Shown one piece after another: positions 1 to 64,000 of a stretch of DNA of 64,000 nucleotides. The translations under genes were made by a program, and so were the position numbers. The stretch is from Euprymna scolopes. Lineage: Eukaryota. Numbering within the stretch: position 1 is the first letter of the stretch; the number at the start of each line of letters is the position of its first letter. The notes below the pieces were generated by a model. It had not been told where the DNA came from. It was given only the letters and a program-made list of their open reading frames with translations, and searched no databases. The stretch lies in NCBI GenBank assembly GCA_053919585.1, contig CM132794.1, one strand, 5' to 3'.

Positions 1-191
1 TTCAATCCCAATTTGTATTGATTAAATATTTTAACAGAATCAACAATTTACTGAATATTCCATTTATAACCTATTGTTCTTTAAAACTTATCTCCAGGGT
101 TCGATTCCCGTTTTCTCTAATTTTATTTTCATTTATTAATTCTCTTTATTTTTACTTACATGAAAAAAGGGACACGCCTTTTCATGTAACA
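1..191 (-). mobile_element. LTR (3' LTR of a minus-strand LTR element, cut by window edge)
   Basis: 1-191 is nearly identical to 2887-3077 and ends TGTAACA. It is followed by TCCCTTCTTTCC (192-203), a polypurine tract on the minus strand. Confidence 0.75.
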
Positions 192-2467
192 TCCCTTCTT
201 TCCATATTTAAAAAAAAATGTACGCATTTTTTAAATAAGTACATTTTTATTGTATATATATCTACACAGCCCTTGGCTAAGAAAGATCAGGCTAAAAAAA
301 TCCTTTAGTCAGCCCTTTCCAACTGACTTCACAATTATTTTTTTTCTTTATTAGATCAGACCCTCTTTGATCTTCTTGGCATTACTTTTTGGGTGTAGGG
401 TATTCCTCCCCTGATCCACGTCAGCTGCTTTATCCAGCCACCCTTATGCCGTAAACTAAAGGTCTCACTTTACCTCTTTCAAAATTGACGACTCCTTTCG
501 TCACAAAAGTACCCTGATCGTATCCTCTGCCCGATTGTTCTATTAAGTATGGCTTTGTTTCTATTTTTTAACTATCTTATCTTCTTGGGACATACTCAAA
601 GCTCATTTACTTAAATCTTTGTGGTTGGCTTCTTAAGTTTAAAATATTCCTTTTTTTCACACTGATTCATTTGGACCTCCCTGCCTGGACTCTCAGAACC
701 TGACGAAGATCCAGAAAATATCAGCCTTAACTAACTAACACCTATTGCGCCACAACACCTTAATTGCGCACTAAATTCTATCTAATAGCCCGATTTTTTG
801 TGGTTTTTCTTTTCTCTCATCAGAGCTTCCAAGATCCAGCAGATATATCCCACATTACTGCATCTCTACTAAGAATTACAAGGTTATATATTCTTACGCA
901 CCTACGGTATATTTTTGCTTTTCACTCACCTCATTAAGCTATATGTGATTAAGCTTCGGGCTGTCATCGCCCTTTTTTCATAAGGATTTTCGTATCATTT
1001 CTAACGCCTGTCTCTAATTAATTAAGCCAAGTCTTACCTCCTGCTTGGAATCGTCATGTGCGACCAGCATTTTTTAAGTTCTTAATTACCACAGGTTCCC
1101 ATATTTATTTTTTCGAATTAGGGGCACGTCTTGTGCTTATCATCTCCCTACCAAGTTACTCCTCTTGGGAAAAATTTTATGGGATCATAAAAAAAACAAA
1201 AACCAATTGTCAAAAAAATATCTTTCTTTCGGCTTATCACATCTGAAAACTCTCTAAATACCCGTTTATGTAATTTATTTTGTCCCATCTCTAAAGTTCT
1301 AACTGATTTCTAAGCCAACCATTCGTCTTAGTTTTTTTTCTCCTAGATCATTTTAATTCTATTGTATATATCTAATAATGACTTTGAATTCCTGTCGCAA
1401 AAAAACATTACATTTACATACATTTAAGACATTTTGCAATATAAAAACATTTTCAAAAAATACGTCACATTATACATTTCTAAGTCCGTTAACACAAAAT
1501 ACATTGTCCCTTTTTTTTCAAAGACAAACAATTAAAACGCACATTAAAAAGCTGCAAAGTTCAACAGTTTCACATTTCTGCATCTCTCTTTTTGACTATA
1601 GCGTATTTTATTCCATTTTTTATATAATAACACAAGTTTTAAAAGTACATCCGACTTTGACACAACATTGTTACAATGATTGACAGCTGAACTTTAAAGA
1701 AAATCTGCTTTGACCGCATTTACAATAACATGCACGGTGACTTGTTTTTACTACTATTTATTTTTTTTTCATTCATTACTACAGATTTCTTTTGCGGCAT
1801 ATCGGCCTTCTTTTTTTAACTATTTCTTGTATACTTTTGTTCCTTGTGTGTGCTCAATTTTTTTCAATACTGCGTGTGTGTGAATCGTTCTCTTTTTTTT
1901 CTTAATCATTGTTTTATTTCGTTTTGCATTTTTTTCTTTTTCGCATTCTGTTATCGTCTAGTAAACGTTGTGTTTTTTGTTTTGTTTTTTTCGTGGTAAC
2001 GCCAGTGTCTTTTTTTTAAAACCCACCCTTGTATGAGTGGACTAGTCACGTACACCAAATTTCATATATGTTATGTACTGTCTTATTATTAAAAGATGAC
2101 GTATGTATTTGTATTGTTCTTTGTGAGAGTCTTACGAGATATTAGTGTTGAGTAAGAGATGTTCATGTTGTAAGAAGAGATGAGAGATATTAGCATTGTT
2201 AGAGAAGAGATGTGGACATTATCACGTATATATAAAGAGAGGGAAATATAAATACATTTTGGAGAAGATTTGATATCTTGATAGATAGACTGATAGATTG
2301 GCATTTATACCGATAAATTGAGAGGTTGACATTTATGCTTTTGACAGTTCTGTTTGAACGGGAGTGTTTATATAACATAAATAGACACATTTACTTTCTA
2401 ACACATATATATTTTTTAGATGATTTTCAAATGGTTTTTTACACATAAATAGACAATACCTTTTTCA
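192..2467 (-). mobile_element. Internal region of a non-autonomous or decayed LTR retroelement
   Basis: Lies between two LTR copies with a PPT at one end. No gag/pol ORF recognisable. Confidence 0.5.
2069..2403. mobile_element. Solo LTR nested in the LTR element
   Basis: TGTTA...TAACA termini, flanked by the 6-bp direct repeat CATATA (2063-2068 and 2404-2409), with an internal TATATAAA. Confidence 0.65.
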
Positions 2468-3077
2468 TGTAATGATGGACACAGGAGACGGCAGTTATAA
2501 AAACCATGATGAGCATTTATTCCTTCCACTTGACCGGTCAATGGCCTGCATCCAGGAATTCAAAGTTTCTTTTACATTTTCTTTTTCTAACCCTCTCGCT
2601 TCCAGACGGTGGCAAGGTTCGAACTGGTCGGACTCTCGTCTGACTCTCTGACTCTCTTCTGACTTCTTCTCTTAACTAACTAACTCTCACTTCTTATATT
2701 GAGAAATCCATGCATGTCCGGCCAACGTGACCACGATTCACGTGCCATCAACATGCGCGACCTGCACGCGTCGAAACATTCTGATTTCCCATTTTTCCTT
2801 TGTTGTTTTCACAAAGGAATTCAACCTACTTATCCAATTCATATAACCCATATTTTATTATCCACATTCTTTTAACAATGAATAGTTTCAATCCCAATTT
2901 GTATTGATTAAATATTTTAACAGAATCAACAATTTACTGAACATTCCATTTATAACCTATTGTTCTTTAAAACTTATCTCCAGGGTTCGATTCCCGTTTT
3001 CTCTAATTTTATTTTCATTTATTAATTCTCTTTATTTTTACTTACATGAAAAAGGGGACACGCCTTTTCATGTAACA
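2468..3077 (-). mobile_element. LTR (5' LTR of the minus-strand element, ~610 bp; left boundary tentative)
   Basis: TGTAATG...TGTAACA termini. The last 191 bp duplicate 1-191. It abuts an integrase remnant directly. Confidence 0.6.
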
Positions 3078-3791
3078 ATCAGAGGTAACTATCAACTTCC
3101 TACATGAACTAGTAGACTGCATTGTTACAGACAATGGAACGCAATTTACGTCTAACCGAATTTAAACATTTTTGCGCGGATTATCTAATTGAGCGTATAA
3201 CTATTCCGCCATACCACCAAAGAAGTAATGGACAAGCAGAAAAGTTCGTTGATACATTCAAGAGAGCTCTGAAAAAAGCTAGTGGGTTGCCGACGGATAA
3301 GTCAATCCAACAGTGTTACAAGTCTACAGAGTCACTTCGAATGCAAACATCGAAATGTCGAAGACACCTGCTGAGGTTATATTCGGACGCAAGGTTAGAT
3401 CGATTTTTCGCAAGTTGTTACCAAACCAGGATAGGCCAAACCTCAAAAAACCGATAACAAAAAACGGTGTAATGTTGGTGAAAGAGTCTTCTACAAGATT
3501 CACAAAAATAATAAGATTTTCTGGGAGTCCGGCATTGTTGAGAAACAAATAGGCAACATGGTCTACATGATTAAGGGACCAGACTTCGTGCACAAACGTC
3601 ACACTAACCAAATTCGGAAAAGATACTCGATCAGTGAGGTGACCAGATTGCTCGAGGAGGACATCATGGACACAGTGTTTGATACTTTTCAGGTGCCCAT
3701 ACCAGAGACAGCTCCGGAGAACAGAAGATCAAACAGAAAATGGAAATCAACAGAATTGATTAGGGTGAACCCAAAACAAAAACGTTATTAA
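3078..3791 (+). pseudogene. Gypsy-type integrase remnant (rve core and C-terminus), frameshifted
   Basis: Motifs IVTDNGTQFTS, PPYHQRSNGQAEKFVDTFKRAL, TPAEVIFGRK and HKRHTNQIR are spread over several frames. Confidence 0.85.
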
Positions 3792-3819
3792 TCCCAGACG
3801 GGATATTTTCAAAGGGGGG

Positions 3820-4048
3820 TGTTATACCGGCCTTCCTTGAACAGAGGAATTTACACCGATTATCACTATAAATAGCTCTAGTAATTCCAACACCGGTGAG
3901 AGAGATGCGACTGCACTTCAACTGCTAGCCGAGTGCCCAGCAAATATACACGCTTTCCTATCTTTATACATTATTGTTAATACACTTGTTCCTTAACCGA
4001 ATCTCGACTTGATTATTCTTATTTTCATTGTTGTTCCATGCCGCAACA
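3820..4048 (+). mobile_element. 3' LTR of the Gypsy element
   Basis: PPT AAAGGGGGG (3811-3819) directly precedes TGTT...AACA. Internal TATAAATA. Confidence 0.75.
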
Positions 4049-4340
4049 CTAATAAAAGCATGAAAGGGATATAATTGGGGATTTTATTGAAGGCAGACGA
4101 GTGCCGTACATTGTTATTACATATGTGTATATGGAAAAATTATGGATTACAATAGAAAAATGCGAGCATGTAAATATGGTTAAGCTTAAACATGAAAAAG
4201 TTGTTAAAACTGGAAAAGAAAAATACAAAATATCTTAAAATTAAAAATTGACAGAGTAGTTTGGTAGAGAAATGTACACACGTAGACACACACAGACAAT
4301 TTGGGCGGTTGGGTTTCGATACTGGTTTGACGCAGTTGCC

Positions 4341-4396
4341 TGTCTAGCCACACTGATGAGCTGTTAAACAGCGAAACAGTACTGTATGTGGATGAC

Positions 4397-4400
<4 letters not shown>
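4341..4400 (+). ncRNA. Type I hammerhead ribozyme
   Basis: Stem I CCACA/TGTGG extended by TGTC/GACA across an internal loop, core CTGATGA, stem II GCTGT-TAA-ACAGC, GAAA, palindromic stem III ACAGTACTGT. Predicted cleavage after GUA (A4386). Confidence 0.88.

Positions 4401-4452
<52 letters not shown>
4400..4452. repeat. (TA)n microsatellite; similar tracts near 11600, 13150, 16420, 17968, 21275, 22600, 31006, 41510, 46897, 47095, 52365
   Basis: Direct inspection. Confidence 0.95.
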
Positions 4453-4455
<3 letters not shown>

Positions 4456-5327
4456 CACAGTATTTCACTCTTATTTGGAAGAGTAGCGGATTGGCTTTTA
4501 CATAATTAATCGTTGTGTAAATAAAGTTTCATTGTTTATTTATGTCTGAATAAACCCACCATCTGTTTGTGCTTTGTGATACTATCTCTTATTTTGACGA
4601 AAATTAATATTTCATTTATTTTACATTTCTCCTTCGGTGAATATAGCCTACGTTTGGCTACGTTTTAATGACAGCTTTTTAAAAAGACATTAATATATGT
4701 CGTCAAGTTGCAGAAAATAAATAACATAAATAGTTTTATTTCGGCTCTGTTTTTAAGCAACGCAAATAATCATCCGTTATGACAGTTGCCATTTTTCATT
4801 TTCTTGCTAATATAAACACAGTCATCGAACTCGCCAACCAACAATATTGAAGCGCAAAATGAACGTGATAACACAAGGAGCAATACTAATGCGTAACGCC
4901 TCACATAAATGGATGACGCCATAACGCTAAATGTTTTGATCATAAATACAGGGTGCCACAAATACTACTAGCATCTTTTCGCATTAGATATAGTGTATGG
5001 CGCCCATAGGTTTTCGGTCCCTCTAAACCTTAAACGATCATCACATATGTCTTTGTTAGAACTCGAAATTGGTTAATACCACGTTGTCTATCTTTTTTTG
5101 GAAATACTTCTAATATTGTATTGATTATTCCTACTTGCGTGCTTGTGTAATGATCCTTTTGGATAGTGGGTTTGCTGCCTGAAATCAAAGACCCTTATAA
5201 ATACTTTCTTTGGAAGAGAGACGAGATTCTTTCCACTTGATCGTCGTTCCAATTCACTAACCAAAAGTTTAGGAGAAATTTTTAAATTAGCATATTTACC
5301 CGTGTAATGCATCCAAAGAGTTTAGAC

Positions 5328-5329
<2 letters not shown>

Positions 5330-5364
<35 letters not shown>
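5330..5364. repeat. (CT)n microsatellite
   Basis: Direct inspection. Confidence 0.95.
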
Positions 5365-5367
<3 letters not shown>

Positions 5368-7966
5368 CTCCTTTACAGTTGTATAATATCACTTACGTTT
5401 ATATCAGCTTCCCCAGTATAGCAATCCAATCTTCTAGTTAAGTGTATTGATCTTGACCGAGCTTAAACTTCATGTTTATTTCTAACTACCTAATTAATAG
5501 ATGAGCAGGTGTACTTGTCCCATATTAAACATCTTTAAACATTACCATTGTCTGATTATGGTAAGATAAGATAGGGATATGTAATGATAAGGTTACAATA
5601 TTAAATTAAGAAGAGTGAATAGTAAACATTTCGTATTTTAATTTACGTATCAGCTCCATCGCCCGGCAGTAATATCATAAGCACAGGAAGTCGATAAACT
5701 GATATGGCGAAAAGGAAGACTAAAATGGCATATATATCAAGATAGAGAGAAAGAGAGAGTATGTAGTAGTTCTGATAGATACTGTCTGCCATATGACGGA
5801 GAGTCTGGCTGTCTTATGCGTATGCATATATGCTATGAAAAAGTATGAAATCTATAAAATATTCCTTAAATTCCACTGTCATTTGTATTAATAACGTTAT
5901 GAAAGCTGTTACTGAAAAGAAGATTACGACAGAAATAAGAGAAAATTGAGCCCGAAACACTGCAATCCAAAAAGGATTATTGGGGTTTAGGTAAAAGTAT
6001 TATCATTCAAAAATTAAAATCTGTGTATTAAAAAAGCCCATTAAGTACAAGTAAATTTCAGCATTGTTTAACAGGGTGGTTCTGGGAAATCTATTGGCGT
6101 AAAGATGTATATATAAAAAAGAAGTCAGCAACAAAGAAACGAGAAAATAGGAACCTCTCCACTGCCAATACAGAAATGCAGTTGGCTGATTTTGTCGGCG
6201 AAGTGAGTAGGTTCATTAAAATGGGAGGGGCGCGTCAGAAATGAATATTTCTGTTTAGAGTACAATTGAACTATGATACTTGACGCTTGTACTTTAAACT
6301 TTAATTCAAGCCATTATATAAAATAATGTTATAAAATCAATAGTGAAACATGTGAAGCCCTTCCCCGCCCCCACACCTGACTAAACCATGCACTTCATGA
6401 TTGGATTGAAAAATGGGTGATTTCGTCGATTTAGATGGCAATAAAATATGAGAGGGTGAAACATTTGTTGATTCTCATTCAATTCCGGGCAAATTTGGAT
6501 CTCCCTACAAGTGTTATATATTGTATATTAGTAAGGAGTAAAGGTAAATAAAAAGTTAAAAACGATTAATTCTACCTAGAATTTCTTGAAAGATCAAAAA
6601 CTTTTATCATTCAAAATGCATTAAAACTTAAATTGTTGGACACTCGTGGCCTTCACAAAACTCCTCTAGCCACAGACGACAGGAATCTAAAACAAAAATC
6701 ACAAGAGATCAAAATATAAAATATGGCAAGTATGGGAACACATCGGCAAAAATCTAAAACGGAAATGAGATCAATTTACATATTGGGAGCCTTGGAGATT
6801 TCGATTTGAAACGGAGCGAGACAGGCATTTTAATCTATGACCCGAAAATAGCTAATGATAAGCTAAACTATCTTCCTAGATGTGTTAAAGTTTGTGTCTA
6901 AGGTAAATAATTATCTATATATTTTGAGTATAAATGTTTTCGAATTATTCAACTAACGATCACATACTCTCCTATGGCGAATTCGTACTAGATATATTCA
7001 TAAGCCGGTAGTACTATTCACCTATTAACTTTTTTTTAGTAAGACTGACTTCACTAAAACTACATAGCAAGGTCCCAAAGAATTTAGTCAATATACAACA
7101 AAACACGTAAAAAAGATAGGAGTGCAACTTGGGTTTAGTCGTGAAAAAAAAACTCCGCAAGGCCCTGGTGATCTCCGCATTTTTTTCAGTGGTTTAGTAA
7201 ATGTCCTACCTCCTCGGTCAGTTCAGAACCGTCGCGACTCTTTGGTGAAGCGCCTTCTGATGTAAACACCGCCATTTTGCAATTTCGGTTTGTTTGGTTC
7301 CCTGCGGTCTATATTTTTATTTTGTATTTATTTGTATTTATTTGTGCTTCCATGTCATAGAAGATTTTGTAACTTTCATTTCCAAGTACTACCTCGGTTT
7401 CGTGCCTGTACCATTCGCATGCGTATTGAAAAATGTAGTTGTTTACATAATTCAGTGTTTTACCGTTCCCGCACAATTGGATATGTTCTTGTATTATTTT
7501 AGTTTATTTTGCTTCTTTCATCTTTTTATCTACAGAGTCTATATGTATATTTTCACTTTTGCCAATTTTATCTTTGATATAGTAACTACTAATCGCATTG
7601 TCATTTGTTCCTGCCTCTGTTTCTTGTGTTTATGGTGCCCTTCTCGTAGCCATGTTGAAGTCATTCTCTTATCATTTTTATGAATCTTTCGTGTAGTTTA
7701 TTATCTTCCACTTTGTTTATCATGCTATGTTTTCTTTATTGTTTATTCTTATGGTTTCTCTTGCTGCAAGGATGAGACTTTCTGTGTTCTGACTTGTATA
7801 TTTCTTATTCTTTATTCTTTATTCTCACATAGTCCGTTTCCTACGTCGTTCCTTTTTCATATAGAGTTTGTCAATATTATCCTTCAGGTGGAGAGCACCG
7901 AATACGATCATTAGTTACATGGTCTTCTAATTATGATGGCTCAGTTTTGTTTTCTCAGCTTATGAA

Positions 7967-8767
7967 TCTATATATCTAAAAAAGTGTAAATGTCTGTGTG
8001 TGTCTGTCTGTGTGTGTACAGTTCCCTACCAAATAACTCTGTCAATTTTCGGTCTATAGACTCAAGATTTGACATAAGAGGTATTGAGATTTGGGAAAAT
8101 CTTTTTAATCGGGATTCGGCCAGGAATTTCGTTGTAAAGGGGTCAAAATCAACGATTTGACCTTTGAGAACTCTACCAAACTCCACCGCCAAAACGTGTA
8201 AACACTTGAAATTTTCGATATAGGTTACTTGGACATAGATCTAACTTTATTGTTTGATTTAAGCCCAAAACAATAAATGTGAAGGTGTCATAATTGGAGG
8301 CAAAGCTTTAAAAAAAATGACCTCAGCGGTCTCTACCAAATTACTCAGCCAATTTTTGCTCTAAACATTTGAATTTTTACATAAAATGTATTCAGACATT
8401 TCGGGCGAAAATTTTGTTGGCAAAAAGTCAAAGTTTACAGAGGTGACCTTTGCAGACTCTACCAAACTCCTCGGCCAATTTTGGGTCTAAACACTTGAAA
8501 TTTTAGATGTAGGTTACTTGGACATGGTTCAAACATTTTAATTCAATTTGAGCCCAAAATAATAAATGTTAAGGGGTTAAAATTGGGGTGAAAGTTTAAA
8601 AAAATTGATGTCTGCGATCTCTACTAACTTTTCTCTATGGTAGTTAAGGAAGCCTATTATATAGAAAGGCATTACCGTACATATTCACACTTTTTAATAT
8701 ATATATGCACATAGACCTATGAACAGTACATAGGGCCCGAGCAAAACCAGACGGAACTGCTAAGTAG
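7967..8767 (+). mobile_element. Non-autonomous Helitron-like element
   Basis: A|TCTATATATC 5' end, (GT/GTCT)n tract, duplicated internal blocks and a degenerate hairpin plus CTA(A)G 3' end. Homologous to the minus-strand copies at 34204-35855. Confidence 0.7.
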
Positions 8768-10355
8768 TCTATACTATTGTACTGGTAATACTTTATTCAT
8801 TTTGCTAGGTTCCTGTTATATACTTAGTTTCTAGGAGTTTGTATTGATTTTGGCAGGTATAGTTTTCCCATCTTCTTTTACATAGTTTTTATTAAATAGT
8901 ACCGTTTCCAGAAGTTATATGTACGGTGTTATTGCAAAAACGCTGATGTAAAACCAAGATCACTAATTGATTCCACGTAAAATTTTACTTAAAAAGTTTT
9001 ATTATCCTGACATTTGATTTAATCTCCGACTAGCAATACATACCGATATCTTATATGAAAACAATGTTGTTGTATTCTCAGATAATTCTATTGTTGATAC
9101 AATGTATTTGAAATCAAAGTTTTTTTTATAATTGTTATTCGGAAATTTCCAGAAATAACAGATGGTGTTGATCTAAGATTTACGATAAGTGCGTATTCTC
9201 AATATGGATTACTGCCTTCTGTTTACAAGTATTTATCATGCCAATCAAGTTATGAATGAATGCGAGACATTTCGCCTTTCTAGACCGAAAGAATCTTTTT
9301 TCGGTTTATTTGAAGTTTTGTTATCTATATCATTACTGTTTTATTTTTTTTCCTTGAAAATATGTTTTTCCGTATTTTACAACCTTTGACTGAATTAGGT
9401 ACCCCAAAAATGAGATTCTGCCTCTTATGATAATTATTTGTGAACACTTAGAAGAATGTTTCTCTAGATAAGAGTTGAAAGTAAATAAATTTGATATATG
9501 TAACGTACAGTAAACAACAATTTCGTATCATTAAAAATCCGAACAAAGTTCCATTTGAATGCAATTCAGGATAAACCTTTAATGTCTTCGGTTTCTCTAT
9601 ATAAGGATTATGCTGACATCAAATTTGGCGCATGCGAATATTAAAGAAAATCCTTGCTATATTACACGATTATTTGTTTGTTTTTTGTTGTATACCGCCA
9701 ACATGGTAGATGATTAGGACATATATATTAAGGAAGATTATATATATATATATATATATATATGGGGGGGGGTTGTGTATAAGTAAAATCCGGTTGGAAT
9801 AGTGTCGATTTAAAGGATTATATCTTAGAAATTGTTATAAAATCCGTGTTTGTAGAATTAAAATAGAATTGGAAAAACGATATCGCTACATATTTTTTTA
9901 ATTTTAAATTATCGCGTATGAGAAAATGATAAAAATCCAGATTTAAAAGATGTGAGTTCGATTTTAAAGTGAGCAAATCATAATTTTCAGAGAGACAGAA
10001 TTTTATACAGCCTATATTATGCAAATTCCTTAAAAAAACATTCAATCTGGTATTTTCTGTTTTCTTATGTCTCTACGTTTTAGTGGAGTAGAAGTATTTT
10101 ATCTAAGATTCATACAAAACTTTGGCTTTTAGATCCAATCCTTAATAGTATGGAGGTAGAACTAATGTAGTTATTGTTATCGGAATTTATATTGTCTAGA
10201 GTTTTATCCAACATCGAAGTTCATATATTCTTCCGCCATGATATTTTCAGCTAAGCCAATTGGAAAGAACCCTGTTTTCTAGTGGTTGTGAAATTTTACG
10301 TCAGATAATATGTTATGTTTATTAACCATCATTTATGAAAGTATCATGCGTATAT

Positions 10356-10739
10356 NNNNNNNNNNNNNNNNNNNNNNNNNNNNNNNNNNNNNNNNNNNNN
10401 NNNNNNNNNNNNNNNNNNNNNNNNNNNNNNNNNNNNNNNNNNNNNNNNNNNNNNNNNNNNNNNNNNNNNNNNNNNNNNNNNNNNNNNNNNNNNNNNNNNN
10501 NNNNNNNNNNNNNNNNNNNNNNNNNNNNNNNNNNNNNNNNNNNNNNNNNNNNNNNNNNNNNNNNNNNNNNNNNNNNNNNNNNNNNNNNNNNNNNNNNNNN
10601 NNNNNNNNNNNNNNNNNNNNNNNNNNNNNNNNNNNNNNNNNNNNNNNNNNNNNNNNNNNNNNNNNNNNNNNNNNNNNNNNNNNNNNNNNNNNNNNNNNNN
10701 NNNNNNNNNNNNNNNNNNNNNNNNNNNNNNNNNNNNNNN
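10356..10739. other. Assembly gap (others at about 14025-14156, 29705-29862, 32224-32508, 33996-34203)
   Basis: Runs of N. Confidence 1.
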
Positions 10740-11598
10740 CGTCGCATACATGAGAACAACATTCCATCAATCACGGTACTCGATCGTTTGCTTGCGTCAT
10801 CATATGAGTGGTTATACTGATTTATTTGCTAAAGACCTCCTGATGATAGTAGTATAAGGCTCGCTAAAACGTGTACACTATTACAGTTCCTCGTTCATCG
10901 GAGCAGCCCATTTTCCAGTTGTCACGAATGATCTACCGTAGAGAATAGAGGAAGTTTTGTTGAATATTTGCTCCTCTAGCTACACGGTGTTATGCATATG
11001 GCGCCGTGTATTAATGGTCTGAAATCTGCACATTTACCACATATAAAATCTTGTGTATTAACATCGTTTATATATTCACCAGTGACAATAAAGAATCAAT
11101 TCATCTTAAAATATTTCTATAGAAATGAAAGTGAATCTGATAAGTATATGTATCTGTGCTTGTAAACAATGGAGTTGTGAATGACACGGGTACACACACA
11201 TACACACATACATGCATACATGCATACACACACGCCCCCATATATAATGTGTGTATATAATAATGAGAAAAACAACGTATTAATCAAGTAGGAATCAACT
11301 ACGAACATGAACATCAGACTTCGTTATAAGACATGGCACCACGTCTTGGGTAACAAAGGACTCAATATCGGATAAAACTATGTAAATAATTTATTATAAT
11401 AACATGTATTTAGCTTAACACTTAACGGCACTTTCACGCTATCAACGTCATCAGAAAAATATTTGTTTATACACGCGGCGTACATAAATAGTCAGAATTC
11501 TTTTATTCATGTCATGTCAGTAAGTTGCATTTCTGATAATTAGTAATATCACAAAGCTACGAAAAATTGTAAAACTAAGTTTATTTGATTACCGTTTA

Positions 11599-11646
<48 letters not shown>

Positions 11647-11991
11647 TAACAAATGTTTACTGACCTCAGAGAATGGTATTATGAGCGAACATATACTTCA
11701 CTCAAATCAACGGAGGAAGTAATACCAAGGATGAAAGGTATAATGACGAAATGACATGTAATACACTTTTCCATAAAAGTTTGTTCGATGATGAACCACG
11801 GAAAATTCTGTGTAGCTTAATTATATTTTCACAGTTTATCCCCAAGTTTTGCTTAAGTATTGAGCAATGGTGTATTGAGCAATGAAGGTAGATACATGAA
11901 TTTTCATATAGATACATGAAATTATATATATATATATATGAATTAATAACATGAGTGAAGTTGATTAGATAAATGAGAAATTGTAAAAAAC

Positions 11992-12165
11992 AGAGAAAAT
12001 ATTACAATTATAACAGAGTAAAAATGTTACAATTATTATAGCAGAGTAAAAATGTTACAATTATTATAGCAGAGTAAAAATGTTACAATTATTATAGCAG
12101 AGTAAAAATGTTACAATTATAACAGAGTAAAAATGTTGCAATTGTAACAGAGTAAAAATGTTGCA
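11992..12165. repeat. Minisatellite, 25-28-bp unit CAGAGTAAAAATGTTACAATTAT(TATAG), ~6 copies
   Basis: Unit starts at about 12014, 12042, 12070, 12098, 12123, 12148. Confidence 0.9.
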
Positions 12166-12657
12166 TTACATCAGAGAAAATATCATGAAGGAAAACTAAT
12201 GTATTGCGGTTAATAAATAAAATAACCTTTTGAAATCTTGGTAAGTGACAAGTTTGAAGGAAAATAGTGAGAGACATAAACATTAAGCCCCAGGGGTTAT
12301 TAATTTTGCTTAAATAAGAAAGTGCTTGAATAGATTAATATAAATTGCTTCAAAACTTAAAGATAGAAAAATGAATGATGTAAACTGATACATGTTCAGC
12401 GCTGTTCATGACGTTTTGGCATATAGCTGACCAGAATGTGTTTAGTCAATCGTATTGCAGAAAAATTGGTGTTTGACTCTGTTCCCAAACATTTACACCA
12501 TTTTACCTGTATATTCGGCAGCGCATCAATATTTAAATTCATCAATAATATTGCTAAATATGATGGTGAAATATCCTTGTGCACAAGTATTGATAATAGT
12601 TGAACAGTGAACAAGCTTAATAACACCGATGTACATCTGCATACATTTTTGTCGACG

Positions 12658-12719
12658 ATATTTGAGCTTTAAATATTTGATCTTTAAATATTTGATCTTT
12701 AAATATTTGAGCTTTAAAT
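12658..12719. repeat. Short tandem repeat ATATTTGA(G/T)CTTTAA, 4 copies
   Basis: Direct inspection. Confidence 0.85.
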
Positions 12720-12949
12720 GTCTAGAAACAAGCCATTGCATTACACATATTCGATTCTAAAGGCAATTTTTTCAGAAAGAGAGAACAAAAACATTCTTTT
12801 CAGGATACATACGTTCCAGATATTTCCAAACAATGTAATTGTGATTTTATGTACTTTCATTAAATCAAATACACTGAGGAAGTCTTTTAAATGAAGACTA
12901 AACGTTGATGAATTTACAAATAATATTTTAATTTTTACACACACACACG

Positions 12950-12995
<46 letters not shown>

Positions 12996-13021
12996 CTTTT
13001 ATTTATTTTTACATAAACATT

Positions 13022-13146
13022 TAGGTATCGCTACACAATCATGACTATGTTTCAGTAAACTAGTTATAGATGTTTCTTTTAGAAAAAGTGAATCTCTAGT
13101 TGTTTTTAACTAGTTAACTGAAAATACTCATGATTGTGTAGTGATA

Positions 13147-13150
<4 letters not shown>
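13022..13150. mobile_element. Small MITE-like fold-back element
   Basis: TAGGTATCGCTACACAATCATGA... is inverted at ...TCATGATTGTGTAGTGATACCTA. Arms ~45 bp, TA at both ends. Confidence 0.65.
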
Positions 13151-13194
<44 letters not shown>

Positions 13195-16100
13195 GAATGA
13201 AATTTGGTTACGGCCATATAAAGAACATTTTTATCTTTTAAATATGATTAAGTAAAAAATAAAAAGGTCAGGAAAGCAATCTGCCCAGGTTTGAATCTCG
13301 TTAAACAGCGCTAAATGGAGTTTTGAATATGATTATGATGCGATGGAGATTATAGCGAGGAGAATGGAAAAACAGGAATCAAATAGAAACAAGATTAAAT
13401 CCGAGAATGTATTTTCTTTGCTTACAAAGATAAGCTCACAAATGTATTCTGGAGTTTTAGGTTATAGGGAAGTTCAACTTACAGAGAATGTGGAATAAGT
13501 TGACACCAAACCTAGAGGTATACGAATGGTTATTTATACGATGTTTGGTGATGGAAGATCTGTATGTATTATTCAGATAATCCTGCGGCAAATAATCAAA
13601 TGTGCAAGTGTAGATAATCCAATTGCGAATAATATCAAACCAATCTGAAACGACGAACAGTGTACTGACCAACGATTTTAGGTGTCAATCAACCGCTTGT
13701 ACCAAATTTCCAAAATGCAAACAAAAACTTAGCGGACATTATCGGGAATACACACAAAATAGTAACCGCTATTTTATCCTAAGATCCTGATTACGTGGGA
13801 GGCAAAATATAGATGGCGGGCAAGTCTTCCACAACTGCGAACATTTGACAATACAAGTGTCGTATCTCGCCAATATTTAGATTTATAGGGTGTACTTCAG
13901 TTGATACGTATATTTGGAACCCATGAAATCGAAGAAAGAAAGAAAGAAAGAAAGAGTGGATGAATAAAAACTTTGATGATGAATCAAAAGAAAGTGTTCA
14001 GTGTCATCAAACACTATACTGATANNNNNNNNNNNNNNNNNNNNNNNNNNNNNNNNNNNNNNNNNNNNNNNNNNNNNNNNNNNNNNNNNNNNNNNNNNNN
14101 NNNNNNNNNNNNNNNNNNNNNNNNNNNNNNNNNNNNNNNNNNNNNNNNNNNNNNNNAATTATTTGTATCTTGGTTGTGTTTTCACAACGTTTCTACGGAT
14201 GTAACGTCTACCCATTTTCATGTGTATTCACACTGATGTGGCGTGACCGCAGCCGGGAACGGTAAGATTCCCCATTGAGGGGAGATAAACACTCCTGAAA
14301 CACTGAAGAAGGCCGGGCAACTATACTTGTATTAATTGTTAAGTATTATTGTGACCTGTGACAGGGACCCTTTCACACTAGATGTTATTGGTAAATAGTG
14401 AAAAATGTTTGTTTTATTGTTTTCCCAACGAACATAGCGTTAGAAATTCAAAACGCAAATAGCGCCAAGACTTTTTTTTAAAAATAAATTCGAGTTCATT
14501 CGGGTTTTTTTTGTTGTTTTTTTTTGTTTTTTGTTTTTTTTTGTTTGTTTTTTTTTTTTTTTTTTTTTGATATGATGAATGTTTATTTTTGAGGTGAGGA
14601 TTATTAATTATTTTTTATATTATTTGGTCTATGATTCTCATCTTGGTTGTTTTTTCCACAACTTTTCGGCCGATATAACCTCCGACCATCTTTATTTGTG
14701 TTTGGAATATTTAAAAGCTATTTTCGTTGGGAAAGTAAATGAAACAAACATTTTCCACTATTCACAAATAACATCCAGCCATAATAAGTTTGATTTATGC
14801 TCTCTAGAGACAAGTCGATATGAAAAGAGAACAACCTTTTCAATTAAGCGCAAACGATTAGTCGCATGTTGCAACACGCCCGGAAAAAGCGAACGGACTG
14901 CGAACTTTTTTTCCATTATAAGAAGGGTAAATATAGTTTTAAAAAGATTAAACCCTGTTCAAAAGTCACAAGAGAGTTAACAAAAACTCTTAAATGTAAT
15001 TATGAGATGCTTGAATGAAGTTTTGAAAAGATCCAAGCGGAACGTTATGTTTGGTTCATTGAGTCTAGCAGAAAAGTAGCTTTGGAAATATTCTTTTTGA
15101 GAATATGTTTCACGCGCTGGCTGAACTACTCGAAAAGAAACATGGCCGCCTTAATCTAATCCTCTCTTGCTCTAAACTTGACCCGTCCAATCTAAACATG
15201 ATCAGTTGAAAACTAGACGAAATGTTATCAAAGAGTAAATTACATTCACATGCCTTTAGACTGTTCAGAGACGAGTCTATATAATGCCTACTACCAGACT
15301 ACATCACATAACTAGTAAGCAGAATAGACTCTTGTCCTCCACTTTTTTCTTAGTATGCATATAACACACAAGCACACGGACTTTATTCACTCATGTTTTT
15401 TTTATTAAAGACATCGGCGATTTAGTATCCAGTTTACTTGCTTCCCTTTGCAAATCGGAAGTTATCGAACGCGAATTGAAATTATGTGAATATCTTTTCA
15501 TCTTTGGTTATTCTTTCTTCTAATCCCCTGCTTATGTATTGCGAGTCGAGTTCACGACATTACAAGGATATTGGAGATGGACTCCCATAACCAGAAAGTG
15601 GTTAGATAAGTATGTTTCAGTTTAAACACAGATGGTACAATATCTTCGGGTCCGCATTGCTGCCGGATTTCCATAGAATTGACTAACTGCTTTTACGCAC
15701 GGCACCAATGTGCAGCAGATGAATGATACAATTGTGGAGTTGTGGCGCGTGCCAATATATACAAGTTTATCTACAATATATCTTATGTAAAAGATTATGA
15801 ATGTCATCAACTCACGCAATTGTAATTATTTTTCGATTTAAATCATGAATTATAAAGAAAGATATAATTCTAGTTGTATCTTATGAAACAATAAGTTTTA
15901 TGTTTGATTTCTGGTATTTAAATAGTTTGATTCATTGGAATAAATTAACACTGCTACTAGTGAAATACAGATGGAAAACTGCATTAATAATAATCGATTA
16001 ATAGTTTTCAATATCATCCACATAATAGCCTAATGCACTGAATCAGTTAATTAACGGGTTCTGAATAGATATCTAATTTTCTATTGAAGTGGTTGTGATT

Positions 16101-16416
16101 GTGATTTGCTAGTTTGCTTGGAATTTGTAATTTTATACACAAATACTAGTATCTACCTCTTTGTACAAACAAAACAGAGTCTAGTGATCTACACTAAACT
16201 ATTTTTGAAACATTCACGAGAAAAGTAATCGTTTCACAACTTAATCTTAACAACAACAATAACTAATCTATCTTTCTCAGACTTTTCTATTAAGTTTTCT
16301 TCTATCTACCTTATTTTCCAAACTTTTTACACCGACCTGATTATCGGTACGACCTTAAATTACATACATGCATACACACACATATATATGCGCGTGCGTG
16401 TGTGTATAATATTAGA

Positions 16417-16455
<39 letters not shown>

Positions 16456-16457
<2 letters not shown>

Positions 16458-17964
16458 CCGTGCCAGAATTATATGAAAATCGATATTTTTGTTCTAACTC
16501 CGATAGATTTCAATGAAAATTCGTGAAACTTCGCACGTTATATGGCAACACTAACATATGTGCAGATATAAAATGTTAAGCTGATCTGCGCAATAGCGAG
16601 TAAACGGCAGCCATTTTGGTGACTTGTATTTTTTCAGCGTGCTAACTTTATATGCAAGATGGGACGTAAAGGTGCTTTAAGTCAAGCTGAGAAGTCTAAA
16701 ATTGTTCAAATGCTCCATAATAAGATTTCCACCTAAAAAAATGCCAAAGAATTACACCGTGATTATCGTACAATAAAAAAATATTGTACTAAGCCTCAAC
16801 TTTGCAACGGACGTTCTAACAAAGGGAAAATTCATAAAAAAAATCATATCTGTCACGTTGACAATGAGAAAGATCAAGAGAAAAGTTCGCTGTAACCCAC
16901 TTGAAACTAGCAAACAAGTTTTTGAAAAAGCTGGCGTTCCTAATATGCCCAAATCAACTCGTTGTCGTATCCCGAGGACGATTGCAAAATTTGGAAAGTC
17001 AGAGGTTCGCCCTTAATTGAAGGAAAAGAGAATGGAGTGAGCAAGAGATCACATGAAGGTGAATTTTTAAACTGGTTTGTTCACCAATGAGTGTCGAGCG
17101 ACCCTTGATGGACCCGATGGGTAGAGGGGAGGATGTTACCATTACCCCAAAGGATCAGGCGTCAACAAGGAGGTGGTGGTGTGATGTTCTGGGTTGCAAT
17201 CATTGGCAACGAGCTGGTAAGACCATTCAGAGTCGCAGCTGGAGTGAAAATTACCGCCAAACTCTACATTGACTTCATTAAGGAACACTTCGAACCCTGG
17301 CACAAGAAGAAGGATTTGGCATTCCGAAAAAAGATGGTATTCATGCATAATAATGCACCGTCTAATTCTGCAAGGATAGCCACTGAATATTTCGAGAGAG
17401 TTTTGCTAGACATGGGAAATAATGTTCTCCAGATTTAAATCCCATCGAAAATCTGTGGAGCATCTTGAAACAAAATATTTACTCCAGAGGAAGGCAGTAC
17501 AACTCCAAGGATGACCTCTGGAATGTTATTCTGACTGCTGCCAAAGATATTTCATCAGATGAAATTGAAAGTTTGACATCTTCAATGACCAAAGGCTTTT
17601 TGCTCTTGTGAATAAAAATTGCAATTATATAAGATATTGATTGTACTATGAAACCATATCGAAGTTGTTTGTTCTTTATTATTGTTGTTCTCAATTTACA
17701 AAGTCGTAGAATAACCAATGTTTCGATGATCTTTTAGCACTTCACCATATTTTAACATCAGTTTGCATATAAAGCTGGCACGCTGAAAAAAATGTGAATC
17801 ACCAAAATGGTTGTCAATTGTTTATTCCTGTGCAGATTAGCTTAAAATTTTATATCTGCGCTTGTGTTAGTGTTGCCATATAACGAGCTAAATTTCACAT
17901 ATTTTCATTGAAAACTATCGGAGTTCGAACAAATATATCGATTTTCATATAATTCTTGCACTGG

Positions 17965-17965
<1 letters not shown>
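16456..17965 (+). mobile_element. Full-length Tc1-family DNA transposon with ~200-bp imperfect TIRs
   Basis: 16456-16657 is inverted at about 17763-17965. (TA)n on both sides. Transposase remnant inside. Confidence 0.92.
16659..17632 (+). pseudogene. Tc1 transposase pseudogene
   Basis: MGRKGALSQAEKSKI start, FTNECRATLDGPDG, RRQQGGGGVMFWVAI, FMHNNAPS and PDLNPIENLW. Stops and frameshifts present; the first two catalytic Asp read as Asn. Confidence 0.9.
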
Positions 17966-18052
<87 letters not shown>

Positions 18053-20056
18053 CTATTGTATGAGCCGTATATAATTTTTGTATAAACTTTGGCCTGATGG
18101 CGAAGCTACGATTCCGCCGACTGAAATCCAATGCCAATTTTTTTATGCTGTTGGCCGGTATCTTGGTAGTTATGCATTCGCCCACTTCAACCTTTATTGT
18201 AGCTAAACGAGTTGTTTGAGATGTCCGTATCATCCAAACAGTATTGTAGGATATAATTCTTTAAATAATCAAACATATTTTTAGTTTTTCCTCAAAATAG
18301 ATACTAGAAGATGCTGACTGAATATCAATCATGTTGAGGACAAAGATTACTAATACCAAAAAGGAATGTGTTCAAAAACTGGTGTTTTTTGTAATGTTTT
18401 TTTTTTAAGTAATGTTTGCTCTTGTTTCTCTTCTTTAATGGTTCCACCTTTACAGTGAAAGTTCCTTCTGAGAGTAAAATCTTCCGAGAGAGTTGTATTT
18501 TGATATTCTCAGAGCAAACAAATTCTAGGAATAAAAATAATTAGCATACCTAATTAAATTTATTGAACCGATAAATCCTTGGTATACCGTCAACCAAAAC
18601 AAATCAAACTAATGTTATGTTTGAGGAGTGTCAGAGTTTTTCTTAGATTCGATATGGCAATTCTGAAGGAGTTATGTTTTTTGAGAACAATATATACTTA
18701 GAGCAAAATTTCTATAAATATATATAATTACCATACCTTTTAATATATATAGATTATGCTACCTATTGAATCATATTTTAAACCTCTTAATATTTTAAAT
18801 TTGCATTACATTTTATCCACATTCATCAAGTACAAATAAAGGTAATTTTTTTTAATTGTAATATAGTTTTATAACCCCTTAAGCTTTGATCTTTCTAAGG
18901 TCAAAATCATCTAATGGATTCTAATAAAAATTGACATCAGAACATATAATTTAATCTTCGTAAGAGGTTATAAAAGTGGTGCAAAATTATTCTGTTAGGG
19001 AAATCAACTTTACCTGTTGGAGGACAAATATTTTTCTACGACTCTACACATAAAAATGTAATTACTTAATATCAATTTGGAACGTAGATCAGGGGAGAAA
19101 AAATAAGCAGAAAGGGCGTGTGTACCAGCGAATGCAACTTTTCTGAACAGTGCACACGCCTGTCTGTAAATCAGACCGTCGACAGCAATCGGCCTTGACC
19201 TTTCTCGGTGAAAATTAGCATTTGTTTATTTGCACTTCTACGCCAGGATGATTTGCAGTCTGCAGACAGTTTTCCTACATGAAATTCCATAGGGAACGTT
19301 GGTGAAGACTGATTGCTCTTAACAAATACCCCCGATCAAGAAGTGATAATTTGAAACCGACGTCAGCCGAGTATATAGTGGCAACACCAGCAACGCATGC
19401 GCGTAGGCACGCACACACATACACACATACACACATACACACACACACAAATAAAGACGCATACAGATATTCCCAAGCTATACCCATGAAAAAGAGGCGG
19501 TGTTTACAACTCGTTTCGTTGTTTACAATGCAGTTTATAATAAGCAAAACTATACATTAAGAAAGATAATCGATTATATAAAGGCGCATGTGTATGTTTG
19601 TGTGTATATCCATCTAAAAGTAAAAAGACTTCACAAAACAAACCCACAGAGCTGATCCATTATTTTTCAATATAGGACATAATGCGGAAACACTTTTGTA
19701 ATATTTATTCTTTTGGGAATCAACACGAAAAAAAAGTTCTAATGTCAGTCTCAGCAAAATGTACCAGGTCTCGATCGTCGATATGCACGCTGCCGAATTT
19801 TTTGTGACGTCAATCTTCAGAAGAGATCGAATACTAATGGCTTGCTGATTATCACCAGTATGTCAGTACTTGGGGTATTCCTGTTAGTCACTGTAAAAGT
19901 TATGCTGCTAACACTGTGGCATTTACCGCGTACCGTCAGAATCGCGGTACTTTTCCGTACTTTGGGTTGAAATAATGACCCATTCACAACGGACGTGCTA
20001 TGAATTTAAACCATTGATCCTTATATTTATTACGCGGGGCACTTCTAGTTAATCTG

Positions 20057-20084
<28 letters not shown>

Positions 20085-20087
<3 letters not shown>

Positions 20088-20830
20088 TAGTGGTGGCCTC
20101 CTGACGCTTGTTTCATGTACCGGACACCTAGATGTAACATGTCCTTGCTGTTTGGCACCGACAACAGTGTGTCTCCAGGAGAGCTATCTTGCTTTAACCC
20201 CGGGCTGCCAGCTGTCTCTGGTAAAATGATATGGATATCCCTACATGCGGCACTGCACTTCTTTTTGTCGAGGGTTGAAGGGGGAGGTCCACAAACACAC
20301 AAGGAAAAATTCTGCGTCACCCAGCCGCCATTCATCTCTGCCTTATCCGTCATGAGAGCTCGAACTCTAGCAAGAATCTGTTCTAGGTCACGTGCTCCAT
20401 CCTTGAGGACCGACGCAATTGCTGTTTAACCGTAGCATAGAAATCAGACACGAAAGCGCAACTGAGACATCAGTCAGACAGGTTTTCTTCGATTAGACGT
20501 GCCAGGTCCTGTATATCATCAAATTTAACAAAAGGGTCTGGTGCAAAAGCCACGAAGTATACTGGTTTCACCTGCATTAAATAATTCATCCGGTCACGGA
20601 TTAATTTTCGGTATACTGACAGAGCACCGCCTATCAGCCAGAGGGTAAAACATGCACAACGTTGTAAACACCACATATTTCTCACACCAACTCCACCTGA
20701 TCCAACCACTCAGACACTGTGATCGGGTGAGACGCCATGAAATTCAGGAATCATCCGAATGTCAAAGGTTTTGCCTGCGATTAGTTTGCTGGAATATTTT
20801 GTTCTGTAGGGTTTGAAAAATCATAGCTAA
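20085..20830 (-). pseudogene. Gypsy-like gag remnant
   Basis: Minus strand reads FDIRMIPEFHG..HSVSEWLDQVELV..LIGGALSVYRKL..AFAPDPF..QILARVRALM across frameshifts, typical of LTR-retrotransposon gag N-termini. Confidence 0.65.
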
Positions 20831-21272
20831 CAGTACAGGAACTTTTTGCAAGTGCGAATTCTTTCTCGATCACTGTTTTTCATACGCATGCGCGTATTTT
20901 TACGAATATTTACTGATAAATATACTGTTGATTTTCCTTGGAATTCATCCCCTTTGTGTTCAATCAATCTAGCTACGTCACTTTGCTTACTTGGTTCATC
21001 TTTATAGTCAGGCCACATCTCTTGCATTTTCTTTTTCTCCTGGTTCCCATGAGTCAATAGAGAAGAGAGCACACCTTTTGTTTATATGAGGTGATATTGT
21101 TTGAGCATTACTACTACAAATAATTTTTAATAAGTAATTAGTTTTAAAGAGTTGTGTGATCAATCCTAGTGAGTCTATAATAATTAATGCTGAAGTTGTG
21201 CTCATTATTGTTTTCCTAACCTTAATGTAAAAAAAGTATTTGAAAATAATTCCAATTTGCACAATAGGGTAA

Positions 21273-21340
<68 letters not shown>

Positions 21341-22594
21341 AGAGGCTGGTTGATATCGGTTGATAAATTAAGAAATAATCATAACAGAATAAGAAATAGT
21401 TTTTTATCTCTACGGCAAACGGTGAATTTAAATTCAAATATAAATATGAAAGCATGCACACCCCCGCCTTCGGCGAGCGTGAATTTAAATTCAATAAAAA
21501 AATAGATAATAATAACAAATAAATAAACGCACTAGTGTTCGAGGCGTAGACACACACCCCTCCCTCTGAAAATGCAATCCGCGAGAGAGCTCACTGTCAG
21601 CGAATCTGATGTAAAGGGAAAGGGAGAGAAAGAAAAAGTGAAATCGACGCGGACGAATAAAGAAAGCAGTTTTTGAACTGAGCGTTTTGTCAAAAAAAAA
21701 CGATAGCGTTCGTATAAAAAAAAATTGAGAGGCAAGAAAAAAAATAGAAACGAAAAAGAGACTGGTGAGAGCAGTGAACGTTGTCAAATGTACCGGTTGT
21801 TTTGTTTACGTTTGAGCGAATAATGAATAAAAAAAAACTCGCTATGAGCCAGTGGTGCTCAGGAATGCCCAAAGCGCAGCGTAAACAGATTTCCCTGAAA
21901 TAAACAGGAGTTGAATTCTTTCAGCCGAGAATGGACTTCATGGAAAGTTCACGGAGAATATATTAAGATGGATAAGAAGAGGGTTGCAACGAACAAAAAT
22001 ATCGTCATGTCGACGGGCGTCCCCATCCAAGAAAAATCAAACAGGAAAAATCAAACAGGAAAAATCTCGCGAATAATGAACTTTGCGGAGACATTATGAA
22101 ACACGAAAGTCAAATTGGATAAAGTTAAGTGACTATTATGATTTACCCATCCCGATATCCCCGCTCCTTGTCCTTGGTCGAACTGTCATACCATAATGGA
22201 AATGGTATATACATTTTCTCTTATATTATTTTTTTTGTTTGTCACCTTATTTTCTTTTCTTTCTTTTATGATGTTTCTTTTTTATCATCCGACCTCACCC
22301 CAACCTATTGCGGTGTGATATTAAATTTAAGGATGTTGAATAAAATTCGTGTTTTAAGATTCTAGCGTTGTGTCATTCTTGCTTTGTGTTTGAATCGTTC
22401 GGAACAGAATGTGCTAAAGAGAACCTCAGACAATGTGTCAAATAGGTCATAAATCGTGGCCGACACTTTACTTGTCATTATTTTATTTTTATTTTTATAT
22501 TGTGTTACGGACAACGTAGGGTAAAGCGCTGACCTAGAGTCATAAGATTCTTACCAAGGGACATCCACTCCGACTCAGCTTCATACCGGTCCGT

Positions 22595-22643
<49 letters not shown>

Positions 22644-24191
22644 TACTTCATTCAATCACATCTATCTATATTTTTATAAAGTAATAGGGTTCGTGTGTTT
22701 CTGTCTGTGTGTACAGCTCTCCATCATCAACGAAATATAAAGGAGGTAAGAGGGTAGATCTCTCCTGATAGAGAAACATTAGAACCCATTTTAGGATGTT
22801 TCTGTTATAGGAGACATAAGAATCTATGCCTAATTTCTTTATATACTAGTCTACAAACCACCCCCATATCGAATGACTTATGCTCATTTGCATATCACAT
22901 TATATTAAATCTCTTTAACTAATTACCTCGACCTTATTACATATTGGAAATATTCTAATCATTTCAACTGTACTATTTACAAAATCTATTTAACATTTAA
23001 TTATTTAATATATTTTCATTTAATTTTATATTCGATTTATTTCACTTTACGTATATTATCAAAACAATTCATTGGCGAGCAAAGCTTTATGTTTTGGGAT
23101 TGTATTGAAAATGTAATGGAAATTTCAATTTCGTTCCGTTTTAATCTTTTATATTACAATTCAACTATCGTAATTTTTTATAAATAAACAAAAACAAATA
23201 TTTTAAAATAAAACTTTATTAAAAAATAAATAATTTTATTTTTAAATGAAAAAAATCAATTTAGTAAAATAATTGTATTAACCACCCCCAGCCTTGTCAG
23301 CAAACCTGTAAACCTATAAAAGTTAACATTTCGAATGTAAACAGTGATTTTTCGATTTTGTTAGCGCTTGCCGCAATTAAAGACAATTAAAACGGAACTA
23401 ACTTTATTTCCATTCTATTTTTTAAACAACCCCCAAAACATAACGCTCTCTTCCAGTTATAGCCAATTTTTTTTTTAATTAAATAAAACAGGTCAAAATA
23501 AACAGATAAGCGCATTTTCTTTTACATTTTTCTTACAACCATTGTCATTTAACCAACTGCAGGATATCGTTACTTTTGTGGGGTTGTTTTGAAAATGGCA
23601 CGGAGATTATAATTTCGTTCCAATTTAATCTTTCTGGTCGAGCCTATTTCGAAAGCCTGTTTATCATAGATTTGAACTACAAATAATTTATTACATTTTG
23701 ATTATTACTATCTTAAGACTTAAAGCTTATATTTATTTCATTTTTCTATTTATATATTGAATTAGTTATTTCCAGTCTTATTTAAACTTAGTGCTTTCTT
23801 TAAACCGGATGAACCTTTTATAAAAATATGAGTTTAACGTAAAGAACACGAACAAGGTTTTATTCAACTGAATTTCTTCCAGTTTACTAACAAAATATAT
23901 AAATTTAGAAGAGATATAAATAATAAAATAAAAAGGTTATGTAATTTAAAAGAAATACACGTACTCACAAAAGCAGAACTTTTTTTACACATTTTTTTCT
24001 TTAAAACCATAACAATGAGACTAACAATTACCTAGATCTTAGTAATTATTTGTTTTAATAGAACTGTTTTAATTGTACTGTTTACTTAGTTAACCTAAGT
24101 TGGTATTACATTTATTTTACAGTTACTTTTTTTTTTAATTATTACTTTTAGACTGTGACGTTTACACCCGGAAGTAATGAGTCACACGTAG

Positions 24192-24393
24192 GTCGCTTTT
24201 ATTCATTCCTTTTGGTCAAGATCAAAGTGTAGTATCTGTTCTTCAGATGCTGCACTTCATTTTCTTGTTCTCTTTCAGTGGAGGAGAAATCCTTCACGAC
24301 TGAGACAATTTTTATTTTTGTACCTTTTCTCCACGTTAAAAAACGACCCTGGTGTCTAACTCTGTCCCGTGGGGAGGCATAGTAAATAGGTAC
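24192..24393 (+). ncRNA. U2 snRNA-like module inside the Helitron
   Basis: TCGCTT..CCTTTTGG..AAGATCAAAGTGTAGTATCTGTTCTT (24218-24243) matches the U2 5' domain as I recall it, including the branch-point recognition sequence GTAGTA (24229-24234). Sm-like ATTTTTG at 24314-24320. Stem-loops downstream. The 3' boundary is inferred. Confidence 0.75.
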
Positions 24394-24529
24394 AATATAA
24401 TTGTTTATAATTGTACTATTCAGAAATATTATTTATAGTTCGTCCATTTCAGTTAGTATACATTTCCTTTACGCTTAATTAATTTACAATCATTAATATC
24501 GTTAAACAATTCCGTTTAAAACCGAAATT

Positions 24530-27500
24530 ATGCCACCCAAACGAAGTAGAAACGAAAGTGAGGAAGAAAGAATGGAAAGATTGGAAGCTAATAGACTAAG
24601 AGTTGCTGCAATTCGCTCCAATGAAAACAATTCAGATAGAGAAAGACGTCTAGAACTTAACAGGATACGTCAAAGAGAAAGGAGAGCAAGACTGTCAGAT
24701 TTGGAAAGAGAAACCCAACATGAAGCTGACAGAACTAGACATGCTGTAAGGCGGTTAAATTCATCACAAGATGAAATTCAAGAAAGGCAAAGATATGCAC
24801 TGGAAAGAGAAGCAATATTACGATCGAATGAATTATATGAGGTAAGTAGACGTACACAAGGTCAGTTGAGAGTGGCTCAACGACATCAGAATGAATCGGA
24901 AACCCAACGAAGCTTTCGCCTATACCAAGGGCAACAACGAGAGGCTGCATGGAGAGAGAGTATGACTTTGCCCCAGCAATTGACAGAAAACGAGGCAGCT
25001 AGACAACGAATGACTGCTTTGAGACACCATGAAATAGAACACTGCAATAGAAAAGGATTGCTCTACAACAAAAATGACTCTCTCACTACAGCTGATATAG
25101 GAAAAATGGACAAAGTATGTCAACATTGCTCAGCTGTAAAATTTAAAGGAGAACCCCCTGGTTGTTGTTGTTGTTCTTCTGGCAAAGTTGTGCTTGATAG
25201 CTTTCCACCACTGCCTCAGTTGCTTCAAGATTTGCTCTCCGGCAATGGTCCCATCTCTAAAGATTTTCTGCAAAATCTATGCAGTTATAACAATTGTTTT
25301 GCAATGACATCATTTGGTCACAAAATTGCGGCAGTACATGGGTGGAATCCTTCTTTTAGAATTCGAGGCCAGGTTTGCCACCAGATTGGGAGTCTTTTAC
25401 CACCTGAAGATGAAACAGCAAAGTTTATTCAAGTCTACTTCTTGGATAGTCTGGAAGAGGAACTACATAATCGGGGACGTGACAGTAGACTCAATAGAGA
25501 CATTCTCCAAAGTCTGACTGAATTTTTACATGAGAACAACAGCTTTATTTGTCAGCTGAAAACAACAAAGGAGAGGATTGAAGAAGAACACTTGGTAGAA
25601 CATAAAGTTGTCATAAGGGAAGACCGAAGGCCGCAAGAAGAGCATCCACGGCGATTCAATGCTCCAACAACAACGTATGAGATTGGAATATTAATGGAGA
25701 ATGAACCAACAGCTAACCGGGATATTGTCTTGCGTTTTAGAAATGATACATTAAAATGGATCTCCGAACTACATCCCCTCTACGATACTTTAATGTACCC
25801 GTTAATGTACCCCTATGGTTCTCCATCTTACAACATCTACATGAAGGCATCCAATGGGCGAAAAGTTACCCAACAGCAATTTTATTCGTACCATTTAATG
25901 ACTCGGCCTGGAAACTATTTTCTCTGGTACCGAAGGCTATTTCAACAATGGCTGGTGGATGTGTACTGCAAGATTGAAACAGAACGTTTACAGTTCCTGA
26001 GGCGTGAGCAACAGACCCTGAGAGCTGACAATTATAGCAACTTGAGAGATTCAATTCTTAGGGAGGATGGGAATCCAGAACAGTTTGGTCAACGAGTTGT
26101 ACTTCCGGCAACTTATACAGGAGGCCCTCGATACATGTTTGAGCGTCAAAGTGATGCCATGGCATATGTTCGGCGAATGGGCCGAGCCGACCTCTTCATC
26201 ACGTTCACAACAAATCCAAAGTGGACAGAAATTACAGAAAATTGTCTTCAAGGGCAAGACCCTCAGGATCGTCCAGATATTGTTGCCAGGGTTTTCAGGC
26301 AGAAGCTAAAAAAGTTACTTGAATTTATTAAAAAGGGAGGATTTGGCAGGTTGAGGGCTTTCCTGTACAGTATTGAATATCAAAAAAGAGGACTGCCGCA
26401 TGCACACATCCTCACCTGGCAGGCCCCAGAGGACAAACTTCTACCAGAAAAAATGGATCTCTGCATATCTGCAGAGATCCCTGACAAAGAGGAAGATCCT
26501 GATCTTCATGCTAAAGTGATGGCACATATGGTGCATGGACCTTGTGGACCATTTAATCCAAATTGTCCATGTATGATTGACAACAAATGTTCCAAAAAAT
26601 ACCCAAAAGAATTTCTTCAGTGTACCAAGCAAGGCCAAGACTCTTACCCCAAGTACAGGCGAAGAAAACCAGAAGATGGAGGCCAGACTGGTACAATAAG
26701 GATGAAGAGAAATGGTCGGTATGTTAATCAAGAAATAACAAACCAGTGGATTGTTCCGTACAACAAGGTCCTCCTTCAGCAGTTCAACGCTCACATTAAC
26801 GTAGAAATTTGCAGCTCGATCCAAAGCATCAAATATGTCCTCAAATACGTGAATAAAGGATGTGATCAAGCAGTGTTTGAACTACAAAGAACTGATGGAG
26901 CAGCTAACCAACAAGGCCAAGTACAAAGTCACATTGTGGATGAGATCCAGCAGTTCCAGAATGCAAGGTATGTCGGCAGTTCAGAGGCAGCCTGGAGGAT
27001 ATTGGAACATCCCATCCATGAACATTTCCCCCCAATTGTACAACTTTCTGTTCATCTTGAAAATGGGCAGCGTGTCATGTTCTCAGCTGATACTGCTCTG
27101 GAACGAGCCCAAGGTCCACCGCCTGCCGCAACTTTGACAGCATTTTTTCAACTCTGCCATGAGGATGACTTTGCAAGGGGTCTCAAATACGTAGAAGTCC
27201 CTGAGTTTTACACTTGGAACAAATCGACAAAGAAATGGATGAGAAGAATGCGTGGGGTACAAGTTGAAGGTACTGAAAATGATGATGTATGGAAGGCACC
27301 ATGCATTGGGAGAATCTACACGATTAGTCCAAAAGCAGGGGAGTGTTATTTCTTACGCCTGTTGCTCAATGAGGTTGCTGGTCCAACTTCATTTCAAAAT
27401 TTGCGAGCATACAATGGTCAGGTGTTTGAAACATACAGAGCAGCGTGCCTTGCTCGAGGCCTTCTAGAAAATGACCATCACTTGCATCAAGCAGTAGGAG

Positions 27501-27868
27501 AGGCAAGTGCCACTCAATCACCTTCAAATTTGCGAAGCCTATTTGTGATAATTTTAACAGCCTGTGAGCCAAGAAATCCTCTTGAGATCTGGATGGCTTT
27601 TCGTGATGTAATATCTGAAGACATTCTTCACAGATACAGGCAAGAAGTTAACAATCCAGAAGCAGATTTTAATGAGGACATCTACAATAAAACTCTTTGT
27701 CTAATTGAAGAAAAAGTTCTCCTTATGTGCGGTCAACCATTGGCAAGCTATGGATTACCTGCACCAATGCAAGGGAGAGATGAAAGACTCGCGAGAGAGT
27801 ATCAACGTGAAGTTACTTATAATCTTGAAGAACTTCCCTACAAGCAGAAAATATGCAAGAAAAACTGA
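24530..27868 (+). CDS. Helitron RepHel, N-terminal part (STPR-like repeats, Zn finger, HUH Y2 Rep domain)
   Basis: 1112-aa ORF with CQHC..CCCC, DLFITFTTNPKW, EYQKRGLPHAHIL (HUH) and KYVLKYVNKG (two Tyr). Confidence 0.95.
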   Translation: MPPKRSRNESEEERMERLEANRLRVAAIRSNENNSDRERRLELNRIRQRERRARLSDLERETQHEADRTRHAVRRLNSSQDEIQERQRYALEREAILRSNELYEVSRRTQGQLRVAQRHQNESETQRSFRLYQGQQREAAWRESMTLPQQLTENEAARQRMTALRHHEIEHCNRKGLLYNKNDSLTTADIGKMDKVCQHCSAVKFKGEPPGCCCCSSGKVVLDSFPPLPQLLQDLLSGNGPISKDFLQNLCSYNNCFAMTSFGHKIAAVHGWNPSFRIRGQVCHQIGSLLPPEDETAKFIQVYFLDSLEEELHNRGRDSRLNRDILQSLTEFLHENNSFICQLKTTKERIEEEHLVEHKVVIREDRRPQEEHPRRFNAPTTTYEIGILMENEPTANRDIVLRFRNDTLKWISELHPLYDTLMYPLMYPYGSPSYNIYMKASNGRKVTQQQFYSYHLMTRPGNYFLWYRRLFQQWLVDVYCKIETERLQFLRREQQTLRADNYSNLRDSILREDGNPEQFGQRVVLPATYTGGPRYMFERQSDAMAYVRRMGRADLFITFTTNPKWTEITENCLQGQDPQDRPDIVARVFRQKLKKLLEFIKKGGFGRLRAFLYSIEYQKRGLPHAHILTWQAPEDKLLPEKMDLCISAEIPDKEEDPDLHAKVMAHMVHGPCGPFNPNCPCMIDNKCSKKYPKEFLQCTKQGQDSYPKYRRRKPEDGGQTGTIRMKRNGRYVNQEITNQWIVPYNKVLLQQFNAHINVEICSSIQSIKYVLKYVNKGCDQAVFELQRTDGAANQQGQVQSHIVDEIQQFQNARYVGSSEAAWRILEHPIHEHFPPIVQLSVHLENGQRVMFSADTALERAQGPPPAATLTAFFQLCHEDDFARGLKYVEVPEFYTWNKSTKKWMRRMRGVQVEGTENDDVWKAPCIGRIYTISPKAGECYFLRLLLNEVAGPTSFQNLRAYNGQVFETYRAACLARGLLENDHHLHQAVGEASATQSPSNLRSLFVIILTACEPRNPLEIWMAFRDVISEDILHRYRQEVNNPEADFNEDIYNKTLCLIEEKVLLMCGQPLASYGLPAPMQGRDERLAREYQREVTYNLEELPYKQKICKKN

Positions 27869-29244
27869 CCGATTCTCAAAGAGAAGTTTACAATTCATTC
27901 ATGGCAATGTTGGAAGCACAAGGTGAAATGAACAAAAACATGATGTTTCTTGATGCTCCAGGTGGTACGGGCAAGACTTTTGTAATCAATTTGATCCTTG
28001 CAAAGATTAGATCCATGAGAAAGATTGTGCTTGCAACAGCATCCAGTGGCATTGCTGCTACTCTACTACAAGGTGGCCGCACTCTTCACAGCACTTTTAA
28101 AGTACCCTTGGATACTCATCGAATGGATCAGCCAGTTTGCAAAATTACTGGTAACTCAGCCTTGGCAAATGTAATTAGAGACACCTCTGCAATCATTGTA
28201 GACGAAGCCCCAATGACGCACAAGAGTGCTTATGAAGCAATTGACCGAACACTGCAAGACATCACAGGAAACAAGAATCCCATGGGTGGCATTCCAACCT
28301 TATTTTGCGGTGATTTCCGTCAAATCCTCCCAGTGGTTAAAAATGGCACAAGGGCTAACATTGTCAATGCAAGTTTGAAACAATCCTATCTCTGGAGGCA
28401 CGTTATAGTGAAGAGACTGACTACTAATATGAGAGCCTATATCTCTGATAACACAGCTGCAGCAGACGTCTCAAAATTGCTTCTCCAAATCGGTAATGGT
28501 CAGTTTCCTATCACTTCTTCACCTGACACAATTAAGATTCCAACTGCGCTTGGTAAATGTGTCGGTAATCAGAAGCAACTGAAAGACAAAGTGTACCCAG
28601 ACCTGCAAAACAATGGAAAATCACCGGATTGGCTTGCTGAGAGGGCTATTATTTCGCCATTAAACAGCAATGTGAATCATTTGAACAATTCAATAATGGA
28701 TGAATTTCCAGGAGACACAAAGCAATACAAGTCAGTTGATTCAGCTACTAATGAATATGAAGCTGTTCACTACCCTGTGGAGTTTTTAAACTCTTTGGAG
28801 ATATCTGGAATGCCTCCACACATTTTAAATCTCAAAATTGGATCGCCAATCATGATTCTTCGATCCTTGGAACCGCCAAAAACAACAAACGGAACCAGAT
28901 GTGTTATCACCAGATTGCACACCAATGTACTTGAGGCCACCATTTCCTGTGGTCCCTACAAAGGCGAAACCGTTCTACTGCCAAGGATCCCCTTAGTTCC
29001 ATCGGACTCAGTACTTCCATTTAAATTCCGGAGACTCCAATTTCCTGTGAAGGTGTGTTTTGCAATGAGCATAAACAAAAGTCAAGGTCAGACATTTAAC
29101 ACCATTGGCGTAGACTTGACATCAGACTGCTTCAGTCACGGTATGTTCTACGTCTCCATCAGCCGGACAGGAAGTTCAGAAAAACTCTACATTCTGGCTC
29201 CAAATCAAAGCAGCAGAAATGTAGTTTACCCTGAGGCTCTTTAG
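27853..29244 (+). CDS. Helitron RepHel, Pif1-family SF1B helicase part (separated from Rep by one frameshift)
   Basis: DAPGGTGKT (Walker A), IIVDEAPM, GDFRQILPV, AMSINKSQGQT, GMFYVSISR. Confidence 0.95.
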   Translation: MQEKLTDSQREVYNSFMAMLEAQGEMNKNMMFLDAPGGTGKTFVINLILAKIRSMRKIVLATASSGIAATLLQGGRTLHSTFKVPLDTHRMDQPVCKITGNSALANVIRDTSAIIVDEAPMTHKSAYEAIDRTLQDITGNKNPMGGIPTLFCGDFRQILPVVKNGTRANIVNASLKQSYLWRHVIVKRLTTNMRAYISDNTAAADVSKLLLQIGNGQFPITSSPDTIKIPTALGKCVGNQKQLKDKVYPDLQNNGKSPDWLAERAIISPLNSNVNHLNNSIMDEFPGDTKQYKSVDSATNEYEAVHYPVEFLNSLEISGMPPHILNLKIGSPIMILRSLEPPKTTNGTRCVITRLHTNVLEATISCGPYKGETVLLPRIPLVPSDSVLPFKFRRLQFPVKVCFAMSINKSQGQTFNTIGVDLTSDCFSHGMFYVSISRTGSSEKLYILAPNQSSRNVVYPEAL

Positions 29245-29872
29245 TGAAAAGTTCGAGAAATGGATATGAGGAAAAACTGACATGATCTGATTGTGGTAAG
29301 TTTTTAGTATTGAATGTGCAAGATAAAATTTAAGCAAGAGTTGAAAATGACTTCAATGAAAAATTTACTATGTAACATCAAGTAACCTTCCTTTTTGATG
29401 AAAATGTTTTGTGAAGTTCCTGATTGAATTTCAGTCACTACAAGAGGTAGTTAAAATGTTAATCACCTTATGCAATCGTTGCTCTTACAACATCAACTTA
29501 CTGGAAAGGTGCCCACAGATTTTGGTACCCGAGTGCGCAACAAAGCTCCGTGCGAAGCACGGGTATCTTTGCTAGTAAATTAATATACGAAAGTATTATT
29601 TTATGCGTAAATTTTAAGTATTTACTTCAACAATGTTCAATACATAGGTAGAGCTAGGTAGTAAGTTATAAAAATATATATGGTAATTAAGCTTAATTGC
29701 CATANNNNNNNNNNNNNNNNNNNNNNNNNNNNNNNNNNNNNNNNNNNNNNNNNNNNNNNNNNNNNNNNNNNNNNNNNNNNNNNNNNNNNNNNNNNNNNNN
29801 NNNNNNNNNNNNNNNNNNNNNNNNNNNNNNNNNNNNNNNNNNNNNNNNNNNNNNNNNNNNNNTTATATACAG

Positions 29873-31002
29873 TTTTGAAAATAATAAGCCGAAGTTTCTC
29901 AAGAGCTCTTTCGGCTATTATCTCATCAGGAGAAAATCGATAGCGTACAAAATAATATTATGTCGAAAAAAAAACGTTCTAATGGGGAACTTATTGAATG
30001 TGCCAAAAGTACGGGGGCACTAAAATAAATTTATTAACGTTTAAAAAACGACTAAAATATTGGCACAACGAGGGGAAAGAAAAAAAACGGGAGAAAAGAT
30101 TCAAAGTTCCCCAAAGAGAAACAATGCGTTGGATGTTTCCTTTTGCCGGCACAAAGAAGGTTGACGCACCGCAATAGAGACAGACTCCAAAATCTTTAAA
30201 TGGTTTCTGGAGTCCGCTCTATGTAGCACCTCCAACCATTCTATTTTATATGTATTGGCACAGCACGGGTTGTGAACCAAATGCTGGCCAATAGCCAGCA
30301 TCGCACTAGCATTTAAATTGATATACAATATTGCTATTTTGGATGTAAGGCAAACTATCCTTGCGAAAAGACGGAAAAGCAGGTCTCGTAGTATATACCA
30401 AACGCAAGGACACAGAATAAAAGCAGTCGTAAATACTTCTGCGAACCTGTCTTTTCCCCAATCCACGGTAATTTTAAATAAACCGGGCATTTCAAGGGTC
30501 CAAACATATTAGGGGATTTAAAATCCGCAACCTTTTTGAAAATACAGTCATCAATAAGGTCAACAGGATAACCATTATTGATGAATATTTCCCTGATCTT
30601 ATCGAGTTCGGCGTCTAATCTGTTAGGCGAACAAATCATGAGGGCTCTATGTACCAAAGTATTAATTAGGCCGACCTTACGTGATTTTGGTACAAAAGAC
30701 AACCAGTTCACATATTGGCCAGTAAATGTCGGCTTTCTATAAATTGTAGTGAGAAAGCCCCCCCCCTTGTGCGTTCGACAAGAACATCTAAGAAGGGAAG
30801 CGTTCGACAAGGACATTAAGAATGGAAGCGAATTTAAAAGAGGTGCTACATAGAGCGGACTCCAGAAACCATTTAAAGATTTTGGAGTCTGTCTCTGTAC
30901 TTTTGGCACATTCAATAAGTTCCCCATTAGAACTTTATTTTCGACATAATATTATGAGATCATAGCCGAAAGAGCTCTTGAGAACCGTCCGCTTATTATT
31001 TT

Positions 31003-31006
<4 letters not shown>
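29873..31006 (-). mobile_element. Penelope-like element remnant (RT C-terminus and GIY-YIG tail) with inverted pseudo-LTR segments
   Basis: TTIYRKPTFTGQYVNW..RALMICS..FINNGYP and HLKILESVSIAVRQPSLCRQ. 29873-30011 is inverted at 30897-31006, and 30176-30232 is inverted at 30840-30897. Confidence 0.85.
29895..29935 (-). ncRNA. Minimal type I hammerhead ribozyme (Penelope-associated)
   Basis: Minus strand TTTCTC-CTGATGA-GATAATAGCC-GAAA-GAGCTCTT-GAGAAA: 6-bp stem I, palindromic stem III, weak stem II. Confidence 0.65.
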
Positions 31007-31060
<54 letters not shown>

Positions 31061-33496
31061 CTCGGTAGTAAAGTTTTCTAATGTGCAAATTACTGTGCAA
31101 AATATAGTTTAACAATTAACTATAATGTATCCATTTTTTATTCCAAAATTGTTTTGATTTTAATATAAAAATTGTTTAATTTCGAATAGATCTGATTAAG
31201 AATAATGCCTTTTTTTAATTTCCGTGGACAAATATTCATCAAGTCATGGAATTTAGAAACAAAAATTATGGTAGATCCTGTTCTTGATTAGTCAGAGCAT
31301 TTGGTTTTGGTAATCACTATTTCTTTCCGATTTATTTTTTGAAAGAACATATTTTTTATCTCTTTACTTATTTACTTCATGGTCTTATTTAAAAATACGA
31401 ATAAATTTGTTTAACTAAATGTTAATGCTTATCTATAGGAATAAACGCGAAAGTGTGGGTCTTCGCTTACTACAATGAAATGGTTATTATTGAAAACGTT
31501 TTGTGTTTAGAGTTTTAGGTAGATAAATTTGATAACAACTGACGAATCCATCTAAAACCGATAAGTAAACAAATTAGTGATTGACTATAATCGAAGGCGA
31601 CCAGGAGGCTACTTTTTCATTACCTGAAACTTAGAGGACGGCAAAACTCCTGTCGTAGCATCGCTTCACTTACACTTAATTCTCACTTTATAATCTTGAG
31701 TTTTATACAAGATGACATCGTGTCATATTTGGGGGACTTAGCTATAATCCTACCAAGGAGGGAATCTTGATCATGCAGCCAATTATCAAGCACTCTTTCA
31801 TCCGTGTCAGATAAGGCAATAAAAATATACAAATAACACCATAAATACTCCTGAGCTACCTAACATGAAGAGAAGATCGATATGAAAAATGGCGGGAATG
31901 TTCACAAATATTGCTCTCCATTTATTTTTCACGGTTTATTTTGAGGAATATATTCGAGCAGCCACAAGTGTTTGCTTTTTTTGTTTTTTTGTTTTTTGTT
32001 TTTGTTTTTGTTTTTTGTACTGTACATTTTTTTTTCGGTTCGGAGTATTGGTCAAGCATTTTCTGTGGTTTGTCGAGGGCGTTATTCAAGCAATGAGGGA
32101 AAGAGGGTCGAAACCTTCCTAAAGAGGAAAACAATTTTGCCATAATATAGCCAGGTGATAAAAAAAATTTATATCACCAAAAATACATTTGAAGTTAGAA
32201 ATAAAAATGCCAAGCTGATATTANNNNNNNNNNNNNNNNNNNNNNNNNNNNNNNNNNNNNNNNNNNNNNNNNNNNNNNNNNNNNNNNNNNNNNNNNNNNN
32301 NNNNNNNNNNNNNNNNNNNNNNNNNNNNNNNNNNNNNNNNNNNNNNNNNNNNNNNNNNNNNNNNNNNNNNNNNNNNNNNNNNNNNNNNNNNNNNNNNNNN
32401 NNNNNNNNNNNNNNNNNNNNNNNNNNNNNNNNNNNNNNNNNNNNNNNNNNNNNNNNNNNNNNNNNNNNNNNNNNNNNNNNNNNNNNNNNNNNNNNNNNNN
32501 NNNNNNNNTAGGTAGATTACCAACACCATACACTTTTTAAAAAGATGAGATACAAAAACACTTTTTAAAATAAAATTTCATCTCATGTCGCTGTGGTATT
32601 GAATGTAAAACTGTCTTTGTCTTTGGGCTAATATCAAAGTGTAGTTATAGTCTGTCCAAATATCGTCGAATCTGAGTTTGGCCAAAGAATTTAAATATCT
32701 CACAAACTTTAAAATGGGTTTTGGAGACAGCCAATAATCAGATGCACATAATTAGAATAAAAAATGCTATTAATACAATTGGAGCATCAAAAAATAAATA
32801 AAATAAATAAAACAAACTCAGATTAAAAGCTTATTTTGACTGCAAGCAAATAAAAATAATACTGATAAAAATGTTTGTGAAATCTGGGTTTTGCTAACGA
32901 TAGTGTGATGGAATACACCACTTTTGTAGTGAAATCATGCAAGATTGAAAACGGCATTTATCTCGTTTTGCATTCGAACTCTTTGTATCTTCTGGAACTG
33001 CATTAACCAAACTACTTATATAAGTATGTTGCAGTTTTAACAAATTCGGTACAATAATATCGTCGGGTCTGCGTTTGTGCTGGAGGACGTCCATAGAAAG
33101 TACGGCAACAATGAATGAAAAATACATCTATGGATTTTCCACGGATTACGCTCATCAATTATCATACAAAAAAAAGCAAATACGACATTACACAATACCA
33201 GCCGGACGTTGTGGAAATCTCATGTCTTCATTAATAAGATAATACAAATAATGTCTGTCAGCGGCAACACTATTTAAACAAATGACTTCTTTTCTCAAAA
33301 AAATAATTTTCATTAAATTAATTTTGTATAAATAAATCAAACGTGTACCTTTTTTATTATTCTTGTAGCATCACAATAAGCTTAAATCGTTAAATATTAT
33401 CTGTTAAGTTAGTTAAATATCCTTCAAGTAAATATAAAGTATGTCAGTTTTTTAATTTTATTTATTGCGGACTATTATCCTCATCTTTTATTAGTT

Positions 33497-33547
33497 GTTA
33501 CACGACGTTTCAGCCAACTATTCCTCTGGCCTTCGTCAGGTGGTAAC
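33497..33547 (-). ncRNA. Minimal type I hammerhead ribozyme
   Basis: Minus strand GTTACCAC-CTGACGA(A)-GGCCA..TGGCT-GAAA-CGTC-GTGTAAC. ACGT palindromic stem III and GUC cleavage triplet. Confidence 0.75.
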
Positions 33548-34203
33548 CGCGATGGATAGGAACTCTGAATCTCCTGACTGCATTCACTGCAATTACTGCC
33601 TTCAGTAGTTGTTGTTGTCTCACCACGTTTTGGCCAAGTAAACCTCTGGCCGGCTTTGGGCAGGATTGAAACCGCTATCTTCAGACAATTATCACCTGGA
33701 ACCGTAGAGATTCGACGTCTCTATAAACTGCACCACGGGCCCCGAAGGGCGAACAAGGTTGAATTTTTTGGTCGTATAAACTCATGTTTATTATTTGATC
33801 TTCCATGGCCGTTTTTGTAAATGTATTTATTAAAGAGTGTATTGATTTTAGTCAATATAATTTAGATTTAGAAACAATTCATTTTAAAATATTGTCGAAA
33901 TTGTTTACATTGTTTACATAAGAAACATTAGAGTATTAAGCAACTTAATCTTTACTGATCGGACGATCTTATTTTTTAAATATGGGTAAAGGTCANNNNN
34001 NNNNNNNNNNNNNNNNNNNNNNNNNNNNNNNNNNNNNNNNNNNNNNNNNNNNNNNNNNNNNNNNNNNNNNNNNNNNNNNNNNNNNNNNNNNNNNNNNNNN
34101 NNNNNNNNNNNNNNNNNNNNNNNNNNNNNNNNNNNNNNNNNNNNNNNNNNNNNNNNNNNNNNNNNNNNNNNNNNNNNNNNNNNNNNNNNNNNNNNNNNNN
34201 NNN

Positions 34204-35855
34204 CCGGGTGTTAGGAGGTGTATGTTGAGCAAAAAAAAAGCGGTTAATTTTTTAAACTTTGACCCCTATTATGACCACTTAAAATTTATTGTTTTCGGCT
34301 CCAATTAAGTTATTAAGTTAGATCCATATCCAAGGAACCTATATCTAAAATTTCAAGTGTTTAGACCCCAAATTGTCGGAGAAGTTTAGTAGAGTTCTAA
34401 AAGGTTAAATCGTTGAAGTTTAACCCCTTAACAGCCAAATTTCTAGCCGAAAACCGATCACACAGATTTTCCCAAATCTCAGTAACTTGTATATCAAATT
34501 TCGAGTCTGCAAACTTAAAATTTACAGAGTTATTTTGTTGGGAAATGGACTAGGACACACACACAGACACACAGACACACAGAAACACAGACACAAAGAC
34601 ACGTTCACGTTTATAGATATACTAGCAATGGATGCTCGGCGTTGCCCGGGTGTTTGGAGGTGTATGCTGAGCCCAAAAAAGGTCAATTTTTTCAACTTTG
34701 ACCCCTATTATGACCCCTTCACATTTATTGTTTTGGGCTCAAATCAGGTTATTAAGTTAGATCCATGTCCAAGGAACCTATATCTAAAATTTCAAGTGTT
34801 TAGACCCCAAATTCTCGGAGGAGTTAGGTAGAGTTCTCAAAGGTCAAATCGTTGACCTTTGACCCTACAATCGCCAAATTTCTGGTTGAAAACCGATGAC
34901 ATCGATTTTCCCAAATTTCAGTACCCTGTATATCAAATTTCAAGTCTGTAGACTTAAAATTGACAGAGTTATTGCGTAGGGAAATGTACACACACAGACA
35001 CACAAATACACAGATACACGCACAGACAGACGGACAGACCCTTTCACTTTTATAGATAGACAGACTAGTATTCTAGACCGGAGTTGCCCGGGTGTTTGGA
35101 TGTGTGTGTTTAGCAAAAAAAAAAAAAAAAAGTAGTAGTAGGAAGGCAGGTTCGAACCCGTACCGTGAACGAGAAAAAACAGGGAAAATAATATTAGGTC
35201 TTTGCTGTTACGACTACCGCCAAACCGGAGGTGACTTATGTTTTAATTAAGGCTAGACAATCGAAAGGAGAGGATAACTTTCAAAAATATCGGCGACAAA
35301 AGCAACTCCCCCTGTGGAAAACTGCCCAGTTGAAGGCGAAAATATAAAGGTTTTTAGCTAAGTTTTCGATATTTGTCGTCTGAAAGGTCGACTTCAAAAC
35401 GATACTGATCTTGTAAAGATCCGTCGCCTCTGTCGAAAGTTTTAGGCAGACGTGTAAACATACATACATACATACATACATGCATTTATATATCGGTAAC
35501 TAAAAACTTTCGACCAAAACCGATTAAAGAGATTGTCCTATCTTTGAATACCCTTCATGTAAAATTTTAATTTAGACCAGAAATTCGGTAAAAACCGCTG
35601 AGGTCAAATTTCTCTAAACTTTGACCCTTATTATAGCCTCTTAAAATTTATTGTTTTGGGCTTAAATCAAATTATTAAGTTAGATCTATGTCCAAGGGAC
35701 CTATATCTAAAATCTCAAGTGTTTAGACTCCAAATTGGCGGAGGAGTTTGGTAGAGTTCTCCAGGGTAAAATCGTATAACTGTGACCCCTTAACAGACAA
35801 ATTTCTGGCCGAAACCGATCACAAAGATTTTCCCAAATCTCAGTACCCTGTATAT
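34204..35855 (-). mobile_element. Head-to-tail array of three non-autonomous Helitron copies
   Basis: Minus-strand 3' ends (CCGGGCAACGCCGAG-type hairpin plus CTAG) at 34622-34625 and 35065-35068 sit next to the TCTAT 5' ends of neighbouring copies. Same family as 7967-8767. The third copy is truncated. Confidence 0.8.
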
Positions 35856-35860
35856 AAAAA

Positions 35861-37520
35861 CCCGGCCCCTCACCTGTTGGGCTGAGTGTCAAGTGACGAA
35901 TCCTTGACTGGTACTACCCTGTCTCCCTGCAGCCGAGGCCGCTAGGAGACACATCCCATCATAAGAAGCTTATAATGGGGTATATATTTAATTGCCGCCC
36001 ACATCGGCAATATTTGGCACAAGGCCTGGAAAGTGGGATACCCGCAGGCTCCCCTAAAGAAGGGGCACTCCTGCAATTTTAAAAATTGCCTGAGTAACTC
36101 CGTCGGCATTCCCCGGTCGGGGCGCCTCAGGCAGCAAGCAATAAACTTGCCCCACCGGAAAGCCCGGTGGCATGGCCTGGGAGGGTGGACCTCCTAGGTA
36201 TTACCCAGGCGGTGTACCTCAATCCAACAGGTGCTGGGCCGGTTCCTGGCCCCTCACCTGTTGGGCTGAGTGTCAAGTGACGAATCCTTGACTGGTACTA
36301 CCCTGTCTCCCTGCAGCCAAGGCCGCTAGGAGACACATCCCATCATCTCAAGAGTGATAATGGGGTAGATATTTATTTGCTGCCCACCTCAGCAAAATGT
36401 GGCACAAGGCCTGGAAAGTGGGATACCCGCAGGCTCCCTTAAAGGAGGGGCACTCCTGCAATTTTAAAAATTGCCTGAGTAAACCCCATCGGCATTCCCC
36501 GGTCGGGGCGCCTCAGGCAGCAAGCAATAAACTTGCCCCACCGGAAAGCCCGGTGGCATGGCCTGGGAGGGTGGACCTCCTAGGTATTACCCAGGCGGTG
36601 TACCTCAGTCCAACAGGTGCTGGGCCGGTTCCCGGCCCCTCACCTGTTGGGCTGAGTGTCAAGTGACGAATCCTTGACATGTACTACCCTGTCTCCCTGC
36701 AGCCGAGGCCGCTAGGAGACATCCCATCATCTCAAGAGTGATAATGGGGTATATATTTAATTACCGCCCACATCGGCAATATTTGGCACAAGGCCTGGAA
36801 AGTGGGATACCCGCAGGCTCCCCTAAAAGAGAGGCACTCCTGCAATTTTAAAAATTGCCTGAATAACCCCGTCGGCATTCCCCGGTCGGGGCGCCTCAGG
36901 CAGCAAGCAATAAACTTGCCCCACCGGAAAGCCCGGTGGCAAGGCCTGGGAGGGTGGACCTCCTAGGTATTACCCAGGCGGTGTACCTCAGTCCAACAGG
37001 TGCTGGGCCGGTTCCCGGCCCCTCACCTGTTGGGCTGAGTGTCAAGTGACGAATCCTTGACTGGTACTACCCTGTCTCCCTCCAGCCGAAGCCGCTAGGA
37101 GACACATCCCATCATCTCAAGAGAGGAATGGGGTATATATTTAATTGCCGCCCACATCGGAAATATTTGGCACAAGGCTTGGAAAGTGGGATACCCGCAG
37201 GCTCCCCTAAAGAAATGGCACTCCTGCAATTTTAAAAATTGCCTGAGTAACCTCGTCGGCATTCCCCGGTCGGGGCGCCTCAGACAGCAAGCAATAAACT
37301 TGCCCCACCGGAAAGCCCGGTGGCAAGGCCTTGGAGGGTGGACCTCCTAGGTATTACCCAGGCGGTGTACTTCAGTCCAACAGGTGCTGGGCCGGTTCCC
37401 GGCCCCTCACCTGTTGGGCTGAGTGTCAAGTGACGAATCCTTGACTGGTACTACACAGTCTCCCTGCAGCCGAAGCCGCTAGGAGACACATCCCATCATC
37501 TCAAGAGAGGAATGGGGTAT
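35861..37520 (+). repeat. GC-rich tandem repeat, ~384-bp unit, 4.3 copies, highly structured (candidate retrozyme-like RNA)
   Basis: GGCCCCTCACC recurs at 35864, 36248, 36634, 37017 and 37401. About ten hairpins per unit. The repeat itself is certain; the RNA interpretation is inference. Confidence 0.95.
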
Positions 37521-37899
37521 GATCCCACACAGTCGGATGATTCTATTTATAAACGATGCTGCTAAGAACTGACGAATCAAATGAATTCACGTTCTGCTAC
37601 CAACCAATCAGAAACCAGAATTGCTTCATAAATATTAAACCTTTTCTGGAGCAATTTCACATGTTCTTTTTCCGGGTTTCGACACGGTAAGAATATTTTG
37701 TTCTGTGGAACTGTCTACTACAAACAAGTCACCTCCCAGGACTTGTGTGTAACAGCGAACCACCTGAAACTGTTCTGAAACTCATAATGGCTTACACTTC
37801 TAGACTATGTGTGTAAGAAACTATTTATATTATGGCGGAAGATGGCTATAAAAATGAACCATAGCGAAAAAGGAAGCAGTAGTCATTTTCATCCAATCC

Positions 37900-38594
37900 C
37901 GAGAACAGTCGGGTCTTCATGCTAGTTTAAATATTTTTTCTGATAAATCTTACAAGAAAGCAATATAATACATCACAAGTGTAGCATGTCAAGTATTTTC
38001 TCTCGTTAAACAATTAAATTCACTAAATATAGGATGCAGCAGAAATATCTCCCACATTTTGACATGCGAGATTCCCAGCTCCTGCAGTTTCTGGGCAATC
38101 ATTAATTTGTGCGAATAAAACTGCTTATCAGTGTGTAGAATTCTTCTGGCTGTTTGATCAGACAATCCTAAGGCCAAAGTCTGTTTGCGAGCTGAACGTA
38201 TAAGAGACTGAGTAAAAGAAAGTCTAACAATTCAAATACTGTCTGGCGTTTGGGTGCTTCCAGGCCTTCCAGGTAGATTTTTTTAAGTGTCGAACCTGTA
38301 GCTCTGAAATTTGCAACCCATAGCTGTATTCTATATGAAAGAGCATCATTCCGTCCTAACTTGTAATGAACTTGGAAAACTGTCTCTGTTGCAGTTACAG
38401 AGTCACCCTTTTTTTTAACATTTTTTACAGTAAAGGAACGATGTGCCCCAGTGCAAATCATATTGCTTGATGAGGATACCTGAAAAAAATGGCCAGTTAT
38501 TAGCTAAATTAAAACATCATTGGCACTTTCATGAGTTCATTAGCAACGTATAGTTAAAAGTGTAAAATGCGCGAAGGATTTCTGCCGCCCTCTG
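37900..38594 (-). mobile_element. Decayed Tc1/mariner-superfamily element (DUF4817-like HTH N-terminus)
   Basis: TGAHRSFTV..GDSVTATE..IQLWVANFRATGST and ALGLSDQTARRILH..KLMIAQKL. TA|CAGAGGGCGGCAGAA terminus at 38594. Left boundary not determined. Confidence 0.7.
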
Positions 38595-40407
38595 TATTAC
38601 AGTCGAAGGAATAGTTCTATTACGTACATACATTCAGTCGTTTGAAATTCTGCCATCTCCTAACAAATAACGGAAATTGCCTATGATTAACGATTACATT
38701 TTTGGAAGCGGAATCGGAATCGATATATTTCTCTTTACGAAGAAACATAGACAGTTTAACTGTTTCAAAATTATTACTACTACCACGACTACTACAAACA
38801 GGGATGCACTGTATAGCATCACATAGTTTTTACAGATTTTATGAATTTAAATTTTGTTATGCAATATAATACATTCATTCATTTTTATTTTAATTAAATT
38901 TTAAGTAAAAAATAATTTTCAATTCAGACAGCAGCTATCGAGTAACGGAAATTACCGATTACTGACGATTGCACTTTGCAAAGTCTTAATCGATATTTTT
39001 CCCTTACGATGAAAGATAAACAGGGTTTTAATCTTTCACAAATTGCTACTACTACTACTGCTACTGCTACTGTTACTATTAATAATACTACTACTACTAC
39101 TACCACAATGTAATGTATAGTTTTTACTAATTCTTTTTACAGTTTTTATGAATGCAAATTCTGTTATTCAATTTAATTCATTCAGGTTTTTATTAAATTT
39201 AAAGTAAACACACCATTACATTTATTGTATTCATTTTTTTTAATTTTCAATTAATATTTTTTTCATTTTGAGGAATTGAGTGTGTCCTTTTAATGTAACT
39301 AAAATATATTAGTCATATTAAAGTAATTAGTTTCTAAAATGACCGTTTATTTACAAATTAATACATTCTATTTATCTGTTGTTCGATCTTGTAGTTTTAG
39401 TTTTATTTTGCAAACTTCAATTTGGCGTCTGATTTTGACAGAATAATTTGCAAGTAAGAATTATTTTGACATTTGCAGATTAAATTGTTTCTCTTAAACA
39501 ATTTCCTCGGTAATATTTCAGTTTTGATGCGCCATTATTATCATGTTTAATTTGTGATATCTTTCTATTAATTATAAATACTGTTTGATTTTAGTATTCG
39601 TTTTTAACAAAACAAAACATGAAACCTGGCGACACACGGTGTTTTATTTAGTCTATTTTCTTTAATGGCAGATTTTGAAACTATCGGTTGTTTTCATTTC
39701 ATCTTGGTATGGCAATTCATATTGAAGAAACTGACTTCCGAGCAGCGTTTGCAAATTGTGCAAATTTATATTATTTACATTTGATGAACGAATAATCTAT
39801 GTCTGATAAACGGATAATGACACAAAATTGATCTGCCAAATTGCCAGCTCGTTCGTGCGATTTAACCTCATTCGATTATTTTCTTCGGAGATATGTAAAG
39901 CTAAATGTTTAAGTTGATAAAGCAGACACAATAGATTCCTTGCAAAACAATGTTCGACGCCTTATTGCCGAAATACAACCTAATTTAATGTGTACAGTTT
40001 GTGTAAATTGGGCCAATAGATTACGCAGTATATGCGTGACCAACGAGAACTGTATACTCGAAATTATAAATGTAAAATATTAATCTTTAGAATGAACCAC
40101 ATATGTGCATTATAAAAATATTTTTTTCTGTGATTTATTTGTATTTAAAATTCGCCGCCTCTAAAAAGCACCCGTTATAAAATGGAAATAAGAAACAAAT
40201 TGTTTTTTAAATCTGTAAAAATTACAAATTAATAAGGTAGCTAAATTTTCCCTTTCGCCGTTTTGAAAATCAGACAGAATTTATCGATAAAATTTGCCAG
40301 CTATTTTGGAAGCTAATCGCTTCAATGATACTCGATACAAATTTTCATGGAATTTACAATAATTAGCTTTCGTTTTAAATTCTTTAGAAAACTATGGTCC
40401 ACAATAT

Positions 40408-40517
40408 TGAAGTTTATAGATTGCGACTGACGGAGATAGAACTCGAAACATTCTTGCAATTTAGGTACACAGAATGTTTCGAGTTCTATCTCCGTCAGTC
40501 GCAACCTATAAACTTCA
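40408..40517. repeat. Near-perfect inverted repeat (47-bp arms, 16-bp spacer)
   Basis: 40408-40454 versus 40471-40517, one mismatch. Confidence 0.9.
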
Positions 40518-40522
40518 TCTAT

Positions 40523-40752
40523 ATCATAAGACCACTTAAGAAAGTAAGCGTTTACGCATATTATCGAATTTTTAATCAAACAAATGGTTGAAACCATTGC
40601 CAAAAGGGAAAATATGATGGAAAAAAATGAAATCTGCTTCATTCAAAACCTTAACCCTGATCTAATAATTATTTTTTTAAAAAACAAACATTTGTTTGAT
40701 TAAAAATTCGATAATATGTGTAAACGCTTACTTTCTTAAATGGTCTTATGAT
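40523..40752. mobile_element. MITE-like element with 64-bp TIRs
   Basis: 40523-40586 is inverted at 40689-40752 with about two mismatches. Confidence 0.75.
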
Positions 40753-40764
40753 TTTGACCAGGAT

Positions 40765-41508
40765 TCTATAATATAAAGCTGAATGTCTGTGTGTGTGTGT
40801 GTGTGTGTGTGTGGTCACGAATAGGCTCCTATATGGTTGACTATTTAAAAAAAAATGATTACATATAATGATAGAAGATGTATCGAGACACAGGAATAGG
40901 TATGTTTGATCTGGCAGAACAGTGGTTCATTAAAATTGTGGGGTCTGCGTTCGCGCCTGGTTCACAAAGTATGGAAATAAAAAATTTTAAAATTAAAAGA
41001 AAACTTTTACAAGTGTTTTTGATATAGATGTACATAATAATACTTTGATAAGTATGTTTTAACTTAAATAGGGATGGTATAATAAAATTGTGGGGTCTGC
41101 GTTCGCACATGGCCTCCATAGAATGTAAATAGGCATAAACTTTAATAAAGACTTTTCATATCTATCTGCGTAAGTATACTTTGATAATTATGTTTCAGTT
41201 TGAAGAAATATGGTATAATAAAATTATGGAGTGTTCGTTCGCTCCTGGCCTCCATAGAATGAAAATATGTCACAAAGTTTTACAAGGTTTTTTAGTATAG
41301 ATCCACAGAATATTGTGATAAGTGTTTCAGTGTGAACAGGTATGGTATAATACATTATGGGGTTTATCTATTTTATTTTTGTTTTCATCGTATTTTGATT
41401 TGGTCTCATTACAACCCTTCCTTTTCATAACCTATCATACTTTCATAAATCAGAGTCCATTTTCTGTAGGCTGTTTTTGAACCCAATCAACGACGAGTAC
41501 TTTTGCTA

Positions 41509-41509
<1 letters not shown>
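40765..41509 (+). mobile_element. Non-autonomous Helitron-like element, second family
   Basis: TCTATAATATAAAG..(GT)n 5' end, internal ~130-150-bp tandem blocks, TTTGCTAG|T 3' end. Confidence 0.7.
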
Positions 41510-41570
<61 letters not shown>

Positions 41571-43984
41571 TGGTTATATTTTTATTGATTTTATTGTTTT
41601 GTTGTTTTATGTAGATAGATTTCTTTTATTTATTTAGGATTCCACCTTATCATTTCCTGTTTTTTCCATTTTTTTTACTTTCAAGTGTCTTCCTCTGATA
41701 CTTTTCTTTCTTTTGTTGTTTGTCTGCTCTTTCTCTTCCTGTTCCTTCAGATGTATTTGTTTTACAAACCATTTCTCGTGTTTACTTCTTTTGTAGCAGT
41801 TTTCTTTTCTTTTTTCTTTTCTTTTTCATAATCACACCTTTAAAGTGTTGTTTCCGCCTCCACATATACACGCATGCTTACACACGTTGCAAGCGCTACA
41901 CATATTTGCATATAAGCTTCGTTAGTCATACATTGCCATCGCACGTGTTCGAATTTGTTCCGAAAGCGAAATACTTGAGAATTTTGTTCTAATTCTACGG
42001 ACTTTTGAAGTTAGTTTTGATAACAAGAACCTAAATCGGTTAGCTTAGTCTCCTAGGAATTACATTATCAGTTGAAGGTTTTTTTTTTTGTTTCGTTATT
42101 TTTTTTTTACATGATCATATCTATTCTAACATTGCACATTAAACTTTTCCTTTGTTTCTTCCATTCTGCCCCAGATGTCATCTTTGGTTCGCATTTCCTA
42201 TCTAATTACGTATGAACGGATTTTATTTTATTCGATTTTCATTGTGTTAACTTGAAACTAAATTTCTTTCTTTTGTTACTTCCACTAAAGAGATTATGCT
42301 TTTGTTTGGCCTTGTAACCAGCTTTTTATGCTTATTTGTACATCCTAACGTTCACATCGCTTGACCAATCATCACCAAACTTGGTTAAAATGTCGGTCAT
42401 CGCTCAGTACATAATAGATTCATTTTAGGATATCTATATCAATTATACGCCAAGATCGAGCAAAAATGAAAAATCCCTTAGATTGTGTTCATTGTAATTA
42501 ATGAAGTCCAGCATCTCATGAGACATTAATCTTGGTTAAAACCTTAATTTTAATAAGTTTGGCCATTGTTTAAATTTTAACAAAATTTAAACTTTTAATT
42601 TTTTTTACAATTTTTTTTTTCTGTACGAATGCTCAGTAACCACCATGTATGATCTCAATGAAATCAGACAAAAAGTTGCTTCATTAACGTTTTCGTAAAA
42701 ACATATCGAGCAAACTCTATGCAATATGAAATAATTATTTTCATTTTCCAACCAAAATAAACCTTTATAACTTATTAAATATGAGGAAAAATAATTGCAT
42801 AATTAAAAAAAAGAAAGATTTATTTATAGTATTTATCGCCAATTTTTCAAATGATATAGCAGTTGCTTGCTACTTTTAAAGGTCAAAACATGTCAAGGAC
42901 AAAATCCATTCGACGATAAAGGTTAATGAGATAAAAATAATCGTCAGTCGAAAGATGTTGAATAAAAACATTCATAGACAATGTAAACAGCGCTTGACTC
43001 ATGAAGTGGCTTATGACAAGTATTTGTTGATATTGGATTTAAAATTTATCCAATTGTAATTCGCAGAGAAGCAGTCCCTTAGTAATGTGTTCTACAGGTA
43101 GGAAACTTTTCAAAAAAGTCCTGTCAATAGAAAATCCGCTTGGCAATAGGCATATGAAGAATAATTCAAAAGTCTTTTTCCATTGTTTATTTTATTGTCT
43201 ATTATTTGAATAAGTAGTTGTAAGAATAGAAGAGATCATCCGATTAGATTTCGAAAACGATTGGGTACTTACGTTGCTAGACGAAGATAGTTTCCCGGCT
43301 GATGTATGTTTTTGCCATATTAAACAATGAAGTTGAAAAACTGCCTTCATAAGTGGCGGATGTACCGCATCCATTTCTTACAAATGTGAAATGTCTTTCA
43401 AATAAATGTTTTTTTTTTTTCATTTTCTTTTAATCTAAGTCAGAATATATGCAAAAGTTAGTCTTATTTCTTGCCATCACGGTACTACACTTTATTTCAA
43501 GTTAATCCAAATTTATTCATTAGCGACACTTTAATTTCTACACTTCTTATGTTTATGTGTTCTCAGAAGTAAAGTTAGATAATTTGCATATTGTTATGCA
43601 AAAGGTTATTTTATTTATGACTATACTTTAGCATTAATATAATTTAACGAAATTCTTGATTCTAATATAACAAATAGGTTAACTTAAGAATATTGTTTTG
43701 TTTCGTGAGCAAATGTTTAACACGTCAATAAAATTCAGAAAACATCAAGCATGATGAAATTTCTTGGATGGCATGACTTGTTGCTGCACGACTATTGTAC
43801 TCGTTTTGGGACCATTCTTTCGAAAAACTGACTTGAATTTTAACAAGTTGTGATCCATTTATTGATTGTAAGTTAATAGTTATGTAATTCTCTCTGTATA
43901 GTTGTTTTAGTGGAGGATTTCTCCTAAACTGTCCTACTCCTTTTGATATGTATTGCTGTTACTATATATTACCTCTCCTCTACA

Positions 43985-44670
43985 TATGGAGAGGAGATGG
44001 GCAGTTTAATAGAAACTCTCCACCGAAACAACTATCCAAACAGCATGACAGCATCTCCAAGAGATCTGAATACAACACCAAAAGATACCACTCGAAAACT
44101 CATCAAAGTTTGTGTACCATATATGAACTTGTCAAAAAAACTTCAAGAATATGTAATGCAGGACAGTGATCTCGTTCCGGCAGTAATGGCTGGGTGGACG
44201 TCTTAGATAATTCGCAATTGTCTTCTTAGTATTCAACCCGCAACGTGCAGAAGATTGTCACTTTGAACTGAATATTACTTAGTACTTTATCCATTGCTAC
44301 TATTGAGCAACGTAACCGATAAAGTACTAAGTAAATTCAGTTCTCAATGAAGCTATTCTGGGGGTTAAAGGTTCAATTCGTAGTGCAGGCGATATTAAGA
44401 ATACAATTGTAATTGACTGAGACTTCTACCCGGTCATGGCTAACTGTATGGGAATTTGCTATGTCCGTGAATTAACTTAAAGGTTCCATACGAATTCAAT
44501 GTAGATGCCCGAGTTCAACAGAAAGATTCCCGGGTACGACAAGATACATATGAAGAAGATCGGAAGTTACATCCGCCGAAACCTTGTGAGAATAACACTA
44601 AAGATGAAAGCAGTAGTCCGAATAATCAAATAATATAAATCATCGATCCTCATTGCAAACATTCAGAAAC
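43985..44670 (+). mobile_element. Decayed Penelope-like 3' fragment interrupted by a fold-back element, with a degenerate hammerhead at ~44550-44590
   Basis: LIETLHRNNYP motif and ATGAAGA..CCGAAACC. Related fragments at 14165-14215, 14640-14695 and 46460-46550. Confidence 0.45.
44161..44466. mobile_element. Diverged fold-back (MITE-like) element
   Basis: Central GAACTGAATATTACTTAGTACTTTATC / GATAAAGTACTAAGTAAATTCAGTTC, with weaker symmetry extending outward. Confidence 0.55.
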
Positions 44671-44956
44671 AGTTATGATATTAATTTCTATTTCACACAA
44701 ACGTTGACTTTTATATAGCGATGCTATAAGATATAAAACAAGCCACATTTTTCCACGTGTGAAACGGTAGTTCACGATTATAATGTTTGATAGAATGCCG
44801 CTCGGCATGGTTGCCGCGAGGGAGAATCATTATCAGTTGAACTTGTATCTCTGATTGCGTAGGATTAACAGAAGAGGTGAATAACTTTGGTTATAAAATC
44901 TCCACAGACAGATGCTATCATAAAATGTTGCGAGCTAAAAAAAATCATCACTTCTT

Positions 44957-44959
<3 letters not shown>

Positions 44960-45013
<54 letters not shown>
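44960..45013. repeat. (GT)n microsatellite
   Basis: Direct inspection. Confidence 0.95.
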
Positions 45014-45014
<1 letters not shown>

Positions 45015-46892
45015 GATATGTAACGGGAAGATATTTAAACGCATTAAATATATCATGTATTATTTATGTCACTGTGACATCAAACACCACTCAAAAGCAT
45101 ATGAGTCATACTTGAGTTCAAAATAGCGAGTTCTGAACTCAACGTCATGTATAATGACTTATCGTAAATCATTGCTGGAAACTTAAATCCGTATCAGGAG
45201 GGCACTCCCAGATCGGGGAAATACCCCATTGGAAATATAACTGTGGAGTATTACGTACCACAGTATCCGTTTCTTCAAAGAAATCGATCAAGCGCTAAGA
45301 AAAGAGTTATCATACTTTCAGTTATCATACTGAAATTTACTTACAGTCCAAGAATGGACTATCAGTTTTGATTTTGGGAAATTTATTTCTGTGTTTTATT
45401 GAAGAAAAAATGAAAAGTAATAATCTGTACATGGTTCACCTGAAACCGTTCAGATTAAGAGACGATAGATTTTAATGTTTTGTTCTTCATTCATATTTCA
45501 CTCCTTCCACTACGTCTCGTCCTCTTCGTGCTTCACCATGCTCGAACCTACAGATAAATGAAAAACACGAGCAGACACAAATAGACACAGAGACACATCT
45601 TTATCGTTATTGATGTACGTTTTATAAATGTGTTGTTATAATTGCAGAGACCGGTAACCTGAATGATAAGTCTTATAACCAAGACAGTAAACTCAACCAA
45701 AAATACGAAAATGGAATAAAACAGGGAACAAATGCAGATAAACAGAGTAAAATACAGATTGTATTTATTGCACCAAATGTAGAAAAAAATAATGAAGAGG
45801 AACCGGTGCGAAGAGTTCCGTAATGTCTGACTATGGTCCGTGAAGCGAGGTGCAGTCGGCAATGACGAGGACGGCGTCAGGCATCAAAACCAAGGGAAAA
45901 GGTCCTTAACGATCTGCTAGCACCAGCTTCCTTCCCATCACAACAATATGTGACACAAGGTTGGAAGATGGAGAGAATCGAACCAGCGAACTTAATTAAA
46001 GAGTAATCTGGCGTATTACAATTGTCTGAGCAGCCCGTTGGCCTTCCACAATCGGTTCGCCTCGAGCAGTTAGCAATAAACTAACTTCTCCAAAGAGTGG
46101 AGGTTTGGATTGGGAAAGTGGAAGCCATAGGATCAATACTTACAGATAAAAAGTCAAAAGTGGCAATTGCCTTGTTTGGGGGTGAAAATGTAATTTTTTT
46201 AAAAGTTCAAATCAAGGTATAATCAGGTTTTTAAATATTTTCGATCATATCAATAAACTTCTTCCCTAAAAGGGAAACATAAATCCATGACAGTACTCTG
46301 ATCATAGATCAGATAATAATACGCCCCCCCCCTCCCCGAACGGAGATTTATCCACAGACACTCAAAATGCGATTTCAAATTATTAATACATAGTAATGGC
46401 TTACGGAAGGAGAGTATGCTTCCTAGGTAGATTAAATAAAGGATTCTGTTCGAAAAGGCTTATGATGAAAATAACATTGAAGATGAGAACAGTAGTCCGA
46501 AGAATCTAAATAATACGAATAATTAATCTTCGTCTCAAAAATTCAGAAACGTAATATTTTGATAAGAATTTCAATTAAATGAAAGAATTTTTCAAAACTA
46601 GGGATGAGCTTCACATGATCAATTGATATTTTGCTACTTACACAACTTACATTGGCTGATGAAAGTAAATAGATAATGTCAACAGTATAAATTATACAGA
46701 GACAATACTTAATAATTTAAATAAATAGAATTAATAACATCTATTACTAATGAAACCGATACTATAATATTACTTCAATAAATGTATTATTGCACCATTT
46801 TTCAATGCTAAATTTGTGAGGGTAGAGTAGTATCACCTTTATTTTTATGACACTACCCTCCCAAACAAAATCTCTTTTTTAGAGTAACGTAG

Positions 46893-46965
<73 letters not shown>

Positions 46966-47091
46966 ATATATATATGTAAAAGTTTTTTTTTTCACAATAT
47001 TATTTTGTATTCCTGCACGTCACCAATTGAAAACGAATAAAGAACAGTTATAAGCTTTTATACATTTCGTATTCTTTTTTATACATTTCCA

Positions 47092-47150
<59 letters not shown>

Positions 47151-47155
<5 letters not shown>

Positions 47156-49990
47156 CAAGGTGCTCACCATTTATCAAGGCCCGGAAGCCACTCGGGGATA
47201 AGGGTTATTTGCGTGTGCAGTACGTTAGTGTTGAGATTTGATAGAGTGTCTTACTTAAGGGGCGGTTCATCAGGAATTTGTTTATGTTGGACTTGAAGAC
47301 ATCCAGGTTGTAGTAAAGTGGGAAACAGGCAAACAGAACAGAGCTCCACAGGCGTTCATTTCCTAGAAAGAAGCTTTATTCATGGAATCTACGTTTTGGT
47401 TTTGGCACAGACAAAGAGTAGGGAAAATTACTTACAGAGGTTTCAGTTAGACGGGTGTATTTAGTGAAAGATTGGCGCGGGGTGACCAGAGATTGGAGCT
47501 CAGACGAGCACTTGCCATGGAAGTAACGATAAAACAAAGACAGGCTTGCAACGTCTCTCCTGTGGGAGAGAGGTTGCAGGGAAGAGAAAAGGGCATCCCC
47601 CACTAAGCCACGAAGCCTATTTTGTACTCTGTCAAGGCAGGATATGTTGTTTTTAGCAGCTCCTGCCCAGATGTGGCAGCAGTACTTCATCCTTGGACGT
47701 ACTTGGCTTTTATATAGATAGAGAATTGCATCAGCAGTGCGATATCCTCTGGGGCGGTAGAAGGATCCAACCATTTTTACAGCGACCTTGGCAACAGACT
47801 TGATGTACATGTTCCATTTCTGGTCAGGAGTAAAGGTCAAGCCCAGAAGTTTATTAAAACATGGGGGTTCTCTAGATGAGAGCAATCCATTTCAGTTGAT
47901 GCCAAATGGTGGATCAGAGCGTTGATGATGTAAAGATAGGAGCTTGGTTTTAGATGCATTAAAGGTAACCAATCACCTCTTCCCCCACTGTACCACGCGC
48001 TCGAGATCAGAGGAGAGAGAATCAGAGAGAACTTTGTCATTTACGGCCTTTGATGTGTTGCCATAGATGGTCGTGCCATCAGCATAGATGTCAACGAATG
48101 ATTTTAGTATGTGTTTTGGGAGATCATTGATGTAGATCAGGAAGAGAGTTGGGCCCAGAATGGACTCCTGAGGGACTCCAGCATTAATACTGAGGGCCAC
48201 TGATTTCTTCCAATCAACCACTACTCTTATGAGCCTATCAAAGAGAAATGATTTAATGATTGAGGAAACATTTCCAGTTATACCGTAGCTGGAAATCTTG
48301 TTAAGTAGGCCCTAATGCCATACCTTATCGAAGGCTTTTGATATGTCAAGAACAATTGCCCTAGAAAGGAAGCCTTTGCCAACAGATTCACTAATCCTAT
48401 GAGATATAGCCGTTAGAACATTTGCTGTAGATCTAGCAGAATGGAAACCATTACATGTCACTAAGAAGGTTATTTCTACGAGGTGGTTGACTACTTCTCT
48501 ATTTAATATGGATTCCAGCAACTTATTCATGGCACACAGAAGACTTCGGTCTGTACTGAGAGGGAGATGACTTATCACCTGAATTCTTACATACAGGTCA
48601 TGCTGATGAGGTTTTCCAGGGTGTTGGGAAGCACTTCTCCTTAAAGCAACGCTTAAACAGTTTTGTAAGTATGGGGGCAAGTTCTGGTTGAAGCTTTTTC
48701 ATCATATAATTGGAATGCCGTCAGGGCCAGTTGCTTTACTGGAATCAAGGTTCTTGATCAGATTGGCGACCTCACGCACATATATTTATATGTCGCATAG
48801 CGTGTTGTTTGTTATAGGGGAAAATACGGGTAGTTGATGGCCTTCGTCGCATGGGGTAGAATTAGTTGCAAAGTTCTTGGCAAATAGTTTGGCCTTGTCT
48901 GATGCTGACACGATGACCTTAGGTCCATTGATGATGGTTGGGATAGAACACACGCTTCTGTTTAGGATCCTGTTTGCTATTTGCCAGAACTGGTGGGGAC
49001 CAAGCCGTTGCTTAGCTACTTTGGATTTAACGGACTGAGCATATAGCTCTCTTGCATTTTTTATTACTCTTTTACAGTGGTTGCTGGCAGTCCTGAAAGC
49101 AGCTTTAGTCTCAGTACATCTATTACGTTGGTAGCTATGGAAAAAGTGATTTCTGTGCGCGATGGACGCAGCACATTCTCGGGAGAACCATGGCTGGCTG
49201 TTAGGTTTTTGTTGAAATATTTTGGATGGAATGAATCGGTCTATGCCTACAGTTAACGATTCGGTCAGGTCTGATACTATGGAGGACACATCCTTTTTAA
49301 ACATGGAATTCTGGGGTAAATCAGATATAAATGTACGGAAGCTATCCCAGTCAGTCGTAGAGTATCGATATACAGTACGTTGGAGAGGTACGTCTGAAGA
49401 CTTATTGCATTTCGTTTTTATCTTAACTGATATAACCGAGTGGTCGGAAGATCCCAGAGGAGACAGAACGGAACATGAACATAGCTCAGGTGAAGTTGTG
49501 AGAAAAAGGTCTAGAAAACTAACGTACTGACCGGAAGTATCGTGCACACGGGTGAACAATTTGGGTGAGGTCATAGGCAATGGCAAAATCATGACAGAAC
49601 CTCCCCATATCATCTGATTTGTTCGAATGGGTCAGCCATTCCACATTGTGGATATTGAAATCACGACAAATATGGATGTTAGCTGAAGGATGAGCAGACA
49701 GGATGTGGTCAATTTTCTCAGATATGCTCTTAAAGAGAGCAACTCCGCTGTTGTGGGGGCTATAGAGGACAAATATAAATACGGTGGTGTAAGCAAGTGC
49801 AACCCTTAAGCACATATAAGATAAATTAGAGTCTTCACTGGGGATATCCCTACTACACGAAAAGTCATCTTTAATGTAGGCACATATTCCATGCCCATGG
49901 CAATCTTGGGGGTCAGATTTAGATGTTAAGTTAGAGTATCCATTAATTATGAACTCGTCTAGGGAAGTGGTCGGCCCTATGCTAGTTCAT
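47151..49990 (-). mobile_element. CR1-clade LINE ORF2 pseudogene (APE endonuclease and reverse transcriptase), 5'-truncated
   Basis: DFNIHNVEWL, LDLFLT, GSSDH (APE); LDISKAFDKVWH, GVPQESILGPTLFLIYINDL, YADG (RT); LSHRRDVASLSLFYRY tail. Many frameshifts. Confidence 0.92.
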
Positions 49991-52362
49991 ATTTTAATGA
50001 AACCATCTCCAACATTAACTTCACATTGAGTTTTAGTACTATATCTGTTCTGTTGTCAGAAGATAATCCTCCTGAGCATTCCATCCGCATTTGGCGAGGG
50101 ATTAATGCATTATATATTTGTTCTTTATGATCTAATCTGCTCATGCATTAACATCATTAAATGTTACGAAAAGTTATTGATATTTTATTACTAAACAAAT
50201 TGCTTTATATCTAGATGATAGGAGTAAATATACGTGCATCCGGCTTGCTTCAATAATTACGTATTCAAATTAATTTTATGGGCTTCCAAAGGGGGTTTGA
50301 TTTTAGTTTTTATACTGACTAATGATAATAAAGAAATTAAATAATATCAATTGAAATGTATTGTAAGTTTTGCGAAAATTACCATTCACTCTCATTTTTA
50401 TCAAACCTATTGTATTAATTCCTAGGAGAGGCATATTCATTAAGATGTCCTCTTCACAGGTGGTAGCACGACAATTACTCATTCATTAATTTATTTTCTT
50501 TTTCTCCTCAACAAAGCCGATAACACTGATACATTTGTCACATCTTTTCCCAGCAGGACTCTCTGTGTTTGTTTATTCTGCAAATACAGTGTATACTTTT
50601 TTCCCATGTTTATTTCTTAAAATAATGATCCCTCTCTCCACAAATTCCGAGCAATTTCATTGACTGTACCCTTGCGTTTTTCGGATTACGGGAATATCCG
50701 TTTTCGGTATTTTTCGAACGGTTTAAACCTAAACAAGATAACATCAGTTAACAAACTAAACGAATTTGGCCATTTCTTTCCGGCTGACTAACTAGGCCTC
50801 TTTGTCTTCAGCTTCATATTAGACGATCAACACTCAGTTGCTCATAAGAAAACACCTGCTAACATCCCTTCATATGTTTTCATTCTTTGCATAACCTTTG
50901 TTTACAATTGTAAATAGATAGTGAGACACGAACGTATTTGTGCTGATTATTGCCTATTGTACAAATCTGCTTCGGCGAGTGACTCAGGAAATGAAGCACT
51001 TCGGACACACTGACAACAAATAAGAAACTTTTAGCATTTTGCACATTAAATCGACTTTACACAGTATCTCTTACTTATACGATTTAATACTTTTTCCCTT
51101 TCAACGTACCCAGCTTAAGCATATTAAGAACAGATTAGTATACAATACCGTAATTGTTTCACCACGGCCCGTACTATATATGAGTATACTGTAAGATGCT
51201 CGAATTAAGAATCTTTACTTCATAATCACGTTTAGCTTGACAGTTCAAGGCTTCAAATTCAATTAAAACTAAAAACATAAACACTGGTTTCAACAATTTT
51301 TGCACAATACAATATCTTTTTTAATTTCATGATCGTCGCAGCGACTTCCAACTTTACGAGAATTTGAAGACGTCCAACTTTTGAGTCAAAAATAACTTCT
51401 ACGTGAAATAAAATTCTTATTTACACATTTCATGTGTTTCATATTTCCTAATCTAACTTTCGGAAAGAGTTTCACTTTCCCAGTTTTTCGTTCTTCTTGT
51501 ATTTGTAGTATTAGTGATACTATTAATAGCATACGTATTAGTAGTATTTTTTACTCCATTGATTCTATTAATAGAATTCTCTTAATTATGGTTACACTTA
51601 TTCAAATAATTATTGTCTTAGTGTCTTAGAGACGCCACGATACGAAAATGAAATAAGGCGAAACACGTTATCAAAGCAGTGTATTTCAAAAACCCACGAA
51701 TCACTTATCGGCTTGTTCTTTTCATAGTGGTTGGGCGAAACTAAATCGTCACTTTGGCGTAAGATGGGTGTAGTTCATTGGTAGACTTGATTTGTAATCG
51801 AAATGTAATGTAATGAAATGCAATCGAAATGTAATTCCGAGTTCTCTTTTCACCGCAGATAGGCCATACTCATACGCTCGTGCGTTCTGCGCATGCTCAA
51901 CACAGTTTCTATTCCAGTTCATTACGAATCACTTCATCTAAACAAAAAATATTTATATCATTCTTTAAGGATTTCTTCTTCAATGCATGCACACCAGAAT
52001 CAATGGTTTAAGGATTGTTAGAAATATATCCTCGTAAACTTTCATTACTCATTTCTTTTCTTTATTGAAGTGACTCCATGCACATATGTAAACTTTTTAA
52101 ATCGTTAACTTAGTACGTGCTTTTCAATATAAATGTTTATAGTTCTACGGTTGCTTAAATATTTCTTCATAAACATTTCTGTTTCCATTATATTTTTTTA
52201 TCCGTTAATTAACATGATTTTCATGATTTCTTTTTATTGGTGAGTACCTCAATTACCAATTCAGAAAACAAAACGAAATGAGCTCAGTCATCGATAATGC
52301 GCTACATAATTATAATTTCATTTGTTTTTTCAACGAATTTGGTCTGGCTTTGTGTTATGTTT

Positions 52363-52401
<39 letters not shown>

Positions 52402-53094
52402 GTGTGTGAGATAGGGTTTATTAATGAATAATAAAAAAACTTAGATTAAAATAGACACAACGTTTCTTATTTATGTTAATCCGATACGACAATTTTAATA
52501 CTATGATGTTATCGTCCAAATAAATGAAAACATTGTCTTTGATGCTTATGTATAATCAGCGCATATATTTGCATTCGATAAATATGACACATGTTCTGCA
52601 TAGAATCTATGTCATAACTCTCACAAAAATGATTTTATTCATTTCTGATGATCAAATGAATGGATTTCGAATGTAAGCTTATGGCACTTGCCACAATCAG
52701 CAAGACTGCAAAACTGTTATACGGCTCGTTGTGGGTGACGTAATATAAAAACATACTAGAAAAATGGTTTAAGTACCCAAAATAATAATTAGTAACTAAA
52801 TGCGTCTCTTCATAGGGCGTAAAAGTAAAAAAAACATATTGGTTTATCTGTGTTGAGGGAAAACGTATTAACAATAATTTCTCATTAAAAAGAGGAATTA
52901 GTATACTGATGTGTAGTTTAATAAGGCGGAAAAACAATAAGATTATATCAGCAAATAGGGGCTTGAAACCAAAAAGTGACTACATGAAATGTTTAATATA
53001 TCATTTTTGATAAGGATACAAATCAATTTCCAATAATAAGTGAAATTATTTTAAAATGTATGACAAATTATGCATTTTAGTACAATGTTTCTCA

Positions 53095-54660
53095 AGTGCA
53101 TGATATCATAAAAAATGTAGACACCTCAAAAGCATGTGGATCTGATCTCATCTCGGCGGTAATAATAAAACAATGTTCCGCTGAAGTTGCTCCAAACTTT
53201 ACAACAAATGCCTTACCGAGCCTTGCTTTCCTTACAGCTGGAAAACTGCTTCTGTTATACCAGTTTACAAGAAAATTGGCGAAAGAACCGAACCATTAAG
53301 TAATCGCCCCATTAGCTTTCTCCCTCTTTTCGCCAAAACATTTGAGTCAATTATTAATAAAGCTATAGTCCACGACCTTACAGTTGCTAAACTTCTGTCC
53401 GACCAACAATATGGATTTAGGCAAGCCTGTTCTACTGCAGATATCCTAACTGTAATCTCTGAATGTATATATAATTCACTGGATAAAGCAGGGAAAGGTG
53501 GTGCAGAAGCCCTAGATATATCTAAGGCTTTTGACAGGGTATGGCACGATGGTCTTCTCATGAAAAGCAAATCATATGGTATTACTGGATGAAAACTTAG
53601 CATAATTAAATCCTTCTTAAATAAGAGAGGAATCAAAGTTGTCCTCTAGTGTATACGTCAAAACAATATAATATAAATGCAGGTGTATCCTAGCGGTCAA
53701 TCTTTGGACCTTTAATATTCTTAATATTCATAAATGACCCCTGATAAAATTTCTCTGAGATGGGTATATTTGCTGATGACACCACGCTCTATAATAGGCA
53801 CGAGGGGAAAACAAATGAACACATATCACATGCAATGGCGGAAGCCCTAGAGGAAGATCTCTAGTCTGTAGTGAAATAGGGACAAAAATAGATGGTAACA
53901 TTCAATGCTGCAAAAACTAAAACTAAGCTCGTTTACTTTAATAATTACAAGAAACCTTCTTAATTACTAATAGCTATGGCTAGAGATACATTACCTGAAA
54001 GTACTTCGTTCAAATTTCTCGGCTTAACATTCACAAGGAACATGAGCTGGAACAGATGCATCCGGAGATTTGCCGCAACTATTGCGAGGAAGGTGGGTTC
54101 TCTTTACCGTGCTAGAAAGTTACTTACTCCTGAAAGTATCCTGTACTTCTACAAGGTCACTATTCACCCATGTATGAAGATTGTTGTCACATTTAGGCTG
54201 GTGCATCTGCTACTAATCTCTCACTCCTTGAAGGGTTCCAAAGAGAATTTTGAGCAATGGTTCTTCATCTTTGGGTCGGAAATTTAGGGTAACTGTCAGC
54301 TAGGCTTCAGCCTCTGTCCCATCGATGAAATGTTGCATCCCTCTACCTATTTTACAAGTATTTTAATGGTAAATATTCGAACGAACTAAAAGCTCTTGTA
54401 CCCCCTCGACGTAAATACCACTGACAAGCAGCAAAATCCCACCCCTACACAGTAGAGATTCCTAGATGCCAGAAAGCATTCTACTTTAATATTTTCTCCC
54501 CCAGAACTGCTACATTTTAGAGTTCCCTTCCGGGTTCCTGCTTCCCCAACTGTACTGGCATACAAAAGTTCCAGTGTAATGGGAACAGACATCTTGCTGC
54601 TCAATTCCCTACATAGTATCCCTGCAACTTATGTCCCTGATAGTAGTCCCCTACACCAAA
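53095..54660 (+). mobile_element. Second CR1-clade LINE remnant (RT and C-terminus)
   Basis: KACGSD, RPISFLPLFAKTFE, QYGFRQ, LDISKAFDRVWH, FADDT, FKFLGLTF. Multiple stops. Confidence 0.88.
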
Positions 54661-56890
54661 GTGTCACCATAGAGTGCTCCTAACTGAAATTATCTGTCTT
54701 CAACTGACATCTACTGGCATCCACTGGAATCCACTGGCTGCCACTAGATGCCTGTGGCAGGAAGTGATGACCAGTGGCTGTCAGTGCTGTATTGAGGCGA
54801 ATACAGATAAATGCGAAACTTGCGGTTAAATGTTTTAATATTTTGAAAATCTGTGCTATTAGTATAATTTGTATAGTTCATGTGCGTAAACATTTTCTTT
54901 TTATCTTAAAATAGTTAAAGCCACGAAACCAATTGCGCAAATAAAGAAAACACTTAAACATGGCTGCCAGCGATTACTAGCAAACACACGGGACTCTGGT
55001 TCGCTATGGAGAATATGCTTCCTCTTTGCTGAATACTAATAAAAGCAATAAATAATAAATGTAGCAATATTAAGAGTAACACAAATAACAACAATGATAA
55101 TAAAATCAATAGTAATAAGAGTAATAGCATTAAAAGTAGTTCGTCAATGTCGGGGCCTAATACGGTAATGTATGGGTGAATACAAATTATATAACAAATA
55201 CAGTAAATATGAAAAATAAGAGCAACAATAAGAATAAGAGAAAGAATAATGCTACGATATTTGTTATATGAATTTATCGAATAGCCATCAAAAGTAGATT
55301 TAGGTATCCAAGTAACAACAGAACAGAAAATGAAATTGTTCGTAATAATAGAATCAATAAGAATAACATAGAAAGTATAAATATTAATAACCCAAATACA
55401 ATAGCAATAGTAGTAATAGTCGTAATATTATTTAGCAATGTAAGAGCTGGAAGCCGAAACGCTGACAAAATTCTGTTACAATGGTCTGTCTGATAAGGAA
55501 AACAATCTAGAAAAGAAAACGTAATATGTTGCTAGTCTGGGCTTCTATATATGTGACTGCTCCCCGTGTCAGTGGGCTATGTACGACTAAGTTTTAAAAA
55601 ATACCCTCTAATTTCATGGTTTGTGGGGGGAGTAAATCAAAAAAGGGGGAAATGTTTGCTACTAACGACGTGGAATTACGTCGCTTCGAGAGTGAGGCAA
55701 GGAGGGACAATAATAAAGACGAAACGTGTGTATTTTAGCCCGAGAACACACATCAGTATTAACTTTAAATCATAAGTGCAAAATATGTGCATAGGAATAA
55801 TCTGTTAGGTTTTTTATAGGTTTCATAGGTAGAAAGAAAAATGCCATTTTGTAATATATATAGATAATCAAATGTAAGTGTTTGGTATAATTTATATGTA
55901 ATGTTTCTGCTATGTATGTTTTACTCAGAATAACAATGCTTTGATCCATAAAAATATAAATCAGATTTATCGTGTTGGCAGAGTTAAAGTGAAATAGTGG
56001 GACTTGAACGTATGTGTTGCTTGACGATAAGCGTACTGTTGAACTGTTTAATACTTGTGATTCTGCCGATCACCTAAATTTCACTTAAATAGATACGATT
56101 TTCATGATAGAGAAAACAAATATGAAAATCATTGTTGTAATCTACATAATGTAAGCAGGGTTTGTGCCAGTCTGTCTATTTGTTTATAGAAATACAGACT
56201 GGGAGTGCACCTTAAATATAATGGTTTATACACATGTAAAACAATTCTGAGACTATGTAAAACTTTTCTGGAAGCAAACTGTTAGTGGTGAAATCTATTC
56301 TCAGCGACCGATATTGAAGGAAGAGTAGCAGTAAGCTCAATTAAATTTTATTACATTAGTGAATATATCTAAAAATAGATAGTGCTAAAAATGGTATACA
56401 GACGCACATGCACAATCATACAGTTAGGAATGCTTCCGCGTACGCGCACAAACACATAGGCACGCATCCGCAGACACAAAATGACATATATAAAAAAAAT
56501 GGAATATGAAGTTTTATTAAAGGTTAACCAAGTTAAATAAATATGCATAAGTAAACGAAGGGGCAAATGGAAAGAAGAAAGTAGAATAGTTTCGGGCGAA
56601 AATTTAAAAATAATTACGGAATATTTTTAGTTTAGTAATGTCCCTGAAGCTACGAAACTAAGACGCCAGATTTTCGCTATCTCTACCACAAGATACGTCA
56701 TGTAACATTTCTGCCCCGACCATTAAATTTTAACACCACCGATGAAATGTTATGAAAAATATGTCGCTGTTGAATATAATAATGTTTTCGAAAAGAGAAA
56801 AAAATCGATTTTTTATATTTTAATGATAAAAACAATCGTATAATCGGCAATCGTTTACATACCGGTTAATTGACACCGTTTTTGTTTTGG

Positions 56891-59800
56891 TTAATTTATG
56901 AGGGTGATATCTGATCAACATTTTATTTATGAGGATGATATCTGATCAACATTTTATTTATGAGGATGATATCTGATAAACATTTTATTTATGAGGATGA
57001 TATCTGATAAACATTTTATTTATGAGGATGATATCTGATAAACATTTTATTTATGAGGATGATATCTGATAAACATTTAATTTATGAGGATGATATCTGA
57101 TCAACATTTTATTTATGAGGATGATATCTGATAAACATTTAATTTATGAGGATGATATCTGATAAACATTTAATTTATGAGGGTGATATCTGATCAACAT
57201 TTAATTTATGAGGATGATATCTGATAAACATTTAATTTATGAGGATGATATCTGATAAACATTTTATTTATGAGGGTGATATCTGATCAACATTTTATTT
57301 ATGAGGATGATATCTGATAAACATTTTATTTATGAGGGTGATATCTGATCAATATTTTATTTATGAGGATGATATCTGATCAACATTTTATTTATGAGGA
57401 TGATATCTGATAAACATTTTATTTATGAGGATGATATCTGATCAACATTTTATTTATGAGGGTGATATCTGATAAACATTTTATTTATGAGGATGATATC
57501 TGATCAACATTTTATTTATGAGGATGATATCTGATCAACATTTTATTTATGAGGATGATATCTGATCAACATTTTATTTATGAGGATGATATCTGATAAA
57601 CATTTAATTTATGAGGATGATATCTGATAAACATTTTATTTATGAGGATGATATCTGATCAACATTTTATTTATGAGGATGATATCTGATAAACATTTTA
57701 TTTATGAGGATGATATCTGATAAACATTTTATTTATGAGGATGATATCTGATAAACATTTTATTTATGAGGATGATATCTGATCAACATTTTATTTATGA
57801 GGATGATATCTGATAAACATTTTATTTATGAGGATGATATCTGATAAACATTTTATTTATGAGGATGATATCTGATAAACATTTTATTTATGAGGGTGAT
57901 ATCTGATCAACATTTTATTTATGAGGATGATATCTGATCAACATTTTATTTATGAGGATGATATCTGATAAACATTTTATTTATGAGGGTGATATCTGAT
58001 AAACATTTTATTTATGAGGATGATATCTGATAAACATTTTATTTATGAGGATGATATCTGATCAACATTTTATTTATGAGGATGATATCTGATAAACATT
58101 TTATTTATGAGGATGATATCTGATAAACATTTTATTTATGAGGATGATATCTGATCAACATTTTATTTATGAGGATGATATCTGATCAACATTTTATTTA
58201 TGAGGATGATATCTGATAAACATTTAATTTATGAGGATGATATCTGATCAACATTTAATTTATGAGGATGATATCTGATAAACATTTTATTTATGAGGAT
58301 GATATCTGATAAACATTTTATTTATGAGGATGATATCTGATCAACATTTTATTTATGAGGATGATATCTGATCAACATTTAATTTATGAGGATGATATCT
58401 GATCAACATTTTATTTATGAGGATGATATCTGATAAACATTTTATTTATGAGGATGATATCTGATAAACATTTTATTTATGAGGATGATATCTGATCAAC
58501 ATTTAATTTATGAGGATGATATCTGATCAACATTTTATTTATGAGGATGATATCTGATCAACATTTTATTTATGTGGATGATATCTGATCAACATTTTAT
58601 TTATGAGGATGATATCTGATCAACATTTAATTTATGAGGATGATATCTGATAAACATTTTATTTATGAGGATGATATCTGATCAACATTTTATTTATGAG
58701 GATGATATCTGATAAACATTTTATTTATGAGGATGATATCTGATCAACATTTTATTTATGAGGATGATATCTGATCAACATTTAATTTATGAGGATGATA
58801 TCTGATAAACATTTTATTTATGAGGATGATATCTGATAAACATTTAATTTATGAGGATGATATCTGATAATCATTTAATTTATGAGGATGATATCTGATC
58901 AACATTTAATTTATGAGGATGATATCTGATCAACATTTTATTTATGAGGATGATATCTGATAAACATTTTATTTATGAGGATGATATCTGATCAACATTT
59001 TATGTATGAGGATGATATCTGATAAACATTTTATTTATGAGGATGATATCTGATAAACATTTTATTTATGAGGATGATATCTGATCAACATTTTATTTAT
59101 GAGGATGATATCTGATAAACATTTAATTTATGAGGATGATATCTGATAAACATTTTATTTATGAGGATGATATCTGATCAACATTTTATTTATGAGGATG
59201 ATATCTGATAAACATTTTATTTATGAGGATGATATCTGATAAACATTTTATTTATGAGGATGATATCTGATCAACATTTTATTTATGAGGATGATATCTG
59301 ATAAACATTTTATTTATGAGGATGATATCTGATAAACATTTAATTTATGAGGATGATATCTGATCAACATTTAATTTATGAGGATGATATCTGATCAACA
59401 TTTAATTTATGAGGATGATATCTGATAAACATTTTATTTATGAGGATGATATCTGATAAACATTTAATTTATGAGGATGATATCTGATCAACATTTAATT
59501 TATGAGGATGATATCTGATAAACATTTTATTTATGAGGATGATATCTGATAAACATTTTATTTATGAGGATGATATCTGATAAACATTTTATTTATGAGG
59601 ATGATATCTGATCAACATTTTATTTATGAGGATGATATCTGATAAACATTTTATTTATGAGGATGATATCTGATAAACATTTTATTTATGAGGATGATAT
59701 CTGATCAACATTTTATTTATGAGGATGATATCTGATAAACATTTTATTTATGAGGATGATATCTGATAGACATTTAATTTATGAGGATGATATCTGATCA

Positions 59801-60770
59801 ACATTTAATTTATGAGGATGATATCTGATCAACATTTTATTTATGAGGATGATATCTGATCAACATTTTATTTATGAGGATGATATCTGATAAACATTTT
59901 ATTTATGAGGATGATATCTGATCAACATTTTATTTATGAGGATGATATCTGATAAACATTTTATTTATGAGGATGATATCTGATAAACATTTTATTTATG
60001 AGGATGATATCTGATCAACATTTTATTTATGAGGATGATATCTGATCAACATTTTATTTATGAGGATGATATCTGATAAACATTTTATTTATGAGGATGA
60101 TATCTGATAAACATTTAATTTATGAGGATGATATCTGATAAACATTTTATTTATGAGGATGATATCTGATAAACATTTTATTTATGAGGATGATATCTGA
60201 TAAACATTTTATTTATGAGGATGATATCTGATAAACATTTTATTTATGAGGATGATATCTGATAAACATTTTATTTATGAGGATGATATCTGATAAACAT
60301 TTAATTTATGAGGATGATATCTGATAAACATTTTATTTATGAGGATGATATCTGATAAACATTTAATTTATGAGGATGATATCTGATAAACATTTTATTT
60401 ATGAGGATGATATCTGATCAACATTTTATTTATGAGGATGATATCTGATAAACATTTTATTTATGAGGATGATATCTGATAAACATTTTATTTATGAGGA
60501 TGATATCTGATAAACATTTTATTTATGAGGATGATATCTGATAAACATTTAATTTATGAGGATGATATCTGATAAACATTTTATTTATGAGGATGATATC
60601 TGATAAACATTTTATTTATGAGGATGATATCTGATAAACATTTTATTTATGAGGATGATATCTGATAAACATTTTATTTATGAGGATGATATCTGATAAA
60701 CATTTTATTTATGAGGATGATATCTGATAAACATTTTATTTATGAGGATGATATCTGATAAACATTTTAT
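56891..60770. repeat. 31-bp minisatellite, ~125 copies: TTATGAGG(A/G)TGATATCTGAT(A/C)AACATTT(T/A)AT
   Basis: Uninterrupted 31-bp period over 3880 bp with three recurrent variable sites. Confidence 0.98.
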
Positions 60771-61316
60771 ACTATTATTACTATTACTCATAAGGAGTTT
60801 TTACACAGGACATCATCAAATATTTTTGTTTGAGAACAGCCTGTGATGTTTCCTAGAGTCTGAGTGATAATAAGTCTCTCCAGAATTTTACCAATGATTT
60901 CTCCTTGGCAGTGACCTGGAATTCGGATGGCAATAAGCCTCCCCAAAGGCCCAGCCCTCTTCACATTCATTCACTGGAAATCTGGTTAGTGCTTTCTGTC
61001 CTGCTCTACCTTCTTCGAATATTTGGTTCGGTGCCAAGTGCTGCCGACACTTTTTGGGATGAGTGGGTAACTTACAATTATGCAGTTTCAGTTTCCTTGA
61101 TTCCGTGTGAGTTTTCTTTGTGTTTCACTTCTGTAACGGTTTCTATGTGTCCGGCTCATGTCTGTAATTCATGTGCATTGGTCTCCGCATTCAAAGGCTT
61201 TTCTTTAATATTTCTGTCGTTTTCATTATTGTCATTCGTTGTATCTTCTCGGCCATCATGTAACGTGGCTGTTACGCTCAAACAGTGTTCGTTACAGTTC
61301 ACGCCGTCTGCTACCG

Positions 61317-61789
61317 TCAAAAAGGAACAAGTAAACAAAAATAAATAAATCCAACTCGGCTGCTTTATGTTTTATCAAAAGGTATTTATTACAATCATTT
61401 TCCAAACAATTCCTGCTTCTTGTTTTTTTTTAAGTGTTCATTTTGTCTGACATGAGATACACAAACCGCCGCCGTCTCGACACTAGATTTAAAGTCTCTC
61501 GTTGTCATCACAGGGCCACACGTCCATCTCGATCGATTTGCGATTTTCTTTCTGCTCGACCTCATGCTGGCATTGGGCAACCATTTCTCACTTCTGTTTT
61601 TACACGTCCATCTTCTCCAGCGCGGACTTTGCCTCTCTTTGCCGACTACGCGCTGTCCTTTTTTCTTTTTTTCTTGTTACGCCAGCCTGCAGACACTTCT
61701 TAATTTGCATATATGCTTTTTGCTTACTGCTACTTCGAGCTTAAATTGCCGCTGATATTTTCCAACGCGCTCATGCGCGCTCTGTTACA
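61317..61789 (-). mobile_element. Probable LTR followed by a PBS-like sequence and decayed internal region (to ~60790)
   Basis: Minus strand starts TGTAACA at 61789. CGGTAGCAGA (PBS-like) at ~61307-61316. No partner LTR seen. Confidence 0.35.
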
Positions 61790-62489
61790 AAATTTTTGAT
61801 TCCAATTTCTCCCATTCTTTTTTTTCCAAACTTTTTTCTCGGAATTGTTCCTAGCGCTCCCACAATTATTGGTCTAATCTTGATTTTATCATCTGCTATA
61901 TTACCTTTAATTCCCCGACTAATTCCGTGTATTTGCTCCACTTCTCTGTATCCTTTGTATTAAATATGTTGTTTGCTGGAACAGGTAAATCTACGATCTG
62001 GCAGGACTATTTCTTCTTGTTAACAATTATGAAATACGATGAGTAGGTTTATCTGTTTATACCTCCCTGTTCAAGAGAGTTTTATATATTTTAATTTTCA
62101 ACTACATCTGCCTGTTTGTGTTTGTACTATTCGTCTGAGTATTCAAGATGCAGTTGTTTGTATACTGCTGTCTCAACTTGATTATGCCTATTCTTATAAT
62201 CTTTGTGGGCATGTTTGCTGCATTCGCTTATTGTGGTCTTATTGTTTCATCTCTTTATCCACAGAGTCAATATTTGCTGTTTTCTTGAGTTTTGTCGATC
62301 GTTGCGTTGATAGAGTTAGTACTAATTGCGTAATTTTGTGCGACTGTTAAGAGGAATGCAGTTTCTATGTTTAGATTTCCTTTTCGTAACCATGTCCAAG
62401 TGTTTTCGGTAGTCTCATATTTTATCAGCCTTATGAATTGTCTGTCTAATTGTTTCTCTTTTCATTTTTTCAAATTTTTTAAAATCCAT

Positions 62490-62890
62490 CTCTTTACAGT
62501 GAATTTCGAGTGGAAAAACGCGTGTATGCGACCAGAAAAAAACGCTTGTCCTTCAAAGCTTTAGAAATATGTACCAAATCGTGAAGGTGACGGCAAAAAA
62601 AAATAGTTGTGCATGGCGTGGTTCGATCAACAGAGGCTCCATAGAAGTAGAGACAAACCGTTTGGATGAGAAGAAGAGAAATTGCACACCTTGAAGTCAA
62701 GGACAGTGAGTACTTCAACGACGGCTTATGCCCATTAGTGCTCCACATGTGGACGATACTTTCAAGTCCGCATTGGCCTGACAAGTCATATGCGGACCGA
62801 CAAAACCCAGTCAACTACAAACCAGTAATGTTCGTAATCTTCTTAGACAACAATGGACAAATATCGATGCATACAAAATCTGGATAAATT
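62490..62890 (+). mobile_element. RTE-like LINE 3' remnant
   Basis: AWRGSINRGSIEVETNRLDEKKR followed by a C2H2 tail CSTCGRYFQVRIGLTSHMRT. Confidence 0.65.
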
Positions 62891-63141
62891 AAACTATTAT
62901 ATTTAAGCGTACGAGTTGCCTTCCAATATTCCAAGTTTTTTTGTTTGTTTTGTTTTTTGTACAGCCATTTACAATTTTCTTAAACTCTTGAAATTTTAGT
63001 ATGTCATTGCTGTACATCTTATCAGACGACTGACCAGTTTTTATGATTTCAGGTACAAATAAGCAACTAGAGCAGAAAGTAAAATGCGCTCTACTAAAGC
63101 CTTATTGTCACAGCTGGTGAATTTAAAAAATGCAATTAAGA

Positions 63142-63856
63142 CGTGGGGGCACTTTAGAAGAACGATATGCAATAAAATTCAGTTTTAAACTTGGAAAAAA
63201 ACGGTACAGAAACGTATGGAATGCCTCCGACTGCTTTTGGATCATCTTGCATGCATTGATCATCAGTTTTTGAGTGGCACCAGATATTAAAGGAAGGCAG
63301 GGAGTCTGTGAGGAATAATAAGATGTGTGGGAGAAGTAAGGAAGTCAGAACACAAGAGTTAATCGGCCAAATAAAGAATTTCATACATAAGAACTGCCGT
63401 GTTCCTATAGAGACAATAAGTGCACAGTTTTATGTCAGTGTGGGAACTGTACACACAATTATTTGCGAGGAACTGTAGATGCATTTTATTTGCGCGAAGT
63501 GTGTCCCAAGTATGATCTTAGAAGATCAGAAAGTAAGACGTTACCATAGGCATCAAGACAGTTCCTCACACGTCCTATAGTCCACACCTTGTTTCCTGTG
63601 ATTTTTGGTTATTCTCTAAGCTCAAGGAATCAATTATAGACTGTTGCTATTAGACAATTGAGGAGATAAAAGATAGTGTAACGAGGGTCAGTGACACGTC
63701 CACACAAGAGAACTTCTATGGAGCCTTCCAGAAGTTTTTGGAAGATTACAACAAGCAGCCGAAAGAGATTACTTCGAAGAGGACTAGAATTCCATGTATG
63801 TTCTACCAAGAAAAGTGTCCATGCGAAAAGTATGGAAACTTATTGAAGTCACCTCG
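63142..63856 (+). mobile_element. Internally deleted mariner remnant
   Basis: YSPHLVSCDFWLFSKLK (YSPDL-type motif), GTVHTIICEEL..CAKCVP, and a right terminus ..TCACCTCG|TA. Confidence 0.7.
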
Positions 63857-64000
63857 TATGGCTAATGCAGTTAACGATTTGAAAGCCATATTTGTTTAGG
63901 GGGGGGAGAGTCAACTATTATTTAAAGAGATTTAAAAAACATATTATATAATCCTAAGCTTAATAAAACCTTTTGTATGCTTAGTACCACGTGCTTTTTT

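Follow-up and report, generated by a model that had tools for sequence, protein, structure and literature searches.

A 384-bp repeat nested in Copia LTRs of Euprymna scolopes is probably a SINE-like retroposon copied by an L1/Tx1-group LINE

Judged from its sequence, the tandemly repeated 384-bp unit in the window (the whole 64,000-nt stretch of Euprymna scolopes DNA analysed here) is probably a SINE-like retroposon copied in trans by a LINE of the L1/Tx1 group, and the hairpin singled out by the initial annotation would be its recognition tail. The observations comprise the host LTR, sites both empty and filled, LTR pairs with unlike contents, a LINE at the same site with target duplications, a tail common to unit and LINE, and covariation together with the strand to which it points; from the shared site and tail we infer mobilisation in trans by the LINE. 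The array, 4.3 copies at 35861-37520, is GC-rich within an AT-rich background, and the unit folded far more stably than its shuffled sequences on both strands (z = -8.1 and -6.9), reaching z = -10.7 on the minus strand in the true register (element 3, the reference). The initial annotation had located both hairpins correctly but had overlooked the host LTR and the true register of the unit. The parts of the array are as follows.

37520..37804, plus strand: remaining right part of a Ty1/copia LTR of family A, without a primer-binding site after it
37544..37551, minus strand: TATAAATA in the LTR, candidate borrowed promoter, 32 nt ahead of where element 1 begins
37136..37519, minus strand: element 1, the copy closest to the TATA box, SINE-like and complete at 384 nt, headed by the target-like leader TACCCCATT
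36752..37135, minus strand: element 2, complete copy
36368..36751, minus strand: element 3, complete copy and reference; the copy-2 hairpin of the initial annotation is its 3' tail
35983..36367, minus strand: element 4, complete copy; the copy-1 hairpin of the initial annotation is its 3' tail
35861..35982, minus strand: element 5, first ~120 nt only; the rest and the left end of the LTR are lost at the junction with a Helentron-like repeat
35991..36011, minus strand: 3' tail stem-loop of element 4, 7 bp with four covarying pairs, loop at 35998-36004
36376..36396, minus strand: 3' tail stem-loop of element 3, loop at 36383-36389
36012..36026 (element 4) and 36397-36411 (element 3), minus strand: conserved motif GGCCTTGTGCCA(A/C)AT before the stem, common with the LINE 3' end
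35985..35990 (element 4) and 36370-36375 (element 3), minus strand: TAAATA after the stem, common with the LINE and separated by 2 nt from the target motif
36032..36037 (element 4) and 36417-36422 (element 3), minus strand: CCCACT, upstream strand of a candidate pseudoknot with the tail loop, not in the LINE
35973..35982, 36358-36367, 36742-36751, 37127-37135 and 37511-37519, minus strand: target motif TACCCCATTA between elements

Since no primer-binding site follows the LTR at 37520..37804, it is a solo or a 3' LTR. On the left, positions 34200-35860 hold repeated units with ACAG microsatellites, which we take to be Helentron/HINE-like, and one of them cuts off the array and the LTR. Elsewhere, the window contains an apparently young Helitron (24506-29244, plus strand) with two long open frames, Rep (1120 aa) and PIF1 helicase (471 aa), and a 31-bp satellite at 56894-60770 (125 copies, 96% alike).

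A DNA search of the 5.9-Gb genome gave 3,437 unit candidates on many contigs, 38 of which were scored. The flanks of the arrays were fixed and formed part of an LTR with a purine tract, a primer-binding site and 5-6-bp duplications; between the LTRs lie coding sequences for copia gag, integrase and RVT_2, none of them intact in the copies seen. The LTRs, primer-binding site, purine tract and gag-integrase-RVT_2 order place the host in Ty1/copia, and its primer-binding site presumably resembles that of Drosophila copia. The gag frame at L034:2662-3135 has its start within the LTR and continues across the primer-binding site. Units lie antisense to Copia at one fixed motif of its LTRs: exact patterns for family A matched 1,911 LTRs without a unit, 1,270 left ends with one and 2,090 junctions between units, against 0 for the reversed-pattern controls, and among loci selected by the unit the tail was followed by another unit or the LTR end in 84 of 93. 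The LTR of a second Copia family (gag 72-78% alike) could not be aligned with that of family A, yet the motif was the same, and further LTR types, which have only the motif in common, occur empty or filled. The six bases beside the motif are hypervariable in empty family-A LTRs and fixed in family B, and they resemble the leaders of the units; this may reflect evasion of the endonuclease, or an exchange at excision.

The two LTRs of one Copia element are identical at integration. Comparison of 12 Copia elements, with pairs picked by eye, revealed five with unequal numbers of units in their LTRs (L031 and L121-L124: 0 vs 2, 1 vs 0, 2 vs 0, 0 vs 2 and 1 vs 4) and one, L034, with four different units, the rest being uninformative; at L124, two units differ by 6.7% whereas the LTR tails differ by only 1.6%. 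Because LTR pairs that began identical have unlike unit contents, units arrive, or leave, after Copia integration. Long near-homogeneous arrays with 30+ and 21 junctions were also present (G000:C1:60986406-60999472 and C1:52937277-52944972), apparently on the way to satellite.

A 6.1-kb LINE occupies the same LTR site, likewise antisense to Copia (loci L128, L126 and L133). It encodes a CCHC ORF1, an AP endonuclease and an RT whose nearest solved relative is human L1 ORF2, its named relatives come from a cuttlefish (56-67% identical), and ~994 candidates carry its 3' end. When 30 LINE 3' ends were collected with a query excluding the flank, TACCCC came next in 29; 22 ran into the LTR end, six into a unit, one into a U2-headed piece and one elsewhere. 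At the 5' side, 24 of 30 LINE ends lay directly after the motif, and five of the more divergent ones in other sequence; target duplications of 13-21 nt flanked five of six full-length LINEs. By the AP endonuclease, the L1-group RT, the CCHC ORF1 and the target-specific insertion, the partner can be assigned to the L1/Tx1 group, as far as sequence features can tell.

Alignment showed that the LINE ends as the unit does, with GGCCTTGTGCCA(A/C)AT, a stem, TAAATA and 2 nt. The LINE stem is of other sequence, AT-rich and longer, and a hairpin was found in 29 of 29 parsed tails. The common sequence amounts to only about 17+6 nt plus the stem, which counts against the SINE-like reading, as does an exact TACCCC after only 3,485 of 7,591 unit-type tails. 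The tail pattern matched 10,120 times in the genome (some matches counted twice), in several LINE and short families and at several targets, U2-like arrays included. The use of different targets by a 332-bp subfamily and others also counts against the reading, and implies that more than one LINE family is involved, so that the 6.1-kb LINE is only a candidate partner. A metagenome scan for the tail gave nine matches, all unrelated beyond the motif.

Other carriers of the tail were seen around these families. The 332-bp subfamily (L201 and L209-L212 of G000:C1) is without the first 62 nt, sits in another repeat, with a TATA box 31 nt away, and has a new 5' hairpin formed with its new target. Other short elements with the same 3' tail, one 384-type unit among them, lie in U2-snRNA-like arrays (L202, L203 and L206; Rfam U2, 46 bits in L206). 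At L144 and L265, a U2-like head forms the 5' end of a truncated LINE piece and immediately follows the target motif, like the described SINEU/Tx1-Mar heads, and related LINE families that share the tail or the 5' end occupy other fixed targets (L192-L196, L207 and L213).

The initial annotation had claimed compensatory changes in the hairpin, and its sequence facts hold (ATTGCCG-CCCACAT-CGGCAAT at 35991-36011, TTTGCTG-CCCACCT-CAGCAAA at 36376-36396). A larger alignment bore the claim out: four of the seven stem pairs vary on both sides in 110 to 228 distinct copies. In 138 distinct units, the outer pair was T-A in 69 and A-T in 66, the sixth T-A in 105 and C-G in 28, and the second T-A in 122 and A-T in 10; a fourth pair varied (C-G 187, G-C 16) in the wider set with divergent subfamilies included, in which 228 of 272 distinct units were kept once rows within six differences had been removed. 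Among 110 distinct domain sequences (everything caught by the search pattern among 227 rows), four of the seven stem pairs varied on both sides and 96% of the stem cells were paired, compared with 30-57% in slid controls. When the tree was built from the sequence outside the domain, both sides of the outer pair changed together in 6.8 of 7 independent pairs (median p = 0.016); the other three covarying pairs were all concordant, with only 4-5 independent pairs each. A loop base that is not a partner was also linked (5.2 of 7), which indicates that the domain was swapped as a block and that mutational events were few. The neighbouring hairpin, said to stay paired despite its changed tip, did so in part: the mean stem in 78 distinct tips was 1.58, against 0.84 ± 0.09 in shuffled halves, but many tips, the CTCAAGAG type included, are only partly paired. 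The supposed GGGTA/TACCC bracket was not conserved, two of its five pairs being kept in only 66 and 42 of 228 units, and one arm is the target motif and lies outside the element.

Wobble pairs indicated the strand. Fifteen pairs were hand-picked from the 228-unit set, and at 10 of the 12 with two Watson-Crick states, though not at the other two, G.U exceeded A.C on the minus strand (e.g., 142 vs 4, 65 vs 2 and 60 vs 3); two single-state pairs favoured the plus strand (33 and 26 copies). Given this bias and the LINE partner, which reads the same way, the RNA is most likely the minus strand, and the flagged domain its last 60 nt. The claim that selection acted on RNA structure prior to integration is supported, and the tail domain is in all likelihood functional.

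For the pairing that the initial annotation proposed between an invariant CCCAC loop and a downstream GTGGG, complementarity by itself is no evidence, since at least five pairs arose in 4,497 of 5,000 shuffles. Covariation gives the pairing modest support, and the loop is not invariant genome-wide. In 228 units, the outer pair of the pseudoknot was C-G in 166, U-A in 21, U.G in 15 and A.A in 11, and the sixth U-U in 116, U.G in 68 and C-G in 27. Only 2-4 changes, in one or two lineages, fell on the tree, where the test was not significant, and the 110-row alignment contained one pair with a double change. One subfamily combines an upstream strand UCCACC with a loop GGUGGA or GGUGGG (335 matches in a pattern search, overlapping ones counted twice); this clade differs at 34 of 350 columns, touching 11 helix pairs, of which eight are still paired on the minus strand and three broken. 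In the 332-bp subfamily the outer pair is lost (A.A) and a U-A gained at the other end. On this modest support we lean towards a real pseudoknot. It would belong to the element only, complementarity between loop and upstream strand being at most 4 in 28 of 29 LINE tails.

In 84 of 87 family-A contexts the motif is preceded, at 32 nt, by a TATA box, as it is in family B and a third LTR type; in the unrelated repeat that hosts the 332-bp subfamily the box lies 31 nt before the site, with a splice-donor-like sequence after it. The spacing is therefore 31-32 nt in four independent hosts, three Copia LTR types and one unrelated repeat. From this arrangement, the element probably borrows the TATA promoter of the LTR, although the spacing could reflect tethering of the enzyme instead of transcription. 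The 5' target copy differed from the 3' copy in 32 of 34 insertions, and by at least two of the six variable bases in 12 of 18 single-unit cases, which implies that the element brings its leader along, as an RNA beginning at the motif would. ARAGORN detected no tRNA head, and Rfam no tRNA or snRNA in the window or, at E 10, in the array; an internal run of at least four U was present in 220 of 228 units. Pol III transcription is unlikely, given the missing tRNA or snRNA head and the U run. Rfam matches on the window and array were only chance miRNA-like hairpins, and Rfam did not confirm apparent resemblances to 7SK, RNase P, SRP and U1.

Words of the unit occurred in 19 of 24 sequencing runs examined. 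Three polyA read sets mapped on one single-unit LTR showed low signal on both strands, with neither pile-up of starts or ends nor back-joints, and a few reads skipped the unit; first mates were slightly more frequent on the plus strand over the unit (521 vs 418, 517 vs 370 and 162 vs 82 summed depth). In 20 vs 8 arrays, rare alleles were scarcer in units proximal to the TATA box than in distal units (p = 0.036); among loci that the unit query had not selected, the split was 10 vs 5 (p = 0.30), altogether a weak sign of age polarity within arrays.

The unit has the marks of a SINE in being short (384 nt), non-coding, of high copy number (7,591 exact unit-type tails) and furnished with a 3' tail common with a LINE; it departs from the strict definition in having no Pol III head from tRNA, 5S or 7SL. 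A canonical polyA hexamer in only 163 of 228 units also counts against the SINE-like reading, in which the structured, covarying, GC-rich body of 300 nt has no explanation. On that reading, the TATA box of the LTR would be read antisense and RNA would start at the target motif, making a promoter of its own unneeded. The ORF2 protein would bind the GGCCUUGUGCCA-hairpin-UAAAUA tail, to which the element-only pseudoknot would be an add-on that may stiffen or protect it. The enzyme would then nick the LTR at the motif and prime reverse transcription there, aided by read-through target sequence, and the target-like leader of the RNA would make the 5' junction. Each insertion would leave a new motif, allowing repeated insertion and mixed arrays, some of which would later have expanded in tandem.

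The initial annotation had seen the tail domain as the best candidate for a catalytic core, a view left without support: no Rfam ribozyme, core motif or read ends were found, and the domain is the 3' tail common with the LINE. We nevertheless weighed whether the unit contains, in this domain or elsewhere, a self-cleaving ribozyme of some class not yet described, which would resolve read-through multimers into monomers for the LINE to insert. A compact pseudoknotted domain with covariation, tandem arrays and a very stable fold would suit such a ribozyme, an element-specific pseudoknot would imply a job beyond LINE recognition, and site-specific R2 elements carry ribozymes according to work cited in the available part of PMC4494074. 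However, Rfam gave no match even at E 10, and core descriptors found no hammerhead, HDV-like, hairpin, pistol or twister core on either strand of the natural dimer, the HDV-like descriptor being loose enough to match 9 of 40 shuffles. The conserved bases are moreover those in common with the LINE, which is without the pseudoknot, one pseudoknot pair is lost in the 332-bp subfamily, and read ends are missing, a weak point given polyA libraries. We consider this explanation unlikely, and slightly more so the combined form in which a promoterless retroposon with a target-mimic 5' leader lands on the +1 of the TATA promoters of other elements and its 3' pseudoknot is such a ribozyme. A cleavage site in the tip loop was dropped, that point being the end of the 16-nt duplicated target.

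A retrozyme-like circular RNA, with the arrays as its rolling-circle cDNAs, would match the unit in size, dispersed tandem arrays and stable fold, as described for animal non-LTR retrozymes in the available part of 10.64898/2026.07.22.740005, and some long arrays are indeed homogeneous. Adjacent units are nevertheless up to 7% different and interleaved with LINEs, the partner is of the L1 group and not Penelope, no hammerhead core was found (CTGANGA in 7 of 228 units on one strand and 1 on the other) and reads showed no back-joints, although a polyA library would miss circles; we judge this origin very improbable. It is equally hard to credit that the unit is a non-autonomous LINE, arisen by internal deletion from an as yet unfound relative and owing its structured body to the UTRs of that relative: the common tail, its presence in several LINE families and a similar leader hairpin at LINE 5' ends speak for such descent, but similarity of the unit to the L128 LINE is confined to the tail, and the LINE UTRs seen are AT-rich in contrast to the GC-rich body. 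Least credible, and already largely refuted, is a U3 module of the Copia LTR (an enhancer or 3' UTR structure) whose gains and losses come from template switching and gene conversion, since its position inside LTRs, the flanking direct repeats and two helices that fit the plus strand better are outweighed by unlike units in two LTRs of one element, a LINE using the same site with a duplication, relatives in non-Copia hosts and wobble pairs pointing to the antisense strand. A circle inserted during Copia replication was dropped together with the U3 origin, after the unlike LTR pairs and the LINE at the same site.

A search of published papers turned up no description of this family. The closest known system is that of SINEU-3 and Tx1-Mar LINEs in crocodilians (Kojima 2015, PMC4494074), which, in the available part of that paper, resembles the SINE-like unit in a target within another transposon that is shared with a Tx1 LINE, in antisense orientation, in frequent tandem arrangement around a duplication and in the lack of a Pol III promoter. 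That text proposes transcription of SINEU-3 from flanking sequence, leaves open how headless SINEU-type elements are transcribed, and says that Tx1-8_Crp and Tx1-4_AMi prefer LTR retrotransposons. Compared with SINEU as described there, the 384-nt unit has no U1 or U2 head (Rfam at E 10) and has a 3' tail common with the LINE, of which none is reported for SINEU-1; a Copia LTR host, the fixed distance to a TATA box and the long covarying body further separate it from SINEU-3. The unit is thus neither a SINEU, having no snRNA head, nor a strict SINE, having no Pol III head.

Stringent LINE/SINE tails are marked, according to the part of Ohshima 2013 (PMC3747384) available, by conserved flanks around a variable, compensated stem, and the present pair agrees in the common 3' end, the compensated stem and the conserved flanking bases. 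It differs from the stringent pairs covered there in lacking a tRNA, 5S or 7SL head and a polyA or simple-repeat end, in its sequence-specific target and in a pseudoknot confined to the short partner. As with Keno, a U2-targeting Tx1 element, and other target-specific LINEs in the accessible text of PMC4640811 and PMC4494074, an AP endonuclease goes with a precise 3' junction and a multicopy target, and tail-bearing short elements here also lie in U2-like arrays; unlike the situation described for Keno, the main target is a Copia LTR motif, and the likeness to Tx1 is by features, not by named Tx1 sequences. Animal non-LTR retrozymes, in the available portions of 10.64898/2026.07.22.740005 and PMC7229834, have dispersed tandem arrays and a structured unit of a few hundred bases in common with the family; unlike the retrozymes described in the first of these, it has no type I hammerhead, its arrays are mixed and its partner is of the L1 group instead of Penelope. 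An octopus repeat annotation lists L1-Tx1 families without targets in the part of PMC13282606 available.

The system, if read correctly, would be a three-level parasite in which a short RNA rides on a LINE that itself targets the LTR of Copia. The fixed distance of 31-32 nt to a TATA box in four hosts makes the borrowing of a promoter directly testable. Human L1, the best-known member of the lineage, recognises only polyA, and the ~10,000 tails matched in several LINE and short families would amount to a natural mutagenesis of an ORF2 recognition tail. A target-specific enzyme together with a defined tail of 75 nt is the kind of pair used for site-specific gene insertion.

What the first reader, a model, noticed from the sequence alone, without database searches (positions are those of the whole stretch)
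35861..37520. Tandem ~384-nt, fully foldable repeat: candidate circular-RNA/retrozyme-like replicon without a known ribozyme core
Seen: 4.3 head-to-tail GC-rich units in AT-rich DNA. Nearly every segment forms a hairpin, for example a ~23-bp rod at 36604-36656 spanning the unit junction, TGTCTCC/GGAGACA, CCCAT/ATGGG, GCCTGAG/CTCAGGC, GCAAG/CTTGC, CCACCGG/CCGGTGG and GCCTGGG/CCCAGGC. G-U pairs favour the + strand. The array begins at the apex of the rod and ends mid-unit, as expected for reverse transcription around a circle. Known: metazoan non-LTR retrozymes are tandem repeats of a few hundred nt that yield circRNAs and carry hammerheads. Here I find no CUGANGA/GAAA, HDV-like, twister or hairpin core on either strand. 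Inference: a viroid-like mobile RNA with an unrecognised processing motif, or an unknown ncRNA gene array.
Basis: partly seen in the sequence, partly recalled or inferred. Interest (0 to 1): 0.85.

Follow-up and report, generated by a model that had tools for sequence, protein, structure and literature searches.

The report
Hairpin-dense 384-bp tandem repeat family
A 4.3-copy tandem array of a GC-rich, non-coding 384-bp unit folds into an exceptionally stable multi-hairpin structure and has a diverged second copy 8 kb away; it is laid out like ribozyme-bearing 'retrozymes' but has no known ribozyme, so circular RNA is still only a hypothesis.

Summary
The array is real: period 384, 4.3 copies, 94% matches, 56% GC against about 34% background. 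Each unit folds far better than shuffles on both strands (z -5 to -10 as RNA, -6.3 as ssDNA). Seven other stretches of the window give z -1.3 to +2.2. There is no conserved ORF, tRNA, Rfam family or CUGANGA hammerhead core. The same Rfam search did find a genuine minimal hammerhead elsewhere in the window.

New here: a diverged solo copy at 45915-46142 (array-only HMM, E 9e-16) with unrelated flanks. In it, 11 of 13 pairs changed on both sides still pair (null 0.40, p 0.0013). The family is therefore dispersed and its hairpins are maintained.

The units are related in a star-like way, which suggests one burst of amplification. The left end lies in the loop of the 25-nt-arm hairpin. No target-site duplication or flanking terminal inverted repeats were found, and no relative turned up in any collection searched.

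Best reading: a lineage-specific non-autonomous structured repeat, retrozyme-like in layout. It fails retrozyme membership on the ribozyme and on GC content. Circular RNA and self-cleavage are untested.

The parts
35861..37520 (.). Tandem array: 4.3 head-to-tail units of about 384 bp, 56% GC, non-coding
   Evidence: TRF; unit alignment A1; composition; no ORF conserved across units
35861..36244 (.). Unit 1 (384 bp); it begins at the last loop base of the junction hairpin, so it has only the right arm (35862-35886)
36245..36630 (.). Unit 2 (386 bp); carries a paired C>T / G>A change that keeps one hairpin intact; both changes are at CpG sites
36631..37013 (.). Unit 3 (383 bp)
37014..37397 (.). 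Unit 4 (384 bp)
37398..37520 (.). Partial unit 5 (123 bp), 97.6% identical to unit 4; the array ends at GGGGTAT, the start of the unit's AT-rich TATATAT stretch
36604..36656 (.). Junction hairpin ('rod'): 25-nt arms, 22/25 complementary, 3-nt loop TTC. It recurs at 36218-36270, 36987-37039 and 37372-37423
36134..36150 (.). Hairpin GCAAG / loop CAATAAA / CTTGC, one per unit. The loop is identical in the solo copy while two stem pairs covary. The loop contains AATAAA on the + strand
45915..46142 (+). Diverged solo copy ('copyB') matching about unit positions 130-340. It includes GTTAG/CAATAAA/CTAAC at 46069-46085 and CTCCA/AAGAG/TGGAG at 46088-46102. Weaker similarity may extend upstream to about 45823
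   Evidence: blastn E 2e-6; nhmmer with an array-only model, E 8.7e-16, aligned 45928-46131 within envelope 45915-46142; pair counts
35598..35860 (+). Left flank: third copy of an unrelated ~440-bp tandem repeat (34195-35860), cut off by the array after ...CCCTGTATAT

Best explanation
The array is a short tandem block of a lineage-specific, non-coding, interspersed repeat. The element probably spreads through a compactly folded single-stranded form, about ten local hairpins closed by a long junction hairpin. My preferred mechanism has three steps. (1) A unit or multimer is transcribed. (2) It is copied by a reverse transcriptase supplied in trans; LINE- and Penelope-like fragments lie in the window. 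The copying runs round a circular or multimeric template in one event and gives several near-identical head-to-tail units. (3) The copy then decays in place. In layout it works like a non-LTR retrozyme or SINE, but it is not a retrozyme by definition. Shown: the array, its exceptional fold, the lack of coding capacity and of known RNA families, a second diverged copy with compensatory hairpin changes, and star-like unit relationships. Inferred: that the folded form is RNA rather than ssDNA, that copying was rolling-circle reverse transcription, and which strand is used. No self-cleavage is assumed.
For: Dispersed family: copyB, E 8.7e-16 with a model built from the array alone, with unrelated flanks. 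Structure maintained over roughly 40% divergence: 11 of 13 pairs changed on both sides still pair, against a null of 0.40 (p 0.0013), using a structure predicted from the array alone. One loop (CAATAAA) is identical while its stem covaries. Fold z about -8 against -1.3 to +2.2 for local controls. One-burst origin: 37 of 42 variable columns are singletons and pairwise identity is a uniform 93-95%. CpG o/e is 0.48 against 0.84 for the window. About 3% change per unit cannot have halved CpG, so the depletion predates the array and belongs to the family. The array interrupts another repeat at a sharp junction. RT-encoding elements and a hammerhead element are present in the same window. Metazoan retrozymes are 150-450-bp tandem repeats expressed as highly self-paired circRNAs (PMC7229834) and are linked to Penelope-like elements (bioRxiv 10.64898/2026.07.22.740005).
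Against: There is no ribozyme, poly(A) tail, target-site duplication or Pol III boxes. The hairpins are nearly perfect Watson-Crick palindromes, equally stable on both strands and as ssDNA, with no strand bias in wobbles. That pattern is what DNA-level palindromes would give. Unit 1 differs from the others by a cluster of changes that creates a new perfect palindrome, which is a template-switch signature (PMC8794818). The unit-2 'compensatory' pair is two CpG transitions. copyB as a whole folds no better than shuffles (z -0.9 and -1.8). GC of 56% is unlike metazoan retrozymes (<45-50%). Only two loci are available, and no relative exists in any collection searched.
Confidence: 0.42

Rival explanations
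1. It is a purely DNA-level, transposon-derived satellite-like array. A palindrome-rich fragment of some mobile element was amplified by unequal exchange or by rolling-circle replication of extrachromosomal circular DNA. The hairpins are DNA palindromes, created and repaired by template switching during replication, and have no RNA function. The left boundary is a break at a palindrome centre.
For: The fold is strand-symmetric and significant as ssDNA. A clustered change in unit 1 creates a new palindrome. Template switching can produce compensatory-looking changes without selection (PMC8794818). The array starts exactly in the loop of the longest palindrome. The array is CpG-depleted like silenced repeats. 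Short satellite-like arrays and solo monomers scattered among Helitron/Helentron and MITE elements are common in invertebrate genomes (PMC7492417, PMC8268682, PMC3879986). The window is rich in transposable elements, including a Helitron.
Against: No parent element, flanking terminal inverted repeats, duplications or Helitron termini were found around either copy. Satellites rarely reach z about -8 through ten separate short hairpins. Loop sequences are conserved while stems covary, which looks more like constraint on a folded molecule. The star-like unit relationships argue against slow unequal exchange.
Confidence: 0.3
2. It is a retrozyme-like or viroid-like circular-RNA element. Multimeric transcripts would be cut to 384-nt monomers by an undescribed self-cleaving motif or by host nucleases, ligated into circles, and copied by rolling-circle reverse transcription.
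For: It has the retrozyme layout and size and is highly self-paired. The family is dispersed with maintained hairpins. Viroids of one family have no ribozyme and are cut by co-opted host enzymes, so the lack of a ribozyme does not exclude circles (PMC8781251, abstract). The genome carries hammerhead elements and RT sources.
Against: No known core was found on either strand, although the search recovers a minimal hammerhead in the same window. A loose HDV-like descriptor gave only one weak minus-strand threading, in one of two units, without the G.U closing pair or a conserved P1.1. There is no matching sequence in the metagenome or viral collections. Each unit has AATAAA on + and T-runs on both strands, which would tend to stop multimeric transcripts. 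There is no transcript evidence at all.
Confidence: 0.12
3. It is a tandem array of genes for a lineage-specific structured small RNA, with one gene per unit. The unit has a TATATAT box, then a conserved block containing GGCACAAGG about 25-30 nt downstream, then either a T-run or the AATAAA hairpin. A hairpin-RNA or siRNA-precursor locus is a variant of this idea.
For: Each unit has a TATA-like box (35981-35987 in unit 1), a conserved unpaired block containing GGCACAAGG, a TTTT run (36077-36080) and AATAAA (36140-36145) in a consistent order. The part conserved in copyB starts near the TATA region and ends about 55 nt after AATAAA, followed by an A-rich stretch.
Against: No Rfam family matches. 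The whole unit is GC-rich and paired, with no gene-plus-spacer pattern. copyB lacks the TATA box and the T-run. The units carry about 6% mutual divergence including stem-breaking changes. The signals are short motifs expected by chance.
Confidence: 0.08
4. It is a head-to-tail array of a miniature inverted-repeat DNA transposon. The two arms of the junction hairpin would be the terminal inverted repeats of neighbouring elements, separated by a 3-bp target site.
For: The array begins almost exactly at the start of one arm. Adjacent arms are separated by 3 nt. Satellites derived from such elements are documented.
Against: No duplication flanks the array. The right end is mid-unit. copyB shows no significant arms or inverted termini. 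The first array base is a loop base, not an arm base.
Confidence: 0.06

Closest known systems
Metazoan non-LTR retrozymes (tandem repeats with type I hammerheads; PMC7229834, bioRxiv 10.64898/2026.07.22.740005)
   Same: Both are tandem arrays of a few-hundred-bp non-coding unit, from dimers upward, and are highly self-paired. Both occur as dispersed copies in invertebrate genomes that also carry Penelope-like or hammerhead elements. Both lack LTR, PBS and PPT.
   Different: This unit has no hammerhead or any other known self-cleaving core. Its GC is 56%, not <45-50%. No circRNA evidence exists.
Short satellite-like arrays and solo monomers carried by non-autonomous Helentron/Helitron or MITE elements in invertebrates (PMC7492417, PMC8268682, PMC3879986)
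   Same: Both are short arrays of a few units with scattered single monomers, sit among transposons and are non-coding.
   Different: No carrier element or termini were found around either copy. The self-complementarity is extreme (z about -8). k-mers of the unit are absent from the oyster satellitome supplement.
Ribozyme-free viroids, the family processed by host enzymes (PMC8781251, PMC11210808)
   Same: The size falls in the 220-450 nt viroid range given in PMC8781251. It is non-coding, densely paired and has no ribozyme. From my own knowledge, not checked here: this viroid family is also GC-rich.
   Different: Viroids have no DNA template (PMC11210808, abstract), whereas this is chromosomal DNA in an apparently animal genome. 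From my own knowledge: those viroids infect plants and are rod-shaped, while this fold is branched.
Carnation small viroid-like RNA / newt satellite 2 type retro-copied hammerhead repeats (from my own knowledge and PMC7229834)
   Same: In both, a structured small RNA sequence is present as tandem DNA copies.
   Different: Those all carry hammerheads.
Hairpin-RNA (endo-siRNA) loci built from tandem hairpin repeats (from my own knowledge of Drosophila hpRNA loci)
   Same: Both are tandem units that each form long perfect hairpins.
   Different: No target gene and no small-RNA data are available. Most hairpins here have stems of 5-10 bp, too short for Dicer products.

Membership tests
Non-LTR retrozyme | Tandem repeat with a unit of about 150-450 bp | tested here: met
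   Period 384, 4.3 copies
Non-LTR retrozyme | A type I hammerhead ribozyme in each unit | tested here: not met
   No hammerhead at E<=10 and no CUGANGA on either strand. The same search finds a minimal hammerhead at 4348-4391.
Non-LTR retrozyme | Low GC content (<45-50%) | tested here: not met
   GC 0.56; criterion from PMC7229834
Non-LTR retrozyme | Highly self-paired unit-length RNA | tested here: met
   About 65% of bases paired, z -5 to -10
Non-LTR retrozyme | Expressed as linear and circular monomer RNA | not testable with these tools
   No transcriptome of the source organism is available
Viroid / viroid-like cccRNA | Replicates RNA-to-RNA with no DNA template | tested here: not met
   The sequence is chromosomal DNA embedded in other repeats
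Viroid / viroid-like cccRNA | Related circular RNAs present in environmental or viral sequence collections | tested here: not met
   The exact 22-mer scan gave 0 hits. The degenerate 18-base scan gave only chance hits.
HDV-like ribozyme | Nested double pseudoknot with a G.U closing pair in P1, a 2-bp P1.1 and a catalytic C in J4/2 | tested here: inconclusive
   My own loose descriptor gave one minus-strand threading in one of two units. It has G-C rather than G.U, P1.1 is not conserved between units, and the P4 domain would be about 130 nt. The Rfam HDV families do not match.
SINE | Pol III head (tRNA, 7SL or 5S-derived) and an A-rich or microsatellite tail | tested here: not met
   No tRNA and no 7SL/5S/tRNA Rfam match. 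By eye there is only a box-B-like GGTTCCCGGCC, with 2 mismatches. The array has no tail.
Helitron (non-autonomous) | 5' TC and 3' CTRR termini, with a CTRR|TC junction in tandem copies, inserted between A and T | tested here: not met
   No CTRR-TC junction in the unit. The array begins CCCGG and ends GGGGTAT.
MITE / TIR DNA transposon | Terminal inverted repeats plus a target-site duplication | tested here: inconclusive
   The 25-nt arms at the unit junction could be TIRs. No duplication flanks the array and copyB has no significant arms.
Satellite / TE-derived tandem repeat | Head-to-tail non-coding units with dispersed short arrays or monomers | tested here: met
Satellite / TE-derived tandem repeat | Identifiable parent element | tested here: not met
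   The flanks of the two copies are unrelated. No other similarity exists in the window.

The most novel reading that the evidence does not exclude
A ribozyme-less or new-ribozyme counterpart of retrozymes: a GC-rich 384-nt multi-hairpin RNA that is cut to unit length by an undescribed self-cleaving motif or by host nucleases, circularised, and retro-copied round the circle into tandem DNA arrays in an animal genome.
Probability: 0.12. Interest if true: 0.85.

Novelty: new variant of a known kind. Interest (0 to 1): 0.45.

Why it matters
All described animal and plant retrozyme-type tandem repeats are defined by a hammerhead. A dispersed family with the same layout, an even stronger fold and conserved hairpins but no known catalytic core has two possible meanings. 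It may be a concrete, cheap-to-test candidate for a new self-cleaving motif or for host-enzyme circRNA biogenesis. Or it may be a clean example of DNA-level palindrome maintenance by template switching that mimics RNA covariation. Either outcome helps people who mine genomes for structured RNAs. If it proves to be only a transposon-derived satellite, it is ordinary.

Tried and rejected
- **Rfam.** At gathering thresholds on the whole window there were no hits. At E<=10 on 35000-38500 only chance miRNA/lncRNA hits appeared, caused by the hairpin.
- **Hammerhead core.** There is no exact match; the one-mismatch sites lack essential bases.
- **HDV-like fold.** My own descriptor gave one unconvincing minus-strand threading, which I rejected.
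- **Hairpin-ribozyme loop B.** GUAUUAC by eye resembles it, but the opposing strand is missing and Rfam is silent.
- **tRNA/SINE head.** ARAGORN found none.
- **Coding potential.** No ORF is conserved across units. Exact look-ups of the 89-aa ORF and the helicase found nothing on record. A pseudo-protein search with a 54-aa ORF found no candidates.
- **External relatives.** The exact 22-mer gave nothing in metagenome or viral contigs. A degenerate 18-base pattern gave 12, 2 and 8 hits in metagenome, viral and prokaryote collections; all match only the pattern itself. blastn against plasmids and phages gave nothing.
- **Literature k-mers.** Full-text search gave nothing, and the oyster satellitome supplement has none.
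- **Helitron cargo.** The nearest relative of the window's Helitron (72% helicase identity, locus L023) has no such array.
- **Flanks.** The right flank is not a continuation of the 440-bp repeat. There is no target-site duplication at the array; only a non-significant 8-mer flanks copyB. No inverted repeats flank the array.
- **Rod arms in copyB.** Not significant.
- **Internal sub-repeats.** Only one 10-mer recurs within the unit.
- **LTR-like reading.** The PBS- and PPT-like strings fail because the TATA and AATAAA signals are in the wrong order.
- **Source organism.** Not identified. The best Helitron match is 72%, and hits span nemertean, gastropod and hagfish.

Full report
**Observation**

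Tandem Repeats Finder reports a single array at 35861-37520 with period 384, 4.3 copies and 94% matches. Anchoring on a conserved 20-mer gives unit spacings of 384, 386, 383 and 384. The units align cleanly. GC is 0.56 against 0.34 for the rest of the window. The junction 'rod' has 25-nt arms that are 88% complementary around a 3-nt loop, and it recurs at each unit junction. The array begins at the last loop base of a rod and ends mid-unit.

**Is the fold more than chance?**

Yes. Folded as circles, the four units give MFEs of -156 to -193 kcal/mol, z -4.9 to -9.7 against dinucleotide shuffles, with about 65% of bases paired. Seven other stretches of the same window (384-440 nt: another repeat, Helitron and LINE coding sequence, and GC-richer segments) give z between -1.3 and +2.2, while unit 3 gives -8.0 in the same test. 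With DNA parameters the z-score is -6.3. The structure is branched, about ten local hairpins closed by the rod, and is not a viroid-like rod.

**Strand**

- The minus strand has an equal or lower MFE in all four units.
- Wobble positions adjacent to helices shared by both strands number 19 for + and 28 for -.
- In the solo copy the count is 9 against 5 on a +-derived structure, which is not significant.

The strand cannot be assigned.

**What it is not**

- No Rfam family reaches its gathering score anywhere in the window.
- No ribozyme reaches E<=10 in 35000-38500 on either strand.
- There is no exact CUGANGA and no tRNA.
- No ORF is conserved between units.

The whole-window E-value search recovered a textbook minimal type I hammerhead at 4348-4391 at 26.4 bits. 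It has helix I CCACA/UGUGG, the CUGAUGA core, a 5-bp helix II, GAAA, and a palindromic helix III CAGUACUG. The method therefore would have seen a hammerhead in the array. A loose HDV-like descriptor of my own gave one minus-strand threading, in only one of two units. It lacks the G.U closing pair, its P1.1 is not conserved, and its P4 domain would be about 130 nt. I do not credit it.

**A second copy**

blastn of the unit against the rest of the window found a collinear match near 46 kb. An HMM built from the array units alone scores it at E 8.7e-16. The alignment spans 45928-46131 within envelope 45915-46142. It is roughly 60% identical there (divergence 0.38-0.40), corresponding to about unit positions 130-340. 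The flanks of the two loci are unrelated. Two independent loci within 64 kb imply a dispersed, probably abundant family.

I predicted the structure from the array alone and read it on copyB inside the HMM envelope. Of 59 scorable pairs:
- 25 are unchanged;
- 8 are changed on one side and still pair;
- 13 are changed on one side and are broken;
- 11 are changed on both sides and still pair;
- 2 are changed on both sides and are broken.

The null rate for pseudo-pairs changed on both sides is 0.40, which gives p = 0.0013. Examples:
- GCAAG/CTTGC becomes GTTAG/CTAAC, with the loop CAATAAA identical.
- CCACCGG/CCGGTGG becomes CTCCA/TGGAG.

copyB as a whole is no more stable than shuffles (z -0.9 and -1.8). 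That fits a copy that decayed after insertion, while the active lineages kept their hairpins.

**History of the array**

Of 42 variable columns among units 1-4, 37 are singletons, and pairwise identities are a uniform 93-95%. This star-like pattern points to one burst of amplification followed by independent decay. Only the partial unit 5 is closer to its neighbour (97.6%). CpG o/e is 0.48 in the array against 0.84 in the window. About 3% change per unit cannot have halved CpG, so the depletion belongs to the family and not to this locus.

Two caveats weaken the case for selection within the array.
- The unit-2 'compensatory' pair is two CpG transitions.
- Unit 1 differs by a tight cluster of changes that creates a new perfect palindrome. 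This is the signature of template switching, which can create and maintain hairpins without selection (PMC8794818).

**Boundaries**

The left flank is the third copy of an unrelated ~440-bp tandem repeat, cut off after ...CCCTGTATAT. The right flank is not its continuation. There is no target-site duplication and no inverted repeats flank the array. A start inside the loop of the longest palindrome fits two readings equally: 5' truncation of a rolling-circle cDNA at a strong hairpin, or a double-strand break at a cruciform tip.

**Context**

The window is transposon-rich.
- A Helitron Rep/PIF1 ORF pair lies at 24530-29244.
- LINE reverse-transcriptase fragments lie on the minus strand at about 47.4-49.6 kb. 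Pfam confirms RVT_1 only for 47973-48218; the rest rests on my reading of the ORFs.
- A Penelope-like ORF fragment lies at 30355-30927. This is my reading of the sequence; Pfam gave no hit.
- The hammerhead lies at 4.3 kb.

The closest Helitron relative in public data has 72% protein identity and carries no such array. The source species appears to be absent from the collections.

**External searches**

The following searches found no relatives:
- Exact and degenerate pattern scans of metagenome, viral and prokaryotic collections gave only chance matches to the pattern itself.
- A pseudo-protein search gave nothing.
- Plasmid and phage blastn gave nothing.
- Full-text k-mer searches and one satellitome supplement gave nothing.

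**Interpretation**

The evidence establishes a lineage-specific, non-coding, dispersed repeat whose hairpin architecture is maintained, present here as a one-burst tandem array. I favour, at about 0.4, propagation through a folded single-stranded RNA copied by a trans-acting reverse transcriptase in rolling-circle or multimer fashion. That would make it retrozyme- or SINE-like in how it works. It is not a retrozyme by membership, because it fails on the hammerhead and on GC content (criteria from PMC7229834).

The main rival, at about 0.3, is a DNA-level transposon-derived satellite whose palindromes are made and kept by template switching. Such short arrays with scattered monomers are common in invertebrates (PMC7492417, PMC8268682, PMC3879986). 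I put it at about 0.12. It is directly testable with dimer transcription and RNase R assays.

Noticed in passing
window 4348-4391 (+): A complete minimal type I hammerhead. It has helix I CCACA/UGUGG, the CUGAUGA core, a 5-bp helix II, GAAA, and a palindromic helix III CAGUACUG. The predicted cut is after A4386. It scores 26.4 bits, below Rfam gathering. It sits just after a ~55-nt module plus (ACAC/AGAC)n tail (4244-4298) that is shared with the 440-bp repeat.
   Followed up: partly
window 34195-35860 (+); inverted copy about 7990-8606: A second tandem family with a period of about 440 bp in three copies. Each copy ends in an (ACAGACAC)n microsatellite and an A-run. Its third copy is the one interrupted by the 384-bp array. 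It has no hammerhead and no excess folding (z +0.4 and -1.3).
   Followed up: partly
window 24197-24421 (+): A U2 snRNA-like sequence, 34.8 bits against a gathering score of 46. The 5' half, including the branch-point-binding GUAGUA and the Sm site, is well conserved; the 3' stems are degenerate. It lies about 110 bp upstream of the Helitron ORF start.
   Followed up: partly
window 24530-29244 (+): An apparently intact Helitron coding region with two ORFs that overlap by 16 bases: 1112 aa with Helitron_like_N/Rep, and 463 aa with PIF1 helicase. The best public relative has only 72% identity.
   Followed up: partly
window 56894-60770: A 31-bp satellite of 125 copies at 96% identity, with a strong positive GC skew (0.2-0.37).
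   Followed up: no
window 10356-10739: A run of N exactly 384 bases long, the same as the array period. I cannot tell whether the equal length means anything.
   Followed up: no
window 30176-30232 and 30840-30896: A perfect 57-nt inverted repeat that lies within or bounds the minus-strand ORFs at 30101-30927. Those ORFs look like a Penelope-like RT fragment by eye, but Pfam gave no hit.
   Followed up: no
window 35140-35160: A tRNA-like box B string (GGTTCGAACCC) in the filler between copies of the 440-bp repeat. It may be a SINE remnant.
   Followed up: no
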